Shown here: positions 1 through 64,000 of the stretch, piece by piece | How positions within the stretch are numbered: position 1 is the first letter of the stretch | Layout: each line of letters begins with the position of its first letter | Notes under the pieces: generated by a model | Seen by the model: the letters and a program-made list of their open reading frames with translations, nothing else | What the model was told of the DNA's origin: nothing | The model's database searches: none | Source: an uncultured Gemmatimonadota bacterium | GTDB lineage: Bacteria; JAAXHH01 | Direction of reading: 5' to 3' | Assembly (NCBI GenBank): GCA_951812955.1 | Contig: OX638340.1 | Span: 1,888,001-1,952,000, forward strand | DNA: 64,000 nt | Position numbers and translations under genes: made by a program

Positions 1-170
1 CGCTGGCGTCAGCAACGCTCTTGGCGATGTTCTGACTGTTAGACTCGTATTCCGCCGTCAGTTGTGTATCTACGGTGTATATGCACAGGGCCGAGGTGGA
101 GAGGACGATGACGCCGAAGAGCAGAAAGATCCCGAAACGGGTGCGCTGGAACAGTTTTTGTATTTTCATG

Positions 171-1550
171 TCAGGAAAGCCAGCTTTGCCAGTCGTCCAG
201 AGTAACGAACCGGCCCTCTTCTACGACGGTATAGTAGACGGTTTGCAGCCCCTGCCGGCGGTCAGGACCGAAGGAGACCCGCTCGCTGATCCCGAGATCG
301 TAGTTTTCGACCGAGAACACCGCATCCTCCAACCCGTCCCTTTCTGGATTTCCTCCCAGGCGCCGCAGGATCTCGGTCATCAGCTTGGCGTCCAGAAAAC
401 CCTCGAGACTGACGAAACTCTGCGGAAACGGGCTGTATGCCTCCTTGACGAGTTCCTCGGGAACTGCGGGATCATAGCGTTCCATCAGTTCGCGATATTC
501 CTGCACTGCGGGAATGGACGTGTCCTCGTAGCTCGGGACCACCTGGGAGTTGACGAGATAACGTGAGTAGGTCTCCACGTCCTCTCCCAGATCGCCGAGC
601 AATTGGAGCATGTTCTCGCTTCCCACGAATGAAAGGTTGGCGATGGGAACCCGCAGGTCGCGGTCGACGGCGTCGCGTGCGAAGGCCGCGCAGGCCGCGT
701 ACGACCCGATGCAGATGACGGCGTCCGGAGAATTCGCCTTGAGGATTTCCACCTGTTCCCGCATGCTGCCCGTGAATCGCTGGCCCCTGCGGTAGGTCGC
801 TTCGCCCGCGAGTCGTTCGCCGTGCCTGTCGAGTGCCGCCCGTACCCCGGCCCAGCCGCTTCTGCCGTAGGCATCCGCCTGGTAGAATACGCCGATTTTC
901 CTTTTGCCCGCGGCGAGGAAATTGTTCACGAGTCCGGCTGTCTCCTGCCGGTAGGAAGCCCGGAGGTTGAAGGCGAAATCACCATACGGCGGTTCCCGCT
1001 GGGGCTGGGCGCCGGTGAAAGGGAAGAAAAGGTAGACCTGCTCATCCTGGAACTTCTTCAGAAGAGGAAGCACGCGCGTTACGGTCGGCGTGCCCACGTA
1101 CCCGAAGAGCAGGAACACGTTGTCCTCGAGCATGAGATTCATGGTGTTCCGTACACAGGGATCCGGCTGGTACCCGTCGTCGTATAGCTTCAGGGTGATC
1201 TTGCGACCCGCTACACCTCCGTTGTCGTTGACGTAGTTGAAATACGCCATCGCCCCGCGGTACAACTCGCTTCCAAGGCCCCTGGAAGGACCCGAAAAGG
1301 CGGCCGACATGCCCAGGACGATTTCATCGTCCGTGGCGCCTTCAAAGCCGGTTTCGATTTCCTGTGCTGAGACCATGTTCGCTCCTCCCAGTACGGTATC
1401 GGCGCCCCTCCAGCCCGCGCCGGAAACCGCCAACAATCCCGCGAGGCCTCGGCGCAGCATGGTCCTTCGCGTTAACAACGGCAAAGGAGACTCGGGTTTT
1501 TTCCCGGATTGACCGTTACCGTCACGCACATTCATACGTTTCCTCGTCAT
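171..1550 (-). CDS. ABC transporter periplasmic solute-binding protein, branched-chain amino acid (LivK/Peripla_BP_6) type, with twin-arginine signal
   Basis: 459-aa ORF. N-terminus RRTMLRRGLAGLLAVSGAG is Tat-like. Body is typical of type-I periplasmic binding proteins for amino acids/amides. Exact start uncertain (several in-frame Met). Confidence 0.8.
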   Translation of the reverse strand: MTRKRMNVRDGNGQSGKKPESPLPLLTRRTMLRRGLAGLLAVSGAGWRGADTVLGGANMVSAQEIETGFEGATDDEIVLGMSAAFSGPSRGLGSELYRGAMAYFNYVNDNGGVAGRKITLKLYDDGYQPDPCVRNTMNLMLEDNVFLLFGYVGTPTVTRVLPLLKKFQDEQVYLFFPFTGAQPQREPPYGDFAFNLRASYRQETAGLVNNFLAAGKRKIGVFYQADAYGRSGWAGVRAALDRHGERLAGEATYRRGQRFTGSMREQVEILKANSPDAVICIGSYAACAAFARDAVDRDLRVPIANLSFVGSENMLQLLGDLGEDVETYSRYLVNSQVVPSYEDTSIPAVQEYRELMERYDPAVPEELVKEAYSPFPQSFVSLEGFLDAKLMTEILRRLGGNPERDGLEDAVFSVENYDLGISERVSFGPDRRQGLQTVYYTVVEEGRFVTLDDWQSWLS

Positions 1551-1834
1551 CTCATGAGCCGCAAATAGTCTGCCAACCGTAAATTACGGCAGTCTGTCAG
1601 CCACGACCTGGCTGAAATGTTGACTAAACCGGAAACCGCTGAATTGAAGTCTGATATTCGAAATGTAGTGATTGTTACCGCGTCAGATGCAGTTGTGTTG
1701 AATCAAAATGATAAAACCGGAACAACTTCGTTGCAAGGTATTTTTGTGTCCTTGCTCAAGGTCCCGCGGGACTTTGAGCCGCTTCAATATCGAATAGGAT
1801 ACGCAATATCTTCTTTGAAATTCAACCGGCGAAA

Positions 1835-3289
1835 TCAATCCTCTGCAGGGCCGTATCCGCTGTAAGGTTCCGGAAGACCCTTACTCGCCACATCTTCCAT
1901 CACATCGCAGAAGTAATCCAGCTCGGGCAACGTAGTGTACAGATTCGACGAGATACGGACCCACCGCCGGCTGGAGTCCGTCCTGTCGTAACGGCCCCGG
2001 GACGTCTGGATCTGATGTTCATCCCATAGATAGTCTCGCATCCCGGTCGGATCAACCCCATCAATCCCGACCCCGGCAATACAGCAACTCATTTCAGGGG
2101 CCGTCGGCGTGTATACTTGAATCCTCGGATGCGTCTGAAGCCGTTCCGCCCAGTGGTTCTTCAGATACCGGAGCCGTTCTTCCTTGCGTTTCGATCCAAT
2201 GGCGTTGTGGAAGGCGAGGGCTTCGCCGATGGCAAGAAACGGCGCATGGGACAGGGTTCCGACGGACTCGTATTTCAGCATGCTTGTTCTGGGGTTGTAA
2301 CGGCGGCTCCTGGCCGGACCGTACAACGGCTCTATCTTCTCAACGTGATCGCGTTTCATGTAAAGCATCCCGGTCCCTTTCGGCGCGCTGAGCCACTTGT
2401 GCAGACTCGTACCGTAATAATCGCAACCCAGTTCCGAGACCTTGAAGTCTAGTTGGCCGACCGCATGGGCGCCGTCCACGACGACTTCGATACCGTACCG
2501 GTGCGCCAGGTCGCAGATACGCCGGACCGGGAACACCTGTCCGGTGGTATAGGTGATGTGGGACACGAGGATCAATCGCGTCTTCGGTGTGATGGCGCGC
2601 TCGAAGATCCCCACCAGGTCGTCCAGCGACTGTGCGGGCAGCGGCACCGGCGCCTGAACCAGCTTGATCCCCTCCTGCTTTTCCCGGTTCCTCAAGGCGC
2701 TCACCATGGAAGAGTAATCATGCGTCGTGGTAAGTACCTCGTCTCCCGGGTTCAGGGGAATGCCGTACAGGACCGTCTTGAGCGCCTCGGTCGTATTGCG
2801 TACGAGGGCGATTTCATCGGGACTGCTCCCGAAGAGGCGCGCCAGGGACCTCTTCACGGTACTCTCCTGGTCTCTGGCCTTTTGAACGTACAGGCCGTAC
2901 GGTCCCTGTTCCTGTTCCCATATGTACCGCACAACCGCTTCCGTGACGACGCGGGGCGACGGGCAGGTATAGCCGTTGTCCAGGTTGATCAGGCTTCGGT
3001 TCACGGTAAAGGCCTGCTTGACTTCGCTCCAGAGCCCTTCGTCACGGGCGGCCTGCTGCGGCGTCAGGTCCGAGATTTCGCTTACCGCCGCCTCGACTCC
3101 CCGGAACGAAGCGGGACCGAGGAACGTTGCCAGCCCTGCGGTCATGCCGGCGGTTTTCAGGAAGTGACGCCGTTCCATGGCATTCGGGCGTTCCACGGGA
3201 CGGTCGTTTTCTTCGAGACGGTCGTTTTCTTCGTTTTGCGGTCTCATCGTGCTTCTCCTTTTCCGGGCCGTTTCTGCCATCCCGGTCAT
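1835..3289 (-). CDS. PLP-dependent aminotransferase class V-fold enzyme (cysteine desulfurase / isopenicillin-N-epimerase-like), Tat signal
   Basis: 484-aa ORF. MERRHFLKTAGMTAGLATF twin-arginine motif at residue 38 (alternative start ~3178). Conserved SLHKWL PLP-lysine region and class-V fold signature. Confidence 0.75.
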   Translation of the reverse strand: MTGMAETARKRRSTMRPQNEENDRLEENDRPVERPNAMERRHFLKTAGMTAGLATFLGPASFRGVEAAVSEISDLTPQQAARDEGLWSEVKQAFTVNRSLINLDNGYTCPSPRVVTEAVVRYIWEQEQGPYGLYVQKARDQESTVKRSLARLFGSSPDEIALVRNTTEALKTVLYGIPLNPGDEVLTTTHDYSSMVSALRNREKQEGIKLVQAPVPLPAQSLDDLVGIFERAITPKTRLILVSHITYTTGQVFPVRRICDLAHRYGIEVVVDGAHAVGQLDFKVSELGCDYYGTSLHKWLSAPKGTGMLYMKRDHVEKIEPLYGPARSRRYNPRTSMLKYESVGTLSHAPFLAIGEALAFHNAIGSKRKEERLRYLKNHWAERLQTHPRIQVYTPTAPEMSCCIAGVGIDGVDPTGMRDYLWDEHQIQTSRGRYDRTDSSRRWVRISSNLYTTLPELDYFCDVMEDVASKGLPEPYSGYGPAED

Positions 3290-3570
3290 CCAATGAGGTA
3301 TTCAGCGAAATGAGTGCTACTGACTCAATGAAAAGTGTCCTTGACTCGCATCCTACTGTTTTTAAACTGATGACATCGGACCCGCTCGACGGATAGAAGA
3401 ACCGGGAAACCCGCTTCCCCTTACCTTTTTACACCGTGACCCCATATAAACTTGTGAAAAACATGGCTTCAAGCGCAGCATCCCGTCAGGTCAACGTTTA
3501 CACCGATTTCATTAACGACGAATCGAAGTGATCTGCCCGTCCAGATGTTAACCAGGAAAGAGAATCATCC

Positions 3571-4254
3571 ATGAACCCAAGCCTGCGACAGAGCATGAAC
3601 GAGTATTACGATGAACGAGCGGCCGAGTTCGACGAGATCTACACACTGGGCAAGCCGCCTGGTACGGTCACAGATCCGGAGCTATACAAAAAAGAGGCCC
3701 GGTCGCTGGCGCATCTCGTCCGGGTACACTGTCGCGGCAGCATCCTCGATATTCCCTGCGGAACGGGCTACTGGCTTCAGTTCTACGCCGCAAACTGTTC
3801 GGCGATCACGCTCGTGGACCAGTCGGAGAACATGCTGCGGGAAGGAAGAGAAAAAGCGCGCAAGCATGGCGTCGAGCCAATCACCACGTTCGTGGAGGCC
3901 GATGCCCTTGAAGTGCCGTTGGAAGACCGGTCATTCGATACCGTCCTGGTGGGCTTCTTCCTCAGTCACGTCACGGATAGCCAGATTGCGCTGTTTTTCA
4001 ATACACTGCGAAACCTGCTGAAACCGGACGGCCGCATGCTCATCCTGGACTCCAACTGGACCCGCTACCGCGGATCACGGCCCAAGGAAGGGACCACGTT
4101 GCGTACGCTCAATGACGGACGTAAATTCGAGATCTACAAGCGGTACTTTGAAGGGACCGATTTCGACCGGATGTCGGAGACCTGCGGAATGGATTTCACC
4201 GTGCGGCACGACGGCAAGCTTTACCTCGGCGTCACAGGCACGCTGCGTGATTGA
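3571..4254 (+). CDS. class I SAM-dependent methyltransferase
   Basis: 227 aa. Motif I ILDIPCGTGYW, post-I acidic residue, motif II/III spacing. ATG preceded by GGAAAGAG RBS. Confidence 0.8.
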   Translation: MNPSLRQSMNEYYDERAAEFDEIYTLGKPPGTVTDPELYKKEARSLAHLVRVHCRGSILDIPCGTGYWLQFYAANCSAITLVDQSENMLREGREKARKHGVEPITTFVEADALEVPLEDRSFDTVLVGFFLSHVTDSQIALFFNTLRNLLKPDGRMLILDSNWTRYRGSRPKEGTTLRTLNDGRKFEIYKRYFEGTDFDRMSETCGMDFTVRHDGKLYLGVTGTLRD

Positions 4255-4262
4255 ATCAGATT

Positions 4263-4973
4263 ATGCGAATCAAGCCAGTACCTGAAAAGCTGAAACCGGA
4301 GAACCTGAATCGGGCAACCATCGCCTATTACAACCTGCGGCAGGTTCATGGCGACATGCCTCACAGGATCCCAAGGGGGCCCTCGCCTGATCTGCCTGAC
4401 GAACAAGCCAGGATGATCCGGGAATCTCGGGAGGCCATGCGGGGCCGAAGGGTACTCGAGGTAGCGAGCGGTACGGGATCGGCGTCCAGGGAAATCGCGG
4501 TGACCGCAGTGTCTGTCACGGGCGTGGAGATCGCTTCCAATATGTTGAGCATCGCTAAAGAAAGCGATAACCCGTCCAACGTAAGTTACCTGGCTGGCGA
4601 CGCATTCGACCTTGAATCCATAGCGTCAGGTGAGCGCTTCGACGGTGGATTCGCATCTGGGTTTATGCACACCTGTCCTTCCTCGAGGTATTTGGAATTC
4701 CTGGATGGTTTTCACGGGCGGCTCGAGAAGGGCTCTACCGTATTCATGCGGTCGTCCAGACCGACAAGTCCTGATGCGGTAAGCAGGCTTTTCCGGGTTG
4801 AAGGTCACGCGGACCAGTTCATGACACGGCAGTTGTCCGATGGCTCCGAATATGTCATGGTCGAGAACGATCCGACCGAAGACGAACTCAGGCGCATATT
4901 CGAACCCCTGTCGAAGAACCTCATGGTGCATATCGGAAACTACTGGTGGTGGATCAGGTACGAACTGCCCTGA
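4263..4973 (+). CDS. class I SAM-dependent methyltransferase (second, tandem)
   Basis: Motif VLEVASGTGSAS. ORF begins at a TTG at 4251 overlapping the upstream stop; first ATG is 4263. Confidence 0.65.
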   Translation: MRIKPVPEKLKPENLNRATIAYYNLRQVHGDMPHRIPRGPSPDLPDEQARMIRESREAMRGRRVLEVASGTGSASREIAVTAVSVTGVEIASNMLSIAKESDNPSNVSYLAGDAFDLESIASGERFDGGFASGFMHTCPSSRYLEFLDGFHGRLEKGSTVFMRSSRPTSPDAVSRLFRVEGHADQFMTRQLSDGSEYVMVENDPTEDELRRIFEPLSKNLMVHIGNYWWWIRYELP

Positions 4974-4982
4974 GGCGGCTTC

Positions 4983-5864
4983 ATGCATGAGATCGTGCAA
5001 CATGATCACGCGCAAGATCTCCTCACGCTTTCCGGACCCTGCCTGGAATCACGCGAGAGCGAGAACAACCTGCCTCTGGGCCTTGCGCATACGCTGGCCA
5101 GGGATCCCCGGTACTTCGGCGATGATCCACCACTGCTCCTGAGCATACTGGAAAACGGCATTCCCGTCGGCGTAGCGGTCAGGACGCCGCCGCGTAAAAT
5201 CGTCCTGAGCCGATTCGATGCCGAAATCGAAGCGGCCGTGAACCGGCTAGTCAAACACCTGCGCAGCAATCCAATGATGGTTCCCGGCATCGTCGGACCG
5301 GAACGGGAATCACAGTGTTTCGCGGACCGCTGGTCGGAAGCCATTCCCGGACTTGCCGCAACGATTTCCACTCGGTTGCGGGTATTCGAGGCGCGCAGAA
5401 TTGTCGACGTGCCTCTTGCGCCGGGCTGCCTGCGCCGGGCCGGGATGGAGGACCTTCCGTTAATGTCCGAGTGGATCGAGGGCTTCGCCCGGGAAGCGTT
5501 AGGAGAAAAATCCGATCCCGGCAAGGCGCTGGACAAAGCGGAGAAATACATTGAAGAAAGGAATCTGTTCGTCTGGGACCATGGGGGACCGGTATCGATT
5601 GCCAGGGAATCCCGGCCCATGAAGCACGGCACGGTGATCTCGCTGGTGTACACGCCACCGGAACGCCGCGATCGGGGCTACGCGACTTCGTGCGTATACC
5701 GGTTGACGAAGAAACTGCTTGCGGGACGGTATCAGTTCTGTAGCCTGTTTACCGATCTGGCGAATCCGACCTCCAACCACATCTATCCGAGGGTCGGTTA
5801 CGTACCCTTAGGCGATACTTTGGAATTCGATTTTGATCACGCGGCAGGACCTACCGAACGCTGA
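4983..5864 (+). CDS. GNAT-family acetyltransferase-like protein (two-lobed)
   Basis: 293 aa. C-terminal FCSLFTDLANPTSNHIYPRVGYVP resembles the GNAT motif A/B acetyl-CoA region. N-terminal half may be a degenerate second GNAT lobe. Confidence 0.5.
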   Translation: MHEIVQHDHAQDLLTLSGPCLESRESENNLPLGLAHTLARDPRYFGDDPPLLLSILENGIPVGVAVRTPPRKIVLSRFDAEIEAAVNRLVKHLRSNPMMVPGIVGPERESQCFADRWSEAIPGLAATISTRLRVFEARRIVDVPLAPGCLRRAGMEDLPLMSEWIEGFAREALGEKSDPGKALDKAEKYIEERNLFVWDHGGPVSIARESRPMKHGTVISLVYTPPERRDRGYATSCVYRLTKKLLAGRYQFCSLFTDLANPTSNHIYPRVGYVPLGDTLEFDFDHAAGPTER

Positions 5865-5950
5865 CCCTGTGCCTGCATCGCGCCATTTAGCGCCACAAAA
5901 CGAGCGTCTACCGCACGGCGAAGATCACTGAGTTCATAGGAGTACTGGTT

Positions 5951-6787
5951 ATGGGATATCAACTAAATGAGCAGCAACTCGCTTTCTTTGACACCTTCGG
6001 ATACCTGGGGTTTCCAGGTCTGCTTGATGATCGTATCGACGAGATCATCAACGACTTCGAGGAGGTCTGGGCAAGTCGCGGGGGCGGCCATCACGGGCGG
6101 CCCCATGACGGTAAGGAGCGCTCCTGTATTGTACCGTTCATTGACCAGCAAGAACGGCTTTCCAGCCTGCTGGACGACGACCGGATCAGGGGCATCGCGA
6201 CCAGTCTGTTGGGCGATGACTTCAACTATATGGGCAGCGATGGCAACTACTACGCTGGAGATACCCGGTGGCACTCCGATGGATGGCACCCTGAAACACT
6301 GCACATAAAGATCGCCTTTTACCTGGACGAATTAACACGGGACACCGGCTGTCTGCGGGTCATTCCCGGCAGCCACAAGCGGGATGACGCCTATGCGGAT
6401 TCACTGCAGCAGCATGTCGGAGAGAGTTCGTCCGTGTGGGATACGGACCCGCGGGATGTGCCTGCGATGGCGCTGGAGACCCGTCCGGGCGACATCGTCT
6501 GTTTCAATCACAATACCAAGCACGCCTCATTCGGCGGCGGCGGGCACCGGCGCATGTTTACCATGAACCTGTGTCAGCGCTATCCCGAGCATCGCCTCCA
6601 GGAACTGCGCGATTACATCAGCGGCGGAGCCCGTTTCTGGTTGGACGAAGCATACGGTGAGGCGATGATCCGCACCGCTACTCCGGATCGCAAGCGTCAC
6701 CTGGAGCAGGTCATGGCCAACGACGATCACTTGCCGGAGTTGAGCCGCCAGGCCAGGGAAAGCATGAGCGAACCGTCAAGGGGCTGA
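5951..6787 (+). CDS. phytanoyl-CoA dioxygenase (PhyH) family Fe(II)/2-oxoglutarate oxygenase
   Basis: 278 aa. WHSDG (HxD) and distal His (NHNTKHAS) facial-triad spacing typical of PhyH. Confidence 0.75.
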   Translation: MGYQLNEQQLAFFDTFGYLGFPGLLDDRIDEIINDFEEVWASRGGGHHGRPHDGKERSCIVPFIDQQERLSSLLDDDRIRGIATSLLGDDFNYMGSDGNYYAGDTRWHSDGWHPETLHIKIAFYLDELTRDTGCLRVIPGSHKRDDAYADSLQQHVGESSSVWDTDPRDVPAMALETRPGDIVCFNHNTKHASFGGGGHRRMFTMNLCQRYPEHRLQELRDYISGGARFWLDEAYGEAMIRTATPDRKRHLEQVMANDDHLPELSRQARESMSEPSRG

Positions 6788-6877
6788 TCTCGCAGCTCGT
6801 TCGTCGACTAACCAGTTAGAATGAACGGCCAGTATACGTGGCGGTACACTGGGTATTCGTTGCGCGCACGCCTCAGT

Positions 6878-7735
6878 TCAGGTCATCTTCCATTTCGTGT
6901 CGGGAATATCGCCGTGCTGGACGCGCCGCTCCAGTATGGGCGTCTGACGCAACTCGCGAATCAGTTCGATCAGGCCGTTGATGGCGGCCTCCAGGAACTT
7001 TTCTCCCTTCTCTTTCGTCGCTTTGGTGGCATCCCCCATGACCCCGCTGGGCGATATCGAACTCCAGTAGGGCACCATGCGGGCGTCGGATCCCTCGGGA
7101 TGCCCGCTGGCCAGGAGATCGGTCTTAAAACTGTTTGGCAGGGGACTCCTGTTGTCCACAGCCTTGTCCATTTCAACCAGATCGGGCTTGAGGGCAAGGT
7201 ATAGAGACGTCTCGTATTCCCCTCCATGAGACGTGCCGCCATAGTCCGAGTCGCGTAACGCCTTGCCCACCTCCCTTGCCTGCCTCAGTCCCCAGTGGTT
7301 GGCGCTGGCGCACAGTATCTTCCCTTCGAAATCGATGACGGTAAGGCGGGCGGCCAGGTCGAGGGGCGAGGTGTTGCTTCCGTGGCCGTTGATGATCAGG
7401 ATGCGCTTGAAGCCGTGATAGGCCAAACTGCTGCACACGTCCCGGACGTAGTTGATGAAGGTGTCCCACCGAATGGTGATCGTCCCGTGGAAATCCATGT
7501 GATGGGGACTGTAACCGTGGGTCACCGGAGGGGCGAGCACGACCTCCTCCGGTATGCGTGCCGCGGCCCGCCGGCAGATCTCCGTCGCCAGGACCACGTC
7601 CACGTCCACGGGCAGATGGGGACCGTGGTCCTCGTAGGTCGCCACCGGGAGGAGTGCGACCCGGTCCTGGGCGGCCGCGTCCCTTATCTCGTTCCAGATC
7701 ATCTCCGAGTAGTCGTACTTGACCGACGCCATCAA
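6878..7735 (-). CDS. creatininase-family amidohydrolase
   Basis: 285 aa. Hallmark EDHGPHLP and INGHGSN metal-binding motifs of the creatinine amidohydrolase family. Confidence 0.8.
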   Translation of the reverse strand: MMASVKYDYSEMIWNEIRDAAAQDRVALLPVATYEDHGPHLPVDVDVVLATEICRRAAARIPEEVVLAPPVTHGYSPHHMDFHGTITIRWDTFINYVRDVCSSLAYHGFKRILIINGHGSNTSPLDLAARLTVIDFEGKILCASANHWGLRQAREVGKALRDSDYGGTSHGGEYETSLYLALKPDLVEMDKAVDNRSPLPNSFKTDLLASGHPEGSDARMVPYWSSISPSGVMGDATKATKEKGEKFLEAAINGLIELIRELRQTPILERRVQHGDIPDTKWKMT

Positions 7736-7815
7736 GGCCTCCTTTTCACTGGTTCTTTCACCTTTACGGGTTCAGGTTATACTACCGTTACGCTTGCTTG
7801 TACATGCTTTTCATA

Positions 7816-9063
7816 TCAGATCAACTCCATGTATTTCAGCGACTTGCGGTATAGATCCAACGTCTCGTCGTATTGGGCGTGACGACCCTCGGCAACGATC
7901 TGTTTTCCCGCGACCGAGACGGATCTCACCGCCCGCGGCGTGGCGCCGAAGAGGATGGCGTCAGGAGCGTGATCGGGATCCATGGCAGCAATGGATGGAT
8001 CGTCGGGATCCAGGTGGACATGATCATCCCGCCAGGATTCATCCAGACCGCAGGCCGCGTATCCCAGTCTCGTAGCCGCGTCAAGCAGCACCTGCGCCTC
8101 AGCCACTGTATGCCGCTTCTCCAGCCGTGACCGCTCGTCCAGCTCCACGGCCCGGATTTCCTCGAAGGCGTTCTCGCATGAGTGGCTGTCCACGCCCACG
8201 CAGAGGTGGGTTCCGGCCCTGAGCAGCTCGGCCGCGGGCGGGAGCCCATCGCCGAGATCTCTTTCCGTGGTACGACAGATGCACACCATGCACTTGTAGT
8301 CTCCCAGCGCTTCGATTTCACCTTCATCGAGATGCGTGGCGTGCACGGCCACGAACCGCGGGGACAAGACACCTTCATTGGTAAGTAACGCGACGGGCGT
8401 GGTCCCGTATTCAGACCTGCATGCTGCAAGCTCGGCCCGTTGTTCGCAGACGTGCATGTGGTATGGAAGTTCATGTTCTTCGGCGTAGGCCGACAGAATG
8501 CGGATATCGGGGAGGGGCACGGCCCGAATGCTGTGGGCGGCCACGGCCACGGAGACGTCGGAATCATCCGCGTAGCGCGATCTCAGCACATCGAGATCCC
8601 TTAACACGTCATCGATCGACGGGTCGATGAACCGTTTCTGCGCCGGTACCGCGGACCGCCGGTAACCTGCTCTCAGGTAGGCGGTACGGATCAGGCAGAT
8701 ACGCAGGCCGACATCCCTGGCAGCACGCACGACTGCATCCGCCAGTTCGGTGCGGTCTGCATAGGGACGCCCCCCGGGACCATGATGCACGTAATGGAAC
8801 TCACCGACGGCCGTAACCCCGGACATCGCAAGTTCGGTATAGGCGAACCGCGCGATCGCGTACAGGTCATCCGGTCGGAGCCTTTCGACCAACCGGTACA
8901 TCTCGTCCCGCCAGCCCCAGAACGTGCCCGCGCGGGTCGCGCGGCGCTGGGTCCGCCCACGAAGCGCACGCTGGAAAGCGTGGGAATGGGCCGTAGCGAG
9001 ACCGGGCATGACCCAGTGGCCTTCTTCGTATTGAACGGAAGGCAGGTTATTCCCGGAATTCAT
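7816..9063 (-). CDS. hutF: formimidoylglutamate deiminase (HutF-like amidohydrolase)
   Basis: 415 aa. HSHAFQR and FHYVHH metal-ligand motifs. Start overlaps hutI stop by 4 nt. N-terminus ~35 aa shorter than classical HutF. Confidence 0.65.
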   Translation of the reverse strand: MNSGNNLPSVQYEEGHWVMPGLATAHSHAFQRALRGRTQRRATRAGTFWGWRDEMYRLVERLRPDDLYAIARFAYTELAMSGVTAVGEFHYVHHGPGGRPYADRTELADAVVRAARDVGLRICLIRTAYLRAGYRRSAVPAQKRFIDPSIDDVLRDLDVLRSRYADDSDVSVAVAAHSIRAVPLPDIRILSAYAEEHELPYHMHVCEQRAELAACRSEYGTTPVALLTNEGVLSPRFVAVHATHLDEGEIEALGDYKCMVCICRTTERDLGDGLPPAAELLRAGTHLCVGVDSHSCENAFEEIRAVELDERSRLEKRHTVAEAQVLLDAATRLGYAACGLDESWRDDHVHLDPDDPSIAAMDPDHAPDAILFGATPRAVRSVSVAGKQIVAEGRHAQYDETLDLYRKSLKYMELI

Positions 9064-10343
9064 GGGTTCAACACCTGCCCGTTCTTGATCACGGTATGCA
9101 CCGGGTTTCCGCCAAAGAAATAGGGTATGTGGCGGTAATCGGCCTCGTTCAGAATCAGTATATCGGCCCGCTTGCCGACTTCAATGGAACCGGTCCGGTC
9201 CCCCTGGCCGATGGCGAAAGCCGCGTTGATGGTGGATGCGTTCAGCGCTTCCGCGGGGGTGAACCGCTGGTACCTGCAGGCTATGGCCATGACCGTGGGC
9301 ATGGATGGACAGGGTGCCGAACCGGGATTGAGGTCGGTGGCGAGGGCTACGACGGCGCCGGCTTCCATCATTGCCCGCCCATCGGCGTAATCTGCCATAC
9401 CTAGGTTGAAGTTCACCGCCGGTAGCAGGACGGCGATCGTGTCCGAGCGGGCCAGCGATTCGATCGCCTCCCGGCCCGTCACATCGAGGTGGTCCACCGA
9501 GGCGGCGCCGAGTTCCATGGCCATGGCGACTCCGCCGAAATCGTTGAACTGGTCCACGTGCATCTTCGCTTTCAAACCGGCATCAATCCCGGCCTCCAGC
9601 ACCCGCCGGGACTGGGCGAGATCGAATGCGTGGTCTTCGCAGAACACGTCGACGTGCAAGGGAACTTCGCGATCCGAGAAGCGCGAGGACTGGTACCAGG
9701 CCGCCGCTTCCGGCAGGATCTTCTCGATCACGCACCGTGTATACGCTTCGGAATCTCCCTCGAATTCCGGTGGCACCGCGTGAGCGCCCAAAAAAGTGGG
9801 CACGATGTCGCAGGGATGGTCCCGGTCTAGCTGTTCGATGACACGCAGCATCTTCAGTTCGTCGGGAGCGCTCAGACCGTAACCGGTCTTGATCTCCACG
9901 GTCGTTGTGCCCAGTGCGAGCATCTCGTCGAGACGGGTGGAAGCGGACGATACGAGTTCGTCCACGGTTGCGGCCCGCGTGTACCGGACCGTATTCACAA
10001 TTCCCCCGCCTGCAGCCATGATCTCCAGGTAGGAAGCCCCCTTGATCCGCATCTCGAATTCCGCGGCGCGGGCTCCGCCGAAGACCGTGTGGGTGTGGGC
10101 GTCTACGAAACCGGGACAGAGGGATCTCCCACGGCAATCTATCGTGCGCTTGCCCGCGTACCTGCCATCCAGGTCCTCGGCCGGTCCGACCGCCGCGATC
10201 ACCCCGGCCTCTACCGCCACCGACCCGTGCTCGATCATGTGCACCGAGGCCATGTCCGAACCGCGCCGAGGTGTCCCGGGCGACCGTGGCGTGCAGGTCA
10301 CGACCTGATCCGCGTTGTGGAGGTAAAGATCGACGGGTTTCAT
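9060..10343 (-). CDS. hutI: imidazolonepropionase
   Basis: 427 aa. Amidohydrolase with DAHTH motif. Global similarity to HutI, in hut context. Confidence 0.85.
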   Translation of the reverse strand: MKPVDLYLHNADQVVTCTPRSPGTPRRGSDMASVHMIEHGSVAVEAGVIAAVGPAEDLDGRYAGKRTIDCRGRSLCPGFVDAHTHTVFGGARAAEFEMRIKGASYLEIMAAGGGIVNTVRYTRAATVDELVSSASTRLDEMLALGTTTVEIKTGYGLSAPDELKMLRVIEQLDRDHPCDIVPTFLGAHAVPPEFEGDSEAYTRCVIEKILPEAAAWYQSSRFSDREVPLHVDVFCEDHAFDLAQSRRVLEAGIDAGLKAKMHVDQFNDFGGVAMAMELGAASVDHLDVTGREAIESLARSDTIAVLLPAVNFNLGMADYADGRAMMEAGAVVALATDLNPGSAPCPSMPTVMAIACRYQRFTPAEALNASTINAAFAIGQGDRTGSIEVGKRADILILNEADYRHIPYFFGGNPVHTVIKNGQVLNP

Positions 10344-10459
10344 ATGCCCGCTCGATGAAAGATGGGTGGTCTTGTCGGTCTCGGAGGTTTCATTGCGGCG
10401 CCGGCGTTAAAATGTCAAAAGAAAGGGCCCGAAGCTCGTTGCCCAACTTGCGGTACGTC

Positions 10460-12049
10460 TCAGTCCAGCGTCGGACCCGGAATCTCCAACTTCTCCCCGA
10501 CCGCACCGACCACGTCCCCCCGTGCGACCAGACCACGCATGATTTCGATCAGCGGCGCAAGCGGTACGTCGCGGTCCAGGAAGGGCACGTGCCGGCGGAT
10601 CATTCGGTACGCCGCGCCGGTCCCCCGTCCCATTCCATCCGGCGTGACGCCCGGTTCCCGGCACCTGAAATCGATGGCCTGTGCCGCGTCAATCAGTTCT
10701 ATGGCAACGATGGTCTCTACGTTTTCCAGGACCTGTTGCGTATGATGCACCGACGCCGCACCCATGCTCACGTGATCTTCCGTATTCGCGCCGCTCGGTA
10801 TCGAGTCCGCGCTGGCCGGGTGGGCCAGCACCTTGTTCTCCGACGCAAGGGCCGCCGCCGTGTACTGGGTGAGCATCAACCCGCTTTCCAGTCCGCCATG
10901 GTCCGTGAGGAACATGGGCAGGATGCCGCCGTTGGAGTCGGCGTCTACGAGCCGGGCCGTACGCCGCTCGCTCATGTTGCCCATGTCTACGATCGACAGC
11001 TTCATGCTGTCCATCGCCACGGCGATGGGTTCGCCGTGGAAGTTGCCCGCGCTGATGATCTCCGTGTCTTCGGGATCATCCCCGGCGAAGACCAGGGGAT
11101 TGTCGTTCGCGGAGTTCAGCTCGATGTTGATCATCCAGCGGGCGTAATCGATCGTGTCCCGGACCGCTCCGTGCACCTGGGGGACGCAGCGCAACGTGTA
11201 GGGATCCTGTACGTTGCCGGGATCGTCGGAACGGAGCAAACGGCTGCCGTGCAGCATGTCCCTCAGGAAGGCCGCGCAGGCGACCTGCCTGGGATGGGGA
11301 CGGATGGCGTGCACGCGGGCGTCGTACGCACGGTCGGTGCCGATCAGCGCTTCCAGGGTCATGGCGGCCGCGATGTCCGCCGTAAGCGCGAGATTTGTGG
11401 CCCGGTGTACCAGCAGGGCGCCGAGTCCCGCCATGAGGGTCGTGCCGTTTGTGAGGGCCAACCCCTCCTTCGCCCCCAGGATAACCGGTTCAAGCCCCGC
11501 CTTCCGGAGGGCCGTTGCGCCGTCGAGACGGCGGGAACGGTACATGGCCTCACCTTCTCCGATCAGCACCAGGGACATGTGCGCCAGGGTCGCCAGGTCT
11601 CCACTTGCGCCAAGGGAACCCCGGCCGGGGATGCAGGGGTGCACGCCCTCGTTGAGCATGTCCACCATCAGCTGGACGACTTCGGGCCGGATGCCCGAAT
11701 AGCCCATGGCGAGCGTATTGGCCCGGACGATCAGCATGGCGCGTACGGTCTCCTCGTCCAGTTCGGGCCCTGCACCGGCCGCGTGGCTTCTTATCAGATT
11801 GAGTTGCAATTCGGCGACCTGTTCGGAAGAGATCAGCTTGTCCTTGAATCGGCCGAAACCGGTGGTGATCCCGTAGGCGATCCGGCCCTCCGAGACCAAT
11901 CGATCCACCACTTCCCGGGAGCGTTTCATGCCGGGGAGGGCATCGGGGTGTATTGCGACGGGGCGGCCCTTCGAGACGGCGACCACCTCGTCGATGGTGA
12001 GATTGTAACCCGTGAGAGGCAGGACATCCTGGGAACGATCCATATCCAA
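10460..12049 (-). CDS. hutH: histidine ammonia-lyase
   Basis: 529 aa. ASG tripeptide (GASGDLATLAHM) that forms the MIO cofactor. Aromatic-amino-acid-lyase fold. Confidence 0.9.
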   Translation of the reverse strand: MDMDRSQDVLPLTGYNLTIDEVVAVSKGRPVAIHPDALPGMKRSREVVDRLVSEGRIAYGITTGFGRFKDKLISSEQVAELQLNLIRSHAAGAGPELDEETVRAMLIVRANTLAMGYSGIRPEVVQLMVDMLNEGVHPCIPGRGSLGASGDLATLAHMSLVLIGEGEAMYRSRRLDGATALRKAGLEPVILGAKEGLALTNGTTLMAGLGALLVHRATNLALTADIAAAMTLEALIGTDRAYDARVHAIRPHPRQVACAAFLRDMLHGSRLLRSDDPGNVQDPYTLRCVPQVHGAVRDTIDYARWMINIELNSANDNPLVFAGDDPEDTEIISAGNFHGEPIAVAMDSMKLSIVDMGNMSERRTARLVDADSNGGILPMFLTDHGGLESGLMLTQYTAAALASENKVLAHPASADSIPSGANTEDHVSMGAASVHHTQQVLENVETIVAIELIDAAQAIDFRCREPGVTPDGMGRGTGAAYRMIRRHVPFLDRDVPLAPLIEIMRGLVARGDVVGAVGEKLEIPGPTLD

Positions 12050-12065
12050 CCGATTCCTTCCGGGT

Positions 12066-13715
12066 TCAGTCCATCATGGGGATCTTCACGCCACGGGCTT
12101 TCGCAACTGCCTCGGCCTCTTCGTAACCGGCGTCGACGTGCCGGGCCACGCCCATGCCCGGATCGTTGGTGAGCACACGCTCCAGGCGCGCGGCCGCCTC
12201 CGGTGTGCCGTCGGCGACGATGACCTGTCCGGCGTGCAGGCTGTATCCGATGCCCACGCCGCCGCCGTGATGGTAACTCACCCAGGTGGCTCCGCTGGCC
12301 GTATTGATGAGCGCGTTCAGCACGGGCCAGTCCGCGATGGCGTCCGACCCGTCTTTCATGGCCTCGGTTTCGCGGTTCGGGCTGGCGACGGACCCGCTGT
12401 CCAGGTGATCCCGGCCGATGACGATGGGCACACTGATCTCGCCCGAGGCAACCAGTTCGTTGAATTTGAGCCCGGCCCTGGCCCGCTCCCCGTAACCCAG
12501 CCAGCAGATTCGGGCCGGCAGCCCCTGGAATTCCACGTGCCGCCGGGCCATCGTGATCCAGCGGAACAGGTGGTCGTCCTCGGGAAACAGTTCGAGGACG
12601 GCCTGGTCCGTCCGGTAGATATCCTCGGGATCCCCCGAGAGGGCGACCCAGCGAAAGGGCCCCCTGCCTTCGCAGAACAGGGGCCGGATGTAGGCCGGCA
12701 CGAAACCGGGATAGTCGAAGGCCTCTTTCAGCCCGTTGTCGTATGCGCGTTGCCGGAGGTTGTTGCCGTAGTCGAAAACCACGGCCCCTCGCTTCTGCCA
12801 TTCGAGCAGGGTCCGTACGTGCACAGTCATGGATGCGATCGAGCGTTCCTGGTATGCGTCCGGATCGCGGTCGCGCAGCATTGCCGCCTCGTCAGGCGAC
12901 AGACCTGCGGGTATATAACCGTATAGCGGATCGTGGGCCGCGGTCTGATCGGTAACTACGTCGGGCGCCAATCCCCGGTCCAGCAGTTCGGGAAGTACCT
13001 CCGCGGCGTTACCGATCAGGGCGATCGACCGGGCTTCACCCGCGCTGAGTGCCTCGTTCACCCAGGTCAGCGCCAGGTCGAGGTTTTCCGCCACGGTATC
13101 CACCTGGCGCAGTTCGAGGCGCCGCCGCGCCCGCCGGGGATCCACCTCCACCAGCAGGCCCACGCCGCCGTTCATGGTGATGGCCAGCGCCTGGGCGCCG
13201 CCCATCTCTCCCAGGCCGGCCGTGACTACGAGCTTTCCCGCCAGGCTGCCCCATCCTTGCTTGCGGGCCAGCGCGCCGAAGGTCTCGTAGGTGCCCTGCA
13301 GGATGCCCTGCGTTCCGATGTATATCCAGCTTCCGGCCGTCATCTGGCCGTACATGATCAGGCCTTCGCGCTCCCAGGTATCGAAGTGCTCCTGTGTGGC
13401 CCAGGCCGGTACCATGTTGGAGTTTGCGATCAGAACGCGCGGCGCGTCTGCATGGGTGCGAAAAACCGCCACGGGTTTGCCCGACTGCACCATGAGGGTT
13501 TCGTCGGGTTCCAGGTCGCGCAGGGCGCGCAGTATGGCGTCGAAGGCTTCCCAGTTCCGGGCGGCCTTTCCCCTGCCGCCATACACGACAAGGTTGTCAG
13601 GATCGAAAGCGACCAGGGGGTCCAGGTTGTTCTGGATCATGCGGTAGGCCGCTTCGATGAGCCAGTTCTTACAACTCAGCTTCGTCCCCGTGGGGGCTTT
13701 CACGTTTCGTTTCAC
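12066..13715 (-). CDS. hutU: urocanate hydratase
   Basis: 549 aa. Full-length urocanase similarity, including the NAD-binding glycine-rich region. Confidence 0.9.
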
Positions 13716-13808
13716 ACCTGAACTTACGCGTTCCTTTCACGGTTCTTCCACTCTTCGTGGGCTAAACCTGAACTTACGCGTTCCTTTCACGGTTCTTCCA
13801 CTCTTCGT
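13716..13808. repeat. perfect 43-bp tandem direct duplication (period 50 bp) at the RraA-like/hutU junction
   Basis: ACCTGAACTTACGCGTTCCTTTCACGGTTCTTCCACTCTTCGT at 13716-13758 and 13766-13808. The second copy encodes the last 10 codons plus stop of the RraA-like gene. Confidence 0.9.
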
Positions 13809-14448
13809 AGATGAAATCTGGGCTGGTGATCATGTCGAAATGGGACCGCTCCCAGGTCCTGATTTCCCCCGCCTTTCTCAGCGTGTCTGCCGCGATGTCG
13901 AGGGGGATCTTCACCACGCCGTCGACGTCGGCGAGCAACAGGTCGCCGGTCTGAACCAGCAACTGGCCGGCGACGAGGGGACGGCCGACTGCCCGCACGT
14001 TGAAGGGACCGTGGCCCGATACCGTGCCGATGCCCCATATGGGCAGTCCCGCCCCCCGGATTCCCTCGAGATCGCGCACGCAGCCTTCGACAACGGCGCC
14101 CACCACGCCGAGCTTTCGGTGGATATGCGCCATGCCGTCACCGAAAAGGGCGGCACGCTTTGGGCGGGTGTCGACGTCCTTCATCACCGCGATCTTGGGA
14201 CCCGGTGTCTCGTTGAGCACGTCGTAGTAGTCGGACCAGTTCATGTTGGGGGGAGTGGGGTCCAGCGGCGTGACCTCGGAAGTCACGGCATACCCGACCA
14301 CGGTGCCGAATTCGGGCGTCAGGTACTGTATCTCCGGTCCGGTGTAATCGTCATTGGAAACGCCCTGTACTTTTTCTACGGCGTTGTATACCGTGGCCGA
14401 GTCGAATTCGGCCAGTCCGGTCAATACGGCGTTGTCCACGCGGGTCAT
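13774..14448 (-). CDS. RraA-like / 4-hydroxy-4-methyl-2-oxoglutarate aldolase-family protein
   Basis: 224 aa. RraA/demethylmenaquinone-methyltransferase-like fold signature (GDxxxA...GxxVxG pattern). AAGGAG RBS 8 nt upstream. Confidence 0.6.
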   Translation of the reverse strand: MTRVDNAVLTGLAEFDSATVYNAVEKVQGVSNDDYTGPEIQYLTPEFGTVVGYAVTSEVTPLDPTPPNMNWSDYYDVLNETPGPKIAVMKDVDTRPKRAALFGDGMAHIHRKLGVVGAVVEGCVRDLEGIRGAGLPIWGIGTVSGHGPFNVRAVGRPLVAGQLLVQTGDLLLADVDGVVKIPLDIAADTLRKAGEIRTWERSHFDMITSPDFIYEEWKNRERNA

Positions 14449-14677
14449 TCAGGTAACTCCTTTAATTGAAGAAAGAACAGATATTTGACGTATATAAAAC
14501 CGTCGCTGAGGGGAAGGTGAGTCGAGCGCTGTGCCTCGTAGGCTATAATCGATACGGGATGATCAAAAATCAAGGGAATTACGGAACTTACACCGCGTAA
14601 TCCACGGCCACCCGCGTCAGCAATTTGACCTGGTCCTCTCACCAAGTCGAATGAATCAATCGTTCGACGTAAATGCG

Positions 14678-14701
14678 TTGACACAGGCACGTACTTGTGT
14701 C
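14678..14701 (+). promoter_or_regulatory. 22-bp near-palindrome GACACAGGCAC|GTACTTGTGTC overlapping a TTGACA -35-like hexamer upstream of the DUF2911-like gene
   Basis: Dyad symmetry 9/11 per half-site, 70-90 bp upstream of the ATG at 14770. Confidence 0.3.
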
Positions 14702-14769
14702 ATTTTCTCCTGGCAAAGCCAACTTCAATGGCGTGTCAGAACAAGAACCGTATTCAGGAGGTTTTTTTT

Positions 14770-15330
14770 ATGCTTCGCATTACCCGTTTATTCAGTGTAC
14801 TGGCGCTTTCCGCGGCTTTCGTGGCCATGGGTAGCGGCGCCGTCGACGCTCAGACGACCATGCCTTCGGGCGAAGACAGTGCGGACATGGGCCGTGGCAT
14901 GGTGGAAGTATCGTTGATGGGCGGCAAGGTGTCCATCGACTACGGCCGTCCGGAAATGAAGGGCCGGGATATGCTGGCCATGGCGCCTGATGGATTCGTC
15001 TGGCGCTTCGGCAGCAACAAATCCACCACCTTCACTACGGAAGCCGATCTTATGTTCGGCGACCAGTCGCTGGCCAAGGGTTCCTACAGCGCGTGGATCA
15101 AGCACGTCGAAGGCGATTCCTGGACGCTCATTTTCAATAGCGAAGTGGGGATCTGGGGCGCACCCGGCGCCAGTCGGGAGAACGACGTGCTGGAAGTACC
15201 GCTGACCTACACCGTGGAAGATGAGATGGTCGAACGGCTCACCGTGAGACTCATGGTCATGGAAGACAAGGGTTTCGTGGGAGTCGGGTGGGGTACCCAC
15301 CGCCTGATTGTCAGTTTCTCGGCCAAGTAG
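14770..15330 (+). CDS. secreted DUF2911-like protein
   Basis: AGGAGG RBS at 14754-14759. Sec signal MLRITRLFSVLALSAAFVAMGSGAVDAQ. WRFGSNKSTT motif recalled from DUF2911. The upstream extension to 14695 lacks an RBS. Confidence 0.45.
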   Translation: MLRITRLFSVLALSAAFVAMGSGAVDAQTTMPSGEDSADMGRGMVEVSLMGGKVSIDYGRPEMKGRDMLAMAPDGFVWRFGSNKSTTFTTEADLMFGDQSLAKGSYSAWIKHVEGDSWTLIFNSEVGIWGAPGASRENDVLEVPLTYTVEDEMVERLTVRLMVMEDKGFVGVGWGTHRLIVSFSAK

Positions 15331-15360
15331 CTGCCGCGGCAAACGCGCGATGTAATCGTA

Positions 15361-15396
15361 AAAGGGACAGGTGCAATTCGCCTGTCCCTTTTCTTT
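15361..15396. terminator. bidirectional rho-independent terminator between convergent genes
   Basis: Perfect 11-bp stem AAAGGGACAGG / CCTGTCCCTTT with a 9-nt loop. T-runs follow on both strands. Confidence 0.6.
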
Positions 15397-16453
15397 ACCA
15401 GTTTTCAGGATTCAAGCCGACGCGGATTCCCGCTTCTTCGATCTGCCGCCAGGTGGTATCGTCGATGCTGATCCCTTCACGGCGCCGTTCCTCCGCCAGC
15501 CTGAATTCCGGTTCTCCCGGAACGAGAATCTCTTCGAATCCCGGCGCGGTCCGGCTGGATTTCACGTGCCGGATCAATCCCTCGATCTCCTGGTAGTACC
15601 AGTCCAGGTCCGAGAAGAACGAAATATCGAAGACGGTGAAGAGCACGCCGTTGCTTTCCACGATCTGTTCGCCCTGCGCGCAACCCTGTCCGCTCAGCGC
15701 ACCGCCCAGGACCTCCACCATCAAACCCAGGCTGTAACCCTTATGGGCGACGATTCCGCCCATGGGCAGGATGGCGCCGTTGGGGGGCGGTCCCTTGATG
15801 ACCGTGGGATCCGTGGTGGAGTTGCCTTCGTGGTCGATCAACCATCCTTCCGGAACCCGCACCCCCTTGTTCGCGGCGACCCGGACCTTCCCTTCGGCGA
15901 CGACGGAGGTAGTCAGGTCCACCATGATGGGATCGGCGTCTCGACGGGGCGCCGAAAAGGCGATTGGGTTGGTGCTGATTCGTCCGTCGATACCGCCAAA
16001 AGGCGGAATCTGGCGTCCGAAGCGGCCCGCGTTGACGAAGGCCAGCCCGATCAGACCTTCCCGGGCCGCCATGAGGGGATAGGCGCCTACGCGGCCCACG
16101 TGGCTCGTACGCCGGAGCGTAACCGTGGCCGTGCCGTGCTTACGTGCTTTCTTCATGGCGAGCCGCATGGCGATGGTGCCGCCAACCTGGCCGAGGGCGC
16201 CGCCGTTGTCCACCAGGGCCGTGCAGGGACTTTCTCTCACGATGCCCACGTCGGCCCGGGCCTTGAATCGTCCCTCGTCCATAATGGCCTTGACGTACTC
16301 CGGTATCCGAATGGCGCCGTGGGAATCATGGCCGAAGAGATTCGAGTCCACGAGGTGGTCCACGACGCTGCGGGCATCGTCCTCGGTACAGCCGGCCGCT
16401 TCCAGCACCTCGCAACCGATGCGATGGAGTTTATCGGGGGTAATTACGGGCAT
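15395..16453 (-). CDS. Ldh_2 family (malate/L-lactate/sulfolactate/ureidoglycolate dehydrogenase-like) NAD(P)H oxidoreductase
   Basis: 352 aa. Global match to the Ldh_2 fold (HDSHG, GGxxAxHKG motifs). Confidence 0.8.
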   Translation of the reverse strand: MPVITPDKLHRIGCEVLEAAGCTEDDARSVVDHLVDSNLFGHDSHGAIRIPEYVKAIMDEGRFKARADVGIVRESPCTALVDNGGALGQVGGTIAMRLAMKKARKHGTATVTLRRTSHVGRVGAYPLMAAREGLIGLAFVNAGRFGRQIPPFGGIDGRISTNPIAFSAPRRDADPIMVDLTTSVVAEGKVRVAANKGVRVPEGWLIDHEGNSTTDPTVIKGPPPNGAILPMGGIVAHKGYSLGLMVEVLGGALSGQGCAQGEQIVESNGVLFTVFDISFFSDLDWYYQEIEGLIRHVKSSRTAPGFEEILVPGEPEFRLAEERRREGISIDDTTWRQIEEAGIRVGLNPENW

Positions 16454-16535
16454 TGTCTTCCTTTCCAGGTCTTACGTGTGTACCGACTCTTCAAACGCGC
16501 GATCTGCAACCCGCGGGCGAATGAAACCGGTCGGG

Positions 16536-17570
16536 TCAGGTTCTGTATTTCTCCAGTTTCTTCTGTAATCCCGGCCGTTCGAGCACAGCCCTGTTCACCA
16601 CGTAGGGCGGCTCTTCGCCCCTGGAGACGGCCAGGGCCGCCTTGACGCAGTCGTGGCCGATATCACGAAACAGCTCATGGGTCCAGCACGACGCGTGGGG
16701 CGCCAGGATGACATTCGGGAGCGTGAGCAGCTCATCATCGGGATCGGGCGGCTCCCGTTCGAAGACATCGATGGCCGCGCCCTTGATCCAACCGTCCCGC
16801 AGGGCCCGGGTCAGCGCTTCCTGGTCGACGATCGCGCCACGGGCCGTGTTGACCAGGAAGGCGTCCTCCCTCATGAGGCGCAGTTCCCGCGCGCCGATCA
16901 GGTGCCGGGTGTGTTCGTTCAACGGGCAGTGGATGGTCACGAACGTGCTGCGCCGCAACAGGGTCTCACGGTCCACCAGTACAACGCCCAGTTGCGCGGC
17001 CTCTTCCGCGGACACCGCCGGATCGCTGATGAGGACTTCGGACGGCTCGAAGGGCGCCAGCATGCGCACCACCTCGCGGCCGATCATGCCCATGCCAATC
17101 AGGCCGACCACGCGGCCGCGGATCTCGCATCCCATGTGATCGAACCGGACACCCCAGTCGTCATTCCGTACGATGGCGTCCTTAATCGTCACCCGGTGGC
17201 AGAGTCCGAGCATCAGGGCCATCGTGGCGCTGGCCACGGGCCTCCGGGTGGCCTCCGGAGTGATGGTAATCATGACGTCCGCGTCTGTCGCCGCAGCGAG
17301 ATCGATCATGTCGTAGCCCACGCCGGTTCGCGCGATGAGCGCCAGGCGTTCGACGCCCGCGAAGCTTTCACGCGTGTAGGCCTGTCCCATGGATACGACC
17401 ACGTCGAAGTCTGAAAGCTGATCCGGGGTGACGGGACTCCGGTCTTCGGCAAGGTACGCGTGAGAGACTCCGGCCTTGTCCAGCAGGTCGACTCCGAAAT
17501 CGTCGAACACGACCCCGCCGTCTGGACCCAGCAGGTCGGCGACCAGGGCTACGCGGAATTCATCGGTCAT
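16536..17570 (-). CDS. D-isomer-specific 2-hydroxyacid dehydrogenase (NAD-binding)
   Basis: 344 aa. GLIGMGMIGREV Rossmann motif. Catalytic R/E/H pattern of D-2-HADH. Confidence 0.85.
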   Translation of the reverse strand: MTDEFRVALVADLLGPDGGVVFDDFGVDLLDKAGVSHAYLAEDRSPVTPDQLSDFDVVVSMGQAYTRESFAGVERLALIARTGVGYDMIDLAAATDADVMITITPEATRRPVASATMALMLGLCHRVTIKDAIVRNDDWGVRFDHMGCEIRGRVVGLIGMGMIGREVVRMLAPFEPSEVLISDPAVSAEEAAQLGVVLVDRETLLRRSTFVTIHCPLNEHTRHLIGARELRLMREDAFLVNTARGAIVDQEALTRALRDGWIKGAAIDVFEREPPDPDDELLTLPNVILAPHASCWTHELFRDIGHDCVKAALAVSRGEEPPYVVNRAVLERPGLQKKLEKYRT

Positions 17571-17598
17571 ATAATGTGTTCCAGGATTGCGGTGCGTG

Positions 17599-19656
17599 TC
17601 AGAACAGGATCTGGGACGTCGACTTGGCGATCAAGACCAGGGAGACGGCCGCCATGCCGATCAGCCCAAGGCCGCACCCGTACCCGGCGAGGATCACCGG
17701 CGCGTAGGCGCGCCATCGTTTCTCTCCGTAGCGCCGTCCGAAATAGAACCTTCCCAGCATGGCGCCGATGAACGTGGGCAGCGTGTAGTGAATCCACGCG
17801 CCCGTGCCCAGTCCGGCCACCAGGCCGTAGAAAAGCAGCGGCGGCGCTTTGAGCAGGCTCAGCACCCCGTACAGCGCGAACGTGAACCCCATTCCGGCGC
17901 CGATATACTCCCAGCGGATCAGTTGCCCGATCACGTCTGAGCCGCCCGGCAGGGTAGACTTGATCCAGATCGTCTCCATCGTGGCCTGCAGCGGCCACAT
18001 CTTCTCGACGAAAGGATAGGCCGCGGACGGTATGGGCGCCAGTTTCCAGATCAGGGCGTAGAACACGAAACTGAATACGATAAGCAGTATCAGGCTCAAT
18101 ATATAGAGTTTGACCAGGCTTGGAAATCGCGTTCGGGTGAGTTCCAGCTGCCGGAAAGTCGCCACGACGCCGCTGTGATCGAAGAGGGGAACCGGGGCGA
18201 ACCAGATCGCCACCCCCTTGTAGCCCGACAGGTAGAAGGACCCCTCTCTGGCGTAGGGGAAGGATGACCCGTAGGGAGAGCCCGTCAAACCTATCATGCG
18301 GGCGCCGATGTAGGAGAAAAAAGGCGTCCACAGAAACCCGAACACCACGGAGATCCACACGGGAAACGCCGGTTCAAGGTAGTAGACCAGGGCAATAAAG
18401 CACAGGGTCGAAACCACCCAGAGCGCGATGGGGATGGGCAGCCTGAAATCACCCCTTTCCGGCGGCGGTTTGCGGGGGCCCTGCCCGCCGGACGCCCCAT
18501 CCGGGTCTCTCCTCAACGCGCGGGCGAAGGCGACCAGGCCGATCAGGCCGATGACCAGCGAAGTGCCGATGGAAGAAAAACTCAGCCAGAAGTCGATGGT
18601 GTTGTTGATGGAGGTGGGTATGGTGCTCATCCCCGGCGTCCAACTGTGCAACAGGCCGAAGTGGTAGAGGAGCGGATTGGCAATAAAGGTGATGACGAAG
18701 GAACTGATGAAGGTGCCGACCACGATCCAGAAGGGCAGGACGAATCCCACCAGGAGGGTGGCCATGTCCGTTCCGATGCCGATGGGCGACGCGGGCAGCA
18801 CGTCCCGGAACCGCGGCGTGAAGTCCGCGAAGGGAATGGGGAAGACCTCCACACCCTTGGTCAGCACCACGCCGGAAATGGTGGGGACGACGACATATAA
18901 TATGCCCCAGCCCAGTCCGATCATGGCGCCGACGGTGAACATTCGCCATCGCCAGGTCTCTTCCCCCGCCGACGATTCGGCCAGGGCGGTAGCGCCGGCC
19001 GCCTGCACGGGCGCCAGGGGGAAGGGCAGGCGTTCGGTGTCGGCCGTAATCCGGAAGAGCACGTATCCCAGGGAGAGCGCGTTGACCAGGCCGAGGATGG
19101 ACACGAGGACGGCCAGGAGAATGGGCTCCAGCCACTCCATGGAGAAGAGGGTCCGGGTGATCAACGAATCGGCACCCCGGGGCGGGGAAACCCACTGTGG
19201 AAGAAGCTGGGCCAGGCCGTCCGCCTGGGGAGACTGGATCAGGTACTGGAACCAGATCATCTTGGCGAAGGGCGCGCCGTGCACCGACGACCCGGCCGCC
19301 ATACCGCTGGCGCCCAGTCCCGTGGCCGCAAGCCCGGCGGCAAGCCAGTAGAGGATGATGGCTTCCTGAGGCTTGAGCTTTATAAACAGGCGCTTGCCGA
19401 TCTCGATGAACATGATGATGGTGACCCATTCCGCGGCGCCCGCGAAACTCTTGCCCGTCACCAGTTCCAGGTAGATCGCGCCGGGGAGCATGACCAGCCC
19501 CACGAAGAAGGCGGCCCAGATGATGCGGCTGCTGAACCCGTCCTCGTAGGGCAGGTTGTCCGGAACGATCTGCCACCGGTCATCCTGTTCGGCTCCGGTG
19601 GGAATCGCTTCCCGATCCCGCTGTTCGTGCTGCTCGCGTCTGTTTTCGTCGCTCAT
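17599..19656 (-). CDS. polytopic integral membrane protein, uncharacterised family (paralog 1 of 3)
   Basis: 685 aa, at least 14 predicted TM helices. Shares ERLPFPLAP and aromatic-rich loop motifs with ORFs 25513-27615 and 34391-36388. Confidence 0.7.
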   Translation of the reverse strand: MSDENRREQHEQRDREAIPTGAEQDDRWQIVPDNLPYEDGFSSRIIWAAFFVGLVMLPGAIYLELVTGKSFAGAAEWVTIIMFIEIGKRLFIKLKPQEAIILYWLAAGLAATGLGASGMAAGSSVHGAPFAKMIWFQYLIQSPQADGLAQLLPQWVSPPRGADSLITRTLFSMEWLEPILLAVLVSILGLVNALSLGYVLFRITADTERLPFPLAPVQAAGATALAESSAGEETWRWRMFTVGAMIGLGWGILYVVVPTISGVVLTKGVEVFPIPFADFTPRFRDVLPASPIGIGTDMATLLVGFVLPFWIVVGTFISSFVITFIANPLLYHFGLLHSWTPGMSTIPTSINNTIDFWLSFSSIGTSLVIGLIGLVAFARALRRDPDGASGGQGPRKPPPERGDFRLPIPIALWVVSTLCFIALVYYLEPAFPVWISVVFGFLWTPFFSYIGARMIGLTGSPYGSSFPYAREGSFYLSGYKGVAIWFAPVPLFDHSGVVATFRQLELTRTRFPSLVKLYILSLILLIVFSFVFYALIWKLAPIPSAAYPFVEKMWPLQATMETIWIKSTLPGGSDVIGQLIRWEYIGAGMGFTFALYGVLSLLKAPPLLFYGLVAGLGTGAWIHYTLPTFIGAMLGRFYFGRRYGEKRWRAYAPVILAGYGCGLGLIGMAAVSLVLIAKSTSQILF

Positions 19657-19756
19657 GGATTACACTCGGCCCCGGCCCGGTACCTACCTATTCGCTCTTC
19701 CAATCTTCACTCCCCGATCACTGCTTATAATGCGCCATACGCGCCCATTCTCCCGC

Positions 19757-20914
19757 CTACTCCGCCCTGATATAGTTGCCCGCCTTGTCCCAGTCCGGCC
19801 GCGTCAGGCCGTTCAGGTCCCATACCACCTGTCCGGCGCGCACGGTCAGCAGGCATCGCAGCCGCCGGTCGCCGCGCATGCGGGCGAGGCCCGAATCGAC
19901 GAAGCCGAATTCCCCGTATTCCAGTTCCAGCACGGCGACGTCCGCCTCCGCGCCGATGCTCAGGGTACCCAGTTCCGGCCGCCGTATGGTCCGGGCGGGA
20001 TTGCGCGTGGAGCGCATGACCACGTCCTCCAGGGTCATCCCCATGTTCAGGCATTTCGACATGGTCGTGATCATGCTCGCGTTCGGCATAAGGGCACTGT
20101 ACTTGTGGAAATCCGTGCTGACCGTATCCGGCAGGAAGCCCTGCTCGATGGCCGGCACGGCGATGCGGAACCAGAAGCTGCCGCCGCCGTGGCCCAGATC
20201 GAACAGGATGCCCTTGTCCCGCGCCTCCCGGACGTAGTCGTTCACCCTGCCGCGATGGTCCAGCAAGGGGATGTGCTGTGCGTACAGGTGGGTGTGTATG
20301 TCGCCCGGACTCAGTTTCTTCAGCAGCAGGTCCCGGTAGCTGCGGTTCGGCTTCGGTGCGAAATCGATCATGGCAATGGCGCCGCTCCGCCGGGCCGCCT
20401 CGACGGCGCCGTCGACCGCCTCCCACCCCGGTCCGTTGAAATGGGCGGTCTTGGATCCCACGACGTGTTCCGGATACCTGCTGATCATGTCCGCGCAGGG
20501 CACGGGGTCCATCTCCGACACGTCCTGTTCCACGGCGCCTTCCATACCGGCGCCCACGATGTTGATCAGGGCCAGCACCCGGGTTATGGACTCGGCGATG
20601 ACCGTGTCCTTGAAGTCTTCGAATTTCTTCCACCCGGCGCCCCCTGTATCGAGCACCGTGGTCACGCCGTTGGGGAGCACGTGGGCATCGGGGAACACCC
20701 ATCCCCGGTAGCCGCCATAGGCGTGCATGTGGATGTCGATCAGGCCAGGCGTGACGTAATGGCCGTGGACGCGGGCGACCTGTCTCCCGTGCTCCGCCGG
20801 GATGTCGTGTCCAACCGCCGCAATCAGTCCGTCGTTGACGGCGACGTCCCGGCTATCGTTGATGCCGTTTTGGGGATCGATGACCTGTCCGCCCTTGATT
20901 ATGAGATCGTACAT
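19757..20914 (-). CDS. amidohydrolase-family metallohydrolase (dihydroorotase/deacetylase-like)
   Basis: 385 aa. GLIDIHMHAYGG N-terminal HxH metal motif. TIM-barrel amidohydrolase pattern. Confidence 0.8.
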   Translation of the reverse strand: MYDLIIKGGQVIDPQNGINDSRDVAVNDGLIAAVGHDIPAEHGRQVARVHGHYVTPGLIDIHMHAYGGYRGWVFPDAHVLPNGVTTVLDTGGAGWKKFEDFKDTVIAESITRVLALINIVGAGMEGAVEQDVSEMDPVPCADMISRYPEHVVGSKTAHFNGPGWEAVDGAVEAARRSGAIAMIDFAPKPNRSYRDLLLKKLSPGDIHTHLYAQHIPLLDHRGRVNDYVREARDKGILFDLGHGGGSFWFRIAVPAIEQGFLPDTVSTDFHKYSALMPNASMITTMSKCLNMGMTLEDVVMRSTRNPARTIRRPELGTLSIGAEADVAVLELEYGEFGFVDSGLARMRGDRRLRCLLTVRAGQVVWDLNGLTRPDWDKAGNYIRAE

Positions 20915-20924
20915 CGCTGCTCCT

Positions 20925-23900
20925 TCAGGTCAATTGCGGCGCTTCCGCGGGCGCTCGTTCCTCGACTTTCCGGTACTGGTCCTTGATGGACTCGGAAAGG
21001 GTACGCCACACGAGGAAACGTTTCCGCAGCACGGTGAAGAACCGGCGGTTGATGGTCTGCCACTGCGCAAGGTCCCCGCTGCGCCGGCGGATTGCGATCA
21101 TGATCCGGTACAGGCTTTCACCCGGTACGGGCTCCAGTTCCAGCGCCACGTCCTGGCTGATGGCGAGATCGTAGGGCGCGAGCCATACCGTCGCAGATAC
21201 ACGGTAGCCTTCTATAGGCCGGGCCGGTACCACGTCATGCGCCGTTCCCTCCGCGACGAAATCCTCGGCCGAACTGTCCTCGTGGGTCTGGAAAATGTGT
21301 GCCAGGTATCCCGCCAGCGGATAGGCCTCCGGGATGGTGACGGTAAAGGGAAACTCGAAGCGCCAGTCGTCGCCGTCGGGCGTTGGTGGCGCCCAGCGCC
21401 GGGTCACGTCCTCCACCGTCATGTCCGCGGCCTTTTTGGCCGGGTAGAGGGTGGACAGGAACACGACGACCATGACGACCACCGTCGCGTATACGGTCGA
21501 CAACGAGGAATAGTTCAGCGACAGGCCGCCCAGCAGGTCCCACTGCGACAGGCCCATGGTGATGATCTGGCCGGTGAGGTACCCGAACACAGCGCCTAGG
21601 GTGGCGAATACGGCCGCTTCGGCGATGAACAGCGCGGCAACGTGGTTCGGCGCCAGGCCCACGGCGCTGTATACGCCGATCTCCCGGAACCGTTCGAACA
21701 CGGCGCCCATCATGGTGTTCAGAACCAGGAACGCCGCGATGAGCACCGGGATGATCAGGTTGGCCAGGCCCGAGACCGAAGTGGCGCCAAGGGAGCTGTA
21801 GACCTTCACCTCGTCTTCCGTTCCGACAAACACGGCCAGGAGGACCCGTGACATGAAGGCCTCCACGGAATCGCGGAGTTGATCGCCATCCGCGAACCCC
21901 GTGATCGCCACGGACCGCGTGGATCCGTTCAGGTCGAGGGTCTGGCGGTAGGGCAGGACCAGCACGTTGCGGGATGGCAGGTGTTCGGAGGCCTGGATCG
22001 TTGACATGAATACCTCCACGTCCATTTCGGTCAACGAACGGGTCATGGAAAAACTGGCGGGCATGATGCTTTCGTCGTCCATGTCCCGGTAGGCGTCCAG
22101 GCCATCGGATTCGAGCAGTCCGATCACGGTATAGCGGCCGCCCAGGATCTCCACGACCGCCGTACCTACGTCCTCGGGCTCCACGTCCAGCCTTTCGGCC
22201 AGTTCCGTGGGCAGCAGACACACCGCCCTTTCGTCAGGACCGAACCATCGCCCGCCCGGTACCAGGTAGCGGTCCAGCCCGGAAATGGCCGGTTCGTCGG
22301 CGTGAAGTCCGAGCAGGGACTGTACCGTGGTGGAGGTTCCCCGGCCCGGCGCCCGCAGGTCTATGTAGGGGCTGGTGAGATCCTCGGGCTCGTACCACGA
22401 CCTGGGCACGACCTCGGCCTGCGCTTTGAAGGCGTTTTCCACGTAGGGCAGGAAAGAAGAGGGCAGCGAGTGCCACGACAGGTTGCGCATGAGGACGCCG
22501 TCGTACGGGGGGGCGTTCTCGCGGTCCAGCGTATAGAACTGGATGCCGGTCCTGAAGGAGGTGAAGGAAAGCACGGTAAAGGTCAGCAGGGTCAGCGTCA
22601 CCGCCGTCAGAGCCGTGCGCAGCTTCCGCTTGCGAAGGTTCGAAATCCCGAGCGATATGGCCACCGCCGTGGCGCTCAGCCGGCCGATGTCCGCCTCGTG
22701 AAGGCCGGCCGCCGACCGGGTCAGGTTCTTCATCTCCGTGTCGAACCGCGTGACGATCATGGTAATGATAATCAGCGCCATGGCCAGGATGATGAAGGCG
22801 AGGAAAACCATGTAGGGCGTCAGGCTGAGTTGAAAGGCCGGATGCACGTTCTGCAGCAACAAAAAGACCGCCGCGAAGATCACGCCCACCGCGAGCAGCC
22901 GCTTGCGAATGTCCGGGAACCCGAAGAACAGTCGCTCGAGGAAGAAGCAGAAGGGTACCAGCAGCATGAAGTAGAAAACGATGCCGTCCACCGTGTCGTC
23001 CGCGGCGTACCGTACATCGGGATAGGCGCGGGCCTCGTAGCCCCACGCTTCCCTCGACCGGGCCACGAAGGCATCGTAGCGGCGGTCTTCCAGGGCTTCC
23101 CGCGCCGCCCGAAGCGCCTGCGTGCTTTCTTCATGCAACTCGGCTGCCCGGGCGTTCGTCACGCCGTGGTCCTCCAGTTTCATCAGCCGCGCCCTGTTGA
23201 GCGACCACAGGTCCAGGGCGCTCTGGTAGAAGGGATAGAGAATCGGCCCCCGGTCCGCCGTGAAGCCTTGTCCCTGTGCCAGGGCCATGACGTCGTCGGA
23301 GATGCTTTCCGGCGGATCGTCGAGCCAGGACTCCGGCGTATTGGTCAGCAGGTACTTGACGCCCCGGGGACCCGCGCTCATGAACATCTTGACGCGGTCC
23401 TCGGGCTTTGCGAAGACCACCGCGGCGTTGGTCATCCAGTTGCCGAAGAAACTCTGGTCTTCCACGAAGGCCGCCCCGTACTTTCGCAGTGGGCTGTTGT
23501 CCCGTCCGAGCACGGTCAGGTTGTCGAGAGCGACGAAGACGCCGGGATCGACGATATCGAAGAGGTTGATCTCCTCGCACGGAAAGAGGACCTGTATGGT
23601 ATTGTTCACCTTGGACGAATTCGGCACCGCGAGAGGGAAGGTGGCGTCGCCCTCCTCCCCCAGGTCCGGCGCGTACACGACCCTGCCTGTGTCGTCCAGG
23701 CCATAGCTGCGAACCTCGGTCGGGCCCTTGGAGTCGCGGACCATGGAAAAACGGAAGTAACCCATCGAATCCGCGTGGGTGACCATGAACCCCCGCACGC
23801 CGCTGTGGCTCTGGTAGCCCGGCTCGTAGACGACCAGGGCATCGGATACCGGGGTGTTGGGCTTGAAGAAATCCACGGTGCGGTCGAACTCGAGGACCCG

Positions 23901-25511
23901 GCCCTCGATGTCGCGGCCGTCGTCTTTCAGCCGAATGGACTCGTCCACGTCGAAGGCCTCGGGGTCCGACAGCATGGCCGGCAGCAAGGTGCCGATGGTC
24001 CTGATCTGCCGGACCAGGTTGGGGAAATCGACGTGCTCGACCCGGTCGACAGGCGTATCGATCAGCAGCCTGTTGTCGTTCACCGTGGAGAAGGTCATGC
24101 CATGCAGCCCCGCGAGCGTGACCATCTCATGATCGAAGGCTGGACCCGCGGGCATGTAGCTTTCCTGGGACCTGAGCGAAGGCGTCAGCGTATTGAGGTA
24201 GGCCGTCCGGCTGTCCTCCCGATCGTACACGCCGGCCTTGCGTGCGTAATTCATGTACCGGTCCGCATAGGGTTCGTACAGTATATCCAGATTCGAGGCG
24301 AAGAAGATGTAATCGCCGTAGCTGAACAGCCCGACCTGGTCCATCCGGCTGGTCAGGTCCAGACCCAGGAAAAGCGTGAAGGGGATCCGGTCCGCCTCAG
24401 GTATGCGTTCCAGGAAAAAATCGTCCGTCCGATAGTGGCGGTCCAAGAAGTCGTTTATGCCCTGCATGCCGTGGAAATGGGCGGACGTGGCCAGAAACAG
24501 CACGGTGTATCCGGGAGGATGGGCGCGGAACACGTCCAGCAGTTCCAGCATCGCCGCGATGCCGCCCGCGCTCTCGGCGCCCGGGGCCTGTCCGGGTACG
24601 ACCGACATGGCGTCATAGAATGCCGACAACACGACGACGCGGTCCTTCCACTTTTCTGTCCCGTCGCCGCCGGGAATCGGTTCGTCCCGACCCTGTATCC
24701 ACCCCATGACGTTCCAGGTTTCAGCCCGTTCCCACGACATGCGACCCCGGATCGTCACGTCGATGTTGCCGGGTCCTTCGGACCGGGCGGCCTGCAGCAC
24801 CTTCGCCGCGTGGGGATCGGGAATCCAGAACCGCGGGACGTCTGCGGGCACGTCCAGGATCTTGCGCTGGGCCTGGTTGTTGGTCACCGCGCCCGGACCG
24901 CTGTCGTAGAACAGGATAGCCTGCGCGCCCAGCATCCGCGCGTTGAGATACTGGTCTCGCCCGTCGAAATCGATCAGGACGATGCTTCCCTCGATCTCTT
25001 TCCCGTTGAAGGCCTGGAATTCGCCCCGGCGTCCATAGTGCAGTGGGCCTTTGATGCCGTTGGGAAAGGAATTCAGCCGGACCAGATTGGGCCAGAACTG
25101 GTACACCGGGATTTCGGTTTCAACTGAATCGTGCAGGGTAAGCGTGAACCCGTGGTCGACCGGCGAGGAAACGGTGAAGGTATCGATGGTTACTTCGGAC
25201 AGTCCCCCTGCATGGAACGCGTCGACCACGTACTCCATGGCCGCGCGGTTCCCCGGGTAGCCCACGACGCGCGACGGATGTGCGCTCATCGACCGGACGT
25301 GGGCCTCGACGCCCTCCACGGTCACGATTTCGGAGACTTCTTCCCAGGTCACTGGAGCTTCTTCGAGGGGCCTGGGAGTCACGTCATCGGGAAGCGAGAC
25401 GAACCTCAGGATCACGTGCTCCGTGACCCAGGCCGGACCGGCCACGGCCACGGCGAGGAAGAGCAGGACGCCCACGACAAGAAAGAAAGTTCCGAAAATC
25501 CGAGAATACAC
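20925..25511 (-). CDS. giant membrane protein: N-terminal TM anchor + PA domain + M28-like (apparently non-catalytic) domain + two FtsX/MacB-like permease units
   Basis: 1528 aa. PA-like SIVLIDFDGRDQYLNARMLGAQAILFY. M28-like block with SAFYDA / GAESAGG / SAHFHG where catalytic H, D, EE are substituted. TM cluster at ~880-960. LRKRKLRTALTAVTLTL TM plus periplasmic domain. C-terminal FtsX 4-TM with FERFREIGVYSAVGLAPN. Confidence 0.75.
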   Translation of the reverse strand: MYSRIFGTFFLVVGVLLFLAVAVAGPAWVTEHVILRFVSLPDDVTPRPLEEAPVTWEEVSEIVTVEGVEAHVRSMSAHPSRVVGYPGNRAAMEYVVDAFHAGGLSEVTIDTFTVSSPVDHGFTLTLHDSVETEIPVYQFWPNLVRLNSFPNGIKGPLHYGRRGEFQAFNGKEIEGSIVLIDFDGRDQYLNARMLGAQAILFYDSGPGAVTNNQAQRKILDVPADVPRFWIPDPHAAKVLQAARSEGPGNIDVTIRGRMSWERAETWNVMGWIQGRDEPIPGGDGTEKWKDRVVVLSAFYDAMSVVPGQAPGAESAGGIAAMLELLDVFRAHPPGYTVLFLATSAHFHGMQGINDFLDRHYRTDDFFLERIPEADRIPFTLFLGLDLTSRMDQVGLFSYGDYIFFASNLDILYEPYADRYMNYARKAGVYDREDSRTAYLNTLTPSLRSQESYMPAGPAFDHEMVTLAGLHGMTFSTVNDNRLLIDTPVDRVEHVDFPNLVRQIRTIGTLLPAMLSDPEAFDVDESIRLKDDGRDIEGRVLEFDRTVDFFKPNTPVSDALVVYEPGYQSHSGVRGFMVTHADSMGYFRFSMVRDSKGPTEVRSYGLDDTGRVVYAPDLGEEGDATFPLAVPNSSKVNNTIQVLFPCEEINLFDIVDPGVFVALDNLTVLGRDNSPLRKYGAAFVEDQSFFGNWMTNAAVVFAKPEDRVKMFMSAGPRGVKYLLTNTPESWLDDPPESISDDVMALAQGQGFTADRGPILYPFYQSALDLWSLNRARLMKLEDHGVTNARAAELHEESTQALRAAREALEDRRYDAFVARSREAWGYEARAYPDVRYAADDTVDGIVFYFMLLVPFCFFLERLFFGFPDIRKRLLAVGVIFAAVFLLLQNVHPAFQLSLTPYMVFLAFIILAMALIIITMIVTRFDTEMKNLTRSAAGLHEADIGRLSATAVAISLGISNLRKRKLRTALTAVTLTLLTFTVLSFTSFRTGIQFYTLDRENAPPYDGVLMRNLSWHSLPSSFLPYVENAFKAQAEVVPRSWYEPEDLTSPYIDLRAPGRGTSTTVQSLLGLHADEPAISGLDRYLVPGGRWFGPDERAVCLLPTELAERLDVEPEDVGTAVVEILGGRYTVIGLLESDGLDAYRDMDDESIMPASFSMTRSLTEMDVEVFMSTIQASEHLPSRNVLVLPYRQTLDLNGSTRSVAITGFADGDQLRDSVEAFMSRVLLAVFVGTEDEVKVYSSLGATSVSGLANLIIPVLIAAFLVLNTMMGAVFERFREIGVYSAVGLAPNHVAALFIAEAAVFATLGAVFGYLTGQIITMGLSQWDLLGGLSLNYSSLSTVYATVVVMVVVFLSTLYPAKKAADMTVEDVTRRWAPPTPDGDDWRFEFPFTVTIPEAYPLAGYLAHIFQTHEDSSAEDFVAEGTAHDVVPARPIEGYRVSATVWLAPYDLAISQDVALELEPVPGESLYRIMIAIRRRSGDLAQWQTINRRFFTVLRKRFLVWRTLSESIKDQYRKVEERAPAEAPQLT

Positions 25512-25512
25512 G

Positions 25513-27507
25513 TCAGTCTATCCCGTAGATATGATGCCCCGCGTGGGGGAACCATATGTAATCAACGAACATGGAGATGACCACGCCGGTAGCCACACCG
25601 AAGATAAGGCCCAGGAAGAAGGGCTGACCCTTTCGGTACAGCTCGATACCGCCGACCCACATCATGATGCTCTTGATGACCCAGCAAACGAACATGGACG
25701 ACACGATAGCGCGTGCGGGCCACGAGTAGGAAAGGAAGAAACCGAGGGGATGCAGCGGCCAGCCGGGCAGCCGGGCCCTCAGGGTCATGAGCAGGAACAT
25801 GAGCCAGCCGCCCACCATGAAGAACATGAGGCGGGCCGTGTCCGGTCCGAAGGGATCCCGCATCTTGGTGAGCGTTTCGTTGTAGGGGATGGTCGATCCG
25901 ATCCTTCCGAACCACCATCCGTTGGTGAACTGCCGCGTGCCCTGGTCGAATCCCAGGTAGATCGTCCAGATCAGCGCGATCACCACGCCGATCACCGCGG
26001 CGGACAGGACTGTCCAGCCCAGTCCACGGTGCCAGCGCGCACCGATCTCTGAAAGCTTGGCCACCTGCATGAAGGCGGGCATGAAGGTCGATTTGATCTC
26101 GCTGACGGGTCCATAGGTCTGGGCCATCGCCGTCATGGTGGACATGGACAGGTTCGCCGACCCGACCGAGTAGAATACGAGCACCTGGGCGATCATGGGC
26201 GAACGCACGTAGGGCAGCCCGGCTTCGGCGATGATGCGGGAGACGCCGATATAGATGACGAAGACGCCCGCGAGGAGGAACACGGCAATGGGCACGCTCA
26301 TGCCCAGCTGGTTCAGCCACACGATCCCGTAGACGAACCCGCCGAGAAAGCCGAAGACGGCGACCCGGTAGGGCAGCATCTCATCGGAGTCGTCCAGGTC
26401 CGATCTGCGGCCGAACGCATGGGAGAACACCGCGCGGATGTGAAACCTGGCCCGCCACAGCCCCCAGGCTACGAACACGATGAAGGCGCCCATGTTCTGC
26501 CAGTCCAGCATGGGGTGGATTGACGTGTAGTTGTCCCTGCCAGGTATGTCGTAACCGATCCGTTGTGCGATGCCTACCTGGATGATCCCGATCATGTAGA
26601 ACACCCAGAACCCGGCCAGCACGTCCAGGTTGACGAAGTAGGAAATACCGAGGATGGCTGGCCGGAAGTTGATCTCCAGCGGAGGGAATCCTTCGCCGAA
26701 GACAATGGGCGGCGCCGACCCGAAATAGGGAAACTGGGGCACGACCGGTGTGAAGTATCCGATAATGTTGTACATCATCACGCAGAAAGGGATGGAAAAG
26801 CCGATCCAGAAACGTTTCTCGGTCATAAATTCCGGGATGCGTCCCGACGATTCCATGCCTCGCGTCAAGGCGAGGGGGATCTGCATCATGGGGAATACCA
26901 GTTTCTCGTGTTCGACCCACTGTCTTCTGAGGATCACCACGAGACACAGCCCCATGAAGATGATCGGTACGATGAAGGTCAGCCACCAGAACAGGGGAAT
27001 GCCCCACACGCTCCAGGGTATGGACTCACCGGGCGGGATACCGTCGACGAACCAGGTCAGCGCATTGCCCTGGTTGGTGACGTTCGCCCAGGGTTTCAAA
27101 TAGGGATAAAAGTATTCTGCCCACTGGTTCTCGGGCGTCGCCAGGAGATTCGGCGCCATGAGCGTGGAGATAAACGGGGCGCCCATGCCGTTGGTCGACA
27201 GCCCGGAAGCCGCCATGCCCATGGCCAGGGGGATGACGAACTCGTGGGACGTCAGGGCCCAGTCTTTCTTCCACCGGGCCAGTATCACGTTGAACAGGAT
27301 GAGATACGCAAAGGCCAGGAACAACGCACCGATGTGAAGATGGTCCGCGCCGAGTTGAGACGAGGCCATGGTGTACTGAAAATAGGGGACGATCAGGGAA
27401 ATCAGGACGACGCTCGTCAGGCCCAGGAGGATGGATCTCGGCGTAATGATCCGGGTCGCGGTCGTCGGGCCGGCGGAAGAGGATACACTTTGCTGGGCTG
27501 AGGCCAT
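25513..27507 (-). CDS. polytopic integral membrane protein, uncharacterised family (paralog 2 of 3)
   Basis: Start taken at MASAQQ (ORF extends to 27615). Stop is 1 nt from the start of the giant gene. C-terminal YRKGQPFFLGLIFG...DYIWFPHAGH matches paralog 3. Confidence 0.7.
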   Translation of the reverse strand: MASAQQSVSSSAGPTTATRIITPRSILLGLTSVVLISLIVPYFQYTMASSQLGADHLHIGALFLAFAYLILFNVILARWKKDWALTSHEFVIPLAMGMAASGLSTNGMGAPFISTLMAPNLLATPENQWAEYFYPYLKPWANVTNQGNALTWFVDGIPPGESIPWSVWGIPLFWWLTFIVPIIFMGLCLVVILRRQWVEHEKLVFPMMQIPLALTRGMESSGRIPEFMTEKRFWIGFSIPFCVMMYNIIGYFTPVVPQFPYFGSAPPIVFGEGFPPLEINFRPAILGISYFVNLDVLAGFWVFYMIGIIQVGIAQRIGYDIPGRDNYTSIHPMLDWQNMGAFIVFVAWGLWRARFHIRAVFSHAFGRRSDLDDSDEMLPYRVAVFGFLGGFVYGIVWLNQLGMSVPIAVFLLAGVFVIYIGVSRIIAEAGLPYVRSPMIAQVLVFYSVGSANLSMSTMTAMAQTYGPVSEIKSTFMPAFMQVAKLSEIGARWHRGLGWTVLSAAVIGVVIALIWTIYLGFDQGTRQFTNGWWFGRIGSTIPYNETLTKMRDPFGPDTARLMFFMVGGWLMFLLMTLRARLPGWPLHPLGFFLSYSWPARAIVSSMFVCWVIKSIMMWVGGIELYRKGQPFFLGLIFGVATGVVISMFVDYIWFPHAGHHIYGID

Positions 27508-27729
27508 GGAAAGGGCCGGATTGTGATACTTGCGGTGACTGAAATACGGTAATGAATCTAGTCTGCGGGTCCAGAATATGTAAAATGGCAGACGGTATAA
27601 GTCAAAGAAAAACAAAGTTCCATGAGGTCCTGAGCCACCATCGGCCAGACCTTTTCGTTGTTGACACGATTCCGGTTTGCGGGGATATTTCCATACCTTG
27701 ATGTACCCGTTTCATACGAGGGATTTACA

Positions 27730-30270
27730 GTGAAGGCCGAAACGAGAGCCGCCATAGACCGCTTGCTGAACAGGTACATCGCCTTCATCTGCCGCCATCC
27801 GGCGAAGATCCTCCTGGGTGCGCTGCTGACCGCATTGCTCTCCGCGCATTTCGCATCCAGGCTTCAGCTTAAAACCGACTTCGTGGAACTGCTCCCGGAA
27901 GGCTACCGGAGCGTCGACGACATTCACCGGATCACGGAGCGCGTCGGCGGCATCGGCAACCTGACCGTCGTCATTGAAACGGAAGACCTGACTTCGGCAC
28001 AGCGGTTCGCCGACGACCTCGCCGGCAGGATCCATTCCGATCTTCCCGAGGGGTATATCCGGTATATCGAGTACCGGGTGGACGAGGAGAAGCGCTTCTA
28101 CGAAGACCACAAATATCTGTATGCGGATCTGGAGGACCTGGAAGAGATCCAGAACCGCCTGAGCCGACAGATCCTGAAGACGAAACTGGAGCAGAACCCC
28201 CTCTTCGTTTCCGAGGAAGACCTCGGGCTGGAAACGGAAGACGAACCGTTTACCTTGAGCGATCTGGAAGAGAAGTACGAAAAGAAAGCGGGGGAGAAGC
28301 TGGACAAGTGGGTCGACGGCTATTTCACGGGGCACGACGAGCAGGGGCAGTTTCTCGTCATGGTCCTGAAACCCTTCGGTTCGTCGACCGGCGTTTCCTT
28401 TTCGCGGGACCTGTGCGAACGGGTACTCGCCATCGTAGAAGGGCTTGACCCCCCGTCATACCATCCATCGCTGAAAGTGGGCCTCACCGGCAAGTACCGC
28501 CTGATCCTGGACCAGTACTCTTCCGTCCAGCGGGAGATCTTCTCGTCCGCCGCCTTCACACTGACCCTGGTGGCCCTGGTCATCTTCCTCTACTTCCGCA
28601 CCATCGTCCCGGTCATCAACATCACGCTGGTCGTGGTCGTCGGCATACTCTGGACGTTCTGCCTGACCTATTTCCGCATTGGCTACCTCAACATGCAGAC
28701 CGCCTTCCTGGGCGCCATCATCATTGGGAACGGCATCAACTACGGCCTGATCCTCATGGCCAGGTACAAGGAAGAAAGGCTGCAGGGAGCGGACGCCCTT
28801 GAAGGCGTGCAGATCGCCTTTCGGAATACGATTACCGCGACGGTCACAAGCGCGGCGTCCACGGGCCTCGCATACGGCACGCTCATGATCACTGATTTTC
28901 GCGGCTTCAATCACTTCGGGTTCATCGGCGGCCTCGGCATGCTGCTGTGTTGGATTTCCACCTTTTCTATCATGCCGGCGCTGCTGATGCTGTGGGACCG
29001 CACCCGTTTCGGGCGGAAGACCTGGACGCGGAAGGTCTCGCGGGGCGGGTCGCTGACCCATCTCGCCAACCTGGTGCAAAAGGCGCCGCAGGCCGTGGTG
29101 GGCACGAGTATCTCCCTGGTCGTGCTGGGTACCGCCCTCCTGGTGTGGTGGCTTCCGAATTCCTTCGAATACGACTTCTCGAAACTGCGAAACGAACCGC
29201 GGGGCGATACTTACGAGCGGATCCTCAACCACCGCGTAAACGCCCTGTTCGGTATATCGCAGTCTCCCGCGGTTATCCTCGCGGACCGCCTGGACCAGGT
29301 CCCGGGCATCCGGCGCGCCGTGCTGGACAAGAAAGAAGCGGAGAAAGAGGGTCCCAAACCGACCATCGACCGGGTGCGAACCATCTTCGATCTGCTGCCG
29401 GAGGACCAGGAAGACAAGATCGACGTGCTCTGGGACATAGATTACATGCTGGACACCAATCCGCCCGACGAACTTGGCATACCGCCCGACCAGCTCGAAA
29501 GGATCAACGCGTTCCGAGAGAACCTGAGCCTGGATGAAATCACCGTTGATGACCTGCCCCAGGCGCTCACGCGTCCCTTCGAGGAGCGGGACGGGACAGT
29601 GGGCAGGCTCGTCTACGTCTACCCGAGGTCGGACGCCGGACTCTGGAACGGCAGGAACCTGATCCGGTTCGCGGAAGTCGTCCGTTCCAACCGCCTGCCA
29701 GACGATGAAGTCATCTATTCCTCCGGTGAGGCCGTGGTATTCGCCGACATGCTGAAGGCCGTGGACCGCGACGGCCCCATTGCCACGGTCGCCTGCTTCG
29801 TGGGCGTTATCGCGCTACTCTTACTGGCATTCCGCAGCGTCCACGCGTCGGTCGTGATCCTGGCTTCCCTGCTGGGCGGCATGCTGGTCATGGGCGGCGT
29901 CATCGCCGTCTTCGACATCAAGGTGAATTTCTTCAACTTCATCGTCATACCCACTACGCTGGGGATCGGCGTGGACTACAGCGTGAACCTGTATCAACGC
30001 TACCGCCTTGACGGACGCGGTTCCATACGTAATATGGTACAGCATACAGGCGCGGCCCTGGTCATGTGTTCGTCCACGACGCTGATCGGTTACACTTCTC
30101 TCATGCTCACGTCCAACCGGGGCCTGCATTCCTTCGGCATCATGGCCAACGTGGGAGAGATCGCCACGCTGGCAACGGCCCTGGTCGCGCTGCCCGCCTA
30201 TCTGCTTATTATGGAAAAGCGGATGAGGAACAAGGCGCCTGGAACGCGGAGTCCGGTTCACGCCGCTTGA
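27730..30270 (+). CDS. MMPL/RND-superfamily exporter (HpnN/MmpL-like, two SSD-type 6-TM bundles)
   Basis: GTG start after GAGGGA RBS (ORF extends to ATG 27658). Two 12-TM halves with large periplasmic loops. Typical MMPL N-terminus. Confidence 0.8.
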   Translation: MKAETRAAIDRLLNRYIAFICRHPAKILLGALLTALLSAHFASRLQLKTDFVELLPEGYRSVDDIHRITERVGGIGNLTVVIETEDLTSAQRFADDLAGRIHSDLPEGYIRYIEYRVDEEKRFYEDHKYLYADLEDLEEIQNRLSRQILKTKLEQNPLFVSEEDLGLETEDEPFTLSDLEEKYEKKAGEKLDKWVDGYFTGHDEQGQFLVMVLKPFGSSTGVSFSRDLCERVLAIVEGLDPPSYHPSLKVGLTGKYRLILDQYSSVQREIFSSAAFTLTLVALVIFLYFRTIVPVINITLVVVVGILWTFCLTYFRIGYLNMQTAFLGAIIIGNGINYGLILMARYKEERLQGADALEGVQIAFRNTITATVTSAASTGLAYGTLMITDFRGFNHFGFIGGLGMLLCWISTFSIMPALLMLWDRTRFGRKTWTRKVSRGGSLTHLANLVQKAPQAVVGTSISLVVLGTALLVWWLPNSFEYDFSKLRNEPRGDTYERILNHRVNALFGISQSPAVILADRLDQVPGIRRAVLDKKEAEKEGPKPTIDRVRTIFDLLPEDQEDKIDVLWDIDYMLDTNPPDELGIPPDQLERINAFRENLSLDEITVDDLPQALTRPFEERDGTVGRLVYVYPRSDAGLWNGRNLIRFAEVVRSNRLPDDEVIYSSGEAVVFADMLKAVDRDGPIATVACFVGVIALLLLAFRSVHASVVILASLLGGMLVMGGVIAVFDIKVNFFNFIVIPTTLGIGVDYSVNLYQRYRLDGRGSIRNMVQHTGAALVMCSSTTLIGYTSLMLTSNRGLHSFGIMANVGEIATLATALVALPAYLLIMEKRMRNKAPGTRSPVHAA

Positions 30271-30323
30271 GACCGACTTCTACAGCCCTGCCGTTCGGAA
30301 ATGAGTCGAACAAGGCCGGTTAC

Positions 30324-31958
30324 ATGAACCTTCATGCAGTGGACTACCGCCAGGTGTTGCCGGATCACCTGCTGCATACCTTTCTCGACGATTTCGAGTC
30401 ACTGCGGCACTTCTATACTTACGATCCCCGCGACCCGGACGTCTGGCCGCGCGCGATCGATGCAGTAAGATCCCGGTCAAATCCCCCACCGAGAAAGGCC
30501 GTATCCCGGACGCTCGAGGCGCAGAACGGCCGCTACGGGGCGGACGAAAGCGTCCTCGAAAACGCCCGTGCCCTTGGCGGCGAGGATACCTTCGTGATCT
30601 CCACGGGTCAGCAGACCGGACTATTCACCGGTCCGCTCTATACGATTTACAAGGCCATCACGGCCGTCAAGCTGGCGAAGCGGGTATCGGAAGAAACGGG
30701 CGTGCGGGCCGTACCGGTTTTCTGGATGGCCTCCGACGACCACGACTACGCCGAGATCAACCATGTCCACGTCTGCCGAGCGGACGGGGACGCCTTGCGC
30801 TTTGAACTGAGTCCCGACGACCCCAATGACCGCCGTTCCGCGAGCGACCGCCTGCTTGGACCCGAAATCGCGGCGCTGCTCGAGCAGTTTGCCGATGCCC
30901 TGCCCGATTCGGAATACAGCTCCTCCGCCATCTGCGCGCTTCGGCAGCACTGTACCGCCGGAACTTCGCTTTCCGAAGCCTTTGCCCGGCTGATGACACT
31001 GCTATTTCAGGGACAGGGCCTGGTTCTCGTAGACCCCACCGACCCGGCACTGAAACCCCTTATGAGCCCCGTGTTCGAACAGGAAATCCGCGATCCGCTC
31101 GCATCCACGCGCTCGGTCCTGTCTACTTCAGAAAAACTGTCCGACGCCGGGTTCGATTCCCAGGTCTCCCGTCTCCCCGAGGCGGTAAACCTGTTTCTCT
31201 ACCAGGACGGACAGCGGAACGCCCTGAGCTACGGGAATGGACGGTTCAGCAACCGGGACGGCAGCCTGTCCTTTACGGAACGGGACCTGCTGCGCGTGCT
31301 CGAGGATTCGCCCGAGCGATTCACCCACAACGTCATCACGCGTCCCCTGGTGCAGGACAGCCTGTTTCCGACGCTGACCTATATCGGCGGTCCGGCGGAA
31401 ATCGCCTACTACGGTCAGCTTGGCGGAGTCTATCGCCAGTTCGGTCTGCCTTTCCCCGTGGTCTATCCCCGCGCTTCCCACACGCTGGTGGGCGCCAGGA
31501 CCGCCCGGATACTGGAGAAGCACGGCCTCACGATCTCCCATTTCGTCCAGGGGATAGAGTCCGTGGTCGACCGGAAACTGCGGGACGACATGCCGGTACA
31601 TATCACCGAGGGACTTCGTGCCGCCCGTGGCGACGCGGAAGCCCATTACCGGAACCTGAAGGGACACGTGACGGCGCTCGACCCCGGGTTGAGCCGGATC
31701 GTGGACGCTTCGGAAAGAAAGACCAACTTCGCCCTGGGCAAGCTGGAGGAAAAGACCCTCCGGGCCATGAAGAGAGCGGACGGAGTCATGCGCGGCCAGA
31801 TCATGCGGGCGGACCGCATGATCTATCCCAACGGTCATCTCCAGGAACGGGTGGCCAACATCTGGCAGTACGTCGCCCTCTACGGAGTCGATGTCATGAA
31901 GACACTCTTCGAAGCCACGGATGAAACGGACTTCAGGCACAGGATAACCCCGCTATGA
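30324..31958 (+). CDS. bshC: bacillithiol biosynthesis cysteine-adding enzyme BshC
   Basis: 544 aa. Block VISTGQQTGLFTGPLYTIYKAITAVKLA...VFWMASDDHDYAEINHVH closely parallels B. subtilis BshC. Stop overlaps bshB start. Confidence 0.8.
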   Translation: MNLHAVDYRQVLPDHLLHTFLDDFESLRHFYTYDPRDPDVWPRAIDAVRSRSNPPPRKAVSRTLEAQNGRYGADESVLENARALGGEDTFVISTGQQTGLFTGPLYTIYKAITAVKLAKRVSEETGVRAVPVFWMASDDHDYAEINHVHVCRADGDALRFELSPDDPNDRRSASDRLLGPEIAALLEQFADALPDSEYSSSAICALRQHCTAGTSLSEAFARLMTLLFQGQGLVLVDPTDPALKPLMSPVFEQEIRDPLASTRSVLSTSEKLSDAGFDSQVSRLPEAVNLFLYQDGQRNALSYGNGRFSNRDGSLSFTERDLLRVLEDSPERFTHNVITRPLVQDSLFPTLTYIGGPAEIAYYGQLGGVYRQFGLPFPVVYPRASHTLVGARTARILEKHGLTISHFVQGIESVVDRKLRDDMPVHITEGLRAARGDAEAHYRNLKGHVTALDPGLSRIVDASERKTNFALGKLEEKTLRAMKRADGVMRGQIMRADRMIYPNGHLQERVANIWQYVALYGVDVMKTLFEATDETDFRHRITPL

Positions 31959-32680
31959 AACTCGACGTCCTGGCCGTATCCCCGCATCCGGATGACGTGG
32001 AGTTGCACTGCGGCGGCCTGATGGTCCGATTCGCCGACCTGGGATACGTCACCGGTATTGTCGATATGAGCCTGGGAGAGAAAGGCACCCGCGGCACGGT
32101 CGACGACCGGAGACTGGAAGCGGCGGCAGCGGCGAAGGTGCTCGGGCTGTCCGAAAGGCTGAATCTCGAACTGCCGGATTCCCGCATCGGGGCCTGCGAG
32201 TCGCACCGCGACGCCCTCGTCGACGCCATACGCCGGTTCCAACCGGACTTGCTTCTCGTTCCCCACGAAGTCGCCCGTCATCCGGATCACGGGGCGACCG
32301 CCCGCCTGGCCAGGGACGCGGCCTTCCTGGCGGGCCTGGAGAAAATCGAAACGGACCACCCGGCCTTCCGGCCCCGGCAACTGGTCTTCTACCTCACGCA
32401 CCACCGCTATCAAGAACCCAGGCCTTCCTTCATCGTCGACATATCCTCCTCCTTCAACCGGAAGATCGAAGCCGTGAAGGCCCACCGGTCGCAGTTCCAT
32501 GACCCGGACTCCGGCGAGCCGGAAACCTACATCAGCCGTCCGGAGTTCCTCGATGAGGTTGAGGCCCAGAGCCGTTACTACGGCACGCTGATCGGCGCGC
32601 GGTACGGGGAGCCCTTCGTAGTGCGGGAATACCTTTCGATCGACGATCCCCTGGCCCACTTCACGGGGCGCGCGGGATAG
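31955..32680 (+). CDS. bshB1: N-acetylglucosaminyl-malate deacetylase BshB (LmbE/PIG-L family)
   Basis: 241 aa. VLAVSPHPDDVELHCGG and HPDH zinc-binding motifs. Confidence 0.8.
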   Translation: MKLDVLAVSPHPDDVELHCGGLMVRFADLGYVTGIVDMSLGEKGTRGTVDDRRLEAAAAAKVLGLSERLNLELPDSRIGACESHRDALVDAIRRFQPDLLLVPHEVARHPDHGATARLARDAAFLAGLEKIETDHPAFRPRQLVFYLTHHRYQEPRPSFIVDISSSFNRKIEAVKAHRSQFHDPDSGEPETYISRPEFLDEVEAQSRYYGTLIGARYGEPFVVREYLSIDDPLAHFTGRAG

Positions 32681-32723
32681 TGGATCGAGCGGGACGGTAC
32701 ATACGGAAGTAGAGGCGAATCCC

Positions 32724-33845
32724 ATGAACATCGGTATCACCTGCTATCCCACCTACGGAGGAAGCGGCGCTATCGCCGCCGAACTGGGACAGGTCCTGGC
32801 GCGAAAGGGACATAAGGTCCATTTCGTGAGCTATTCGATTCCATTCCGCCTGCAGGAATACAGCCAGAACATCTACTTCCACAATGTCGAGGTCATGCCC
32901 TACCCGCTGTTCAAGTATCCGCCCTACACCCTGGCGCTAGCGGCGAAAATGGCCGACGTGGCACTGGAGGCGGAGCTGGACATCCTGCACGTGCACTACG
33001 CCGTTCCCCACGCCACCTGCGCCTTCCTGGCGCGGCACATGCTGCGGGACCGGGACATCAAGGTCATCACGACCCTTCACGGAACCGATATCACCCTCGT
33101 GGGCAGCGACAAGTCCTTCTACCGGATCACCAGATTCAGCATCGAGGAAAGCCAGGGAGTCACGGCCGTCTCCGAGTCCCTCAAGCGAGATACGCAGTCG
33201 CTCTTCGAGATCGACACGGATATCCGCGTAATTCCCAATTTCGTCGATGTCAACCGGTTCCGCCGGGGGGACGGTCACTGCGACATCAGCAATTTCGTCG
33301 ACGATGACGAGAAAGTCATCGTCCACGTCTCGAATTTCCGGCCCGTCAAGCGCATCGGGGATATCATCCGCATGTACGCGGAGGTGCGGAGCAAGGTCAA
33401 GTGCAAGCTGCTGCTGGTGGGGGAGGGACCGGAACGTATACCGATGCAGGAACTGGCCCGCGACCTGGGACTGCAGGACGGCGTGGTTTTTCTCGGTGAG
33501 CAGGAGGGAGTCGACCGGATCCTGTCCTGTTCCGACCTGTACCTGCTTCCCAGCGAACAGGAGAGTTTCGGCCTGTCGGCCCTGGAGGCCATGAGCTGCG
33601 GCGTACCGGTCATCGGCGCCAATGCGGGCGGTCTTCCGGAACTGGTGCGCCACGGGGAGACGGGATTCATCACCGAGGTAGGGGACATCCACCAGATGGC
33701 CCGCCACGCCACGGAACTGCTGGCCGATGACGACTTCAGGCAAACCATCGGGCGGCAGGCGCGGCAGCGGGTACTGGACAACTTCGCGGAAGAGGCCGTC
33801 GTCCCGCAGTATGAGGCATATTACGAGGAGGTATTGCGCGGATAA
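32724..33845 (+). CDS. bshA: N-acetyl-alpha-D-glucosaminyl L-malate synthase BshA (GT4)
   Basis: 373 aa. N-terminus MNIGITCYPTYGGSGAIAAELGQVLARKGHKVHFVSYSIPFRL nearly matches the BshA consensus. GT-B fold EX7E region. Confidence 0.85.
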   Translation: MNIGITCYPTYGGSGAIAAELGQVLARKGHKVHFVSYSIPFRLQEYSQNIYFHNVEVMPYPLFKYPPYTLALAAKMADVALEAELDILHVHYAVPHATCAFLARHMLRDRDIKVITTLHGTDITLVGSDKSFYRITRFSIEESQGVTAVSESLKRDTQSLFEIDTDIRVIPNFVDVNRFRRGDGHCDISNFVDDDEKVIVHVSNFRPVKRIGDIIRMYAEVRSKVKCKLLLVGEGPERIPMQELARDLGLQDGVVFLGEQEGVDRILSCSDLYLLPSEQESFGLSALEAMSCGVPVIGANAGGLPELVRHGETGFITEVGDIHQMARHATELLADDDFRQTIGRQARQRVLDNFAEEAVVPQYEAYYEEVLRG

Positions 33846-33922
33846 CCGCCCGCGGCGGAATCCAGTGGGGCCCTCCGGACCGTTCAGTAGCCAGCGGACC
33901 GTCCAGAATCCGCGGCCGCCCG

Positions 33923-34369
33923 TCAGGAACCCTCCGATTTCTCCGCCAGCGACGCGTAACTCACCCCTTCGCCGCTGTCGTGACTCACCGGCAGGCCCAC
34001 TTCCTCCCATCCCGGATTGACCACTTGTCCGAATGGGGTCATCTCTCCGCTGAACCCGCATCGCATGTTCACGACCGTCTGGTATCCCATCGATTGCAGC
34101 AACTGGGCGGCATGGTCGGACCGCTGGCCGGTCCGGCAGCCCAGCACGAGTTTGGCATCCTCCGGATAGTTCGCTTTAACCACCTGGACGAAATCGGGAT
34201 TGGGCGTCATCTGCCCGGACTGCTCGTCCGCGTGCAGGAGCGGGATGTTCACCGCCGGCGCGGGGTGTCCCTGGTCGAATTCCGGAACGGACCGGACATC
34301 GATGTACACGTAGCCCTCTGATTCGACCAGCCTGGCCGCTTCATCGGGCATGACCTGATCCACGCTCAT
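33923..34369 (-). CDS. rhodanese-domain sulfurtransferase
   Basis: 148 aa. Active-site loop CRTGQRS. Immediately downstream of paralog 3 membrane protein (22-nt gap). Confidence 0.8.
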   Translation of the reverse strand: MSVDQVMPDEAARLVESEGYVYIDVRSVPEFDQGHPAPAVNIPLLHADEQSGQMTPNPDFVQVVKANYPEDAKLVLGCRTGQRSDHAAQLLQSMGYQTVVNMRCGFSGEMTPFGQVVNPGWEEVGLPVSHDSGEGVSYASLAEKSEGS

Positions 34370-34390
34370 CTAAAGCTCCTTTTCTTTTCG

Positions 34391-36388
34391 TTACCATGTT
34401 TCCACGATGTGGCCCGAATTCGGAAACCAGATTACATCGACGCAGTAGGAAAGCGCCACGCCCAGCACGTAACCCACCAACATGCCGATGAAGAAGGGCT
34501 GCGTCTCCCGGTACAATCTCGTGCCCCCCAGTTTAAGGATAATGGCCTTAACGAGCCAGACCAGGAAGATCGACGTGGCGATCATACCGATTCCCCAGGT
34601 CTTGGCAACAGCCCAGCCGATGGGATGCAGCGGCCACCAGTGGAAATTGTGGTGGGCCAGGATCAGCAGCCAGGCTATGAAGGCGCCGACCCCCAGGCCC
34701 AGGTACTCCCCGCCGGTCAACTGGGTCTGGTTATTGATCCATGTCGTCAGCGTGTTGTAACCCGCCTTCGCGTTTCCGAATGCGTCCCTGAACCCATCCG
34801 CGCCCGTGGTTTCGTAACCCAGGAAGACAGTATATACTACGGAAATGATGGCGGCCATGACCAGCGCCGAGACGATGACGGGGAAGATGCCGCGCCGGGC
34901 GCCGCCAATCTCGTCGCCCATCTTGTTTACGTGGGCCATGGCGCACATGCCCAGCGTACGCCAGTTCCGTGAGAATGTCTGCGACAGGGTCAGGATGGTG
35001 AGATCCGCGCGGTGCAGGTTCGCCGATCCGAAGGAGAACACCGTAAAGTCATGGGCGTTATATGGCAGGTCGAGATTAATCAGGCCCGCTTCCGCGACCA
35101 CGCGGGTGACCCCAAGAAAGAGGAGCATGCAGGTGGCCAGCAGCGTGGCCGCGGCGGCGAAGGACATGCCCATGCTGATCAGGAAGAAGAACATGTACGT
35201 GATGCCGAGTACCACGCCGCACATGGCGGTCCTGTAGGAGAAAAACTCCCCCGAATCGTCGATGTCGTTTCCCCTTCCGATGGCCTTACGCACCACGTCG
35301 TAGAGGTGGCGCCGGGCCATCCAGAGCCCGAACAGGGTGAACATGAAAAACCCGCCCAGGTGCTGGGCCGTGACGATCTCGGTCGTCTTCGGAATGCCGA
35401 ATCGACTCATGATGCCGATCTGGATCGTGGCCAGCAGGAAGAACACCCAGATGCTGAACAGGATGTTGAGATTCGTAAAGAATCCGATGCCGATGAAGGC
35501 GAAATTGATCTTGAACTGGATCGGCGGGAAGGATTCGGCCAGGGTGATCGGTATGCGGTAATCCCCGCCCAGTCTGATGGGCACCACAGCGTCCCAGTAC
35601 GAGACGATGTTCCAGAGAATGATGAAGAGGGGGATGGAGAATCCGTACCAGAAAACCCTGGACCGGGCGATCCGGGGCAGTACGGAGCCGCTTTGGTCAT
35701 CTTCGATGAGCAACAGGGGCACGCGGGCCAGCGGAAAGGTCAGACGTTCCCGCTCGATCCACTGTTTACGCAGGATCACCATGAGCGACGCGCTGGCGAA
35801 GAAAAGGGCCAGAAAGAAGGTGCCCCACCAACTCATGGGGATGATCCAGTCCCGCCAGGGAATGACGCCGGTGGAGGGCAGCCCCTCGTAGAACCAGTGC
35901 ACCGCCCGCCGTTCATCCGGGATGATGAGCCAGGTCGGGAGATACTCGAAAAACAATTCGACATACCTGTTCTCGGAGTTGGCATAGTAGTGCGGAATGG
36001 ATGGAACGGCGACCCAGTAGGTCGTAAATGCCCATCCGGGAATAGCCGAGGCCGTAAACACGATGAAAAAGATTATCATCAGTTCAGGAGCTGTGAATAT
36101 TCGAGTCGGTGCGAATCGCTTCAACAGGCCGTTTACGACGAAGACGACCAGCATGAAGGGGAAGAGCGCCGCCATGGGCATGTGGGTAATGGACAGGTAG
36201 GATGAATGAGCCTCGAAGGCGGAATGCACGACCCACCACGCCATGGCCGCGGACAGGAAGAGTCCCAGACCCACGGCACGAAGGGTCATGCCCGAAGCAA
36301 GCCCACCGGTTCTGCCGGGAGGACCTACATCGGGAGGATAGGAATCCGGCCTGCCTGCAGACGGGGGAGTCCGCTCTTTAACACTCAT
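34391..36388 (-). CDS. polytopic integral membrane protein, uncharacterised family (paralog 3 of 3)
   Basis: 665 aa. Colinear with paralog 2 (RKQWIERERLTFPLARVP; YRETQPFFIGMLVG...DVIWFPNSGH). Confidence 0.7.
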   Translation of the reverse strand: MSVKERTPPSAGRPDSYPPDVGPPGRTGGLASGMTLRAVGLGLFLSAAMAWWVVHSAFEAHSSYLSITHMPMAALFPFMLVVFVVNGLLKRFAPTRIFTAPELMIIFFIVFTASAIPGWAFTTYWVAVPSIPHYYANSENRYVELFFEYLPTWLIIPDERRAVHWFYEGLPSTGVIPWRDWIIPMSWWGTFFLALFFASASLMVILRKQWIERERLTFPLARVPLLLIEDDQSGSVLPRIARSRVFWYGFSIPLFIILWNIVSYWDAVVPIRLGGDYRIPITLAESFPPIQFKINFAFIGIGFFTNLNILFSIWVFFLLATIQIGIMSRFGIPKTTEIVTAQHLGGFFMFTLFGLWMARRHLYDVVRKAIGRGNDIDDSGEFFSYRTAMCGVVLGITYMFFFLISMGMSFAAAATLLATCMLLFLGVTRVVAEAGLINLDLPYNAHDFTVFSFGSANLHRADLTILTLSQTFSRNWRTLGMCAMAHVNKMGDEIGGARRGIFPVIVSALVMAAIISVVYTVFLGYETTGADGFRDAFGNAKAGYNTLTTWINNQTQLTGGEYLGLGVGAFIAWLLILAHHNFHWWPLHPIGWAVAKTWGIGMIATSIFLVWLVKAIILKLGGTRLYRETQPFFIGMLVGYVLGVALSYCVDVIWFPNSGHIVETW

Positions 36389-36523
36389 GGGAATGTACTT
36401 CTGAAGGGATTAAAACTACCGGTATTACAGGCTGTTCCGCGGTTTCCCGGGATGCGCACAATTTACCTTCAAAACGGGGGTTCAGCAAGGACTAAAACGG
36501 CTGCCGGCAGGCGGCTGTTTCCC

Positions 36524-36552
36524 TTGACACCGGCCCTTGCGCGCCGTACAAT
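36524..36552 (+). promoter_or_regulatory. consensus sigma70-type promoter TTGACA-N17-TACAAT upstream of the epimerase gene
   Basis: TTGACA at 36524-36529 and TACAAT at 36547-36552. An AAGGAAGG RBS sits before the ATG at 36600. Confidence 0.45.
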
Positions 36553-36599
36553 GCCCGAGGTTTTAAGCCCCCTGGTTTTCCGTTCAAAGGAAGGTCGCC

Positions 36600-37571
36600 A
36601 TGCAATATCTACTCACCGGCGGATATGGCTGTATCGGTTCGTGGATCGTGAAGAACCTGGTCGACGAAGGGCACGATGTCGCGATCTACGACCTGGTGGA
36701 ACATACCGCCCGCATGGCATTGATCATGGACGAGGAAGAGATCGCCCGGGTCCGGTTCATCGAGGGCGACATCGCCGACGGGACCCAATTCACGCGGGTG
36801 GTAGGTGAAACAGGCGCGTCCCGCATCATCCACCTGGCCGGACTGCAGGTGCCCGTGTGCAAGGCCGATCCCATCAAGGGCGCTACGGTCAACGTAATCG
36901 GCACCCTGAACGTCTTCGAAGCGGCCAGAACCCACGACGACATCGTCCGGCGTATCGTCTACGCGAGTTCCGCGGCCGTCTACGGAATGGAAGACGACTA
37001 CGACTCCGGACCGGTCGGGAACGACGCGGTGCTGAGGCCGGTCACCCACTACGGCGTATTCAAGCAGTGCAACGAAGCCAACGCGCGGGTGTACTTTCTC
37101 GATCACGGTATTTCAAGCTTCGGCCTGCGGCCGTGGACCGTGTACGGACCGGGCCGGGACTTCGGATTGACCTCCGATCCCACCAAGGCGGTCAAGGCGG
37201 CCCTGTTGAACCGGCCGTACGTGATTGGATACGGCGGGCGGAACAACATGCAGTACGTGAACGACACCGCCCGGACGTTCATCCGCTGCGCAGAGGCAGC
37301 CACCGAAGGCGCCGGGGCCTATAGCATACGTGGCGACGTCGTGACCATCGACGAGGTGATCGCGTCCATCGAGCGCGTCGTTCCCGATTCGAAGGGACTC
37401 ATCTCCCACCTGGACATGAACCTTCCCATCGCGCCGGACCTCGATGACCGCGCCATCCAGGAAGACGTGGGCGAGATCCCCTACACGCCGCTGGACGACG
37501 GGATCAGGGAGACCTGGGAAGTGTTCAGCCGCCACCAGGAGGCCGGAACGCTGAGCACGGACGACCTGTAG
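36600..37571 (+). CDS. NAD-dependent epimerase/dehydratase (extended SDR)
   Basis: 323 aa. TGGYGCIGSW glycine-rich NAD motif. YxxxK catalytic pattern. Confidence 0.85.
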   Translation: MQYLLTGGYGCIGSWIVKNLVDEGHDVAIYDLVEHTARMALIMDEEEIARVRFIEGDIADGTQFTRVVGETGASRIIHLAGLQVPVCKADPIKGATVNVIGTLNVFEAARTHDDIVRRIVYASSAAVYGMEDDYDSGPVGNDAVLRPVTHYGVFKQCNEANARVYFLDHGISSFGLRPWTVYGPGRDFGLTSDPTKAVKAALLNRPYVIGYGGRNNMQYVNDTARTFIRCAEAATEGAGAYSIRGDVVTIDEVIASIERVVPDSKGLISHLDMNLPIAPDLDDRAIQEDVGEIPYTPLDDGIRETWEVFSRHQEAGTLSTDDL

Positions 37572-37702
37572 GGCCGGTTATTCCGTACCCTGCCCGGTTG
37601 CGATCGCTAAACAATGGGCCACCAATCCCCGGTCAATCGGATCCTGATCAAGAGAATCCAGGTCCGTCGAACCATAACGAATAACATCAGGGCGAATAGG
37701 TC

Positions 37703-38497
37703 ATGACGCTGGAACAGCAGATTCAGGCCATGCAGCTCGATGGCTGGTGCGTGCTGGACAACATCATTCCCGGGGACCGGCTTGACGAGGTACGCGGCCG
37801 GGTCATCGCTTCGACGAACCGGCACCGGAATCCCGACGCACCCGAAAACATCGGCCACGTGAGCGGTTTCCTGAAATACGACCAGTCGCTGGCGCCCTGG
37901 CTCGCGGACCGGCGGCTCCTCTGCCTGGTCGAGGCGCTGCTCGGACACCATTTCCGCATCTCCTTCACCACGGCCACCATCAACGAGCCGGGGAACGACC
38001 GCGGTGGATGGCACGCGGACTGGCCCTTCAACCAGCGGAACGCCGGCTATGTGCCCGCGCCGTACCCGGACGCGGTCATGCACCTGACGACCATCTGGAT
38101 GCTTTCTTCCTTCACCGGCGATAACGGCGGCACCCTCATCGTCCCGGGCAGTCATCGAGACTCCAACAACCCGACCGGAAATAACGGGGTTCTGCCCGAA
38201 GCACCCCATTCGACCGAGTTGAACGTGACCGGCGAGGCCGGAAGCGTCCTCGTCATGGACAGCCGTTTGTGGCATTCGACTGCCGCGAACACCTCGAAGG
38301 ATCCCCGCGTCGCCGTTGTCGTCCGCTACGCGCCCTGGTGGCTGAACCTGAACGTGCTGAAACCCGGCTCGGAAGACCGCAGGATCCTGGTAGACGAGAC
38401 CGGCGGAACGGAGAACCTGGTTCCCGCCCTTCCCCGCGACGTGTATGACGGACTACCCGGCGAATTGAAGCCCCTCGTAAGTCACTGGGTGGAGTAG
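37703..38497 (+). CDS. phytanoyl-CoA dioxygenase (PhyH) family oxygenase (second copy in window)
   Basis: 264 aa. WHADWP (HxD) and LWHS distal His. Confidence 0.75.
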   Translation: MTLEQQIQAMQLDGWCVLDNIIPGDRLDEVRGRVIASTNRHRNPDAPENIGHVSGFLKYDQSLAPWLADRRLLCLVEALLGHHFRISFTTATINEPGNDRGGWHADWPFNQRNAGYVPAPYPDAVMHLTTIWMLSSFTGDNGGTLIVPGSHRDSNNPTGNNGVLPEAPHSTELNVTGEAGSVLVMDSRLWHSTAANTSKDPRVAVVVRYAPWWLNLNVLKPGSEDRRILVDETGGTENLVPALPRDVYDGLPGELKPLVSHWVE

Positions 38498-38745
38498 GCG
38501 GCATTCCTTATACATTAAAATCCTCTGATCTATTTCTGTGGCATGTTCAAGGTTGCATTCCGTCTTCGTAACGGTGTTGACCTGAACCAGATCCGTTAAG
38601 GTCGAGTATACCTGCCTGGAAGATTCCAAGGTCCTGGAATCACACTACGTGGAACCAGGAAACATTTCTTCCGTCGCCACGGTCCAATGTGTTGGTTATT
38701 TGTCGATAACTTTTCCGATTCTGAATACTGCGATTGGAGGAGGTT

Positions 38746-40314
38746 ATGAGCCGGACTGGATTTGTCACGATTTTATGTGCGTGTTTAGGGCTTTCAAGCG
38801 CGTGCAGCATGCAGGAGTTCGGATTCGAGCGAGACGAACGAGAGATCGAATTTGAGCACGACGGGCAAGACTATATCGATAGCACCAGGCAGAAATACGA
38901 GGTGAACTCCGGTGGGACACTGACGGTCGATGCCAAATTTGGGGCAATTCGCATCAGAAGCTCGATCAATGATGAAGTAGATGTCCTGGTGAGAAAGCGA
39001 TTTCGGGCAACCGATGCTGACCAGGTTCGAAAAGCCTTCAGTAATATCGAAGTCGTAATCGAACAGACGTACAACGGGGTACGAATCGAAGTCGATCAGA
39101 TCAGGTACCCCACGTACACGAAATGGTTCTGGCAGGAAGACTGGCCGGATCGGGTCTATGTCGAAATCAATGTTATAGTGCCTGAGGAATACAACCTCGA
39201 CCTCATTACCATAAGCGGTGATATCCAGACGGGGAATATCGCAGGAAATGTGACGGCTGAGACTCTTACCGGGGAAATTTCGACCGGTCCCACCGAAGGT
39301 GACTTGAGCATAAAATCGAACAGCGGGAATATAGAAACCAGCCGCGTGGTAGGCAGGTTGCACACCACTACACTGACAGGTAACATCAAGATCGGCCCAG
39401 TGGATGGTGATGCCACGGTCGATTCAAACTCTGGTAGAATAGAAACAGGTACCGTAGAGGAGGATCTGCAAGCCAAGACCCTAACAGGTAACATCAAGAT
39501 CGGCCCAGTGGATGGTGAGGCCACGGTCGGTTCGAACTCTGGCAGTATAGAAACAGGTACCGTAGTGGGGAATCTGCACGCCAAGACCCTAACAGGTAAC
39601 ATCGAAACCGGCCCAGTGTTTGGTGATGCGACGGTCTCTTCGAACTCTGGCAGAATAGAAACAGGTGCCGTAGCGATGGATCTGCACGCCAAGACCCTAA
39701 CAGGTAACATCGAAACCGGCCCCGTGGATGGTGATGCGACCGTCTCTTCGGCGACTGGCAGAATAAAAACAGGTACCGTAGAGGGGGATCTGCACGCTAG
39801 GACCTCAACAGGTAAAATCGAGATCGGTCCTGTGGATGGTGATGCAAACGTCAGTACGACATCTGGTATGGTCGAGGCCTCAAACGTGTTAGGGGTTTTC
39901 GAAACCAGATCCCTGAGCGGAGATATCAGACTAGGCCCCACAAGTGGCGACATTGTTGCTAGTTCAACCAGTGGTGATATCGAGGGGGAATTGATCGTAA
40001 CCGATCCATCCGTCGAGGCCAGGTACGACATGCAGACTCTGAGCGGAGATATAACCATTCAAATGCCAGTTGACATCCCGTCTGTTATTGATGCGCAGAT
40101 CACTATCGGGGAGATCATTGATCCGTGGTTGCCAAATTGGTGGCATGTCCAAAGGCGAATTAAATCCGATTTCGACCTGAACTTTAGTAGAATAGAATCT
40201 AGCCCAGGGAACTATGCAATTAAAGCTATCGGTGAAACGAATGGCGGTGGAAACAGAATCAAGCTGGTATCTACCGCTGGTAACATACGTATCCGAAGTA
40301 AAGACGATGAGTAG
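38746..40314 (+). CDS. DUF4097 (putative adhesin, beta-helix repeat) lipoprotein, paralog 1
   Basis: GGAGGAGG RBS. Signal/lipobox-like LGLSSAC. Five or more 36-aa repeats of LTGNIKIGPVDGDATV-SNSGRIETGTV. Lower GC than surroundings. Confidence 0.7.
   Translation: MSRTGFVTILCACLGLSSACSMQEFGFERDEREIEFEHDGQDYIDSTRQKYEVNSGGTLTVDAKFGAIRIRSSINDEVDVLVRKRFRATDADQVRKAFSNIEVVIEQTYNGVRIEVDQIRYPTYTKWFWQEDWPDRVYVEINVIVPEEYNLDLITISGDIQTGNIAGNVTAETLTGEISTGPTEGDLSIKSNSGNIETSRVVGRLHTTTLTGNIKIGPVDGDATVDSNSGRIETGTVEEDLQAKTLTGNIKIGPVDGEATVGSNSGSIETGTVVGNLHAKTLTGNIETGPVFGDATVSSNSGRIETGAVAMDLHAKTLTGNIETGPVDGDATVSSATGRIKTGTVEGDLHARTSTGKIEIGPVDGDANVSTTSGMVEASNVLGVFETRSLSGDIRLGPTSGDIVASSTSGDIEGELIVTDPSVEARYDMQTLSGDITIQMPVDIPSVIDAQITIGEIIDPWLPNWWHVQRRIKSDFDLNFSRIESSPGNYAIKAIGETNGGGNRIKLVSTAGNIRIRSKDDE
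39373..39912 (+). repeat. intragenic 108-bp tandem repeat, ~5 near-identical copies (36-aa beta-helix rungs)
   Basis: Copies begin at 39373, 39481, 39589, 39697 and 39805. Nucleotide identity of adjacent copies is very high. Confidence 0.85.
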
Positions 40315-40406
40315 TAGAGCGAAGACACAACCATTGAATCCCTACGGAAGTCTCAATGACAACTCCGGTAGATGTCTTTACTACACAACCGTGGGAGTGG
40401 AATAGT

Positions 40407-41171
40407 ATGAAGACGATATGGATCACAGCGATTACGTGTATAGGTATTTATCCGGTTCTTGATTCCGGCGCGCAGACCACAGAGGTCATTCAAGTTGGGC
40501 AAGGATACGCGGCAACCATTGAAGAAACATTTACTGTGGAACCGGGCGGCGAACTGACCATCGATGCCGACTTCGGATCCGTCCGGATCGAGACTTCGAC
40601 GAGCAACACCGTGGAGGTTCTTGTGGAAAAGCGCCTGAAAGAGGGCACCGAAGACCAGGCACGCCGAGCCTTCGAAGAAGTGGAGGTAACAACAGAACAG
40701 CGGGGCAACGACGTACACATCGACGTTGACAATTCGCGATGGTTCAAGCGCGCCAGGGTTTCCGTAGCTATGACCGTGCAGGTGCCTTATACATACAGTC
40801 TGGATATCAAGACGGCAGGAGGCGGCATCGAAATCGGGAACCTGGACGGCGAGATCACGGCGAAGACTGCAGGCGGAAGCATCAGGACAGGAACCACGAA
40901 AGGGGACGTGACCGCCAAGACCCTGGGCGGAAGCATCCGTATCGGCCCGACTGAGGGAGGCGTGTCTGCCAAGACGATGGGCGGAAATATCGCTATAGGG
41001 GATACGAATGGGGACGTGTCGGCCCACACGCTGGGTGGAAGCATCCGCATCGGCATTGCGGACGGGGATGTACTTGCCAGGACGATGGGCGGAAACATCA
41101 CCGTTGAAGAAGCCTCGGGTAAAGTGTCTGCCAAGACCCTGGGCGGAAAAGTCCGGGTCGGTTCCACGTAA
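40407..41171 (+). CDS. DUF4097 beta-helix repeat protein, paralog 2
   Basis: N-terminal domain colinear with paralogs 1 and 3 (GGELTIDADFGSVRIE...VEVLVEKR). 19-aa TLGGSIRIG rungs. Sec signal. Confidence 0.65.
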   Translation: MKTIWITAITCIGIYPVLDSGAQTTEVIQVGQGYAATIEETFTVEPGGELTIDADFGSVRIETSTSNTVEVLVEKRLKEGTEDQARRAFEEVEVTTEQRGNDVHIDVDNSRWFKRARVSVAMTVQVPYTYSLDIKTAGGGIEIGNLDGEITAKTAGGSIRTGTTKGDVTAKTLGGSIRIGPTEGGVSAKTMGGNIAIGDTNGDVSAHTLGGSIRIGIADGDVLARTMGGNITVEEASGKVSAKTLGGKVRVGST

Positions 41172-41219
41172 CATATCTCTGGCGAAGACAACACCGCCTG
41201 TTTAGACATAAAGGGAGGG

Positions 41220-42506
41220 ATGATGCGTTTGTTATTGGTCGTGGTCAGTGTCAGTCTGCTCGTTGCCTCGGCATATGCATGCAGCGCACAGGAGGTCACG
41301 TTTATGCGCGACGATATGAGTCACGTAGAAAGAACCCACCAGAAATACATGGTGGATGGAACCGGCACGTTGACCGTAGACGCCGACTTCGGTTCGATTC
41401 GGATCGAGAGCTGGCCGAACGATGAAGTGGACGTCGAGGTAGAAAAACGCCGGACTGGAGTCAGCGAAGACAGCGCACGCGACGACTTCAACGACGTTGC
41501 CGTGGATATCTCACAACGGGAGAACGACGTCGACATCCAGATCGACCGGAAAAGCCGTTTCGGGTCGGAGAGGGTATCAGTGGATATACAGGTCCGGGTG
41601 CCGGAATCGTATAGCCTGGACCTCAAGACCTCGGGCGGGGATATCGATATCGGAGACCTGCGGGGCGACGTTTCCGCCCGCACCTCGGGAGGCGACGTCA
41701 ACGTCGGCACAGTGACGGAAGCGCTGCTCCGCGTTCACACGTCAGGAGGCGATGTGACCGTGAAAGGGGGCGGACGGGAAACGAAGGTATCCACCTCCGG
41801 CGGGGATATTGAGATCCGGGACGCCCGGGGCACAGTGGATGCGACCACCTCGGGCGGTGATATCACGATCGGCGGCACGGCCGGCGAAGTGACGGTGAGA
41901 ACATCGGGCGGCGATATCGAAATAGATCGGGCTGCGGGAAACACAGAGGCGACTACCTCGGGCGGCGACATAACGATAGGCCATACCACAGGGGACGTGA
42001 AGGCGAAGACCTCCGGCGGCGATATCACGATCGAGCGCGCAAACGGTGAGGTGGACGTTCATACTTCGGGTGGCGATGTGACCATCGACAGCGCTGAAGG
42101 AACCCTGAGGGCGGGCACTTCGGGTGGTGATATATCGATCAGCAATGCGCCGGGTGCCGGCTTAACGGCGAAAACCTCGGGTGGCGATATCGAAGCCCGT
42201 TTGAGCCCGACAGCAAGTGCATTGGAAGAAGAATGGATACTGAAGTCGTCCGGTGGGGAACTGACCATCCGCATTCCCGAGGATCTGTCCGCTACAGTCG
42301 AGGCGGAGATCCATCATGAGCGTTCCTGGTTCGGAAGCGACCGGGGGGATTATCAAATCGACTCGGATTTCGACCTGGACGAAGAGGTAGATGACGGTCG
42401 GGACCGAAGGACGATCCGGGCCACCGGCGATATCAACGGGGGCGGCAATCGCATCCGGCTCGAAACCAGCGGCGGCGATATTCGGATTCGTAAGGTGACT
42501 TCCTGA
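41220..42506 (+). CDS. DUF4097 beta-helix repeat protein, paralog 3
   Basis: AAGGGAGGG RBS. Signal MMRLLLVVVSVSLLVASAYAC. At least nine 19-aa TSGGDITI rungs. Confidence 0.7.
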   Translation: MMRLLLVVVSVSLLVASAYACSAQEVTFMRDDMSHVERTHQKYMVDGTGTLTVDADFGSIRIESWPNDEVDVEVEKRRTGVSEDSARDDFNDVAVDISQRENDVDIQIDRKSRFGSERVSVDIQVRVPESYSLDLKTSGGDIDIGDLRGDVSARTSGGDVNVGTVTEALLRVHTSGGDVTVKGGGRETKVSTSGGDIEIRDARGTVDATTSGGDITIGGTAGEVTVRTSGGDIEIDRAAGNTEATTSGGDITIGHTTGDVKAKTSGGDITIERANGEVDVHTSGGDVTIDSAEGTLRAGTSGGDISISNAPGAGLTAKTSGGDIEARLSPTASALEEEWILKSSGGELTIRIPEDLSATVEAEIHHERSWFGSDRGDYQIDSDFDLDEEVDDGRDRRTIRATGDINGGGNRIRLETSGGDIRIRKVTS

Positions 42507-42532
42507 GCCCGTGCCGGACGCGGTTTTGCGGA

Positions 42533-43493
42533 TCAGGCCGCGCCCAGATACCCAGCGAGTTGAGCGGGCATGATGTTCCCGCCGCTGAGCAGAACCACGA
42601 CTTTCTTGCCTTCCAGCGAAACGATGCCGTTCAACAACGCTGCTACGCCCACGGCGCCGCCCGGTTCAACCACGAGCTTGGTTGCCCCGATGAGGTACTT
42701 CACCGCGTCGATCGCCTGCGCGTCGGAAACCAGGACCATTTCATCCACGTAGGCCATTACGTGTTCGAAGGTAAGGTTGCCGGGGCGCGGCGCCACGAGC
42801 GAGTCGCACACCGTGTTCGGTTCCTGTACCTCGCAGATCTCTTTCTTCAGAAAAGATTGATAAACCGCTTGTGACCCTTCGGGTTGCACCCCGATCACTT
42901 TCACCGCGGGGTTCAGCGTCTTCACGGCCGTGGCGACACCGCCGATAAGGCCGCCGCTACTCACGGGCACGATGACCGCGTCCAGATCCTGTGCCTGCGC
43001 CATGATCTCGGCGCCGATGCTGCCGTGACCCCGAACGACGTTTTCGTCCTCCCACGTGTTGATCGCGGTGATTCCCCGTTCTCTGCCCAGCCGGCCCAGC
43101 GTGTCCCACCGGGCCTGGTTGTGGTTCTCGCACAGAACCGCTTCGCCCCCGTAGTCCCTGGTGCGCCGGATCTTGTACGGCGAGGTTTTCTCCATCATCA
43201 CTATGGCGGTTGGTATCTCGAGCAAAGTTCCCATGAAGGCGAAGGCCGTGGCGAAGTTGCCGGAGGACGAAATGGCGGCGCCTTTTTCCTTCTGAACATC
43301 TGATAGGCGGTTCAGGATGGTAAATGCTGCTCGCGTCTTATACGATCCGGTCACCTGCAGGTTCTCCGCCTTGAACCAGACGTCCGCGCCCGATAGATCG
43401 GAGACCGATGGAGACCGGAGGAGGGGCGTGTATACGATCTCCGGTGGTAGTTCCCGCCGTGCCTGTTCGATTTCTACCAACGTGACCATCATG
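42533..43493 (-). CDS. PLP-dependent threonine/serine dehydratase-like (fold type II) enzyme
   Basis: GGAGGT RBS then ATGATG. TGSYKTRAA lysine motif and SSGNFA glycine loop. ~320 aa typical. ORF extends upstream, but the N-terminal 120 aa looks non-coding. Confidence 0.7.
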
Positions 43494-43878
43494 ATACCTC
43501 CGGTTCGCTCAACGTCCCGGGTTGTGTCCGTGTCCGGTGGCCCACGGCAGACAGTTCGACCGACTGTTCCGCTTCCGGACAATCTGTTCAGCCAACTTGC
43601 GGAGTCAAGCGATTTTAACCTGTAACAAGGCACAGGACATCCGGCGCAACAGCTCAGGACATCCGGCGCAAAGGTGCGGGACATCCGACGCAAGGCAGCC
43701 AAAGAAAACACGGAAAGGTCTGTCTGGACATCCCGGTCATGAACGCCTATATTGCGCCCTTCGTTGTCACCTGGCGCTTCAGTTGAAGAAACAGGGGCAC
43801 TGAATTGTAGAATATAAGATCGAACGTTGCTGTCTGTATCTGGGGAACCAAACTCGTTGTTCGACACTGGAGGATTGA

Positions 43879-46443
43879 ATGTTATTTCGCCTGACCGCCC
43901 GAATATCCGGCGGCCTGCTATGTGCTTTTGCCGGTCTCCAATTGAATCATGCCATTGCGTCAGCTCAATCTACAGACGATCAGGCTACGCTGAACAAAGG
44001 CATAGCGGAAACCGTGGCGGCGATATCGGAAGAAACCGAACGGACCTCTGACCCGCGGCCTTTCAGCGTTCCCCTTCCCGTATCCAAAACACTCTTCGAC
44101 TACGGAAATCTAGATTCCGACGACTACATACTTTCGGCCAAGCGGGCTGTTTCGACTATCGAGGTGGACGGACACCTGGATGAAGCCGAATGGCAACAGG
44201 CTGAAGTCGCCGGCGATTTCTTCCAGCTTGAACCCGTCGAAGGCGCCCCGGCAACCTTCCCCACCGAAGTCAGAGTGCTGTACGACGACAATAATCTGTA
44301 CGTGGGATTCGTCTGTTTCGACCCCAATCCGGAGAACATCATGGCCCCGGACATGCAACGGGACACCCGGATGAGTTTCTCCAACGACATGGTTACGGTC
44401 GTTATCGCATCCCTCGACCACTACCGCGAAGCCTTCGAATTCCAGACCAATCCCAACGGCGCCCGGTCCGATTCCTTCGTCAGCGCTGAAGGTAACAACT
44501 CGGACCGTGACTGGAACGGATTGTGGAATGCGGCCAGCCAGGTGTACGATTACGGTTGGTCGGCCGAATACGTGATCCCCTTCCACACGCTGCGGTTTCC
44601 CAAGCGCCAGAACCAGACCTGGGGCATAAACTTCGGACGCCGAATCCAGCGCAGCAGGGAGGAATCCTACTGGGTTCCCCTGAGCCTGAAGGACGGCGAC
44701 CAGGCGCTGTTTCGATTCGGCAAGGGCGGCCGACTGACGGCCCTGTTCGATATCACGCCGGGCGGACGGGTCCAGGCGACCCCGTTTACCGTACTTGGCG
44801 CCCAGTCCTCACGGATTACCGAATCCGCCCCGACACCCGCTCGCCCGATCGCCGCGACGGACCTCGACAATGGTATGCAGCGGAGTTTGGGCGGCGACCT
44901 TAAGGTCAGTGTCACATCGGGTCTTACGTTAAATGCGACCGTCAATCCCGATTTCGCCCAGGTGGAAGCGGACGACGAGGTCGTGAACCTTTCCCGCTTC
45001 GAATTCCAGTTTACCGAAAAGCGCCCCTTCTTCCTGGAGCGCAGCGATATCTTCACCTTGAACCAGCGGCCGCAACGACGCGGACCGCAACGTGGCGGCG
45101 GCGACCTGACGCCCCAGCTGTTCTTCAGCCGGCGCGTCGGACGACAGTTGCCGGACGGTCAGTCCGTCCCCATCGACCTCGGCATGCGCCTGACGGGAAA
45201 AATCGGGCATACGACCATCGGGTTCCTGAACGTTCAAACCCGGGAGACCCAGTACGACGACGACGGGGAACAGAAGATGGAACCGCTGACCAACTGGCAA
45301 GCCCTGCGTGTAATACGGGACTTCGGGTCACGGTCGAGCGTCGGCATGATGGCTACCTTCAAGGAACCGAATCCCCGATTCGATGACCGGGTCGGGATGG
45401 CCATACCCCGTTACGCCGAGACCGACTATAACCGCGTGATGGGATTCGACCTGAACCTGGCCTCGCGGGGGACGAATCACCGGGGGCAGATTACTTTCGC
45501 CAAAAGCTGGACCGATACGCTGAGCACCAGCAACCAGGACTGGACTTTTCGGATTATCGAGCGGTGGCAGAACCGGTGGCTTATGTACGGGATTTCCTAC
45601 CTCGACATCGGCGAGGATTTCATCGCCCAGTCCGGCCTGGTCAGAGACGAAGGCCTGCAGCGGGTAGGGGGCGGCATGACGGCCAATACCTTTCTCCGCC
45701 GGTTTGGCATTCGGCGGATCAACGGGGGGTTCAGGAGCAATTATGTGACCCGCAAGAACACGGGTTTCTCCGATGCCGATTCCTGGTCATTCCAGCCCAA
45801 TGTATTCCTGGAACTGGAACGGGGAATGTGGATCTCCGCGTCATATAACATGAATTTCGATACACTCAGCGAAACGACGCGCATAGCCGGCGTTCATTTC
45901 ACCGAAGGATCCTATTCCTTCAACCAGGGCAGTCTCTTCCTCTTTACCGACAGTGGCCGGAAGATCTCCTATCAAGGCAGCGTCCGGTACGGCAGGTTCT
46001 ACGGCGCCGACCTCCTCAGCCTGTCGAGTGAACTGTCCATCAAGCCGAATCCCCGTTTCGCGCTGGAACCTGGCATTACCCGCAGCCGGGTCGACCGGGG
46101 CAATCGCCTGGGTCTGGAGGACGACGAATACGATCATCGTACGCAACTCATACCCAGTGTCCGAATGAGTTACGCCTTCACGCCGAATCTGTCGTTCTCC
46201 TCCTTCGTCCAGTTGAACGCGGATCGGCAGCGGGAGATCGACGATTACCACATGAATACGGTAACGATGAACCTCCTCCTCGCCTACCGGTCGCCCTTCG
46301 GTCACTCGTTCTTCCTGGCTTTCAACCAGTTCCGCGATGACGACCTCGATACCGACGGTACCTTCGGCGTCTACGAACGAACGCCCCTGCGCCTGAGGGA
46401 CCAGCAGATCGTCGCCAAGGTGTCATACCTGCTGAACCTGTAG
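43879..46443 (+). CDS. DUF5916 / CBM9-like domain outer-membrane protein
   Basis: 854 aa. Sec signal. N-terminal carbohydrate-binding family-9-like block (DGHLDEAEWQQAEVAGDFFQLEP...YVGFVCFD). Beta-rich C-terminus ending with aromatic residues. Confidence 0.65.
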   Translation: MLFRLTARISGGLLCAFAGLQLNHAIASAQSTDDQATLNKGIAETVAAISEETERTSDPRPFSVPLPVSKTLFDYGNLDSDDYILSAKRAVSTIEVDGHLDEAEWQQAEVAGDFFQLEPVEGAPATFPTEVRVLYDDNNLYVGFVCFDPNPENIMAPDMQRDTRMSFSNDMVTVVIASLDHYREAFEFQTNPNGARSDSFVSAEGNNSDRDWNGLWNAASQVYDYGWSAEYVIPFHTLRFPKRQNQTWGINFGRRIQRSREESYWVPLSLKDGDQALFRFGKGGRLTALFDITPGGRVQATPFTVLGAQSSRITESAPTPARPIAATDLDNGMQRSLGGDLKVSVTSGLTLNATVNPDFAQVEADDEVVNLSRFEFQFTEKRPFFLERSDIFTLNQRPQRRGPQRGGGDLTPQLFFSRRVGRQLPDGQSVPIDLGMRLTGKIGHTTIGFLNVQTRETQYDDDGEQKMEPLTNWQALRVIRDFGSRSSVGMMATFKEPNPRFDDRVGMAIPRYAETDYNRVMGFDLNLASRGTNHRGQITFAKSWTDTLSTSNQDWTFRIIERWQNRWLMYGISYLDIGEDFIAQSGLVRDEGLQRVGGGMTANTFLRRFGIRRINGGFRSNYVTRKNTGFSDADSWSFQPNVFLELERGMWISASYNMNFDTLSETTRIAGVHFTEGSYSFNQGSLFLFTDSGRKISYQGSVRYGRFYGADLLSLSSELSIKPNPRFALEPGITRSRVDRGNRLGLEDDEYDHRTQLIPSVRMSYAFTPNLSFSSFVQLNADRQREIDDYHMNTVTMNLLLAYRSPFGHSFFLAFNQFRDDDLDTDGTFGVYERTPLRLRDQQIVAKVSYLLNL

Positions 46444-46629
46444 CCTGTTCGATCCGGGGGGGAACAGGCATTACTCCCGGATTGCTTGCGTTTACAGCCG
46501 GGAACTATACAAGTACCTGTGCGTTAAAATCGGGCAGGGAACCGTATTCTTGCCGTTACATAACGTCTTCCGCACGACGAACAACCGATTAGAGAGAACA
46601 TTTTCTCACTTCAGGTATACCCCGGATAC

Positions 46630-47535
46630 ATGATTATGAACCTGCAAAAATCAATAGCTGTGCCGTTGGCAATGACGATCTGCCTGGTCCTCGTCTCCGT
46701 TACCGAGGTATCGGCCCAGGATCGGAGGACTTCGGGCTGGTATGTTTCCGGTGGACTGGGCGGCAACCTGGTATACGGCCTCGACCAGGCGGGTTCGAAC
46801 ACGGAATCCACGTGCTATCCGACCAGCGCCTGCTTCGATTTGGTTCTACGGGAAATTCCCGGTTACCGGTGGCGTTACGATCCGTCCGTCGACCGGGGTA
46901 TCGGTTTCGAAGCTGCCGTCGGACGGGTGTTCGACCGTACCCGCATCGAGGTCTCATTCGCGCATAGGAGAAACAACGTCGACCAGGGACCGCCGCTTGA
47001 GATAACCTATCTCGATGGCACCACCGCGGGAGTGAGTACCTATCTCGGACAGGGACTGGCGCAGACCATCAGCAGCAGTTTCATTGAGGATCAGGTTACT
47101 CGTTCGGTTTCATTGAACGCCTACTACGATCTGCCCTTCGGTCCGCAAAGAATCACGCCCTACGTGGGGGTGGGGACCGGTGCCGCCTTCGTTGAACTGA
47201 CCAGGATCTTCTTTTCGATAGAATACACCGACCCTTCAGGAGAAGGCACGCACTACGATCCCCCCCTGTCATTCTACAACAGCAAGCAGGATACGAGGTT
47301 ATCCAATACAGTCTTCGCGGGGCACGTGTACGCGGGAGCAGCCTACAGTCTGGGCGACCGTACTGCCATCGACCTGAAGATGGCCTACTCCAGGGTGGAC
47401 GACGTCGAACACACCGGTACCTACGAGTATCATCCTTATTTAGAGACGGACCCTGCCTTCACGAATAAAAACACGTTCAGCGCCATGAACCAGTGGTCCG
47501 TGACGGTGAACGTCCGTTTCCTGTTTGGAAACTGA
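46630..47535 (+). CDS. outer-membrane beta-barrel protein (OmpA/OmpW-like porin family)
   Basis: 301 aa. Sec signal ending VSAQ. Alternating amphipathic beta strands. C-terminal VRFLFGN. Confidence 0.55.
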   Translation: MIMNLQKSIAVPLAMTICLVLVSVTEVSAQDRRTSGWYVSGGLGGNLVYGLDQAGSNTESTCYPTSACFDLVLREIPGYRWRYDPSVDRGIGFEAAVGRVFDRTRIEVSFAHRRNNVDQGPPLEITYLDGTTAGVSTYLGQGLAQTISSSFIEDQVTRSVSLNAYYDLPFGPQRITPYVGVGTGAAFVELTRIFFSIEYTDPSGEGTHYDPPLSFYNSKQDTRLSNTVFAGHVYAGAAYSLGDRTAIDLKMAYSRVDDVEHTGTYEYHPYLETDPAFTNKNTFSAMNQWSVTVNVRFLFGN

Positions 47536-47590
47536 CGCGGGATCGGCAGACAGCGTCAAGATCAACCAAACCGAGCAGTATTCCGCCGAA

Positions 47591-47606
47591 CGAACGCGTA
47601 CGCGTT
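47591..47606. repeat. perfect 16-bp palindrome GAACGCGTACGCGTTC upstream of the arginase-family gene
   Basis: Self-complementary sequence. Overlaps a copy of the ACGCGT-core motif also seen at 13721, 13771 and 48548. Confidence 0.8.
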
Positions 47607-47637
47607 CCACCGACGCTCACTGAACCGAAATAGATAC

Positions 47638-48477
47638 ATGATTCTCGAATCGCTCAAAGCGGCTCTGGAAAAATCGGATCGGCAAAAACTTGCGCTGGTG
47701 GGGATCCCCGACGACGCCAATTCCACTTTCCTCCGTGGCGCGGCCGAAGCGCCTCCGAAGATCCGTGCGCAACTCTTCTCCGATGCCTTCAACATGTGGA
47801 CTGAGACGGGTGTCGATCTCGGCGAGGACGTTTTACTCGACGCGGGCGACCTGGACCTGGGCGAGGTCCCCGATGCCTGGGCCGCGATCCAGCACGCCGT
47901 CGAAGCGGTGCTCGATCATGGGCTCACACCCATCTGCCTCGGCGGTGACCACGCCATAACCTGGCCGATCGTTAAGGGGTTCCGGCGCAAGTACGACACG
48001 CTCAGCATCCTTCACTTCGATGCGCACCCTGATCTCTACGACAATTTCGGGGACAACCCCCGCTCCCATGCGTCTCCCTTCGCTCGGATTATGGAAAACC
48101 ACCTGGCGGACCGGCTCGTCCAGGTGGGTATCCGCACCGCAAATGGCCATCAGCGGAAGCAGGCCAGACGGTTTGGGGTCGAGATGATCGAGATGCGGGA
48201 GTTGACCGGGGATCTAAGTCTGGCATTCGACTCGCCCGTCTATATATCGGTGGACGTCGATGGTCTGGATCCGGCGTACGCGCCAGGCGTCTCTCATCCC
48301 GAGCCCGGCGGCCTTTCCCCGCGGCAGGTGATCGACACGATTCAGCGTTTGGACGGCAGAATCGTCGGGGCGGATATCGTCGAGGTCAATCCGCGGAGGG
48401 ATTTCCACGATCTGACGGCGGTCGTCGCGGCTAAGATCGTGAAGGAAGTCGCCGCAAAGATGCTGGTGCATGCATAG
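47638..48477 (+). CDS. arginase/agmatinase/formiminoglutamase-family ureohydrolase
   Basis: 279 aa. Mn-binding motifs GGDHAIT, HFDAHPD, SVDVDGLDP. Confidence 0.85.
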   Translation: MILESLKAALEKSDRQKLALVGIPDDANSTFLRGAAEAPPKIRAQLFSDAFNMWTETGVDLGEDVLLDAGDLDLGEVPDAWAAIQHAVEAVLDHGLTPICLGGDHAITWPIVKGFRRKYDTLSILHFDAHPDLYDNFGDNPRSHASPFARIMENHLADRLVQVGIRTANGHQRKQARRFGVEMIEMRELTGDLSLAFDSPVYISVDVDGLDPAYAPGVSHPEPGGLSPRQVIDTIQRLDGRIVGADIVEVNPRRDFHDLTAVVAAKIVKEVAAKMLVHA

Positions 48478-48587
48478 TCGTGCATAGTCGTCCGCACCGG
48501 AATCAGGTGATCTGCAGCAACTGCGCGCTATAGTTACGCGAATTCGGAACTTACGCGTACCTTCCACTTTTCGCGGCGAATCGGGCG

Positions 48588-48653
48588 TTCACAAACAAAA
48601 ACACGTCCAGCGCCACGAACCAACCTGTCCGTGACACTGAACGTGCGTTTCTG
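48588..48653 (+). pseudogene. degenerate duplicate of the 3' end of the OMP gene (46630-47535)
   Basis: ~80% nucleotide identity to 47458-47523 (FTNKNTFSAMNQWSVTVNVRF vs FTNKNTSSATNQPVRDTERAF). No upstream ORF. Confidence 0.5.
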
Positions 48654-48720
48654 CAGGTAATTGACACGGGACGGCGTTACCCAGGACGGTTCAATTCAGC
48701 CCGTACGCCTGCCCAGCCCC

Positions 48721-50091
48721 CTATCCCGTCGAATCCACGAAGACGCTGTGCGCGCTGCGGTCCTTGCCCGCGTCCTGCGTGTGCTGGTACGACCGATGCT
48801 CGGAAGGTTTGCCAAGTGAGGTGAGGTCAAGCATCTTCTCCGCGGTTCTCGTCGCCACATAGGGCCGCCGGATGTCGGTCGGATTGGCCTGGATGTGCTG
48901 CTTCCAGGCGCCCAGGTCCGTCTTCGCCTGGATCAGCCCCTTGATCATGCCCATGTCGTTCAGCATGGCCACGTCGTCCGCGGGTCCGAGGATGACTGCT
49001 CCGGTGATCGTGGAGCCGTTCCAGATCAGCTTGCGGTAGACCGGCCGGTTGGCGTTGATCACCTCGGTTACGTCGCCGTCCCCCGACCAGTCGCCGAAGC
49101 TCGCGCATTGGAGCCCGCACACGTCGAGGATATTGATCAGCAGGCTGCCGCCATATTCCACGTCCTGGCCGGCCATGTTGGCCCCGGCGATCCGGCCGTG
49201 ATCGACCGCGGTCGGCTGGATGGCGTGCACTGCCTGCCCGCCCGTGGACAGGTCCGGTCCCTCGGCCACGTCGCCCGCGGCGTACACGTTCGCCGCGCTG
49301 GACTGGCAACGGTTGTTGACCAGGACGCCCTGGTTGGTCTCGATACCCGAGCCTTCGAGAAAGCCGATGTTGGCCCTGATCCCGGTGGCCACGATGACCA
49401 CATCCGCCCGGGTGGACGACCCGTCGGAAAGCTGCAGGGTCTTGACGCCGTCGTGGCCGTGATCGATTCCCTGCACGCTTACGCCGGTGTGGACTTCAAC
49501 GCCCTGCGACTCGAGCCAGGAGTTCACGAGGGACGCGCCCTGGGCGTCCAGCATGCGGGGCAGCACCTGCCCTTCGAGCTCGATCACCTTCAGGCGGGCG
49601 CCGCGTTTGTGCATCGCGTTCAGAATGATGAAACCGATGAACCCGGCCCCGATGAAAGCCACCTCGGCATCGCTACCGAGGGCGCTCACGGTCTTTTCCG
49701 CGTCCGCTACGGTCCAGAGATTGTGGACCCCGTCGCCGTCCGCGCCGGGAATGTTCAACTGCTGGGCGGATGACCCGGTGGCGATCAACAGGTTGTCGAA
49801 AGGTACCATGGAGCCGTCGCTGAGCGAGACCATGTTCGCGTAGGGATTCACCTCGGTGACACTGACCCCGAAGCGGGTCTTCACTCCCAGCCTGCCGAAA
49901 TAGTCGTCGTCTCCGGTATTTACCTGTTCGACCGGGATATTCCCTGAGATGTAGTAAGGCAGGGCCATGCGGGAATAGGCCGGCTCATCGGAGATCAGGG
50001 TAATGGACGCGTCCGCATCGTAACCGCGTATCGTTTCGATAGCGTTCATCCCGCCCGGTCCGCCGCCTATAATCACGTGTTCTGTAGCCAT
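48721..50091 (-). CDS. FAD-dependent pyridine-nucleotide-disulfide-type oxidoreductase (AorC-like NAD(P)-binding subunit)
   Basis: 456 aa. IIGGGPGG FAD motif and FIGAGFIGF NAD motif. Last gene of the ferredoxin-AOR-AOR operon. Confidence 0.8.
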   Translation of the reverse strand: MATEHVIIGGGPGGMNAIETIRGYDADASITLISDEPAYSRMALPYYISGNIPVEQVNTGDDDYFGRLGVKTRFGVSVTEVNPYANMVSLSDGSMVPFDNLLIATGSSAQQLNIPGADGDGVHNLWTVADAEKTVSALGSDAEVAFIGAGFIGFIILNAMHKRGARLKVIELEGQVLPRMLDAQGASLVNSWLESQGVEVHTGVSVQGIDHGHDGVKTLQLSDGSSTRADVVIVATGIRANIGFLEGSGIETNQGVLVNNRCQSSAANVYAAGDVAEGPDLSTGGQAVHAIQPTAVDHGRIAGANMAGQDVEYGGSLLINILDVCGLQCASFGDWSGDGDVTEVINANRPVYRKLIWNGSTITGAVILGPADDVAMLNDMGMIKGLIQAKTDLGAWKQHIQANPTDIRRPYVATRTAEKMLDLTSLGKPSEHRSYQHTQDAGKDRSAHSVFVDSTG

Positions 50092-50154
50092 AATCCGCTC
50101 CTTCAGAGAAAGTACCGAAAATCGAAGTACAGGTCATCCGTGGTTTGGGTTCCG

Positions 50155-51984
50155 TTACGCGAGTCCCAGTTCCATCAGTTTCTCCGTGGTGGGCCGTCCG
50201 TCCGCCGACCAGCCCCTTGCCGCGTAGTAGTCCGGCAGCATGGCGTCGAGATCGACGGTCACCCCCGCGGAAGGACCATCCTTGTGGGCTTCTTCCATCA
50301 ATCGTTTAGGCAGCGTGTCATCGGCCGCGGTGAGGCCCGCCCTGAGATTCCACAGCCGTTCGATATTCCAGATGCGCTCGCCGATGTGCACGAAGTCTTC
50401 CATGGTATAGTCTACGCCGGTGGCTGCGGACAATACGGGGATCAGGTCTTCCAGCGGCGCGCCCGCCGTGGTGAACATGCAGATGCCCGTGGCGTCGTGG
50501 GCCGTGGTCCGGTTTTGTTCCTCGGCCACCCAGACCGACTTGCCCTCGGTGCCGTGGGGATCGTGCTCGCCGGTGGTCTCGATGCCGGGTGTCCAGGCCC
50601 TCAGGTGACAGGCGCCGCGGTTGCAGGTGGCATAGGCCACGCCCATGCCCTGGAATCCCCGTGGATCGTAAGCGGGGAATTCCTGTCCCTTGACGCCCAT
50701 GAAATACTCCGGATGCTCGAATTTCTCGGTCATCCGCTTTGACCCTTCGGCCAGTTCGTCGCCGAAACCCTCCCGGAATCCCGTGGCTTCCGTCATGGCG
50801 ACCAGAGCCTTGCCGTCACCGAACCGGAACGCCATGCCCGTCTGCCCATCGCTCAGCAGGCCCCGCTCATACATTTCCATGGCCGCGGCCAGCGTGGCGC
50901 CCATGGAAATGGGATCCATGCCGAGATCGTTGCACAGGTAGTTCGCCATGACGATGGCGTCCATGTCATCCACGCCGCAGTCGGCCCCGAGCGACCAGAG
51001 GTTCTCGTATTCGGGTCCTTCCCCGGCGACCTTCCAGTTGCGGGGATGCATGTTGACCATGTACTGGTCGGCATTGGGGGAAACCTGGGTCACACGGCCG
51101 CAGGCGATGTTGCAGGCGAAGCATGCCTTGTTGGCGACCAGCCAGTTATCCTTGATGCTCTCCCCGTTGATCGCCTCGGTGCCCTCGAACTGTCCGGCCG
51201 TGAAATTGCGCGTCGGCAGCCCGCCGAAAGCGTTGACGAGGTCGATCGTTGGCGCTGTGCCTAATTCCGTAAGGCCTTGCCGGCCAGGGCTTTCGGCCAG
51301 GTGTTCGTGATAAGGCCAGATGGCGGACATGTAGTCCCGGGGCCGGGCAATCCGGACCCCCTGGTTGCCGCGTACGGCGATCGCCTTGAGGTTCTTGGAC
51401 CCCATGACGGCGCCGACGCCGGAACGGCCCGCGGCACGGTGCTTGTCGTTGACGATGCACGCGAACCGCACCAGGTTCTCGCCCGCCGGTCCGATGCCGG
51501 CCACCCGTAGTTCGGGCATGCCGGTCTCGTCGCGGATGGCGTCCTCGGTTTCCGAGACCACCTTGCCCCACACATTGGAGGCGTCGCGGATCTCGACGCG
51601 GTCATCATCGACAAGGAGGTAGCACGGACGGTCCGACCGGCCTTCCACGATCACCATGTCGTAGCCGGCGAACTTGAGTTCCGGACCCCAGTGGCCGCCT
51701 GAATTGGACGTCGTGATGGCGCCCGTCAGCGGTCCCTTGGTCACCACCATGTACCTGGATCCGCAGGAGGCGTTGGTGCCCGTCAGCGGCCCGGTGGCCA
51801 TGATCAGCTTGTTGTCCGGTCCGAGGGCGTCGACAGAGGGGTCCATCTCCTCGTAGAGGTACCGCGCGGCCAGCCCGCGGCCGCCGATGTATTCCTCGGC
51901 CCAGTCGAGCCTCAGAGGCTCTTTGGTCGCCTTGCCCCGCGAAAGATCCACCCGCAGGATATGGCCGGCCCACCCGTGTGTCAT
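50155..51984 (-). CDS. aldehyde:ferredoxin oxidoreductase family (tungstopterin) enzyme, copy 1
   Basis: Start taken at MTHGWAGHILRVDLS (ORF extends to 52044). AOR N-terminal domain plus cluster-binding C-terminal domains. Confidence 0.9.
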   Translation of the reverse strand: MTHGWAGHILRVDLSRGKATKEPLRLDWAEEYIGGRGLAARYLYEEMDPSVDALGPDNKLIMATGPLTGTNASCGSRYMVVTKGPLTGAITTSNSGGHWGPELKFAGYDMVIVEGRSDRPCYLLVDDDRVEIRDASNVWGKVVSETEDAIRDETGMPELRVAGIGPAGENLVRFACIVNDKHRAAGRSGVGAVMGSKNLKAIAVRGNQGVRIARPRDYMSAIWPYHEHLAESPGRQGLTELGTAPTIDLVNAFGGLPTRNFTAGQFEGTEAINGESIKDNWLVANKACFACNIACGRVTQVSPNADQYMVNMHPRNWKVAGEGPEYENLWSLGADCGVDDMDAIVMANYLCNDLGMDPISMGATLAAAMEMYERGLLSDGQTGMAFRFGDGKALVAMTEATGFREGFGDELAEGSKRMTEKFEHPEYFMGVKGQEFPAYDPRGFQGMGVAYATCNRGACHLRAWTPGIETTGEHDPHGTEGKSVWVAEEQNRTTAHDATGICMFTTAGAPLEDLIPVLSAATGVDYTMEDFVHIGERIWNIERLWNLRAGLTAADDTLPKRLMEEAHKDGPSAGVTVDLDAMLPDYYAARGWSADGRPTTEKLMELGLA

Positions 51985-52070
51985 GAAGAAGGCTCCGTTC
52001 CTCGGCGCTAGCCGGGTGATGCAGGGCCGCGCCCTGTGGATCACCCTTCCGGCTCATGCCGGATGAAGCG

Positions 52071-53918
52071 CTAGGTCAATCCCAGCGACGACAGCTTCTC
52101 CTGGGTGGGTTCGCCTTCCGCGTTCCAACCGCGGAGTTCGTAGTATTCCGGCAGCATCTCGCCGAGCCGGTTTACTTCGCCCTTGGTCGGGCCATCGGGG
52201 ATCGGGTCTTCGAGCAGCCGCTTAGGCAGCGTGTCGTCCTTGCCCGAAAAGCCCGCCCGCTGGTTCCACATGCGTTCGATATTCCAGACGCGTTCTCCGA
52301 CTTCCATCAGTTCGGGTACGGAGTAGGAAATCCCGGTCACCGCCTCGAGCTGGGGCTGTATTTCGTCCAGGCCCACGCCGAAGGTCAGGAACAGGCAGAG
52401 TCCAGACGCGTCCACGGTGCAGGTGGCGTCCTGGAAGATCTTCGTGATCTCTGCTTTACCTTCCGTCACGGCCGGATCCATCTTCTCCGGAATCCCCAGG
52501 ATCTCGGGGGCGACCGTGTAGCTTTTCAAATGGCAGGCGCCTCGGTTCGAGGTCGCGTAACCCAGCCCCATACCCTGGATCGCGCGGGCGTCATAGGCTG
52601 GGAATTCCTGGCCGCGCACGCCCATGAAGTACTCCGGATGATTGAACTTGGCGGTCATGCGCTTCGATCCTTCAGCCAGTTCGTCGCCGAAGCCTTCGCG
52701 ATAGGCCGCCTTCTCCACCATGGCGACCAGCGCTTCGCTGTTACCGAAGTTGAGCGCCATGCCGGTTTGCTCGTCGGTGACTGCGCCGTTTTCGTATAAC
52801 TCCATGGCCGCGGCCAGGGTGGCTCCGAAGGAGATCGGATCCATGCCGAGTACGTTGCAAAGGGCATTGGCCTTGATGAGCGCATCCAGATCGTCGATGC
52901 CGCAATCGGCACCCATGGCCCAGGCGTTCTCGTACTCCGGTCCCTCGACCGCGATCTTCCAGTTGTGCGGCCGCGTGGTCACGGTGAACTTGTCCTGCGC
53001 CTCGCCCGGAAGCTGCGACACCCTCCCGCAGGCTATCGTACAGCCAAAACACGCCTTGTTGGCCACCAGTCGCGTATCGGCAAGGGTCTCCCCGCTGATG
53101 TTGTCCGCGCCTTCGAGCTGGGATACCTGGTGGTTGTTTGTCGGCAGTGCGCCGCTCTCATTGATGATATTGACCAGCACCGCGGTGCCGTATGCGGCCA
53201 GACCCTCACCCGTTACCGGATGCTCGACCAGCTTGCTCTTCATCTCCCACATGGCCGACATGAACTTCTGCGGGTCGGCGATGGGTACGCCCCCGGTACC
53301 GCGTACGGCAATGGCTTTGAGGTTCTTGGAACCCATGACCGCGCCGACGCCGGATCGTCCGGCGGCCCGGTGCCGGTCATTGATGATGGCGGCGAAACGC
53401 ACGAGGTTTTCGCCAGCTGGACCAATACAGGTAACGACCGTGTCGTGCTGTCCCGACTCTTCCCGGACGATGTCGTCCGTCTCCCATACCGTCTTGCCCC
53501 ACAGGTGTTCTGCAGAGCAGATGCGGACGTCGTCATCACAAATGGATATGTAGGACGGAACCGGCGCCCGGCCTTCCACGATCAGCATGTCGTAGCCGGC
53601 AAACTTCAGTTCCGGCCCCCAGTGGCCGCCGGAGTTGGACGTGGTAATGGCGTTCGTCAACGCCCCCTTGGTGATCACCATGTAACGGGAACTCGTCGAT
53701 GCGTTCGTGCCGGTCATGGGACCGGTCGCGAAGATCATCTTGTTGTCCGGGCCCAGCGCTTCCGCCGCCGGGTCCATCTCTTCATAGAGGTACTTGGCCC
53801 CGAGACCGCGCCCGCCAACAAAAGACGTGGCCCAATCCATGTTGAGGGGCTCTTTGGAGATCCGACCGGTGGTCAGATCGACGCGCAGAATCGTGCCTGT
53901 CCATCCGCCGTTGCTCAT
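52071..53918 (-). CDS. aldehyde:ferredoxin oxidoreductase family enzyme, copy 2
   Basis: Start MSNGGWTGTILRVDL overlaps the ferredoxin stop as ATGA. Paralogous to copy 1. Confidence 0.9.
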   Translation of the reverse strand: MSNGGWTGTILRVDLTTGRISKEPLNMDWATSFVGGRGLGAKYLYEEMDPAAEALGPDNKMIFATGPMTGTNASTSSRYMVITKGALTNAITTSNSGGHWGPELKFAGYDMLIVEGRAPVPSYISICDDDVRICSAEHLWGKTVWETDDIVREESGQHDTVVTCIGPAGENLVRFAAIINDRHRAAGRSGVGAVMGSKNLKAIAVRGTGGVPIADPQKFMSAMWEMKSKLVEHPVTGEGLAAYGTAVLVNIINESGALPTNNHQVSQLEGADNISGETLADTRLVANKACFGCTIACGRVSQLPGEAQDKFTVTTRPHNWKIAVEGPEYENAWAMGADCGIDDLDALIKANALCNVLGMDPISFGATLAAAMELYENGAVTDEQTGMALNFGNSEALVAMVEKAAYREGFGDELAEGSKRMTAKFNHPEYFMGVRGQEFPAYDARAIQGMGLGYATSNRGACHLKSYTVAPEILGIPEKMDPAVTEGKAEITKIFQDATCTVDASGLCLFLTFGVGLDEIQPQLEAVTGISYSVPELMEVGERVWNIERMWNQRAGFSGKDDTLPKRLLEDPIPDGPTKGEVNRLGEMLPEYYELRGWNAEGEPTQEKLSSLGLT

Positions 53919-54406
53919 GCCGCGTTCCCTCCCTCGATGGACTGCAGATAGGAAGCATTGACCTTTTCGGCCCAGCCACCCAGCCAGTCGGCCGATTCGC
54001 TCTCGGTGTATTCGATCGCGCCGGTGGGACAGGCGACCGCGCAGGCGGGATTGCCGTCGCACAGATCGCACTTGAAGGCCTTCTGCGTATCCGGATTGTA
54101 GAACACCGTGCCGAAGGGACAGGCAATGGTGCACAACCCGCATCCGACGCAGTTTGCATCGGCCACGACCTTGGCGCCGGTATCCGCGTCGACACTGATG
54201 GCGTTAACGGGGCAGGCCGTCATGCACCAGGCTTCGTCGCACTGAAAACAGGTGTACGGCGCGTAACTGGCCTGCTCATCGAAAATGTTCACGCGAATCA
54301 GCGACCGGGATGGTTGAAACATGCCGGTCTGCACCCAGGAACATGCCAGTTCGCACTGCATGCACCCGGTGCATTTTTCGGGTATAATGCGTAGAGATTT
54401 AGCCAT
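53915..54406 (-). CDS. 4x[4Fe-4S] polyferredoxin (AorA-like electron-transfer subunit)
   Basis: 163 aa with four CxxCxxCxxxCP motifs. Confidence 0.9.
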   Translation of the reverse strand: MAKSLRIIPEKCTGCMQCELACSWVQTGMFQPSRSLIRVNIFDEQASYAPYTCFQCDEAWCMTACPVNAISVDADTGAKVVADANCVGCGLCTIACPFGTVFYNPDTQKAFKCDLCDGNPACAVACPTGAIEYTESESADWLGGWAEKVNASYLQSIEGGNAA

Positions 54407-54665
54407 ACCGACTCCCTTCTGTAACGATGAGCTGGGTTTGGAGGCGTTTCTTTCTGCAGTCCAAAAAACGATAACGAGAGCCTCTTAGACGGGCCTCAAT
54501 TACGGGGTCTTAAGCCCGTCATCACGAGACGACTGCGATGTGATTCTTAAGGTGGTATCCTTAGAGACTACAGGGGTTACCAATCAGTATAATGACCCTG
54601 AAAAGGATTGGCAACAGCAAAACTTGCGACCGTTCGATTTATCCGCGGAGTCCGGCCGGAATCGA

Positions 54666-54986
54666 TCAGGCTCCGGGCAGCCTGTACGGCACGCTCTTGT
54701 TTACCGCGTCGTCGATCGTTTCCGGCGATAAAAGGACCGTGGTGGAGACTTCGAGCGCGCCTGCCGCGGCCACGTTCAGGGCAATCGCGGTCGCGGTCGC
54801 TTCGTCGGGAACCTCGGCGATGAGAATAAGATCGTCGTCGCCCAGGGCGTAGTAGAATCCTTCCAGCGCACCGCCCATCCCCTCGATCGTCTGCGAAAGC
54901 GCCGCACGCCGCCCGGTTCCGCCTTCCTTAAGAAGTCCCTGCAGGCCGGTTTGCGTGTACTTGGTACGGAACATGTACTTCGCCAT
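54666..54986 (-). CDS. GYD-domain protein
   Basis: 106 aa. GGALEGFYYALGDDDLILIAEVPDEATATA matches the GYD family core. Confidence 0.75.
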   Translation of the reverse strand: MAKYMFRTKYTQTGLQGLLKEGGTGRRAALSQTIEGMGGALEGFYYALGDDDLILIAEVPDEATATAIALNVAAAGALEVSTTVLLSPETIDDAVNKSVPYRLPGA

Positions 54987-55301
54987 GGCACCTACCTCCC
55001 ACGGTAGCAGTTATTTGAATCGTGTTGCGCATCCGCCGGACGCGGATAACGGTTTAATTCACAATTGCATGTGCATTTAACAAGGCATGGTCGCGCGCCA
55101 CCTGTCAAGCGGATTTTTGGTCCTGCAGGCAGGCCGAAAACCCTGGATTGCACGGGTTCTGATACGTGGTCGTATTCTGAAGCACTTCCCTTGCGGCAAC
55201 GATGCGTCCCAACCTATATTAAATATACCGGAAACAGTTGATTCCTTGCAAACCCCGGGCAAACAAACAGAATAGACAACTCCCAGACCAGGCCGGCTAC
55301 T

Positions 55302-56123
55302 ATGTCCGCCAAGGATCCCGCCCAGACTTACCGCATGCACGACGCCAATCGCCTTCACTGGGACAAGTCCGCCGGTTACTGGGCTGATATGCGCGAGCGG
55401 GACGGAATGTGGCGCCGCTGTCCGCTGGAACCCGAATTGGGATTCGCGGGCGGCGCCTTCGAGTTGATCGGATCCTTCGCCGGCGACCTGGAAGGAAAGG
55501 AAGTATGCGTCGTCGGCAGCGGGGACAATCATGCCGTCTTCGCCCTGGCGGGCATGAAGGCCCAGGTCACTTCCATCGACATATCGGAAAGGCAACTGGA
55601 AACAGCTTCCGAACGCGCGAAGCACCTGGGCCTGGCGATCGACTTCGTCCAGGCAGACGTGATGGACCTTAAGCCGCTTTGTGACAGGAAGTTCGACCTG
55701 GTCTGCTCGACCAACGGTTTCTTCGTCTGGATCGCGGATCTTCGTGCGGTATTCGAGGAGATCTTTCGCATCCTGAAACCGGGCGGACACTACGTTTTCT
55801 ACGATGTACATCCCTTCCAGAGACCCTGGAAAGACGGGAATCGGACGGTCGAAGTGGACAAACCTTACTGGCAAACCGGACCGTTACTAGACGAAAAAGA
55901 GGGCACCTTCGAATTCAACTGGACGCTCGGCGACCTGCTGAATCCGTTGGCGGATTCGGGATTCGTCCTGGGGCGTATCCTGGAACATCCCGCCGGGAAT
56001 TCGAGCTTCTGGGAAGGATCTTCCTACTTGCCCGGGGAGAAAGACAGCTTGCTCGACTGGAAGGAGAATCCCAGGGCCGCCCTGCCGGTCTGGCTTTCGG
56101 CGGCTCTGCAGCGACCGGGATAG
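55302..56123 (+). CDS. class I SAM-dependent methyltransferase
   Basis: 273 aa. VCVVGSGDNHAVFALAG motif I. Acidic post-I residue. Confidence 0.7.
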   Translation: MSAKDPAQTYRMHDANRLHWDKSAGYWADMRERDGMWRRCPLEPELGFAGGAFELIGSFAGDLEGKEVCVVGSGDNHAVFALAGMKAQVTSIDISERQLETASERAKHLGLAIDFVQADVMDLKPLCDRKFDLVCSTNGFFVWIADLRAVFEEIFRILKPGGHYVFYDVHPFQRPWKDGNRTVEVDKPYWQTGPLLDEKEGTFEFNWTLGDLLNPLADSGFVLGRILEHPAGNSSFWEGSSYLPGEKDSLLDWKENPRAALPVWLSAALQRPG

Positions 56124-56197
56124 CTCCTGGAGGTCCGACCATACAGCATGGCTATTTTAGTTCAGCAATCCTTTGAATCACTATCCCCGGATGGGCC

Positions 56198-56797
56198 ATG
56201 GGCATGAACGGCGTCGCATACTACCGCGGCCTGCCCATTGGCCGCCGGATCCACGTCACCGGAAACAGTTGTTCCGGGAAATCCACCCTGGCGAACCAGT
56301 TGGCGGCCGCGCTCGAGGTCCCCCGGGTAGAGTTGGACGCCCTCAACTGGCAGCCCGGATGGGTCAGCCTGGCTGATACGGAACCGGAGGAACTGGAATG
56401 TCGTATGACGGTAGCCACGCATGGTGAAGCCTGGGTGGTCTCCGGCTCCTACATGGGGTTTTCCCGGAAAGTCTTCTGGCCGCGCGTGGAGACGGTCGTC
56501 TGGCTGGACCTGCCGAGATACCGGCTTATCTGGCGCGTGCTGATTCGGAGTTGGAAACGCTGGCGGTCGAAGGAGTTGCTATGGGGAACGAATTACGAAC
56601 GATTCTGGCCCAACCTCAAGGTATGGAACCGGGAAGACTCGCTGATCTGGTGGATCATTACGCAGCAGCGCAGAAAGCAGCAGCGCATGCATGCCCTGAT
56701 GGGCGATCCGGCCTGGAACCATATCACGTTCATCCGGCTCGGGTCCGCGGCCGAGATCGACGCGTTCGGGAGGGAAGTAGGGCTTTCAAATGACTGA
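56198..56797 (+). CDS. P-loop NTPase (adenylate-kinase/topology-modulation-like kinase fold)
   Basis: 199 aa. Walker A GNSCSGKST. Small NMP-kinase-like size. Confidence 0.55.
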   Translation: MGMNGVAYYRGLPIGRRIHVTGNSCSGKSTLANQLAAALEVPRVELDALNWQPGWVSLADTEPEELECRMTVATHGEAWVVSGSYMGFSRKVFWPRVETVVWLDLPRYRLIWRVLIRSWKRWRSKELLWGTNYERFWPNLKVWNREDSLIWWIITQQRRKQQRMHALMGDPAWNHITFIRLGSAAEIDAFGREVGLSND

Positions 56798-56996
56798 ATG
56801 GGACCCTTCGATCCTTTTCAAACGCCGATTAGATAGTACGGCTCTATCAGCGTACATATCCATCTGCTCCGCGCCTTACCTTTCAAACACATACGCTTGC
56901 CTAATCAGATTCAGATACGAGTAGAACAGAAGACGTATCAGGCTAATTCAAAATTAAACTTTGATTTGGCCTAATTTGATGTTTAACTTGCAGATT

Positions 56997-58181
56997 ATGA
57001 TTAAACGAGACCTTGCCGAGGAGTTGAAAAAGGCGGCACGGCGGTTCCCTTCAATCACGCTTACCGGACCACGGCAAAGTGGGAAGACCACACTGTGTCG
57101 AGCGCTATTTCCCCGTCTGCCCTACGCGACCCTTGAAGCGACGGACGTACGCTCTTTTGCAAGGGATGATCCCCGGGGGTTCCTGGCTCAGTTCGCCGGA
57201 GGCGCGATCATCGACGAGGTACAGCGCGTCCCCGACTTGCTGTCCTATTTGCAGGGCGTTATCGACGAAGAACCGGCGCCCGGCCGTTGGATTCTGACGG
57301 GTTCGCAGAACCTGTCTTTGCTCGAATCGGTCAGCCAATCGCTGGCCGGAAGGACCGCCATATACCATCTGCTTCCCTTGAGCCGATGTGAGATCCTGCG
57401 CTTTGACCGATATCCAGTCAGTCTCGAAGAGACGCTGTTCGCCGGGACGTACCCACGGGTTTTCGATCGCGGACTTGAACCGGCTGACTGGTTCAGGTCC
57501 TATGTCGCCACGTACGTCGAGCGTGACGTGCGCTCCACTAACAACGTAGGGGACCTGACGACGTTCCAACGATTCGTAGAGCTCTGCGCCGGGAGAACGG
57601 CGCAACTTGTCAACTATTCGTCACTGGCCAACGACTGCGGCATATCACAACCGACAGCCAAGGCGTGGCTCAGCATACTCGAGACCAGTTTTCTCGTTTT
57701 CCGCCTGCCGGCATTTCACTCGAATCTGCGAAAGCGACTTGTGAAGATGCCCAAACTGCACTTCTACGATACGGGTCTCGTCTGCTGGCTGCTGGGAATA
57801 CGCACGCCCGATCAACTGCGAAGCCATCCGTTGCGGGGTTCCGTCTTCGAAACCTGGGTTGTCTCGGAAATCACGAAACACAGACTCAACCGCGGCGAAT
57901 CGCCGAGGCTAAGTTTCTATCGCGATCGCAATGGCGTCGAAGTCGATCTCATCATCGAACAACCTTCTCATCGAACACTGGTCGAGGCAAAGTCGGGCGA
58001 AACGGTATCCGCGAATCTGTTCGCCGGAGCGCAGAGGGTCCAGAAACATATCACCCGGCCAACCCGCCCGGATTCCATAGCCGTGGTCTACGGCGGCGAC
58101 CAGTTCCAACATCGAACGCCGGGGTCTCTGGTACCCTGGAGTGGGCTTCACGAAGCGGATTTCTGGAAAACGGGGTCCTGA
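56997..58181 (+). CDS. AAA+ ATPase with C-terminal DUF4143 (PD-(D/E)xK-like) domain
   Basis: Walker A GPRQSGKTTL, Walker B IIDEVQ. C-terminal GVEVDLIIE...VEAK matches the D...ExK nuclease motif. ORF begins at TTG 56961; first ATG is 56997. Confidence 0.8.
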   Translation: MIKRDLAEELKKAARRFPSITLTGPRQSGKTTLCRALFPRLPYATLEATDVRSFARDDPRGFLAQFAGGAIIDEVQRVPDLLSYLQGVIDEEPAPGRWILTGSQNLSLLESVSQSLAGRTAIYHLLPLSRCEILRFDRYPVSLEETLFAGTYPRVFDRGLEPADWFRSYVATYVERDVRSTNNVGDLTTFQRFVELCAGRTAQLVNYSSLANDCGISQPTAKAWLSILETSFLVFRLPAFHSNLRKRLVKMPKLHFYDTGLVCWLLGIRTPDQLRSHPLRGSVFETWVVSEITKHRLNRGESPRLSFYRDRNGVEVDLIIEQPSHRTLVEAKSGETVSANLFAGAQRVQKHITRPTRPDSIAVVYGGDQFQHRTPGSLVPWSGLHEADFWKTGS

Positions 58182-58762
58182 TGAGTCGGCTCGGTTTGCC
58201 GGATCCCAAACCGGTGCTTTACCGCATCATGCACCTGGCGGTCTGCGTCGCCATAGTGGTATCCTTACCTGCCGCCGCCCAGGAAACAGCGGAGAATAAC
58301 ACCATGTTCTGGTCGACGACGCTGAAGATGATCCGTGCGAAGTTCCCCGGGGTCGCCCAGCTTTCCACCGACAGCCTGCAGGTTTGGCTCGAAGCGGCGC
58401 CGGACCGGCCGGGCCGGGAAAGCCCGTTGCTTCTCGACGTGCGGGAAAAGGAAGAATACGAGGTCAGCCACCTGGAAGGCGCCCTGCTCGCCACCTCGGA
58501 AAAAGAAGCACTGCAGGCGCTGGAAGACGTTCCCCCGGACCAGCCCGTCGTGCTGTACTGTTCCGTGGGCTACCGCTCATCGGAAATGGCCGGCTATCTG
58601 GAGAAGAAGGGGTTCAGGAAAGTCTTCAACCTGGAGGGGTCGATCTTCGCCTGGGCGAACGAGGGACGGCCCGTATACCGGGGCGACGATCGCGCGCATG
58701 TCGTCCATCCCTACGACCGCGTATGGGGCAAGCTGCTGAAGAAGGCGCTTCGGGCTAGGTAA
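58181..58762 (+). CDS. secreted rhodanese-domain protein
   Basis: Start overlaps the upstream stop (TGATG). Signal peptide LAVCVAIVVSLPAAAQE. Active-site YCSVGYRS. Confidence 0.75.
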   Translation: MSRLGLPDPKPVLYRIMHLAVCVAIVVSLPAAAQETAENNTMFWSTTLKMIRAKFPGVAQLSTDSLQVWLEAAPDRPGRESPLLLDVREKEEYEVSHLEGALLATSEKEALQALEDVPPDQPVVLYCSVGYRSSEMAGYLEKKGFRKVFNLEGSIFAWANEGRPVYRGDDRAHVVHPYDRVWGKLLKKALRAR

Positions 58763-58984
58763 GCCGAGGCTATTCGATTTTGGCTGTTGCATTGCTCCCT
58801 TTGGCCTAGTCACGAGAAAGGTGGATTGTTGACACGGAAAGGATGGTTCGTTGAAGAGTGGTACATTGTTGAAGCGTAACAGACGAACCGGGGCGGTTTC
58901 CCTAATCGATCGGCTCGGGTTCCCTGAACTGCGCTGACGTGACGAGCCAAGTCGCTAATTCAAAGGGTGATCCGTCTAAACGCG

Positions 58985-59014
58985 TTGACAGGATGGTTCT
59001 CAAATGCTTATAGT
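58985..59014 (+). promoter_or_regulatory. sigma70-like promoter TTGACA-N18-TATAGT upstream of the methyltransferase/endonuclease pair
   Basis: TTGACA at 58985-58990 and TATAGT at 59009-59014. The TTGACA-GGATGGTTC motif is also present ~155 bp upstream (58827). Confidence 0.35.
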
Positions 59015-59150
59015 CCGGTAGAGAACCACTCAGTTGTATCTCGGCCTCATGCGGTCACGTATTGCGCAGTCCAAAACCAGTAAAATGGCCGTGCGAACTG
59101 CCGATCATGGTATGTTACAGCACACATGCGATGACAAGCGAACGATTAAC

Positions 59151-60098
59151 ATGAACCATTCGCCAACCGATACGTCCGCGCCGACAGGTACGCTCGCGCC
59201 AACCAGGCACGACCCTATCGAAGTTTCTCCGATACGGGCGGTGAACGTGGCTTTGGTCCCTCAACGAAGTCCGCTGCGGTACCCCGGTGGAAAGACGTGG
59301 CTGATTCCGCATATCCGGTTCTGGCTCGGCAAGATCGACCCTTCGCCTCGACTTCTGATCGAACCCTTCGCCGGCGGCGGGATCGTCTCCCTGACAGCGG
59401 TCATGGAAGGACTGGCCGAGCGGTGCATCATGGCGGAACTGGACCCCGACGTGGCTGCTTTCTGGCAGGCGGCGCTCAGGTCCGGACCTGAGCTCTGCGA
59501 CAAGGTGCTGCGCTTCCGACCAACGCGGGAAGCCGTCGAAGCCGTGGCGAGTATCAGACCGAGCGACCCGGTAGACCATGGTTTCCGCACGCTCGTGCTC
59601 AACCGAACGCGAAGGGGTGGCATTCTGGCTCCCGGCGCGGCGCTCAGTCGGGCGGGAGAAAACGGGAAGGGCGTCGCGTCCCGCTGGTATCCCGAAACCA
59701 TCGTAGGCCGTTTACGAGAGATCGCGGAACACGCCGACCGCATCGGCTTTCGCGAAACCGACGGCATCGGGTTGTTGGAGGAGTTGCTGGAAGCACGCGC
59801 GGGATCGGCGCTGGAGAACCCTTCCGACCCGGTGGTCTTCGCCGACCCTCCGTACACGGCCGGCGGCAAGCGCGCGGGAAGGCGGCTGTACACCCACAAC
59901 GAGATCGACCATCACCGGTTGTTCGAACTGCTTGCGGACAGCGGTGCGCGTTTCCTGATGACCTACGACAGGTCGTCCGAGATCGTGGCTCTCAGCCGGA
60001 AGCATGGATTCCACGCGGTACAGGTGACCATGAAGAACACCCATCACGCACGGATACCGGAACTGATCATCACCCCCGAACCGGTGTTCGTCAGTTGA
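59151..60098 (+). CDS. Dam-like (D12 class, alpha-group) N6-adenine DNA methyltransferase
   Basis: RYPGGK N-terminal AdoMet motif and DPPY catalytic motif. ORF opens at 59034, so the exact start is uncertain. Confidence 0.8.
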   Translation: MNHSPTDTSAPTGTLAPTRHDPIEVSPIRAVNVALVPQRSPLRYPGGKTWLIPHIRFWLGKIDPSPRLLIEPFAGGGIVSLTAVMEGLAERCIMAELDPDVAAFWQAALRSGPELCDKVLRFRPTREAVEAVASIRPSDPVDHGFRTLVLNRTRRGGILAPGAALSRAGENGKGVASRWYPETIVGRLREIAEHADRIGFRETDGIGLLEELLEARAGSALENPSDPVVFADPPYTAGGKRAGRRLYTHNEIDHHRLFELLADSGARFLMTYDRSSEIVALSRKHGFHAVQVTMKNTHHARIPELIITPEPVFVS

Positions 60099-60973
60099 GT
60101 TCCCGTTACGGCATCGCGGAATGGTACGGGTTGCCATTCCCCTATCTCCCACCTGCTGCCCGCCATCATCTTGCAAAAAAAGCGTTACGGGAAGACCCCA
60201 ATGCTCCCGCGTGTCCGTTTCAAAACGGCCGGCCTCCATGCCGAAAGCGTGGCGGAATATGTTCCCTTGTTCGCTATGAACGGGATTCGGACGGAAGGCT
60301 TGGCTTGCCAAAAGGAAATCCGGTCATCGTTTGTCCGTCCCGATTCGAGGAAGAGCAACTGCTCGTTACCTGGTTGGCCGAGATCGTTGGCTTTGGACCG
60401 GACGAGGCGATGATCGCTCGCGAAGTAGCCTTCATGGAAGGAACCAGCACGGAGAGACCGGCTGGAAAAATCGATCTAGTCGTCGCCAGGGCCTCCAATG
60501 ACGATCTGAAATGGTTTGGACTGGAAATACAAGCCGTCTATTTCTCAGGTCAAGGCATGCCGTCCGAGTTCGCCAACCTACGGGACGACGATCATCGAAG
60601 ACCACCGTTTCCAAACGCGGTCCGTAGACCGGACTGGCGCTCTTCGAGCGCAAAGCGCCTCATGCCGCAGTTGCAAATCAAAGTGCCGACGCTACGCCGA
60701 TGGGGTTCGAAACTCGCCGTGTCGGTAGACCGGCCGTTTTTCGATTCGATTGGTGGTCCCAGTGCGCATCCCAGCCAGGACCTCAACGATGGGGACATCA
60801 TCTGGTTGATCCCGGAGTTGAAGCGGGAAGCCGGTGGTAACTTCAGGCTCACTCGGGGACATTGGGAAGTGCTCACGTTGGAGGATACGACCCGGAAACT
60901 CCTTGCGGCGGAAACGATCCGGCGGGAAGCGTTTGAGCAGGAGCTCCGCAGCAAACTCGAAGCGCTTCGGTGA
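60095..60973 (+). CDS. candidate type II restriction endonuclease (Cys-rich N-terminus, NotI-family-like)
   Basis: TTG start overlapping the methyltransferase stop (TTGA). Cys ladder ACPF...PCRK...GICS...VCPS. Possible D...E-x-Q/K region (KIDLVV...LEIQ). The NotI-family attribution is from memory and needs checking. Confidence 0.5.
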   Translation: MSSRYGIAEWYGLPFPYLPPAARHHLAKKALREDPNAPACPFQNGRPPCRKRGGICSLVRYERDSDGRLGLPKGNPVIVCPSRFEEEQLLVTWLAEIVGFGPDEAMIAREVAFMEGTSTERPAGKIDLVVARASNDDLKWFGLEIQAVYFSGQGMPSEFANLRDDDHRRPPFPNAVRRPDWRSSSAKRLMPQLQIKVPTLRRWGSKLAVSVDRPFFDSIGGPSAHPSQDLNDGDIIWLIPELKREAGGNFRLTRGHWEVLTLEDTTRKLLAAETIRREAFEQELRSKLEALR

Positions 60974-61073
60974 GGCAGCGGACGACACCCGGGATACTGG
61001 GGTTCAAGATCGACGACTCGGTGTTAACCTTATGTCATCGGATGTGTAGTGCACCCCAAAATGGGACAAGTAG

Positions 61074-61748
61074 TTAAGCTACAGTTTTAACACGTGTCAT
61101 CCTCTGCTCGAACTCGACCGGCGGTCTGTAGTCCAGGGCCGAGTGCAAGCGCTTGCGATTGTATAGTTTGTCGATGAAGTAGCCGATGCGTGATCGGGCT
61201 TCTTCCAGGGATTCGTACTCGTAGAGATAGACCTCCTCGTATTTGAGCGTCCTGATGAAGCGCTCTGCCCTGGCGTTGTCATAGGGGTTGCCTTGCCGGC
61301 TCATGCTGATCCGTATGCCAGCGTTCTTGAGCGTGTCTACATAGGCTTTCGAGGCATACTGCACGCTCCGGTCGGAGTGATGCACAAGCCCTTTCTGCGC
61401 TGGTCTGGCGGCCAGGGCGCTGTCGAGGGCGTTCAGGGCCAAGGTGGCATCGAGGGTTCGATCCAAGGCCCAGCCGATGCATCTTCTGCTGCAGGCGTCA
61501 AGGATCACCGCCAGATAGACCCATTCGCGAGCCAGCCTTATGTAGGTGATGTCGGATACCCAGAGCTGGTTGACATTGGTTACGTTCAGTTCCGGGACCA
61601 GGTTGGCGTAAACGGCGCGGTCGTGATTCGAGTCGGTGGTCGCTACGAAGGCTCGGCGCCGCAGGGCAAGCAGGTTGTCCTCGCGCATGAGACGCAGAAC
61701 GCGCTTGTGGTTCACATGGTATCCCATACGCTTTAGCGCGCGGGTCAT
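61074..61748 (-). CDS. IS3-family transposase OrfB (DDE integrase core)
   Basis: 224-aa frame with the rve-domain DDE pattern (...VSDITYI...LDACSRRCIGW...HSDRSVQY...). The N-terminal part lies in the -1 frame upstream. Confidence 0.85.
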   Translation of the reverse strand: MTRALKRMGYHVNHKRVLRLMREDNLLALRRRAFVATTDSNHDRAVYANLVPELNVTNVNQLWVSDITYIRLAREWVYLAVILDACSRRCIGWALDRTLDATLALNALDSALAARPAQKGLVHHSDRSVQYASKAYVDTLKNAGIRISMSRQGNPYDNARAERFIRTLKYEEVYLYEYESLEEARSRIGYFIDKLYNRKRLHSALDYRPPVEFEQRMTRVKTVA

Positions 61749-62064
61749 GGGACGGTAACCGTAGGCGGGTCAGGAAAGGGCGAGCCTGTGGATCTGATCC
61801 CGCAGTGCAAGGTCCGGATCCGTACGACCACGACGACCGCGGTAGTAGCTGGATCGACCGATCGAGAGCGTCCTGCACAGACGCTTGACCACGGCGCGGT
61901 CGGTGGACGCCTTTGATTGAGCGACCAGGCAGATCATGAGCTTCCTCCATTGCCTCGGGCTGAGCGTGGGATCTCCTCGAGCCGACTCAAGACTTTTTTT
62001 AACACATCGTTCTCCATGGTCAGTTGACCGACCTTGCGCTCAAGGGCCTAGGGTCCGGGCCTCG

Positions 62065-62259
62065 TCACTTACCGCCTTGCCATCCATTACCGGGGAAAGC
62101 GCGGTCGCCCTGGCGGCGAAGCTGCTGACGCCACCTGTGGATCAGCGTAGGATGGACCTGGTGTTCTCGGGCCAACTGGCTGATGGATTTGCCCGAATCG
62201 GCTTCCTGGAGAACCTGGAGCTTGAACTCGCGGGTGAACTGACGGCGTTTCAGGGACAT
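62065..62259 (-). CDS. IS3-family transposase OrfA (HTH)
   Basis: MSLKRRQFTREFKLQVLQEADSGKSISQLAREHQVHPTLIHRWRQQ is a typical IS3 OrfA helix-turn-helix. Confidence 0.75.
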   Translation of the reverse strand: MSLKRRQFTREFKLQVLQEADSGKSISQLAREHQVHPTLIHRWRQQLRRQGDRAFPGNGWQGGK

Positions 62260-62328
62260 GGGGTACCTCCTCGTTCAGAAGGAAGCTTAACTCACTGTCC
62301 CGGACAAGGGTGCAGTACACAGAACACG

Positions 62329-63252
62329 TTACAGAGGAAGTTTGTTGTAGCTGATTCCGAATCCAAACCGCACATCGTAAGAGCTCTGAGTCGGGACGGT
62401 GCTAAGCTCTTCGATATTCGAAGTATCGATCTTAGAGCCGCCCTGCATCGTCGGACCTTGACTTATATGAGCACCAAAGGTGAGCCAAGTAGACTTTCCG
62501 ATCTCCAAACTTGGACCGAAGATATATTCTAGAACCGTTCCCGGTTCGCCTCCGATTTCTGCGAGCGTTCCTAAACTCAAGTTTACATCCCAACCATTAC
62601 CAATCCGCAAAACGTGCGAATTAACAACGGTTCCTGGCATCACTTGGAAATCCGACCAACTTGTGAAGAAACCGACGCTAATAGAGAACGGGGACTCGCA
62701 AACGAACGTGACCAAAGGATACTCATTCTTCTTGGCGGCTTCGTTTTTCTCCCCGTCCTCATTATCTTGCGGGAACAAGTCGAAAACCACCAAGGTCCAC
62801 TCTTCTTTTCGAGATTTGAAGTCGCACTCGATCGACTGTGAGATTTCAGACTTGGTGCCCTTGTGCATCTCAATAGATGATTGAAGGTATCTTTTTAATG
62901 CCGTAATCTGATCGTTCGCTTGACTCCACTTACTTTCTGCTAATTCAATCTCTACAAGAGCACTGCCAGTCTGCGTCAACGCACTGTCAATCTGTGCCAA
63001 CAAAACACTGTCAGGTAATTGCAATGCACCGCCAAGTGCCTCCCTGTTGTTCCTATTTGCCAAGTTCATCAAACGATCCTGAAGGGAAACTTGGCGATCC
63101 TGAAGGGAAGATATCTGCGGCCAGTTTCCCTTCTCAATTTCACCTATGAGTTGACCGCTTCTGTATATCAGTGTGTCGCTTGGAAAATACATATTACTAA
63201 TATCAATGAAATCGCGCAGTTTCTTAATCTGATTAGAGGTTACTTGACGCAA
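62329..63252 (-). CDS. hypothetical protein (coiled-coil N-terminus, beta-rich C-terminus), lower-GC cargo
   Basis: 307-aa ORF in a ~47% GC segment. No recognisable motifs. May be the 3' part of a frameshifted larger gene together with 63240-63767. Confidence 0.4.
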   Translation of the reverse strand: MRQVTSNQIKKLRDFIDISNMYFPSDTLIYRSGQLIGEIEKGNWPQISSLQDRQVSLQDRLMNLANRNNREALGGALQLPDSVLLAQIDSALTQTGSALVEIELAESKWSQANDQITALKRYLQSSIEMHKGTKSEISQSIECDFKSRKEEWTLVVFDLFPQDNEDGEKNEAAKKNEYPLVTFVCESPFSISVGFFTSWSDFQVMPGTVVNSHVLRIGNGWDVNLSLGTLAEIGGEPGTVLEYIFGPSLEIGKSTWLTFGAHISQGPTMQGGSKIDTSNIEELSTVPTQSSYDVRFGFGISYNKLPL

Positions 63253-63767
63253 GCTGTTAGCCTGGTTTTGTGCAACGTCGGTTTCTTAAGCAAAGAGGCG
63301 GTTTCTCTAAATAAAGAATCGATGCCTTCAGGCGGTGTGCCAACGTTGCTTATATTAAACGAGGAATTGACGTTTTGAAACACACTATCAGCCTGGATTT
63401 CATTCGTCATCTCCCATTGGCATAGCTGGCGCAGGTAGTTGAGCGTATTGGGGGCGTCAAGCGCCTCAACCTGACGGCGGATTTCGTATCTATAGCGAAC
63501 TAAGTTAAGATCCACTACTGTGATGGATGCTTTGTAATGAACTTGCACTTCACCATAGGAACCTTGGGGCCTTTGAAGGGAGTAAGTCAAATCTTGTCCG
63601 GCAGCTACCGGCATATCTGATCCGACAAACAACAGCACACCGGCGATGTGGAAAAGAGCATTTAATAGACGATACTTCGTCCGAGATCCCCGTGGTGGTC
63701 CTAAGGAAACGAGCGGTATTCCTGAAATGACGGTTCTCACGTTTCGGTTCTCCGACATCCCTTTCAT
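63240..63767 (-). CDS. hypothetical secreted protein (possible 5' part of a split gene)
   Basis: 175-aa ORF with a signal-like LFHIAGVLLFVGSDMPVAAGQD. Ends 12 nt inside the start of the next ORF, in another frame. Confidence 0.35.
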   Translation of the reverse strand: MKGMSENRNVRTVISGIPLVSLGPPRGSRTKYRLLNALFHIAGVLLFVGSDMPVAAGQDLTYSLQRPQGSYGEVQVHYKASITVVDLNLVRYRYEIRRQVEALDAPNTLNYLRQLCQWEMTNEIQADSVFQNVNSSFNISNVGTPPEGIDSLFRETASLLKKPTLHKTRLTACVK

Positions 63768-63858
63768 AAACGACCTCCTGTAATTGGCCTCAAAAACTGG
63801 ATCTCGTCAAAGGTGGATGTACCATAGCAGACAACCCGGCACGCGGAAGGCCGATGGT

Positions 63859-64000
63859 ATGTTGAAAAGACGCAGACGGGCCCAGCGTCCGGTGCAAGTT
63901 TCAGGTGGCTCTCGAAGCGCTCATGGGACTGAAGGCCATCAGCCAGTTGGCCGCGGAGCATCAAGGCCAACACAATCAGATCACCAAATGGAAACGCCGG
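63859..64000 (+). pseudogene. second IS3-family orfA (5' end), apparent frameshift near codon 7-9, truncated by window edge
   Basis: Frame 0 MLKRRR... then frame +1 ...KFQVALEALMGLKAISQLAAEHQGQHNQITKWKRR. This aligns residue-for-residue with OrfA of the 61043-62321 element. The switch lies in CGGGCCCAG (63877-63886). Confidence 0.4.

What the first reader, a model, noticed from the sequence alone, without database searches (positions are those of the whole stretch)
48721..54406. AorABC-like tungsten aldehyde oxidoreductase locus with a duplicated catalytic subunit in a high-GC bacterium
The operon order is polyferredoxin with four [4Fe-4S] motifs, AOR, AOR, then FAD/NAD-binding disulfide-reductase-fold protein. 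This matches the AorA/AorB/AorC logic of the NAD-coupled bacterial tungsten AOR described for Aromatoleum. Here the AOR gene is tandemly duplicated, and the first AOR start overlaps the ferredoxin stop (ATGA). Two divergent AOR paralogs in one complex could mean a heteromeric catalytic core or substrate diversification. The locus requires tungstopterin, so tungstate uptake and cofactor genes should exist elsewhere.
Basis: partly seen in the sequence, partly recalled or inferred. Interest (0 to 1): 0.6.

Follow-up and report, generated by a model that had tools for sequence, protein, structure and literature searches.

The report
Tungsten aldehyde oxidoreductase operon, two catalytic subunits
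This is a four-gene operon for an NAD-linked tungsten aldehyde oxidoreductase of the Aromatoleum AorABC type that carries two old, both-functional versions of the catalytic subunit with different substrate pockets, an arrangement conserved in sponge- and coral-associated bacteria but apparently not yet described.

Summary
On the minus strand lie aorA (54406-53915; four [4Fe-4S] motifs), AOR1 (53918-52071; ATGA overlap with aorA), AOR2 (51984-50155) and aorC (50091-48721). A promoter-like site precedes them and a strong hairpin plus T-run follows.

All four proteins hit the A. aromaticum AorABC structure 8C0Z best or near-best. The two AORs are 61% identical, with near-saturated third codon positions. 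The same four-gene order occurs in about 23 related species-level genomes, several of them closed long-read chromosomes. It is therefore not an assembly artefact.

Both AORs keep every tungsten-cofactor, Fe-S and core catalytic residue, and both are under equal purifying selection (dN/dS about 0.05).

They are not a recent duplication. AOR1 belongs to the canonical AorB group. AOR2 belongs to a separate clade that is the sole AorB in planctomycete and betaproteobacterial aorABC operons. In that clade two benzoate-contacting residues are replaced (Y468W, F514A).

Dehalococcoidia carry the same canonical-then-variant pair. A sister lineage keeps only a decayed AOR2 remnant. The MoaD-like aorD gene found downstream in most relatives is missing here.

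Verdict: a new variant of a known kind. Whether both paralogs share one AorA wire is inferred, not shown.

The parts
54586..54614 (-). Promoter-like site (TTGCCA-17-TATACT) about 180 nt upstream of aorA.
   Evidence: 10 of 12 consensus matches. This is a consensus match only. The count in the region is not above shuffles.
53915..54406 (-). aorA: polyferredoxin subunit, 163 aa, four [4Fe-4S] motifs, with a C-terminal extension (DWLGGWAEKVN...).
   Evidence: Best PDB hit is 8c0z_C (E 1.3e-54), about 57% identical to Aromatoleum AorA. The C-terminal motif DW..xW[AG][ED]K is conserved across aorABC loci. dN/dS 0.034.
52071..53918 (-). aorB1 (AOR1): canonical tungsten catalytic subunit, 615 aa. Its start overlaps the aorA stop (ATGA).
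   Evidence: Hits 8c0z_A at E 3.5e-218. All W-cofactor, FS0 and second-shell residues are kept, as is the aromatic cage Y468/F511/F514. dN/dS 0.051. Groups with Methylomirabilales, Binatia and the Dehalococcoidia first copies.
51985..52070 (-). 86-nt GC-rich structured spacer between aorB1 and aorB2, ending in a conserved Shine-Dalgarno (GGAG) and TTCTTC before the ATG.
   Evidence: MFE -43 kcal/mol, z -2.8, no T-run. In orthologues its length varies from 30 to 110 nt and only the 3' SD part is conserved.
50155..51984 (-). aorB2 (AOR2): variant tungsten catalytic subunit, 609 aa, with a remodelled substrate pocket (W468, A514, plus R234, P245, T246, E496, R499, V584; Aromatoleum numbering).
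   Evidence: Hits 8c0z_A at E 1e-197. Cofactor and catalytic residues are all kept. W468 is fixed in 24 of 24 sequences of the window clade (window AOR2 plus 23 orthologues); position 514 is A in 22 and T in 2. dN/dS 0.055. Belongs to clade X with the planctomycete, betaproteobacterial and myxococcal sole AorBs.
50092..50154 (-). 63-nt unstructured spacer with a strong Shine-Dalgarno (AAGGAG) before aorC. No terminator.
   Evidence: z +1.9.
48721..50091 (-). aorC: FAD-containing, NAD-binding electron exit subunit, 456 aa.
   Evidence: Best PDB hit is 8c0z_E (E 2.2e-76), about 38% identical. R41, M42, R179 and Q294 equivalents and both GxGxxG motifs are kept. NCBIfam's nearest model is PadH, below its cutoff. 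dN/dS 0.060.
48601..48646 (-). Intrinsic-terminator-like hairpin (20 bp) followed by TTTTTGTTTGT; the end of the operon.
   Evidence: z -4.5; no shuffle folds as well.

Best explanation
The locus is one transcription unit, aorA-aorB1-aorB2-aorC. It encodes a Class III tungsten-containing oxidoreductase (AorABC or WorLSN type) with two different catalytic subunits.

Each AorB should bind a tungsten-bis-pyranopterin cofactor and one [4Fe-4S] cluster, and should oxidise aldehydes to acids or run the reverse reaction. Electrons pass into the four [4Fe-4S] clusters of AorA. AorA's C-terminal helix lets AorAB protomers stack into a conducting filament. A single FAD subunit, AorC, passes the electrons to NAD+.

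AorB1 has the canonical aromatic substrate cage. AorB2 belongs to a distinct old AorB clade with a reshaped and probably more polar pocket. The operon therefore connects two substrate ranges to one AorA/AorC electron module, either in mixed filaments or in two kinds of filament.

Shown here: gene content and order, homology to each Aor subunit, retention of all cofactor and catalytic residues in both paralogs, the pocket substitutions, purifying selection on all four genes, conservation of the arrangement, and the lack of internal terminators.

Inferred: tungsten rather than molybdenum, NAD coupling, filament formation, that AorB2 docks on this AorA, and that the pocket changes alter substrate range.
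For: Homology
- Pfam domains and PDB hits tie each gene to an Aor subunit; 8C0Z is best for AorA, AOR2 and AorC and second for AOR1.

Cofactor and catalytic residues
- Using numbering from PMC10413684, R75, N92, G94, R181, A182, C295, C298, C302, E331, D361, H464, D504 and C509 are conserved in both AORs and in all 23-24 orthologues of each.
- Core second-shell residues T243, E313, Y427 and H448 (P. furiosus numbering, PMC12096430) are conserved in both.

Substrate pocket
- Benzoate contacts in AorB are Y468, F511 and F514 (PMC10413684). AOR1 has Y/F/F. AOR2 has W/F/A.
- Only 8 alignment columns fully separate the AOR2 clade from the AOR1 side. They include 468 and 514, plus 245 and 246 next to active-site T243.

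Selection and conservation
- dN/dS is 0.034, 0.051, 0.055 and 0.060 for aorA, aorB1, aorB2 and aorC.
- The arrangement is conserved in L006-L031 and L053, including closed 3.6-3.9 Mb chromosomes.

Capacity of the AOR2 type to use AorA/AorC
- AOR2-type AorB is the only AorB in aorA-aorB-aorC(-aorD) operons of Betaproteobacteria, Planctomycetota and Myxococcota.

Other subunits and transcription signals
- The AorA C-terminal extension is present with a conserved motif. Its deletion abolishes filaments in Aromatoleum.
- AorC keeps its FAD and NAD contact residues.
- There is no terminator or stable hairpin before aorC, and a strong terminator follows it.
Against: - No experiment or structure shows that AorB2 binds this particular AorA. 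The AorA/AorC pair is phylogenetically closer to partners of AOR1-type subunits. aorA is translationally coupled only to aorB1.
- AOR2-type genes also occur without any adjacent aorA or aorC (L032, L039, L043, L089). That clade may therefore also work alone.
- A sister lineage has let aorB2 decay, so it is dispensable in some settings.
- The AorC C-terminal contact residues P419, M420 and R424 cannot be aligned. The tail is 32 aa longer here.
- No aorD/aorE, tungstate transporter or pterin-synthesis gene lies in the window.
- Whether the discriminating residues other than 468 and 514 line the substrate channel could not be checked without coordinates.
- Deep nodes of the neighbour-joining trees are weakly supported.
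Confidence: 0.7

Rival explanations
1. Only AorB1 assembles with AorA and AorC into the canonical complex. AorB2 is a stand-alone, ferredoxin-linked aldehyde oxidoreductase that merely shares the promoter.
For: - AOR2-type genes occur as orphans with no aorA or aorC within 6-7 kb in Latescibacterota and Planctomycetota (L032, L039, L043, L089).
- aorA is translationally coupled to aorB1 only (ATGA). aorB2 has its own leader and Shine-Dalgarno.
- AorA and AorC group with partners of AOR1-type subunits.
Against: - The same AOR2-type clade is the sole catalytic subunit in many aorA-aorB-aorC-aorD operons. The clade is therefore competent to use AorA/AorC.
- aorB2 sits between aorB1 and aorC, not at an operon end. 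The same order recurs in Dehalococcoidia.
- Both paralogs lack the Fe-bridging dimer residues of P. furiosus AOR.
Confidence: 0.2
2. aorB2 is a redundant copy that is drifting towards loss and contributes nothing distinct.
For: In the closest outgroup (L001-L003, 84% AOR1 identity) only fragments of an AOR2 orthologue remain between aorB and aorC. These are the N-terminal 66 aa with a frameshift, a GVGAVMGSKNLKAI piece, and the C-terminal GWSPDGKPTQEKLMELGLA. In L004 and L005 nothing is left.
Against: - In the window's own clade the ORF is intact in every genome. dN/dS is 0.055, the same as aorB1.
- All cofactor and catalytic residues are invariant, and the pocket signature is fixed.
- The copies are 61% identical with near-saturated third positions, so the copy has been retained for a very long time.
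Confidence: 0.04
3. The second AOR is an assembly artefact: collapsed alleles or a chimeric join.
For: None found.
Against: - Identity is 61% at the amino-acid level. The longest identical aligned nucleotide run is 17 nt.
- The identical gene order and flanking synteny appear in independent long-read assemblies, including circular 3.65 Mb contigs, and in about 23 species-level genomes.
Confidence: 0.01

Closest known systems
AorABC of Aromatoleum aromaticum EbN1 (PDB 8C0Z; Class III WOR or 'type N'; PMC6365974, PMC10413684, PMC13328260)
   Same: - Same three subunit types in the same gene order.
- AorA has four [4Fe-4S] motifs and the C-terminal filament helix region.
- AorB keeps all W-cofactor, FS0 and catalytic residues. 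AOR1 also keeps the Y468/F511/F514 benzoate cage.
- AorC keeps the FAD and NAD contact residues.
- Identities to the Aromatoleum subunits are about 57% (AorA), 56% and 54% (AOR1, AOR2) and 38% (AorC).
   Different: - Two aorB genes instead of one.
- The second has W468/A514 and six further clade-specific changes.
- No MoaD-like aorD/aorE downstream.
- AorC is 32 aa longer at the C-terminus, and its inter-subunit contact residues are not alignable.
- The host is an uncultured sponge- or coral-associated bacterium labelled Latescibacterota or Gemmatimonadetes.
aorA-aorB-aorB'-aorC-aorD loci of marine Dehalococcoidia MAGs (L061, L062, L064-L069, L071, L073, L074; uncharacterised)
   Same: - Same order: a canonical-type AorB first, then an AorB of the variant clade.
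- The second copies carry F468 and A, S or G at 514.
- Their AorA+AorC group with the window clade in the tree at 61% bootstrap.
   Different: - They keep a ThiS/MoaD-like gene after aorC.
- A spacer of about 320 nt lies before aorC.
- The second copies are only about 59% identical to AOR2 and branch outside the group of AOR2 plus the planctomycete and betaproteobacterial sequences.
Single-copy aorABC(D) operons with an AOR2-type catalytic subunit in Betaproteobacteria, Planctomycetota and Myxococcota MAGs (L033-L048, L090; uncharacterised)
   Same: AorB is 67-71% identical to AOR2 and has the same W468 and small-514 pocket signature. AorA and AorC are adjacent.
   Different: - Only one AorB.
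- aorA and aorB are separated by about 70-80 nt rather than overlapping.
- aorD is present.
WorABCSL of Acetomicrobium mobile (PDB 9MQX; Class IV, electron-bifurcating; PMC12318220)
   Same: WorL and WorS are close homologues of AorB and AorA (E 1.6e-224 and 6.7e-31). The WorSL units also form a nanowire.
   Different: There are no BfuABC-type genes near the window operon. The exit module is a single FAD protein of the AorC type.
Pyrococcus furiosus AOR (PDB 1AOR; Class I homodimer)
   Same: 50-53% identical catalytic subunit with the same cofactor ligands and second-shell residues.
   Different: It has no AorA or AorC partners. The dimer-bridging Fe ligands E332 and H383 are absent from both window AORs. 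Both window AORs have the roughly 13-residue loop after the Cys motif that AorB has and P. furiosus AOR lacks.

Membership tests
AorABC / Class III WOR (WorLSN) | Genes for a polyferredoxin (AorA/WorS), a W-pterin subunit (AorB/WorL) and an FAD/NAD subunit (AorC/WorN) in one operon. | tested here: met
   No internal terminator, and a terminator after aorC.
AorABC / Class III WOR (WorLSN) | AorA binds four [4Fe-4S] clusters through four Cys motifs. | tested here: met
   16 Cys in four motifs, read directly from the translation. Fer4 dicluster families. Aligned to 8c0z_C.
AorABC / Class III WOR (WorLSN) | A C-terminal helix of about 20 residues on AorA that mediates filament formation. It is absent in Moorella-type AorA. 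| tested here: met
   A 25-30 aa extension after the last Cys motif aligns with the Aromatoleum helix. The motif DW..xW[AG][ED]K is conserved in 20 or more loci (papers). Filament formation itself cannot be tested with these tools.
AorABC / Class III WOR (WorLSN) | AorB residues binding W-bis-MPT, Mg and the FS0 cluster: R75, N92, G94, R181, A182, C295, C298, C302, D361, D504, C509. | tested here: met
   All are conserved in AOR1 and AOR2 and in all sequences of each window-clade cluster (25 for AOR1, 24 for AOR2).
AOR sensu stricto (AOR/WOR family) | Four conserved second-shell catalytic residues: T243, E313, Y427, H448 (P. furiosus numbering). | tested here: met
   Conserved in both paralogs and in both clades.
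AOR sensu stricto (AOR/WOR family) | The aromatic substrate cage Y468/F511/F514 (Aromatoleum numbering; Y468 = Y452 in P. furiosus), typical of broad-range AORs that convert aromatic aldehydes. | tested here: not met
   AOR1 has Y/F/F and meets it. AOR2 has W/F/A and does not. The whole AOR2 clade has W or F at 468 and A, S, T or G at 514. This feature bears on substrate range, not on family membership.
AorABC / Class III WOR (WorLSN) | AorC FAD and NAD contacts (R41, M42, R179, Q294) and Rossmann GxGxxG motifs. | tested here: met
   All are conserved in the alignment to 8c0z_E. Pyr_redox_2 domain.
AorABC / Class III WOR (WorLSN) | AorC C-terminal helix contacts to AorA', AorA'' and AorB (P419, M420, R424). 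| tested here: inconclusive
   The alignment to 8c0z_E ends at residue 415. The window protein has a different, longer tail.
AorABC / Class III WOR (WorLSN) | MoaD-like maturation genes aorD/aorE in the operon (an accessory feature of the Aromatoleum operon). | tested here: not met
   A ThiS/MoaD-like gene follows aorC in about 38 other loci. None is found in the window or in the loci of its clade, even at E <= 5.
AorABC / Class III WOR (WorLSN) | Tungsten content and NAD+-dependent aldehyde oxidation. | not testable with these tools
   Needs metal analysis and enzyme assays.
Class IV bifurcating WorABCSL | BfuABC-type subunits encoded with WorSL. | tested here: not met
   The neighbours are GYD, methyltransferase, arginase-family, OMP and DUF5916 genes. 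No Bfu-like genes were found.
Class I homodimeric AOR (P. furiosus type) | Fe-bridging dimer residues E332 and H383. | tested here: not met
   AOR1 has K and V. AOR2 has M and V.

The most novel reading that the evidence does not exclude
AorB1 and AorB2 decorate the same AorA polyferredoxin filament, giving a heteromeric enzymatic nanowire.

Two chemically different tungsten sites would then be wired to each other as well as to AorC. The complex could pool electrons from two aldehyde classes into NAD+. It could also pass electrons from oxidation at one site type to acid reduction, or another reduction, at the other without free carriers.

The AOR2-type clade would be a separate functional subclass of AorB with a polar, non-aromatic-cage pocket.
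Probability: 0.3. Interest if true: 0.7.

Novelty: new variant of a known kind. Interest (0 to 1): 0.45.

Why it matters
- Only one Class III tungsten oxidoreductase, Aromatoleum AorABC, has been characterised (PMC13328260). It is of biotechnological interest because it reduces acids with H2 and couples to NAD.
- This locus shows a natural design in which two distinct catalytic modules are encoded with a single wire subunit and a single exit subunit. It offers a direct test of whether AorA filaments can carry mixed catalytic subunits.
- It defines a widespread but uncharacterised AorB clade by a simple pocket signature (W/F468, small residue at 514, charged residues at 234, 496 and 499). That signature can guide substrate screening and engineering.
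- It documents gain, loss and decay of catalytic subunits within one operon family.
- It points to tungsten-dependent aldehyde or acid metabolism in sponge- and coral-associated bacteria.

Tried and rejected
- **Exact look-up.** The exact AOR1 protein is not on record, so context came from close homologues instead.
- **Misassembly or collapsed alleles.** Rejected.
- **Terminator or strong structure between AOR2 and aorC.** None found.
- **AOR1-AOR2 spacer as a conserved RNA element.** It folds well in the window. Its length and sequence vary among orthologues (30-110 nt), and Rfam finds nothing in the window. I do not claim a regulatory RNA.
- **Recent in-place duplication or gene conversion.** Rejected. 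Third-position identity is 0.33-0.55 in 14 of the 15 40-codon windows, and the longest identical run is 17 nt. One 40-codon window (81-120) reaches 0.75, but it is the most conserved protein segment.
- **aorD/aorE, tungstate transport or pterin-synthesis genes in the 64-kb window.** None found.
- **Neighbourhood clues to the substrate.** The flanking genes are unrelated, and synteny is conserved only within the clade.
- **Origin of the pair.** The AOR tree and the AorA+AorC tree do not agree cleanly and deep nodes are weak. I could not choose between ancient duplication with differential loss and lateral insertion of an AOR2-type gene.
- **Structure prediction.** Not run. The tool returns no coordinates, so it could not show whether the discriminating residues line the channel or whether AorB2 docks on AorA.
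- **Literature.** Searches found no description of tandem aorB or WorL genes in a Class III operon. The library is incomplete, so this is absence of evidence only.

Full report
**1. What is in the sequence**

Four consecutive ORFs lie on the minus strand between 54406 and 48721.

- aorA (54406-53915) encodes 163 aa with sixteen cysteines in four ferredoxin-type motifs. It matches 4Fe-4S dicluster families.
- AOR1. The mechanical 690-aa ORF that follows begins inside aorA. The biologically sensible start is the ATG at 53918, which forms ATGA with the aorA stop. This gives a 615-aa protein whose AFOR_N domain starts at residue 8.
- AOR2 starts at the ATG at 51984 (MTHGWAGH...), 609 aa. Orthologues are called at the same length.
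- aorC (50091-48721) is a 456-aa Pyr_redox_2 flavoprotein.

The spacers are 86 nt and 63 nt.

- The 63-nt spacer before aorC carries AAGGAG. It has no terminator-like site and does not fold better than shuffles (z +1.9).
- A 20-bp hairpin followed by TTTTTGTTTGT lies immediately after aorC (48646-48601; z -4.5).
- A promoter-like site lies upstream of aorA (54614-54586).

**2. Homology to AorABC**

AorA, AOR2 and AorC have a chain of 8C0Z, the cryo-EM structure of the Aromatoleum aromaticum AorABC filament, as their best solved-structure match. For AOR1 it is the second-best match.

| Window protein | 8C0Z chain | E-value |
|---|---|---|
| AorA | C | 1.3e-54 |
| AOR1 | A | 3.5e-218 |
| AOR2 | A | 1e-197 |
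| AorC | E | 2.2e-76 |

The Acetomicrobium WorL/WorS pair (9MQX) is similarly close for the first two subunit types, and 9mqx_D is the top hit for AOR1 (E 1.6e-224). No Bfu-type genes are nearby. Identities to the Aromatoleum subunits are about 57% (AorA), 56% and 54% (AOR1, AOR2) and 38% (AorC).

**3. Defining features, taken from the papers and tested here**

PMC10413684 lists the W-cofactor, Mg and FS0 ligands of AorB, its catalytic E331 and H464, and the benzoate contacts Y468, F511 and F514. PMC12096430 lists the family's second-shell residues T243, E313, Y427 and H448 (P. furiosus numbering) and the highly conserved Y452, which equals Y468 in Aromatoleum.

- My transcription of the 8C0Z chain reproduces the published numbering.
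- In a 129-sequence alignment, every cofactor and core catalytic residue is conserved in both AORs and in all sequences of each window-clade cluster (25 for AOR1, 24 for AOR2, each including the window protein).
- AorA has a 25-30-residue C-terminal extension that aligns with the Aromatoleum filament helix. It carries a motif (DW..xW[AG][ED]K) conserved across aorABC loci.
- That helix is required for filament formation in Aromatoleum, and its absence is used to predict non-filamentous Moorella AOR.
- AorC keeps the equivalents of R41, M42, R179 and Q294 and both GxGxxG motifs. Its C-terminal tail is longer, and the published inter-subunit contact residues cannot be aligned.

**4. The two AORs are real, old and both maintained**

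- They are 61% identical.
- Third-codon-position identity is 0.33-0.55 in 14 of the 15 40-codon windows; the exception is codons 81-120 at 0.75. The longest identical aligned run is 17 nt.
- The same aorA-AOR1-AOR2-aorC order, with the same flanking synteny (GYD protein upstream; arginase-family, OMP, DUF5916, PALP and DUF4097 genes downstream), is present in independent assemblies. These include long-read contigs of 2.5-3.65 Mb.
- The order also occurs in about 23 species-level representative genomes (L010-L031, L053).
- Those genomes are MAGs variously labelled Gemmatimonadetes, Latescibacterota or Zixibacteria. Judging by their isolate names, many appear to come from sponges and a coral (my inference; the record titles do not state a source).
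- Nei-Gojobori dN/dS against 22-23 orthologues is 0.034 (aorA), 0.051 (AOR1), 0.055 (AOR2) and 0.060 (aorC).

Misassembly and pseudogenisation are therefore excluded for this genome.

**5. They are not a simple local duplication**

A neighbour-joining tree with 100 bootstraps gives the following.

- AOR1 groups with the sole AorB of Methylomirabilales and Binatia operons (73-75% identity) and with the first copies of Dehalococcoidia tandem loci.
- AOR2 falls in a separate clade, here called X.
- Within X, AOR2 groups at 94% bootstrap with the sole AorB of betaproteobacterial, planctomycete and myxococcal aorABC operons (67-71% identity).
- The second copies of the Dehalococcoidia loci are sister to that group at 79%.
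- Aromatoleum AorB lies on the AOR1 side.
- Deep nodes are weak.

A concatenated AorA+AorC tree puts the window clade with the Dehalococcoidia tandem loci (61%). It places the clade-X single-copy operons apart (81%). AorA and AorC thus track AOR1 better than AOR2.

Two histories fit. One is an ancient aorA-B1-B2-C ancestor with repeated loss of either copy. The other is lateral insertion of a clade-X aorB into a canonical operon. I could not decide between them.

Loss does happen.

- In the nearest outgroup (L001-L003), the space between aorB and aorC holds only wreckage of an AOR2 orthologue.
- The wreckage consists of 66 N-terminal residues with a frameshift, a GVGAVMGSKNLKAI fragment, and the C-terminal GWSPDGKPTQEKLMELGLA.
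- In L004 and L005 nothing recognisable remains.

**6. The substrate pocket differs**

- AOR1 has the canonical Y468/F511/F514 cage, like Aromatoleum AorB, P. furiosus AOR and WorL.
- AOR2 has W468/F511/A514. W is fixed in 24 of 24 sequences of the window clade. Position 514 is A in 22 and T in 2.
- Across clade X, position 468 is W or F, and 514 is A, S, T or G.
- Across 24 representatives of the AOR1 side, both positions are invariant Y and F.
- Only eight alignment columns have completely disjoint residue sets between the two sides: 234, 245, 246, 468, 496, 499, 514 and 584.
- Two of these are the published substrate contacts. Two flank the active-site T243. In AOR2, three introduce charge (R234, E496, R499).

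I infer a reshaped, more polar pocket and a different substrate range. Without coordinates I could not verify that the other six positions line the channel.

**7. Most likely mechanism**

The four genes form one operon for a Class III tungsten oxidoreductase.

- Each AorB oxidises aldehydes at a W-bis-pyranopterin site, or reduces acids.
- Electrons pass via FS0 to the four clusters of AorA.
- AorA stacks through its C-terminal helix.
- One AorC passes electrons from the wire to NAD+ via FAD.

Clade-X AorBs serve as the only catalytic subunit of AorA/AorC operons elsewhere. AOR2 is therefore very probably competent to dock on an AorA. The simplest reading is that both paralogs use the single AorA/AorC module encoded here, which extends the substrate range of one NAD-coupled machine.

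Whether the filaments are mixed or homotypic is open.

Points against the shared-module reading are as follows.

- aorA is translationally coupled only to AOR1.
- AorA and AorC are evolutionarily closer to partners of AOR1-type subunits.
- Clade-X genes also occur with no aorA or aorC nearby (L032, L039, L043, L089).

A stand-alone AOR2 is thus a serious rival.

**8. Other differences from the known system**

Nearly every other aorABC locus retrieved has a ThiS/MoaD-like gene with a C-terminal GG right after aorC. This includes the Dehalococcoidia tandem loci. The gene corresponds to aorD of Aromatoleum.

The window, all 64 kb of it, and the loci of its clade have none, even at E <= 5. Here aorC is followed by a terminator. 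No tungstate transporter or pterin-biosynthesis gene lies in the window.

**9. Novelty**

The most recent classification states that only AaAOR has been characterised in Class III. The papers I could search do not mention two WorL or AorB genes in such an operon.

The family, fold and chemistry are known. The two-paralog architecture, the clade-X pocket signature and the missing aorD are new variations.

I rate it a new variant of a known kind, with moderate interest (0.45). It would interest tungsten-enzyme and nanowire specialists and is readily testable. It does not overturn anything.

Noticed in passing
window 51985-52070 (minus strand); the same position in L006-L031: The spacer between the two AOR genes folds into a stable GC-rich multi-hairpin (-43 kcal/mol, z -2.8). 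Among orthologues it varies from 30 to 110 nt with little sequence conservation, apart from the final GGAG..TTCTTC before the ATG. It may act as an intercistronic stabiliser or processing site that sets the B1:B2 ratio.
   Followed up: partly
L001 9846-10292 (also L002, L003): A heavily deleted pseudogene of the AOR2 orthologue sits between aorB and aorC in the closest outgroup lineage. The gene caller reports it as a 46-56 aa 'AFOR_N' ORF.
   Followed up: yes
L090 9149-10774: In a planctomycete-type aorA-aorB-X-aorC-thiS locus, a 541-aa ORF with no Pfam match and no relative in any other fetched locus sits between aorB and aorC.
   Followed up: partly
L054 3621-7839; L063 924-3449; L033 1-1392: Other kinds of AOR pairing exist. 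One Dehalococcoidia contig has aorA, then a distant AOR (35% identity), then a canonical AorB. A Binatia genome and a Phycisphaerae contig each carry a second, very distant AOR locus (29% and 40% identity to the window AORs) a few kb upstream of the aorABC operon; in the Binatia genome it has its own ferredoxin gene.
   Followed up: no
window 38734-42506 (+ strand): Three consecutive proteins of DUF4097 'toastrack' type, or with similar repeats, lie here; the middle one (40356-41171) has no Pfam match of its own. They contain internal 108-nt (36-aa) tandem repeats (39376-39845: 4.4 copies, 87% matches; 40896-41099). This region has the lowest GC outside the window end and the strongest GC and AT skew in the window.
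   Followed up: partly
window 59034-61748 and 62000-64000: A D12-class adenine methyltransferase and a NotI-family restriction endonuclease are followed by an rve-family (IS) integrase gene. GC drops to 0.50 in the last 2 kb. This is probably a mobile restriction-modification islet.
   Followed up: no
window 6878-13715 (minus strand): A run of nitrogen-compound catabolism genes: creatininase, two amidohydrolases, histidine/aromatic ammonia-lyase (hutH-like) and urocanase (hutU).
   Followed up: no
window 20925-27615 and 34391-36388 (minus strand): Two paralogous large DUF6785/DUF6784 membrane proteins lie here. One is adjacent to a 1528-aa protein that combines M28 peptidase/PA domains with MacB/FtsX permease domains. 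A 685-aa ORF (17599-19656) has no Pfam match.
   Followed up: no
window 54666-54986 (minus strand): A GYD-domain protein gene lies about 260 nt upstream of aorA on the same strand. It is syntenic in the window's clade only (L006-L009). Relatives with a single aorB have other neighbours.
   Followed up: partly

What the first reader, a model, noticed from the sequence alone, without database searches (positions are those of the whole stretch)
56198..60973. Compact defence-island-like module: P-loop kinase, AAA+ ATPase-PD-(D/E)xK fusion (DUF4143), secreted rhodanese, and a coupled Dam-like methyltransferase/Cys-rich endonuclease pair, bounded by AT-rich DNA and IS elements
An AT-rich (~40% GC) intergenic stretch at 56798-56996 carries three GCCTAAT-type direct repeats. 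The next block ends with an IS3 element and lower-GC cargo, consistent with horizontal acquisition. The AAA+ ATPase (Walker A/B) carries a C-terminal D...ExK nuclease-like motif (COG1373/DUF4143 type). This architecture is enriched in defence islands but functionally uncharacterised. Its stop overlaps the start of a signal-peptide rhodanese. The neighbouring RM pair is translationally coupled (TTGA overlap).
Basis: partly seen in the sequence, partly recalled or inferred. Interest (0 to 1): 0.7.

Follow-up and report, generated by a model that had tools for sequence, protein, structure and literature searches.

The report
Restriction system beside a self-contained ATPase gene
The stretch is not one imported defence module: three of its genes are a stable part of this bacterial lineage's chromosome, an ordinary restriction-modification pair sits in an insertion hotspot next to them, and the ATPase-nuclease gene carries its own conserved palindrome and promoter in more than 15 phyla.

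Summary

- **Native block.** The P-loop kinase-like gene, the AAA_14/DUF4143 ATPase and the rhodanese are syntenic in 11 related Candidatus Latescibacterota loci.
- **Variable slot.** The DNA after the rhodanese differs between relatives. Here it holds a Dam-like (D12) methyltransferase, a NotI-family Cys4 endonuclease, a dead IS3 and low-GC ORFs, inserted about 9 codons into a histidine-kinase gene. Relatives carry MmeI-like enzymes, a decayed MmeI, or nothing.
- **Restriction pair.** The methyltransferase-endonuclease pairing recurs in about 40 metagenome loci, so this is a genuine but ordinary Type II system.
- **ATPase.** It matches PADLOC candidate PDC-S01, which is unvalidated. It is 68-77% identical across more than 15 phyla, yet shares no neighbour with those homologues. 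Their neighbours are mostly housekeeping genes.
- **"GCCTAAT repeats".** Two of the three are the arms of a 33-bp palindrome conserved upstream of the gene in 85 of 89 loci. The palindrome overlaps a -35 box, and a -10 box lies about 7 nt before the ATG, implying a leaderless transcript.

I infer an autoregulated, portable single-gene cassette. Its function is unproven.

The parts
56198..56797 (+). P-loop NTPase, kinase-like (Walker A GNSCSGKST). Part of the native syntenic block, not a defence gene.
   Evidence: Weak Pfam AAA_18/AAA_33 matches and NCBIfam 'DNA topology modulation protein' matches, all below cut-off. A 199-aa orthologue occupies the same position in 11 related loci at 75-85% identity. 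Absent next to the ATPase in 77 other loci.
56940..56972 (.). 33-bp palindrome AGGCTAATTCAAA-N7-TTTGATTTGGCCT, a putative operator. The right arm contains the -35 hexamer TTGATT (56961-56966).
   Evidence: It is the only match in 64 kb, with 0 expected by chance. It is conserved at a fixed position, its centre mostly 37-45 nt before the start codon, in 85 of 89 loci from more than 15 phyla. Mirrored changes on both arms number 73 cells against 29.8 +/- 4.4 in shuffles, with 0 of 500 shuffles reaching the observed value.
56984..56989 (+). Putative -10 hexamer TAACTT, 17 nt after the -35 and 7 nt before the ATG. This implies a leaderless mRNA.
   Evidence: A TAnnnT hexamer 15-18 nt after TTGAnn occurs in 72 of 85 loci. 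The start codon lies 6-8 nt after it in 62 of 85. In the window alone the match is weak (7 of 12) and is not called by the consensus scan.
56997..58181 (+). AAA_14 ATPase, predicted winged-helix segment, and DUF4143 PD-(D/E)xK domain (394 aa). PADLOC candidate PDC-S01.
   Evidence: Pfam and PADLOC matches. Catalytic and Walker residues are conserved. Homologues are 68-77% identical across phyla. No conserved neighbour.
58181..58762 (+). Rhodanese with a hydrophobic N-terminal signal-like segment and the active-site loop CSVGYRS. The start codon overlaps the ATPase stop by 1 nt.
   Evidence: Pfam Rhodanese 1.3e-17. The overlap is seen. An orthologue directly follows the ATPase in all 11 related loci and in none of the 77 other loci.
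58810..58896 (+). Remnant of the upstream region and first ~9 codons of a GAF/PAS hybrid histidine-kinase gene. It marks the left breakpoint of the insertion (about 58897) and contains an 18-nt insertion relative to L001 (possibly a local duplication).
   Evidence: Aligns to L001 18767-18835, the start of a 785-aa kinase gene. No further kinase homology is found anywhere in the window.
58985..59014 (+). Sigma-70-type promoter TTGACA-18-TATAGT for the restriction-modification operon. Its -10 is bracketed by the inverted repeat GGTTCTC (58995-59001) / GAGAACC (59021-59027).
   Evidence: 11 of 12 consensus match. Sequence read. Function not tested.
59151..60098 (+). D12-class (Dam-like, alpha-type) N6-adenine DNA methyltransferase with FAGGG and DPPY motifs. 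The start is uncertain: the ORF opens at 59034, and ATG codons lie at 59076 and 59151.
   Evidence: Pfam MethyltransfD12 1.2e-10; PADLOC PD-Lambda-5_B 1.3e-41 and MTase_II 1.4e-27. PDB relatives are 7m6b and 2dpm. Homology to relatives begins near 59217.
60095..60973 (+). NotI-family restriction endonuclease (292 aa) with four invariant Cys. The TTG start overlaps the methyltransferase stop (TTGA).
   Evidence: Pfam NotI 143 bits against a cut-off of 22. C40, C49, C56, C80, D127, E144 and Q146 are invariant in 25 homologues. A homologue of the methyltransferase lies next to the endonuclease in about 40 of 66 metagenome loci.
61074..62259 (-). IS3-family insertion sequence, now a pseudogene.
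   Evidence: NCBIfam transpos_IS3 248 bits for the orfB fragment. A three-frame reading shows a frameshift and stop in orfA and an in-frame stop in orfB.
62329..63767 (-). Two overlapping low-GC ORFs (307 and 175 aa; 46-48% GC) of unknown function. They belong to the inserted DNA. The right boundary lies beyond the window.
   Evidence: No Pfam, NCBIfam or PADLOC match. GC values. Absent from all related loci.

Best explanation
The region is a mosaic of two things with different histories.

**1. A native chromosomal block (shown by comparison).** The order is SAM-methyltransferase, P-loop kinase-like gene, AAA_14/DUF4143 ATPase, rhodanese. This block is inherited vertically in a clade of Candidatus Latescibacterota.

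**2. The ATPase is an older, self-contained single-gene cassette inside that block.**
- Shown: it carries a 33-bp palindrome overlapping its -35 box, and a -10 box about 7 nt before the ATG. It therefore needs no ribosome-binding site.
- Shown: palindrome, promoter and ORF occur together in more than 15 phyla at 68-77% protein identity, with no conserved partner gene.
- Inferred: the protein binds its own palindrome as a dimer, through the helix-turn-helix-like segment (residues ~206-232), and represses its own promoter.
- Inferred, unproven: it acts as an ATP-driven PD-(D/E)xK nuclease, as the PDC-S01 label suggests.

**3. A variable slot immediately downstream of the rhodanese (shown by comparison).** In this genome a Type II restriction-modification operon, an IS3 (now dead) and low-GC ORFs were inserted about 9 codons into a histidine-kinase gene.

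**4. How the restriction pair works (inferred from the families).** Its own strong promoter drives the adenine methyltransferase. The NotI-fold Cys4 endonuclease is translationally coupled to it through the TTGA overlap, so methylation keeps pace with restriction. Unmethylated incoming DNA is cut at an unknown adenine-containing site.
For: **Native block.** Eleven loci, with ATPase identity of 84-98%, share AOR-Fer4-GYD-(SAM-MT)-kinase-ATPase-rhodanese. Nucleotide homology stops at the rhodanese stop codon.

**Variable slot.**
- L002, L085, L086 and L088 carry no restriction system or mobile DNA at this position.
- L001 and L084 carry a 922-aa MmeI-like enzyme.
- L004 carries MmeI fragments and a partial kinase gene.
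- The kinase remnant in the window is at 58810-58896.

**Restriction pair.** The pairing is conserved in two gene arrangements. The Cys4 and D/E/Q residues are invariant.

**ATPase cassette.**
- No shared neighbour in 77 loci; neighbours are heterogeneous.
- The palindrome is present in 85 of 89 loci at 10-16 of 16 symmetric positions, against 7-8 in shuffles.
- Mirrored covariation reaches a level matched by 0 of 500 shuffles.
- There is no G-T over A-C bias: 59 against 46 cells.
- A second palindrome copy lies ahead of an adjacent NAT_N/GNAT_C gene in 8 loci.
- ATPase GC3 is 0.66, against 0.78 for both flanking genes.
Against: - No experiment links the ATPase to the palindrome. A mutual-information test between palindrome variants and protein columns was dominated by phylogeny and did not point to the helix-turn-helix segment.
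- The structure model is poor: mean pLDDT 61, and below 50 for residues 127-265. The winged-helix assignment and the nuclease fold therefore rest on Pfam, on conserved motifs and on predicted secondary structure.
- In the window itself the ATPase promoter hexamers are weak, 7 of 12.
- The palindrome would also form a stable hairpin if transcribed, -12.7 to -26.3 kcal/mol.
- One PDC-S01 representative gave no protection against T4, T5 or T7 in E. coli.
- The right end of the insertion lies outside the window.
- The endonuclease shows no sequence-level match to the solved NotI structure. Its catalytic residues are assigned from family invariance only.
Confidence: 0.72

Rival explanations
1. One reading: all five genes form one horizontally acquired defence island, bounded by AT-rich DNA on the left and the IS3 on the right.
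For: The ATPase matches PDC-S01 and the methyltransferase matches PD-Lambda-5_B and MTase_II. The IS3 and low-GC DNA lie downstream. The genes are tightly packed on one strand. Restriction systems recur next to this block in 4 of 12 genomes.
Against: The kinase-like gene, ATPase and rhodanese are syntenic in all 11 related loci, including four with no restriction system. GC content is native. The real breakpoint is at about 58897, inside a kinase-gene remnant. The AT-rich stretch is a conserved promoter region. The kinase-like gene has only a marginal PADLOC match (mad8, E 1.4e-3) and the rhodanese none.
Confidence: 0.04
2. The palindrome is a nucleic-acid hairpin rather than a protein operator. 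It could insulate the cassette from read-through transcription or form a cruciform. The ATPase would not regulate itself.
For: Predicted hairpins are stable, -12.7 to -26.3 kcal/mol with z-scores of -4 to -9. Both arms change together in 12 of 15 pairs. The cassette lands in many transcriptional contexts, where an insulator would be useful.
Against: G-T and A-C mismatches are about equally common, 59 against 46, so there is no strand-specific RNA signature. The tails printed after the stem show no consistent T-run. The arm sequence itself is conserved (GGCTAATTCAAA), not just its ability to pair. The right arm doubles as the -35 box at fixed spacing. A second copy lies ahead of another gene's leader.
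Confidence: 0.2
3. The ATPase is not an anti-phage effector. It would be a DNA-binding regulator or a domesticated selfish gene, with a small regulon that in some genomes includes an adjacent acyltransferase. It would persist because it moves easily between genomes.
For: Neighbours in 75 genomes are mostly housekeeping genes; 2-3 of 149 match any single defence-type model. The lineage has kept it at one locus. A second operator copy lies upstream of NAT_N/GNAT_C genes. PDC-S01 gave no protection in the one published test. Of 2.9 million viral contigs, one carries a 69%-identical relative (with the palindrome) and a second carries a partial 46% match.
Against: The nuclease signature E285/D317/E330/K332 and the Walker motifs are under strong purifying selection. 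A pure regulator would not need them. PDC-S01 was defined by embedding in defence loci. Distant DUF4143 ATPases lie beside the same restriction family in 3 contigs. In this lineage the gene sits beside a restriction-system hotspot.
Confidence: 0.3
4. The restriction-modification pair is a decaying remnant, as the MmeI gene is in L004, and no longer restricts DNA.
For: The neighbouring IS3 is dead. A relative carries a fragmented MmeI gene in the same slot. The endonuclease uses a TTG start.
Against: Both ORFs are full-length against their homologues. All family-invariant residues are present in the window copy. The promoter matches 11 of 12 consensus positions. The same overlapping gene arrangement occurs in L089.
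Confidence: 0.1

Closest known systems
Type II restriction-modification systems with a NotI-family (PF12183) endonuclease
   Same: The Pfam NotI match is far above threshold. There are four invariant cysteines in the N-terminal part, which I recall, and did not test, as resembling NotI's Cys4 metal site. An acidic/ExQ-type core is conserved. An adjacent, co-oriented and overlapping methyltransferase gene is present.
   Different: The partner is a D12-class N6-adenine methyltransferase, so the recognition site presumably contains adenine and is unknown. The protein is too distant from NotI for a sequence or profile match to the solved structure.
PADLOC candidate PDC-S01 (COG1373; AAA_14 + DUF4143 ATPase-nuclease)
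   Same: The HMM match is 4.7e-108. It is a single gene combining an ATPase with a PD-(D/E)xK-superfamily domain.
   Different: PDC-S01 is a prediction without a known mechanism, and one representative failed to protect E. coli. This subfamily is not embedded in defence islands. It carries a conserved palindrome and leaderless promoter that I did not find described in the searched literature.
ORC/Cdc6 and clamp-loader type AAA+ proteins
   Same: They are the best structural matches to the confidently modelled N-terminal ATPase domain. In ORC/Cdc6 the ATPase is followed by a winged-helix DNA-binding domain, which I state from memory.
   Different: The matches are weak (TM 0.2-0.3) and come from a poor model. 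No initiator has a C-terminal PD-(D/E)xK domain. This is a resemblance of the ATPase fold only.
Self-repressed mobile genes with a palindromic operator over the -35 box, such as restriction-system controller (C) proteins and autoregulated toxin-antitoxin operons
   Same: A dyad-symmetric site overlaps the promoter of a horizontally mobile, potentially toxic gene.
   Different: There is no separate regulator gene here, so the candidate binder is the enzyme itself. Binding has not been tested.
PD-lambda-5 (Vassallo et al. 2022, PMC9519451)
   Same: The methyltransferase matches PD-Lambda-5_B at 1.3e-41.
   Different: The partner gene gives no match to PD-Lambda-5_A or to any other PADLOC model. 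PD-lambda-5 is described as a compacted prophage RM+Abi system. Here the partner is a NotI-type endonuclease.

Membership tests
Type II restriction-modification system | A DNA methyltransferase with SAM-binding and catalytic motifs | tested here: met
   Pfam MethyltransfD12 42 bits against a cut-off of 22; PADLOC MTase_II 1.4e-27. FAGGG and DPPY motifs are visible in the translation. PDB adenine methyltransferases 7m6b and 2dpm match.
Type II restriction-modification system | A separate endonuclease gene adjacent to the methyltransferase, with the pairing conserved in relatives | tested here: met
   Pfam NotI 1.3e-41. A homologue of the methyltransferase lies next to the endonuclease in about 40 of 66 loci. 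It is in tandem in close relatives (55-76% identity) and convergent in distant ones (33-48%).
Type II restriction-modification system | Sequence-specific methylation and cleavage | not testable with these tools
   This needs methylome data or enzyme assays. The recognition site is unknown.
NotI endonuclease family (PF12183) | Cys4 metal-binding motif and a conserved acidic catalytic core | tested here: inconclusive
   C40, C49, C56, C80, D127, E144 and Q146 are invariant in 25 homologues. They could not be aligned to the solved NotI structure, because there is no PDB match by sequence or profile.
PADLOC PDC-S01 | Match to the PDC-S01 HMMs; a single-gene ATPase plus PD-(D/E)xK architecture | tested here: met
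   PDLC04790 at 4.7e-108. AAA_14 and DUF4143 domains. The D317/E330/K332 signature is conserved. There is no conserved partner gene.
PADLOC PDC-S01 | Located in defence islands ('guilt by embedding') | tested here: not met
   Of 149 immediate neighbours in 75 genomes of other phyla, no defence-type model matched more than 2-3 proteins (Type II/III methyltransferase models 2, MzaA 3). The rest are housekeeping or unrelated genes. In this lineage the gene does sit beside a restriction-system hotspot.
PADLOC PDC-S01 | Anti-phage activity | not testable with these tools
   In the literature, validation is pending, and one representative gave no protection against T4, T5 or T7.
PD-(D/E)xK nuclease fold for DUF4143 | An alpha-beta-beta-beta-alpha-beta core with D on strand 2 and ExK on strand 3 | tested here: inconclusive
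   The motif is conserved. The model's secondary structure fits: H280-298, E305-309, E315-321, E326-331, H343-352, E359-365. However, pLDDT there is only 60-80, and the fold search returned only AAA+ matches. DUF4143 is listed as PD-(D/E)xK in PMC3424549.
PD-lambda-5 | Both components A and B present | tested here: not met
   Only B matches (1.3e-41). The endonuclease has no PADLOC match at E <= 0.01.
Horizontally acquired genomic island (whole 56198-60973 segment) | Absent from the same locus in related genomes | tested here: not met
   56198-58762 is present and syntenic in all 11 related loci. Only DNA beyond about 58897 is unique to this genome.
IS3-family insertion sequence | Intact orfA/orfB transposase | tested here: not met
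   The family match is clear: NF033516 at 248 bits. However, orfA is frameshifted and orfB has an in-frame stop.

The most novel reading that the evidence does not exclude
The AAA_14/DUF4143 (PDC-S01-type) ATPase-nuclease may be a self-sufficient, horizontally mobile single-gene unit. It would bring its own dyad operator, promoter and leaderless start codon, and so could be expressed and self-repressed in any bacterial phylum. The protein would recognise the same palindrome it is regulated by. In some genomes it would also control an adjacent acyltransferase gene. If so, this is the first cis-regulatory and DNA-recognition handle on one of the most common uncharacterised 'defence candidate' families.
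Probability: 0.35. Interest if true: 0.65.

Novelty: new member of a known kind. Interest (0 to 1): 0.42.

Why it matters
**As reported.** The finding resolves into ordinary parts: a new Type II restriction-modification pair in an insertion hotspot, next to native genes. The result shows that tight packing of defence-looking genes can be a coincidence of history. Comparison with a few related genomes separates native genes from imported ones.

**The ATPase.** PDC-S01-type genes are reported as the fourth most commonly detected 'defence' system in prokaryotes, yet they have no known mechanism.
- A palindrome and leaderless promoter conserved with the gene across more than 15 phyla gives a concrete hypothesis: the gene represses itself and is portable between hosts.
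- It also supplies a defined 33-bp DNA ligand for binding, structural and reporter experiments.
- The native promoter may matter for heterologous tests, one of which was negative.

Tried and rejected
- **Exact-sequence look-ups** of the window's endonuclease and ATPase found nothing. The source genome itself is not in the collection.
- **Rfam scan** of 54-64 kb at E <= 0.1 gave no RNA family.
- **PDB sequence and profile searches** found no relative for the endonuclease. For the ATPase they returned only one marginal whole-sequence match (8g28, 'ATPase, AAA family', E 0.0027) and P-loop noise.
- **AlphaFold2 model of the ATPase** from 62 homologues was poor (pLDDT 61), because all the homologues are more than 70% identical. 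Foldseek against the PDB then returned only AAA+ clamp-loader and ORC matches, so the nuclease fold was not tested structurally.
- **Mutual information** between palindrome variants and protein columns was dominated by the variable C-terminus and by phylogeny, and was uninformative.
- **Viral origin** rejected. Of 2.9 million viral contigs, one carries a 69%-identical relative and a second a partial 46% match. The palindrome pattern has no exact match in viral contigs.
- **ATPase-rhodanese or ATPase-kinase as a functional pair** rejected. The linkage exists only within the one lineage.
- **Palindrome as a canonical intrinsic terminator** rejected. The tails printed after the stem show no consistent T-run, and the consensus terminator scan of 56100-61100 did not flag it in the window.
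- **PD-lambda-5 membership** rejected. The A component is missing.
- **Literature searches** for DUF4143, COG1373 and PDC-S01 gave no functional study. The AAA_14 search returned only unrelated papers.

Full report
**1. What is in the sequence**

| Coordinates | Gene | Key evidence |
|---|---|---|
| 56198-56797 | P-loop kinase-like protein | Only weak AAA_18/AAA_33 and 'DNA topology modulation' matches, below cut-off |
| 56997-58181 | AAA_14 + DUF4143 ATPase | PADLOC candidate PDC-S01, 4.7e-108 |
| 58181-58762 | Rhodanese | Hydrophobic N-terminus; start overlaps the ATPase stop (TGATG) |
| ORF from 59034, probably starting at 59076 or 59151, to 60098 | D12-class adenine methyltransferase | Pfam MethyltransfD12; PADLOC MTase_II |
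| 60095-60973 | NotI-family endonuclease | TTG start overlaps the methyltransferase stop (TTGA) |

- The intergenic stretch 56798-56996 is 40.7% GC.
- Downstream lie an IS3 element and two ORFs of 46-48% GC with no family match.
- The IS3 is dead. Its orfA is frameshifted and stopped, and its orfB has an in-frame stop.
- The five genes have GC of 0.57-0.63, inside the window's native range of 0.54-0.65.

**2. Comparison with related genomes splits the 'module' in two**

The ATPase's closest homologues (84-98% identity) come from Candidatus Latescibacterota metagenome-assembled genomes.

*The native block.*
- Eleven such loci (L001-L006, L084-L088) share the order aldehyde oxidoreductase(s), ferredoxin, GYD protein, (SAM methyltransferase), 199-aa kinase-like gene, ATPase, rhodanese.
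- Nucleotide homology to the window runs through this block and stops at the rhodanese stop codon, 58762-58769.

*The variable slot after the rhodanese.*
- Four loci have no restriction system or mobile DNA there (L002, L085, L086, L088). They continue with convergent SAM-methyltransferase genes, a 2-hydroxyacid dehydrogenase and Alternative Complex III genes.
- L001 and L084 carry a 922-aa MmeI-like restriction-modification enzyme. L084 also has ParA-like and Fic genes.
- L004 has fragmented MmeI and a partial kinase gene.
- Only the window has the D12/NotI pair, the IS3 and the low-GC ORFs.

*The left breakpoint.*
- Window 58810-58896 aligns to the upstream region and first ~9 codons of the GAF/PAS histidine-kinase gene that follows the island in L001. 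The window copy has an 18-nt insertion relative to L001.
- The window's insertion therefore begins at about 58897, inside that gene.
- The right end lies beyond position 64000.

**3. The restriction-modification pair is genuine and ordinary**

- A scan of metagenome contigs with the endonuclease returned 66 loci.
- About 40 of them also carry a homologue of the methyltransferase next to the endonuclease. It lies immediately upstream and co-oriented in close relatives (55-76% identity), and convergent in distant ones (33-48%).
- An alignment of 25 endonucleases shows four invariant cysteines (C40, C49, C56, C80) and invariant D127, E144 and Q146.
- The protein is too far from NotI itself to match its PDB sequence, even with a profile.
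- The methyltransferase has the FAGGG and DPPY motifs and matches solved adenine methyltransferases.
- A near-consensus promoter, TTGACA-18-TATAGT, lies at 58985-59014.
- The methyltransferase also matches PD-Lambda-5_B, but the partner matches no PADLOC model, so this is not PD-lambda-5.
- I infer a standard Type II system. The methyltransferase comes first, the endonuclease is translationally coupled to it, and the recognition site is unknown.

**4. The ATPase is a stand-alone gene with its own conserved control region**

*No partner gene.*
- A scan of one genome per species gave 80 loci, and 546 candidates in all.
- Seventy-seven of the loci examined lie outside the Latescibacterota clade above. 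They come from more than 15 phyla, including Acidobacteriota, Binatia, Dadabacteria, Thermodesulfobacteriota, Planctomycetota, Chloroflexota, Gemmatimonadota, Nitrospirales, Alpha- and Gammaproteobacteria, Rhodothermales, and a second, separate group of Latescibacterota.
- Protein identity to the window ATPase is 68-77% in these loci.
- None of the 77 has a homologue of the kinase-like gene, the rhodanese, the methyltransferase or the endonuclease nearby.
- Their 149 immediate neighbours are heterogeneous and mostly housekeeping: Hsp70, ThiC, carbamoyl-phosphate synthase, penicillin-binding proteins and sigma factors.
- No defence-type model matched more than 2-3 of the 149 neighbours, and two are transposases.

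*The palindrome.*
- Aligning the upstream DNA of the Latescibacterota loci showed that almost all of it diverges. The exception is a block, AGGCTAATTCAAA...TTGATTTAGCCT, just before the start codon.
- The same element lies upstream of the gene in 85 of 89 loci. It matches 10-16 of 16 symmetric positions, against 7-8 for shuffled sequence. Its centre lies mostly 37-45 nt before the start codon.
The third is not conserved.
- On a gapless 82-sequence alignment, 12 of 15 arm pairs show changes on both sides. There are 73 such cells, against 29.8 +/- 4.4 in shuffles, with 0 of 500 shuffles reaching that number. All slid registers collapse.
- The relatedness of the sequences inflates such statistics, but the register control does not share that bias.
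- G-T and A-C mismatches are about equally common (59 against 46). This argues for a constraint on duplex DNA rather than on a strand-specific RNA hairpin.

*The promoter.*
- The inner right arm reads TTGAAT, TTGATT or TTGACA.
- A TAnnnT hexamer follows after 15-18 nt in 72 of 85 loci.
- The start codon begins 6-8 nt after that hexamer in 62 of 85 loci.
- This leaves no room for a ribosome-binding site and implies a leaderless mRNA.
- In the window the elements are TTGATT (56961-56966), TAACTT (56984-56989) and ATG (56997). On its own this is a weak match, and the consensus scan does not call it.

*Further observations.*
- In eight loci a second copy of the palindrome lies downstream of the ATPase, ahead of the leader of a NAT_N/GNAT_C acyltransferase gene.
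- The pattern has no exact match in 2.9 million viral contigs. One viral contig carries a 69%-identical relative of the gene, with the palindrome upstream of it, and a second carries a partial 46% match.

**5. Mechanism: what is shown and what is inferred**

*Shown.*
- The history of the locus is a mosaic of a native block and an insertion slot.
- The methyltransferase-endonuclease pairing is conserved.
- The ATPase has no conserved partner.
- The palindrome is conserved, shows mirrored covariation and has a fixed geometry relative to the promoter.
- Walker A/B residues (K30, D73, E74 in 82 of 82) and the nuclease signature are conserved: E285 82/82, D317 81/82, E330 77 E plus 5 D, K332 80/82.

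*Inferred.*
- The ATPase binds the palindrome as a dimer through the nearly invariant helix-turn-helix-like segment, residues ~206-232, and represses its own promoter.
- The cassette of promoter, operator and leaderless start explains how the gene can function after transfer between phyla.
- The nuclease acts on DNA in an ATP-dependent manner.
- Its role in phage defence remains a database prediction. Validation is pending, and one representative did not protect E. coli.

*Rivals.* The main alternatives are a structural hairpin or insulator and a non-defence regulatory or selfish role.

**6. Limits**

- The AlphaFold2 model is poor (pLDDT 61), because every available homologue is more than 70% identical. 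The fold search saw only the AAA+ domain.
- Nuclease-fold support therefore rests on Pfam and literature classification, on motif conservation and on predicted secondary structure.
- The coevolution test was uninformative.
- My impression that many of the genomes come from sponge or coral microbiomes rests on isolate names. The search method favours close relatives of the query, so the phylum list is a lower bound and the habitat pattern may be a sampling bias.

**7. Verdict**

- The restriction-modification pair is a new member of a known kind.
- The ATPase belongs to a known candidate family of unknown mechanism.
- The conserved palindrome and leaderless promoter that travel with the ATPase are a useful new lead, and I did not find them described in the literature searched.

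Noticed in passing
L018 12079; L021 11391; L022, L025, L036 and L037 11215; L027 11385; L034 12504: A second copy of the ATPase palindrome lies downstream of the ATPase. It sits about 90 nt ahead of a ~430-aa NAT_N/GNAT_C acyltransferase gene. In some loci an APH phosphotransferase gene lies in between. This suggests a small shared regulon in one clade.
   Followed up: partly
L056 9815 and 9940: Two palindrome copies lie 125 nt apart upstream of one ATPase gene. There is no second gene between them.
   Followed up: no
window 58953-58964: A single half-site, CGCTAATTCAAA, differs by one base from the ATPase palindrome arm. It lies about 20 nt upstream of the restriction-modification promoter and has no matching right arm. 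Two such matches occurred in 1 of 100 shuffles, so this may be chance.
   Followed up: no
window 58995-59001 and 59021-59027: The inverted repeat GGTTCTC / GAGAACC brackets the -10 box of the restriction-modification promoter. It could be an operator for control of the operon. No controller-protein gene is present.
   Followed up: no
L013, L015, L017 (~11181-11309); L045 11200-11275; L035 9853-9928; L054 9855-9930; L031 9556-9628; L055 9514-9590: A tRNA gene lies within about 500 nt of the ATPase cassette in 8 of 60 loci, roughly 5 independent cases. My back-of-envelope expectation from typical tRNA density is about 1.5. No integrase gene turned up among the immediate neighbours.
   Followed up: partly
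proteins P0029, P0061, P0078 and others: Many homologues are about 560 aa long, with a beta-rich C-terminal extension of about 170 aa. Some of these match the CarboxypepD_reg-like family PF13620. The window copy lacks the extension and instead overlaps the rhodanese start.
   Followed up: no
L103 608-1384; L104 1934-2881 (-); L150 5364-6599 (-): Distant DUF4143 ATPases (25-29% identity) lie beside the same D12/NotI restriction family in three metagenome contigs. Each has its own, different repeat just upstream: a 9-nt inverted repeat in L104 and direct repeats in L103 and L150.
   Followed up: partly
window 58763-58896 vs L001 11799-18767: The closest relative has a different island of about 7 kb (MmeI-like enzyme, two DUF1353 genes, an AAA_lid fragment). 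It is inserted about 50-130 nt to the left of the window's insertion point, so there are two separate insertion events in one short interval. The window's kinase-gene remnant also carries an 18-nt insertion relative to L001.
   Followed up: partly
window 62329-63767 (-): Two overlapping low-GC ORFs (307 and 175 aa) have no family match. A perfect 15-nt direct repeat, CGATCCTGAAGGGAA, occurs twice at 63074-63109.
   Followed up: no
window 56997-58181 vs its flanking genes: Third-codon-position GC of the ATPase is 0.66, and of the endonuclease 0.61. Both are well below the kinase-like gene, the rhodanese and the oxidoreductase (0.78-0.79). This fits a foreign origin for the ATPase despite its stable position in this lineage.
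   Followed up: partly
window 50155-54143 (-): Two tandem aldehyde:ferredoxin oxidoreductase paralogues lie next to a 4Fe-4S protein gene. They are about 96-98% identical in protein to those of relatives whose neighbouring genes are only 66-92% identical. They are far more conserved than the rest of the locus.
   Followed up: no

What the first reader, a model, noticed from the sequence alone, without database searches (positions are those of the whole stretch)
59151..60973. Type II R-M candidate: Dam-like m6A methyltransferase with a downstream Cys-ladder endonuclease resembling NotI-family enzymes
The methyltransferase has RYPGGK and DPPY motifs (D12 class). The downstream 292-aa ORF starts within the methyltransferase stop and has an N-terminal C-P-F...C-R-K...G-I-C-S...V-C-P-S ladder. 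This is reminiscent of the Cys4 iron-binding module of NotI-family restriction endonucleases, and a D...E-x-Q segment that could be a variant PD-(D/E)xK site. A NotI-like nuclease paired with an adenine (rather than cytosine) methylase would imply a new specificity. A sigma70-like promoter (TTGACA-N18-TATAGT) and a duplicated TTGACA-GGATGGTTC motif upstream may regulate the pair.
Basis: partly seen in the sequence, partly recalled or inferred. Interest (0 to 1): 0.6.

Follow-up and report, generated by a model that had tools for sequence, protein, structure and literature searches.

The report
NotI-family restriction-modification gene pair
This is an intact two-gene restriction-modification cassette, a Dam-like DNA methyltransferase followed by a NotI-family nuclease, of a type already annotated on plasmids and shared by hundreds of bacterial species, but its target sequence and even the base it methylates remain unknown.

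Summary
M (59151-60098) carries RYPGGK, EPFAGGG and DPPY. R (60095-60973) starts at a TTG overlapping M's stop and has four invariant Cys plus D127...E144-x-Q146.

The pairing is not new. The same M-then-R pair is present in 80 of 80 related genome loci examined, out of 546 species genomes that encode an R relative. Most appear to be sponge-symbiont MAGs from about nine phyla. Plasmids such as pEST4011 carry a "NotI family restriction endonuclease" beside a "DNA adenine methylase".

The "adenine, therefore new specificity" inference is unsafe:
- The closest characterised relative of M is M.CbeI, a D12-annotated, DPPY-bearing enzyme that makes N4-methylcytosine in GGCC.
- Related NotI-family nucleases in viral contigs pair with C5-cytosine methylases.

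Target site and modified base could not be determined; k-mer depletion was uninformative.

The promoter is real and is conserved in the closest relative only.

Verdict: a genuine, ordinary Type II R-M cassette, a new member of a known kind, with an uncharacterised specificity.

The parts
58978..60976 (+). Extent of the R-M cassette as defined by DNA shared with the closest relative (L001, Latescibacterota MAG)
   Evidence: blastn gives a single 2006-nt match at 87.8% identity, covering window 58978-60976. Neither flank matches L001 or any other locus.
58985..59014 (+). Sigma-70-like promoter TTGACA-N18-TATAGT, about 135 nt upstream of the M start
   Evidence: It matches 11 of 12 consensus positions and is the only hit in 58000-62000. 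Both hexamers and the spacing are conserved in L001. It was not found upstream of M in the other 79 loci.
58841..58849 (+). First copy of the 9-mer GGATGGTTC; it lies 6 nt after a TTGACA and outside the cassette
   Evidence: This is one of only two copies in the window. It lies outside the L001-homologous DNA. No function is shown.
58991..58999 (+). Second copy of GGATGGTTC, within the promoter spacer
   Evidence: locates it. In L001 the same position reads GGATCGTAC, so the motif is not conserved.
59151..60098 (+). M gene: alpha-class (D12-type) DNA amino-methyltransferase, 315 aa, with RYPGGK 43-48, EPFAGGG 71-77 and DPPY 232-235
   Evidence: Pfam PF02086 matches at E 8.6e-11. PADLOC matches PD-Lambda-5_B at 9e-42 and MTase_II at 1e-27. 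The closest solved structure by sequence is M.CbeI 7m6b at E 7e-8. Foldseek with the model (pLDDT 79.5) ranks 7m6b first at 1.8e-13, then E. coli Dam at 7e-11.
60095..60098 (+). TTGA junction: the R start codon TTG overlaps the M stop codon TGA, giving translational coupling
   Evidence: The overlap is read directly from the sequence. An NTGA overlap at the same position occurs in most of 80 loci.
60095..60973 (+). R gene: NotI-family PD-(D/E)xK restriction endonuclease, 292 aa, with Cys4 (C40, C49, C56, C80) and catalytic D127, E144, Q146
61074..62259 (-). Context: degenerate IS3-family element immediately downstream of the cassette
   Evidence: The ORF at 61074-61748 carries rve, rve_3 and HTH_21 domains. 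The ORF at 62065-62259 carries HTH_Tnp_1. The reading frames between them are broken.

Best explanation
The region is an intact, self-contained Type IIP restriction-modification cassette of about 2.0 kb (58978-60976).

**Expression.** A sigma-70-type promoter drives a bicistronic M-to-R transcript. M is a Dam-fold (alpha-class) S-adenosylmethionine-dependent amino-methyltransferase that marks the host's own copies of a specific DNA site. R starts at a weak TTG codon that overlaps M's stop codon. R is therefore made only by ribosomes that have just finished M. This keeps the nuclease below and behind the methylase, which replaces a controller protein (inferred).

**Nuclease.** R is a NotI-family PD-(D/E)xK enzyme. 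It has an N-terminal Cys4 metal-binding module and a D127...E144-x-Q146 catalytic centre. By analogy with NotI it probably acts as a homodimer on a palindromic site and cuts unmethylated incoming DNA (inferred).

**Mobility.** The cassette moves by horizontal transfer. The same pair, at 57-94% amino-acid identity, sits in unrelated chromosomal contexts in genomes of about nine phyla. Most of these appear to be sponge symbionts.

**What is not resolved.** The recognition sequence is unknown, as is whether M makes N6-methyladenine or N4-methylcytosine. I rate the two bases about equally likely.
For: **Shown: identity of R.**
- R is in Pfam PF12183 at 143 bits.
- The Cys4 and E-x-Q residues are invariant in the wider family and D127 is nearly so. 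They match what is described for NotI (PMC4081073).

**Shown: identity of M.**
- M matches PF02086 and type II MTase models.
- M has a Dam/M.CbeI fold with all motifs intact.

**Shown: linkage of the two genes.**
- M lies immediately upstream of R in 80/80 loci.
- An NTGA overlap occurs in most of them.
- M and R identities to the window pair correlate at r = 0.81 over 77 loci.
- R is intact in 77/80 loci and M in 77/80.

**Shown: cassette boundaries and distribution.**
- Boundaries come from the L001 comparison, with unrelated flanks.
- 546 species genomes carry an R relative.
- The promoter is conserved in L001.

**From the literature.** R-M systems are enriched in sponge symbionts and laterally transferred among them (PMC8163846).
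Against: - No activity data exist for this clade in anything I could search.
- Foldseek against the PDB gave no significant hit.
- No Shine-Dalgarno sequence is evident before the TTG start.
- The promoter is conserved in only one other locus.
- The sponge origin of the related MAGs is inferred from their names and taxa, not from sample metadata.
- Some relatives carry broken R (L001, L033, L048) or broken M (L020, L033, L071), so decay does occur.
Confidence: 0.85

Rival explanations
1. M is a true N6-adenine methylase, so the NotI-like nuclease recognises an A/T-containing site that differs from GCGGCCGC. This would be a new specificity within the NotI family.
For: - M falls in Pfam D12 (PF02086) and has DPPY, which is typical of N6-adenine enzymes.
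- Its homologues are named 'DNA adenine methylase' by NCBI.
- The M model aligns to E. coli Dam almost as well as to M.CbeI (E 7e-11 against 2e-13).
- R is only about 17% identical to NotI, so a different site is quite plausible.
- Most characterised D12 enzymes are m6A enzymes (established knowledge).
Against: - The nearest characterised relative, M.CbeI, carries the same annotation and the same motifs but makes m4C in GGCC. Anabaena DmtB, which those authors report as 57% identical to M.CbeI, also makes m4C in GGCC.
- M fails the Dam subfamily cut-off, scoring 32 against 114.85 bits.
- The Pfam D12 match covers only 66 of 253 model positions.
- Nucleases of the same family pair with C5-cytosine methylases, so the family's sites contain C.
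Confidence: 0.4
2. M is an alpha-class N4-cytosine methylase like M.CbeI and DmtB. The pair recognises a G+C-rich, possibly GGCC-core, palindrome related to NotI's GCGGCCGC. It would then be a conventional NotI-type system with a mis-named methylase.
For: - By sequence, M.CbeI is the best solved-structure match for M: E 7e-8, against 7.5e-4 for DpnM and 0.4 or worse for Dam. It is also the best match by fold.
- M aligns over its full length with the Nostoc plasmid M.CbeI homologue that partners a HaeIII-family nuclease (27% identity, E 8e-27).
- NotI's own site contains no adenine, so its cognate methylase must modify cytosine (established knowledge).
- The D12-like and C5-cytosine partners are interleaved among related nucleases. 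pEST4011 R is 49-51% identical to R proteins with m5C partners, but only 39% identical to the window R.
Against: - M is only 27% identical to the m4C enzymes, and M.CbeI-like enzymes are themselves close to m6A enzymes (DpnM at E 2e-16). The modified base can evidently switch within this family.
- GCGGCCGC, CGGCCG and GGCC are not specifically depleted in host DNA. GCGGCCGC has an observed/expected ratio of 1.0-1.2 under order-5 and order-6 models.
- I could not establish which family M.NotI itself belongs to.
Confidence: 0.4
3. The pair is not a classical R-M system. It could be a solitary or regulatory methylase with a decaying or domesticated nuclease. It could also be a different defence type, such as PD-lambda-5-like RM+Abi or a methylation-dependent nuclease.
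For: - M's best PADLOC hit is PD-Lambda-5_B at E 9e-42.
- Some relatives have stop codons in R or frameshifts in M.
- R has no PADLOC or NCBIfam hit.
Against: - R has no similarity to any PD-Lambda-5 model.
- R keeps every family-conserved residue and is intact in 77/80 loci.
- The strict M-R linkage with start/stop overlap across phyla is the signature of a mutually dependent toxin-antidote pair. A methylation-dependent nuclease could not coexist with its own methylase.
Confidence: 0.07

Closest known systems
NotI restriction endonuclease (Nocardia otitidiscaviarum; PDB 3bvq/3c25; Pfam PF12183)
   Same: - Same Pfam family (E 1.3e-41).
- An N-terminal four-cysteine module.
- A PD...ExQ catalytic motif in which Gln replaces the usual Lys (for NotI; for this protein).
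   Different: - 292 aa here; NotI is larger (342 residues in the solved chain 3bvq_A).
- Only about 17% identity in the structural alignment, and no detectable direct sequence match.
- This protein belongs to a separate, tightly conserved subgroup with the signature RRPDWRSSSAKRLMPQLQIKVPTLRRWG.
- Its recognition site is unknown and need not be GCGGCCGC.
Plasmid-borne 'NotI family restriction endonuclease' plus 'DNA adenine methylase' pairs (pEST4011 NC_005793, Variovorax and Burkholderia IncP-1 plasmids, Aeromonas small plasmids, Thermus brockianus pTbrSNM4-1c)
   Same: Both protein families are the same: R is 31-39% identical and M 42-45% identical. The genes are adjacent and co-oriented, and they sit on mobile DNA.
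   Different: - The gene order is R then M on the plasmids, but M then R with overlapping codons here.
- The plasmid proteins are longer (355 and 342 aa in pEST4011).
- These pairs are annotated by homology only. I found no characterisation of them.
M.CbeI (Caldicellulosiruptor bescii, PDB 7m6b) and DmtB (Anabaena): alpha-class N4-cytosine methyltransferases for GGCC
   Same: - M.CbeI is the best solved-structure match for M by sequence (E 7e-8) and by fold (E 1.8e-13).
- The YPGGK and DPPY motifs are shared.
- M.CbeI was likewise annotated as a D12 adenine methylase.
   Different: - Only about 22-27% identity.
- Their partner nuclease is of the HaeIII family (shown for the Nostoc plasmid homologue; CbeI itself is described as cutting GGCC like HaeIII), not NotI-family.
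- M here has extra segments, for example the low-confidence loop at residues 161-176 with the conserved motif GENGKGVASRWYPET.
E. coli Dam / DpnM / T4 Dam (GATC N6-adenine methyltransferases, D12 class)
   Same: Same alpha-class fold and motif order (Foldseek E 7e-11 to 1e-7). The DPPY catalytic motif is shared.
   Different: - M fails the Dam subfamily and equivalog cut-offs (32 against 114.85 bits; 15.6 against 441 bits).
- Sequence similarity to Dam is insignificant (E about 0.4).
- Dam is a solitary methylase, whereas this M is strictly linked to a nuclease.
PD-lambda-5 (E. coli prophage defence system, Vassallo et al. 2022, PMC9519451)
   Same: The methylase component matches M strongly (PD-Lambda-5_B, E 9.2e-42). 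PD-lambda-5 is described as a compacted RM+Abi system.
   Different: R matches none of the PADLOC models, so the effector component is unrelated.

Membership tests
NotI restriction endonuclease family (Pfam PF12183) | Match to the family profile above the curated gathering score | tested here: met
   143 bits against a cut-off of 22, E 1.3e-41, covering model positions 14-233 of 238.
NotI restriction endonuclease family (Pfam PF12183) | NotI three-dimensional fold | tested here: met
NotI restriction endonuclease family (Pfam PF12183) | Four-cysteine structural metal site (Fe-Cys4 in NotI) | tested here: inconclusive
   C40, C49, C56 and C80 are invariant in 34 close and 60 diverse relatives. 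NotI's Cys4 site is described in PMC4081073 and PMC4176176. Residue-by-residue equivalence to NotI and actual metal binding could not be checked.
NotI restriction endonuclease family (Pfam PF12183) | PD...(D/E)xQ catalytic motif, with Gln in place of Lys | tested here: met
   E144 and Q146 are invariant across the family and D127 is nearly so. The Gln replacement in NotI and BglII is stated in PMC4081073.
NotI restriction endonuclease family (Pfam PF12183) | Direct sequence similarity to the NotI protein itself | tested here: not met
   There was no NotI hit at E<=10 using the single sequence or two family profiles against PDB sequences. This protein is a family member through the Pfam profile and the fold, not a close NotI homologue.
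NotI restriction endonuclease family (Pfam PF12183) | Recognition of GCGGCCGC (needed to call it an isoschizomer, not needed for family membership) | not testable with these tools
   k-mer depletion in 0.75 Mb of host DNA gave no specific signal. An enzyme assay or REBASE is needed.
D12 class / alpha-class DNA amino-methyltransferases (Pfam PF02086) | Profile match above the gathering score | tested here: met
   42.5 bits against a cut-off of 22, but the best stretch covers only model positions 1-66 of 253.
D12 class / alpha-class DNA amino-methyltransferases (Pfam PF02086) | Alpha-class motif order: N-terminal xxGGK, then FxGxG (AdoMet binding), then the target-recognition region, then (D/N/S)PP(Y/F) | tested here: met
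   RYPGGK lies at 43-48, EPFAGGG at 71-77 and DPPY at 232-235. All are conserved in the alignments. The fold matches M.CbeI, Dam, DpnM and T4 Dam.
Dam family (GATC N6-adenine methylases; TIGR00571, NF008152) | Score above the curated subfamily or equivalog cut-off | tested here: not met
   TIGR00571 scores 32 against 114.85 bits and NF008152 scores 15.6 against 441 bits. This is not a Dam orthologue.
N6-adenine (as opposed to N4-cytosine) methyltransferase | The modified base is adenine | not testable with these tools
   DPPY does not discriminate, because M.CbeI has DPPY and makes m4C. M.CbeI is the closest characterised relative.
Type II (IIP) restriction-modification system | Separate, adjacent methyltransferase and endonuclease genes that are inherited together | tested here: met
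   The genes are adjacent and co-oriented in 80/80 loci. A start/stop overlap occurs in most. Divergence of M and R is correlated at r = 0.81.
Type II (IIP) restriction-modification system | Site-specific cleavage that is blocked by the cognate methylation | not testable with these tools
   This requires cloning and an enzyme assay.
PD-lambda-5 defence system | Both components (A and B) present | tested here: not met
   The B component matches M (E 9.2e-42), but R matches no PADLOC model at E<=0.01.

The most novel reading that the evidence does not exclude
The cassette may encode a specificity not yet characterised in the NotI family. In this reading it is protected by an alpha-class DPPY methylase that makes N4-methylcytosine rather than N6-methyladenine. 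Because near-identical copies sit in hundreds of co-resident symbiont species from about nine phyla, it would give the sponge microbiome a shared methylation 'password'. That password would permit DNA exchange among members while restricting DNA and phages from outside.
Probability: 0.15. Interest if true: 0.6.

Novelty: new member of a known kind. Interest (0 to 1): 0.3.

Why it matters
**Practical value.** The clade is a ready source of a possibly new rare-cutting or G+C-specific enzyme. The proteins are compact (292 aa) and highly conserved.

**Annotation.** The case is a caution for automatic naming. 'DNA adenine methylase' is assigned to a branch of the D12 family whose only characterised members make N4-methylcytosine. 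Methylome predictions for these genomes may therefore be wrong.

**Ecology.** One M-R cassette is shared at 57-94% identity among genomes of about nine phyla. This is a concrete, traceable example of the lateral spread of defence genes reported for sponge symbionts. It could be used to test whether shared R-M systems shape gene flow inside a host-associated community.

None of this changes the basic verdict that the locus is an ordinary Type II R-M system.

Tried and rejected

2. **Recognition site from palindrome avoidance.** I computed observed/expected counts for all 4-, 6- and 8-mer palindromes in 0.75 Mb of window plus host flanks.
   - Almost every 6-mer palindrome is depleted, which is expected for genomes rich in R-M systems.
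   - No single site stands out.
   - GCGGCCGC is at 0.66 under an order-3 model but at 1.0-1.2 under order-5 and order-6 models.
   - The result is uninformative.

3. **Site from the C5-cytosine methylases that partner related nucleases.** Their best PDB matches are DNMT1 and M.HaeIII catalytic domains, with no decisive similarity in the target-recognition domain.

4. **Literature on M.NotI and on m4C at GCGGCCGC.** Nothing usable was found, and the NotI structure paper is not held.

5. **A controller (C) protein, an RNA element or a tRNA integration site.**
   - There is no ORF of 50 aa or more in the 388-nt upstream spacer, apart from one overlapping the end of the rhodanese gene.
   - There are no Rfam hits and no tRNAs.

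6. **The inverted repeat TGGTTCTC...GAGAACCA around the -10 hexamer.** I considered it as an operator. Neither arm is conserved in L001.

7. **Terminal repeats for the cassette or the neighbouring IS3 element.** Only weak pairs were found, for example 59122-59136 with 61033-47 at 15 nt. These are probably chance.

8. **Phage carriage of this clade.** Only 8 distant relatives (32-43% identity) were found in 2.9 million viral contigs, and none belong to the sponge clade.

9. **Exact look-up of the window's R protein.** It is in the protein collection, on a 3.8-Mb contig, but no encoding contig is on record.
Full report
**1. What is in the sequence**

Two co-oriented ORFs occupy 59151-60973 on the + strand.

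*The M ORF.*
- It runs from ATG 59151 to TGA 60098 and encodes 315 aa.
- It carries RYPGGK (43-48), EPFAGGG (71-77) and DPPY (232-235).
- The longest possible ORF begins at TTG 59034, and the public gene call P0137 uses that start (354 aa).
- In the closest relative, L001, the stretch between the two candidate starts has frame-breaking indels and lower identity. L001's own ORF begins at the equivalent ATG.
- I therefore keep 59151 as the start.

*The R ORF.*
- It starts at TTG 60095 and ends at 60973, encoding 292 aa.
- TTG-A overlaps M's TGA by four bases.
- Its N-terminal 70 residues, which some public gene calls omit (222-aa versions), are strongly conserved and contain three of the four cysteines.

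*The promoter.* TTGACA-N18-TATAGT lies at 58985-59014 and matches 11 of 12 consensus positions.

**2. Identity of the nuclease**

- R matches Pfam PF12183 (NotI) at E 1.3e-41, scoring 143 bits against a cut-off of 22.
- Neither R nor two family profiles detect the NotI chain by sequence, and Foldseek finds nothing significant.
- An AlphaFold model built on 34 homologues has pLDDT 83.6 and pTM 0.82.
- C40, C49, C56, C80, E144 and Q146 are invariant, and D127 nearly so, in 60 diverse relatives drawn from 701 family representatives.
- A review of Type II enzymes states that NotI has an Fe-Cys4 structural motif. It also states that the catalytic Lys is replaced by Gln, as in BglII (PMC4081073).
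- R belongs to a distinct, tightly conserved subgroup with the signature RRPDWRSSSAKRLMPQLQIKVPTLRRWG. It is far from NotI proper, at about 17% identity.

**3. Identity of the methyltransferase**

- M passes the Pfam D12 threshold, but only through its N-terminal part.
- It fails the Dam subfamily cut-offs.
- It matches PADLOC type II methylase models and PD-Lambda-5_B at E 9e-42.
- Among solved structures, the best sequence match is 7m6b at E 7e-8. DpnM scores 7.5e-4 and Dam about 0.4.
- The M model (pLDDT 79.5) also ranks 7m6b first by Foldseek at 1.8e-13. Dam follows at 7e-11, then DpnM and T4 Dam.
- 7m6b is M.CbeI. It was annotated as a D12 adenine methylase and has DPPY, yet experiments show it makes N4-methylcytosine in GGCC. 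The same is true of Anabaena DmtB (PMC3425538).
- A Nostoc plasmid homologue of M is 27% identical over the full length (E 8e-27). It is a close M.CbeI relative (E 1.5e-93) and lies beside a HaeIII-family (GGCC) nuclease.
- The RYPGGK and DPPY motifs therefore do not establish adenine as the target base.

**4. The pair is a conserved unit**

- A scan of one genome per species found 546 genomes encoding an R relative.
- In all 80 loci fetched, an M homologue (57-87% identity) lies immediately upstream of R (59-94% identity).
- Most junctions are ATGA, GTGA or TTGA overlaps.
- The identities of M and R to the window pair correlate at r = 0.81.
- R is intact in 77/80 loci and M in 77/80.
- DNA similarity with the nearest relative (L001, Latescibacterota) covers only 58978-60976. 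It starts just before the promoter and ends 3 nt after R's stop codon, and the flanks are unrelated. This defines a cassette of about 2 kb.
- In the window the cassette sits between a rhodanese gene and a degenerate IS3 element, close to a DUF4143 ATPase.
- Its G+C content (59.6%) equals that of the window.

**5. Distribution**

- The 80 best loci come from Latescibacterota, Chloroflexota (Dehalococcoidia, Anaerolineae, Caldilineaceae), Acidimicrobiia (including Ca. Poriferisocius), Acidobacteriota (Bryobacterales, Thermoanaerobaculia), Binatia, Alpha- and Gammaproteobacteria, Rhodothermales and Thermodesulfobacteriota.
- This is the typical community of high-microbial-abundance sponges. That reading is my inference from names and taxa; I did not check sample metadata.
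- Protein identity of 60-75% across phyla implies lateral transfer.
- This fits the report that R-M genes are enriched in sponge symbionts and laterally transferred among them (PMC8163846).
- The whole clade collapses to essentially one cluster at 50% identity.
- It was not found on viral contigs.

**6. The architecture is not new**

- Plasmids pEST4011, several Variovorax and Burkholderia IncP-1 plasmids, small Aeromonas plasmids and a Thermus brockianus plasmid carry genes annotated 'NotI family restriction endonuclease' and 'DNA adenine methylase'.
- These are 31-39% (R) and 42-45% (M) identical to the window pair, and the gene order there is R then M.
- Three of eight viral-contig relatives also have this methylase next to R.
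- The other five have a C5-cytosine methylase (PF00145) directly adjacent instead.
- In an identity matrix, the pEST4011-type R (D12-like partner) is 49-51% identical to two R proteins with m5C partners. It is only 39% identical to the window R.
- Methylase partners have therefore been exchanged among related nucleases, and the sites recognised by this family must contain cytosine.

**7. Mechanism (inferred unless stated)**

- The promoter drives M and R as one transcript.
- R's weak TTG start sits inside M's stop codon (shown). This couples R translation to completed M translation, which favours methylation before restriction when the cassette enters a new cell. No controller protein is encoded.
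- R probably dimerises on a palindromic site and cleaves with the D127/E144/Q146 centre. The Cys4 module would contribute to DNA binding, as in NotI.
- The site and the modified base are unresolved.
- Attempts to infer the site from palindrome depletion failed, because nearly all palindromes are depleted in these genomes and none stands out.
- I rate m6A and m4C as about equally likely.

**8. Upstream elements**

- The promoter hexamers and their spacing are conserved in L001, but they are not found in the other 79 loci. This points to a lineage-specific expression signal carried with the cassette.
- GGATGGTTC occurs only twice in the window, 150 nt apart.
- The first copy is outside the cassette, the second is altered in L001, and the motif is absent from all 93 fetched loci.
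- Its proximity suggests a local duplication rather than chance. A regulatory role has no support.

**9. Verdict**

- This is a real, apparently intact Type II R-M cassette.
- The pairing is common and already annotated elsewhere, and the step from 'Dam-like motifs' to 'adenine methylation, hence new specificity' does not hold.
- It is a new member of a known kind.
- The points of moderate interest are the uncharacterised specificity of a very widespread clade, the likely mis-naming of this methylase branch, and the cross-phylum spread.

Noticed in passing
window 56961-58181 (+): A 406-aa AAA_14/DUF4143 ATPase lies about 1 kb upstream of the cassette. It matches the PADLOC candidate defence family PDC-S01 (E 4.7e-108). 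Together with the R-M pair and the IS3 remnant, it suggests a small defence and mobile-DNA patch within an otherwise metabolic neighbourhood.
   Followed up: partly
window 61074-62259 (-): A degenerate IS3-family insertion sequence lies directly downstream of R. It has an integrase-core ORF (61074-61748) and a short HTH_Tnp_1 ORF (62065-62259), with broken frames between them. No clear terminal inverted repeats were found.
   Followed up: partly
window 62329-63767 (-): G+C drops to 45-46% between 62500 and 63500, against about 58% around it. Two overlapping ORFs (307 aa and 175 aa) lie here and have no Pfam or PADLOC match. They are probably foreign DNA of unknown function.
   Followed up: partly
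window 58763-59150: The 388-nt spacer upstream of M has low G+C (51%). It holds short direct repeats (GATTGTTGACA and CATTGTTGAAG at 58815-58879; GGATGGTTC at 58841 and 58991). An 8-bp inverted repeat, TGGTTCTC...GAGAACCA, brackets the -10 hexamer. None of these is conserved in related loci.
   Followed up: partly
L001 4001-4879; L033; L048; L020; L071: Some relatives of the cassette are decaying. R has an in-frame stop in L001 (the closest relative, 94% identical), L033 and L048. M is frameshifted in L020, L033 and L071.
   Followed up: partly
L087-L091 (IMG/VR viral contigs): NotI-family nucleases 32-37% identical to the window R lie next to C5-cytosine methyltransferases instead of the D12-like methylase. 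This shows that methylase partners are exchanged within the nuclease family.
   Followed up: yes
L085 1642-3337 (Nostoc sp. TCL26-01 plasmid): A gene annotated 'DNA adenine methylase' partners a HaeIII-family (GGCC) nuclease and is a close M.CbeI homologue (E 1.5e-93). It is very likely an N4-cytosine methylase that has been mis-named by automatic annotation.
   Followed up: yes
window 50155-54143 (-): Two tandem aldehyde:ferredoxin oxidoreductase genes (629 and 690 aa) lie here, followed by a pyridine-nucleotide-disulphide oxidoreductase at 48721-50091. These are ordinary metabolic context.
   Followed up: no
L094 1390-2670 (-): In another cassette-bearing contig (P0010), an SMC_N/AAA_15/AAA_21 ATPase lies 1.4 kb upstream of M. 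This hints that the cassette sometimes sits among other defence-type genes.
   Followed up: no
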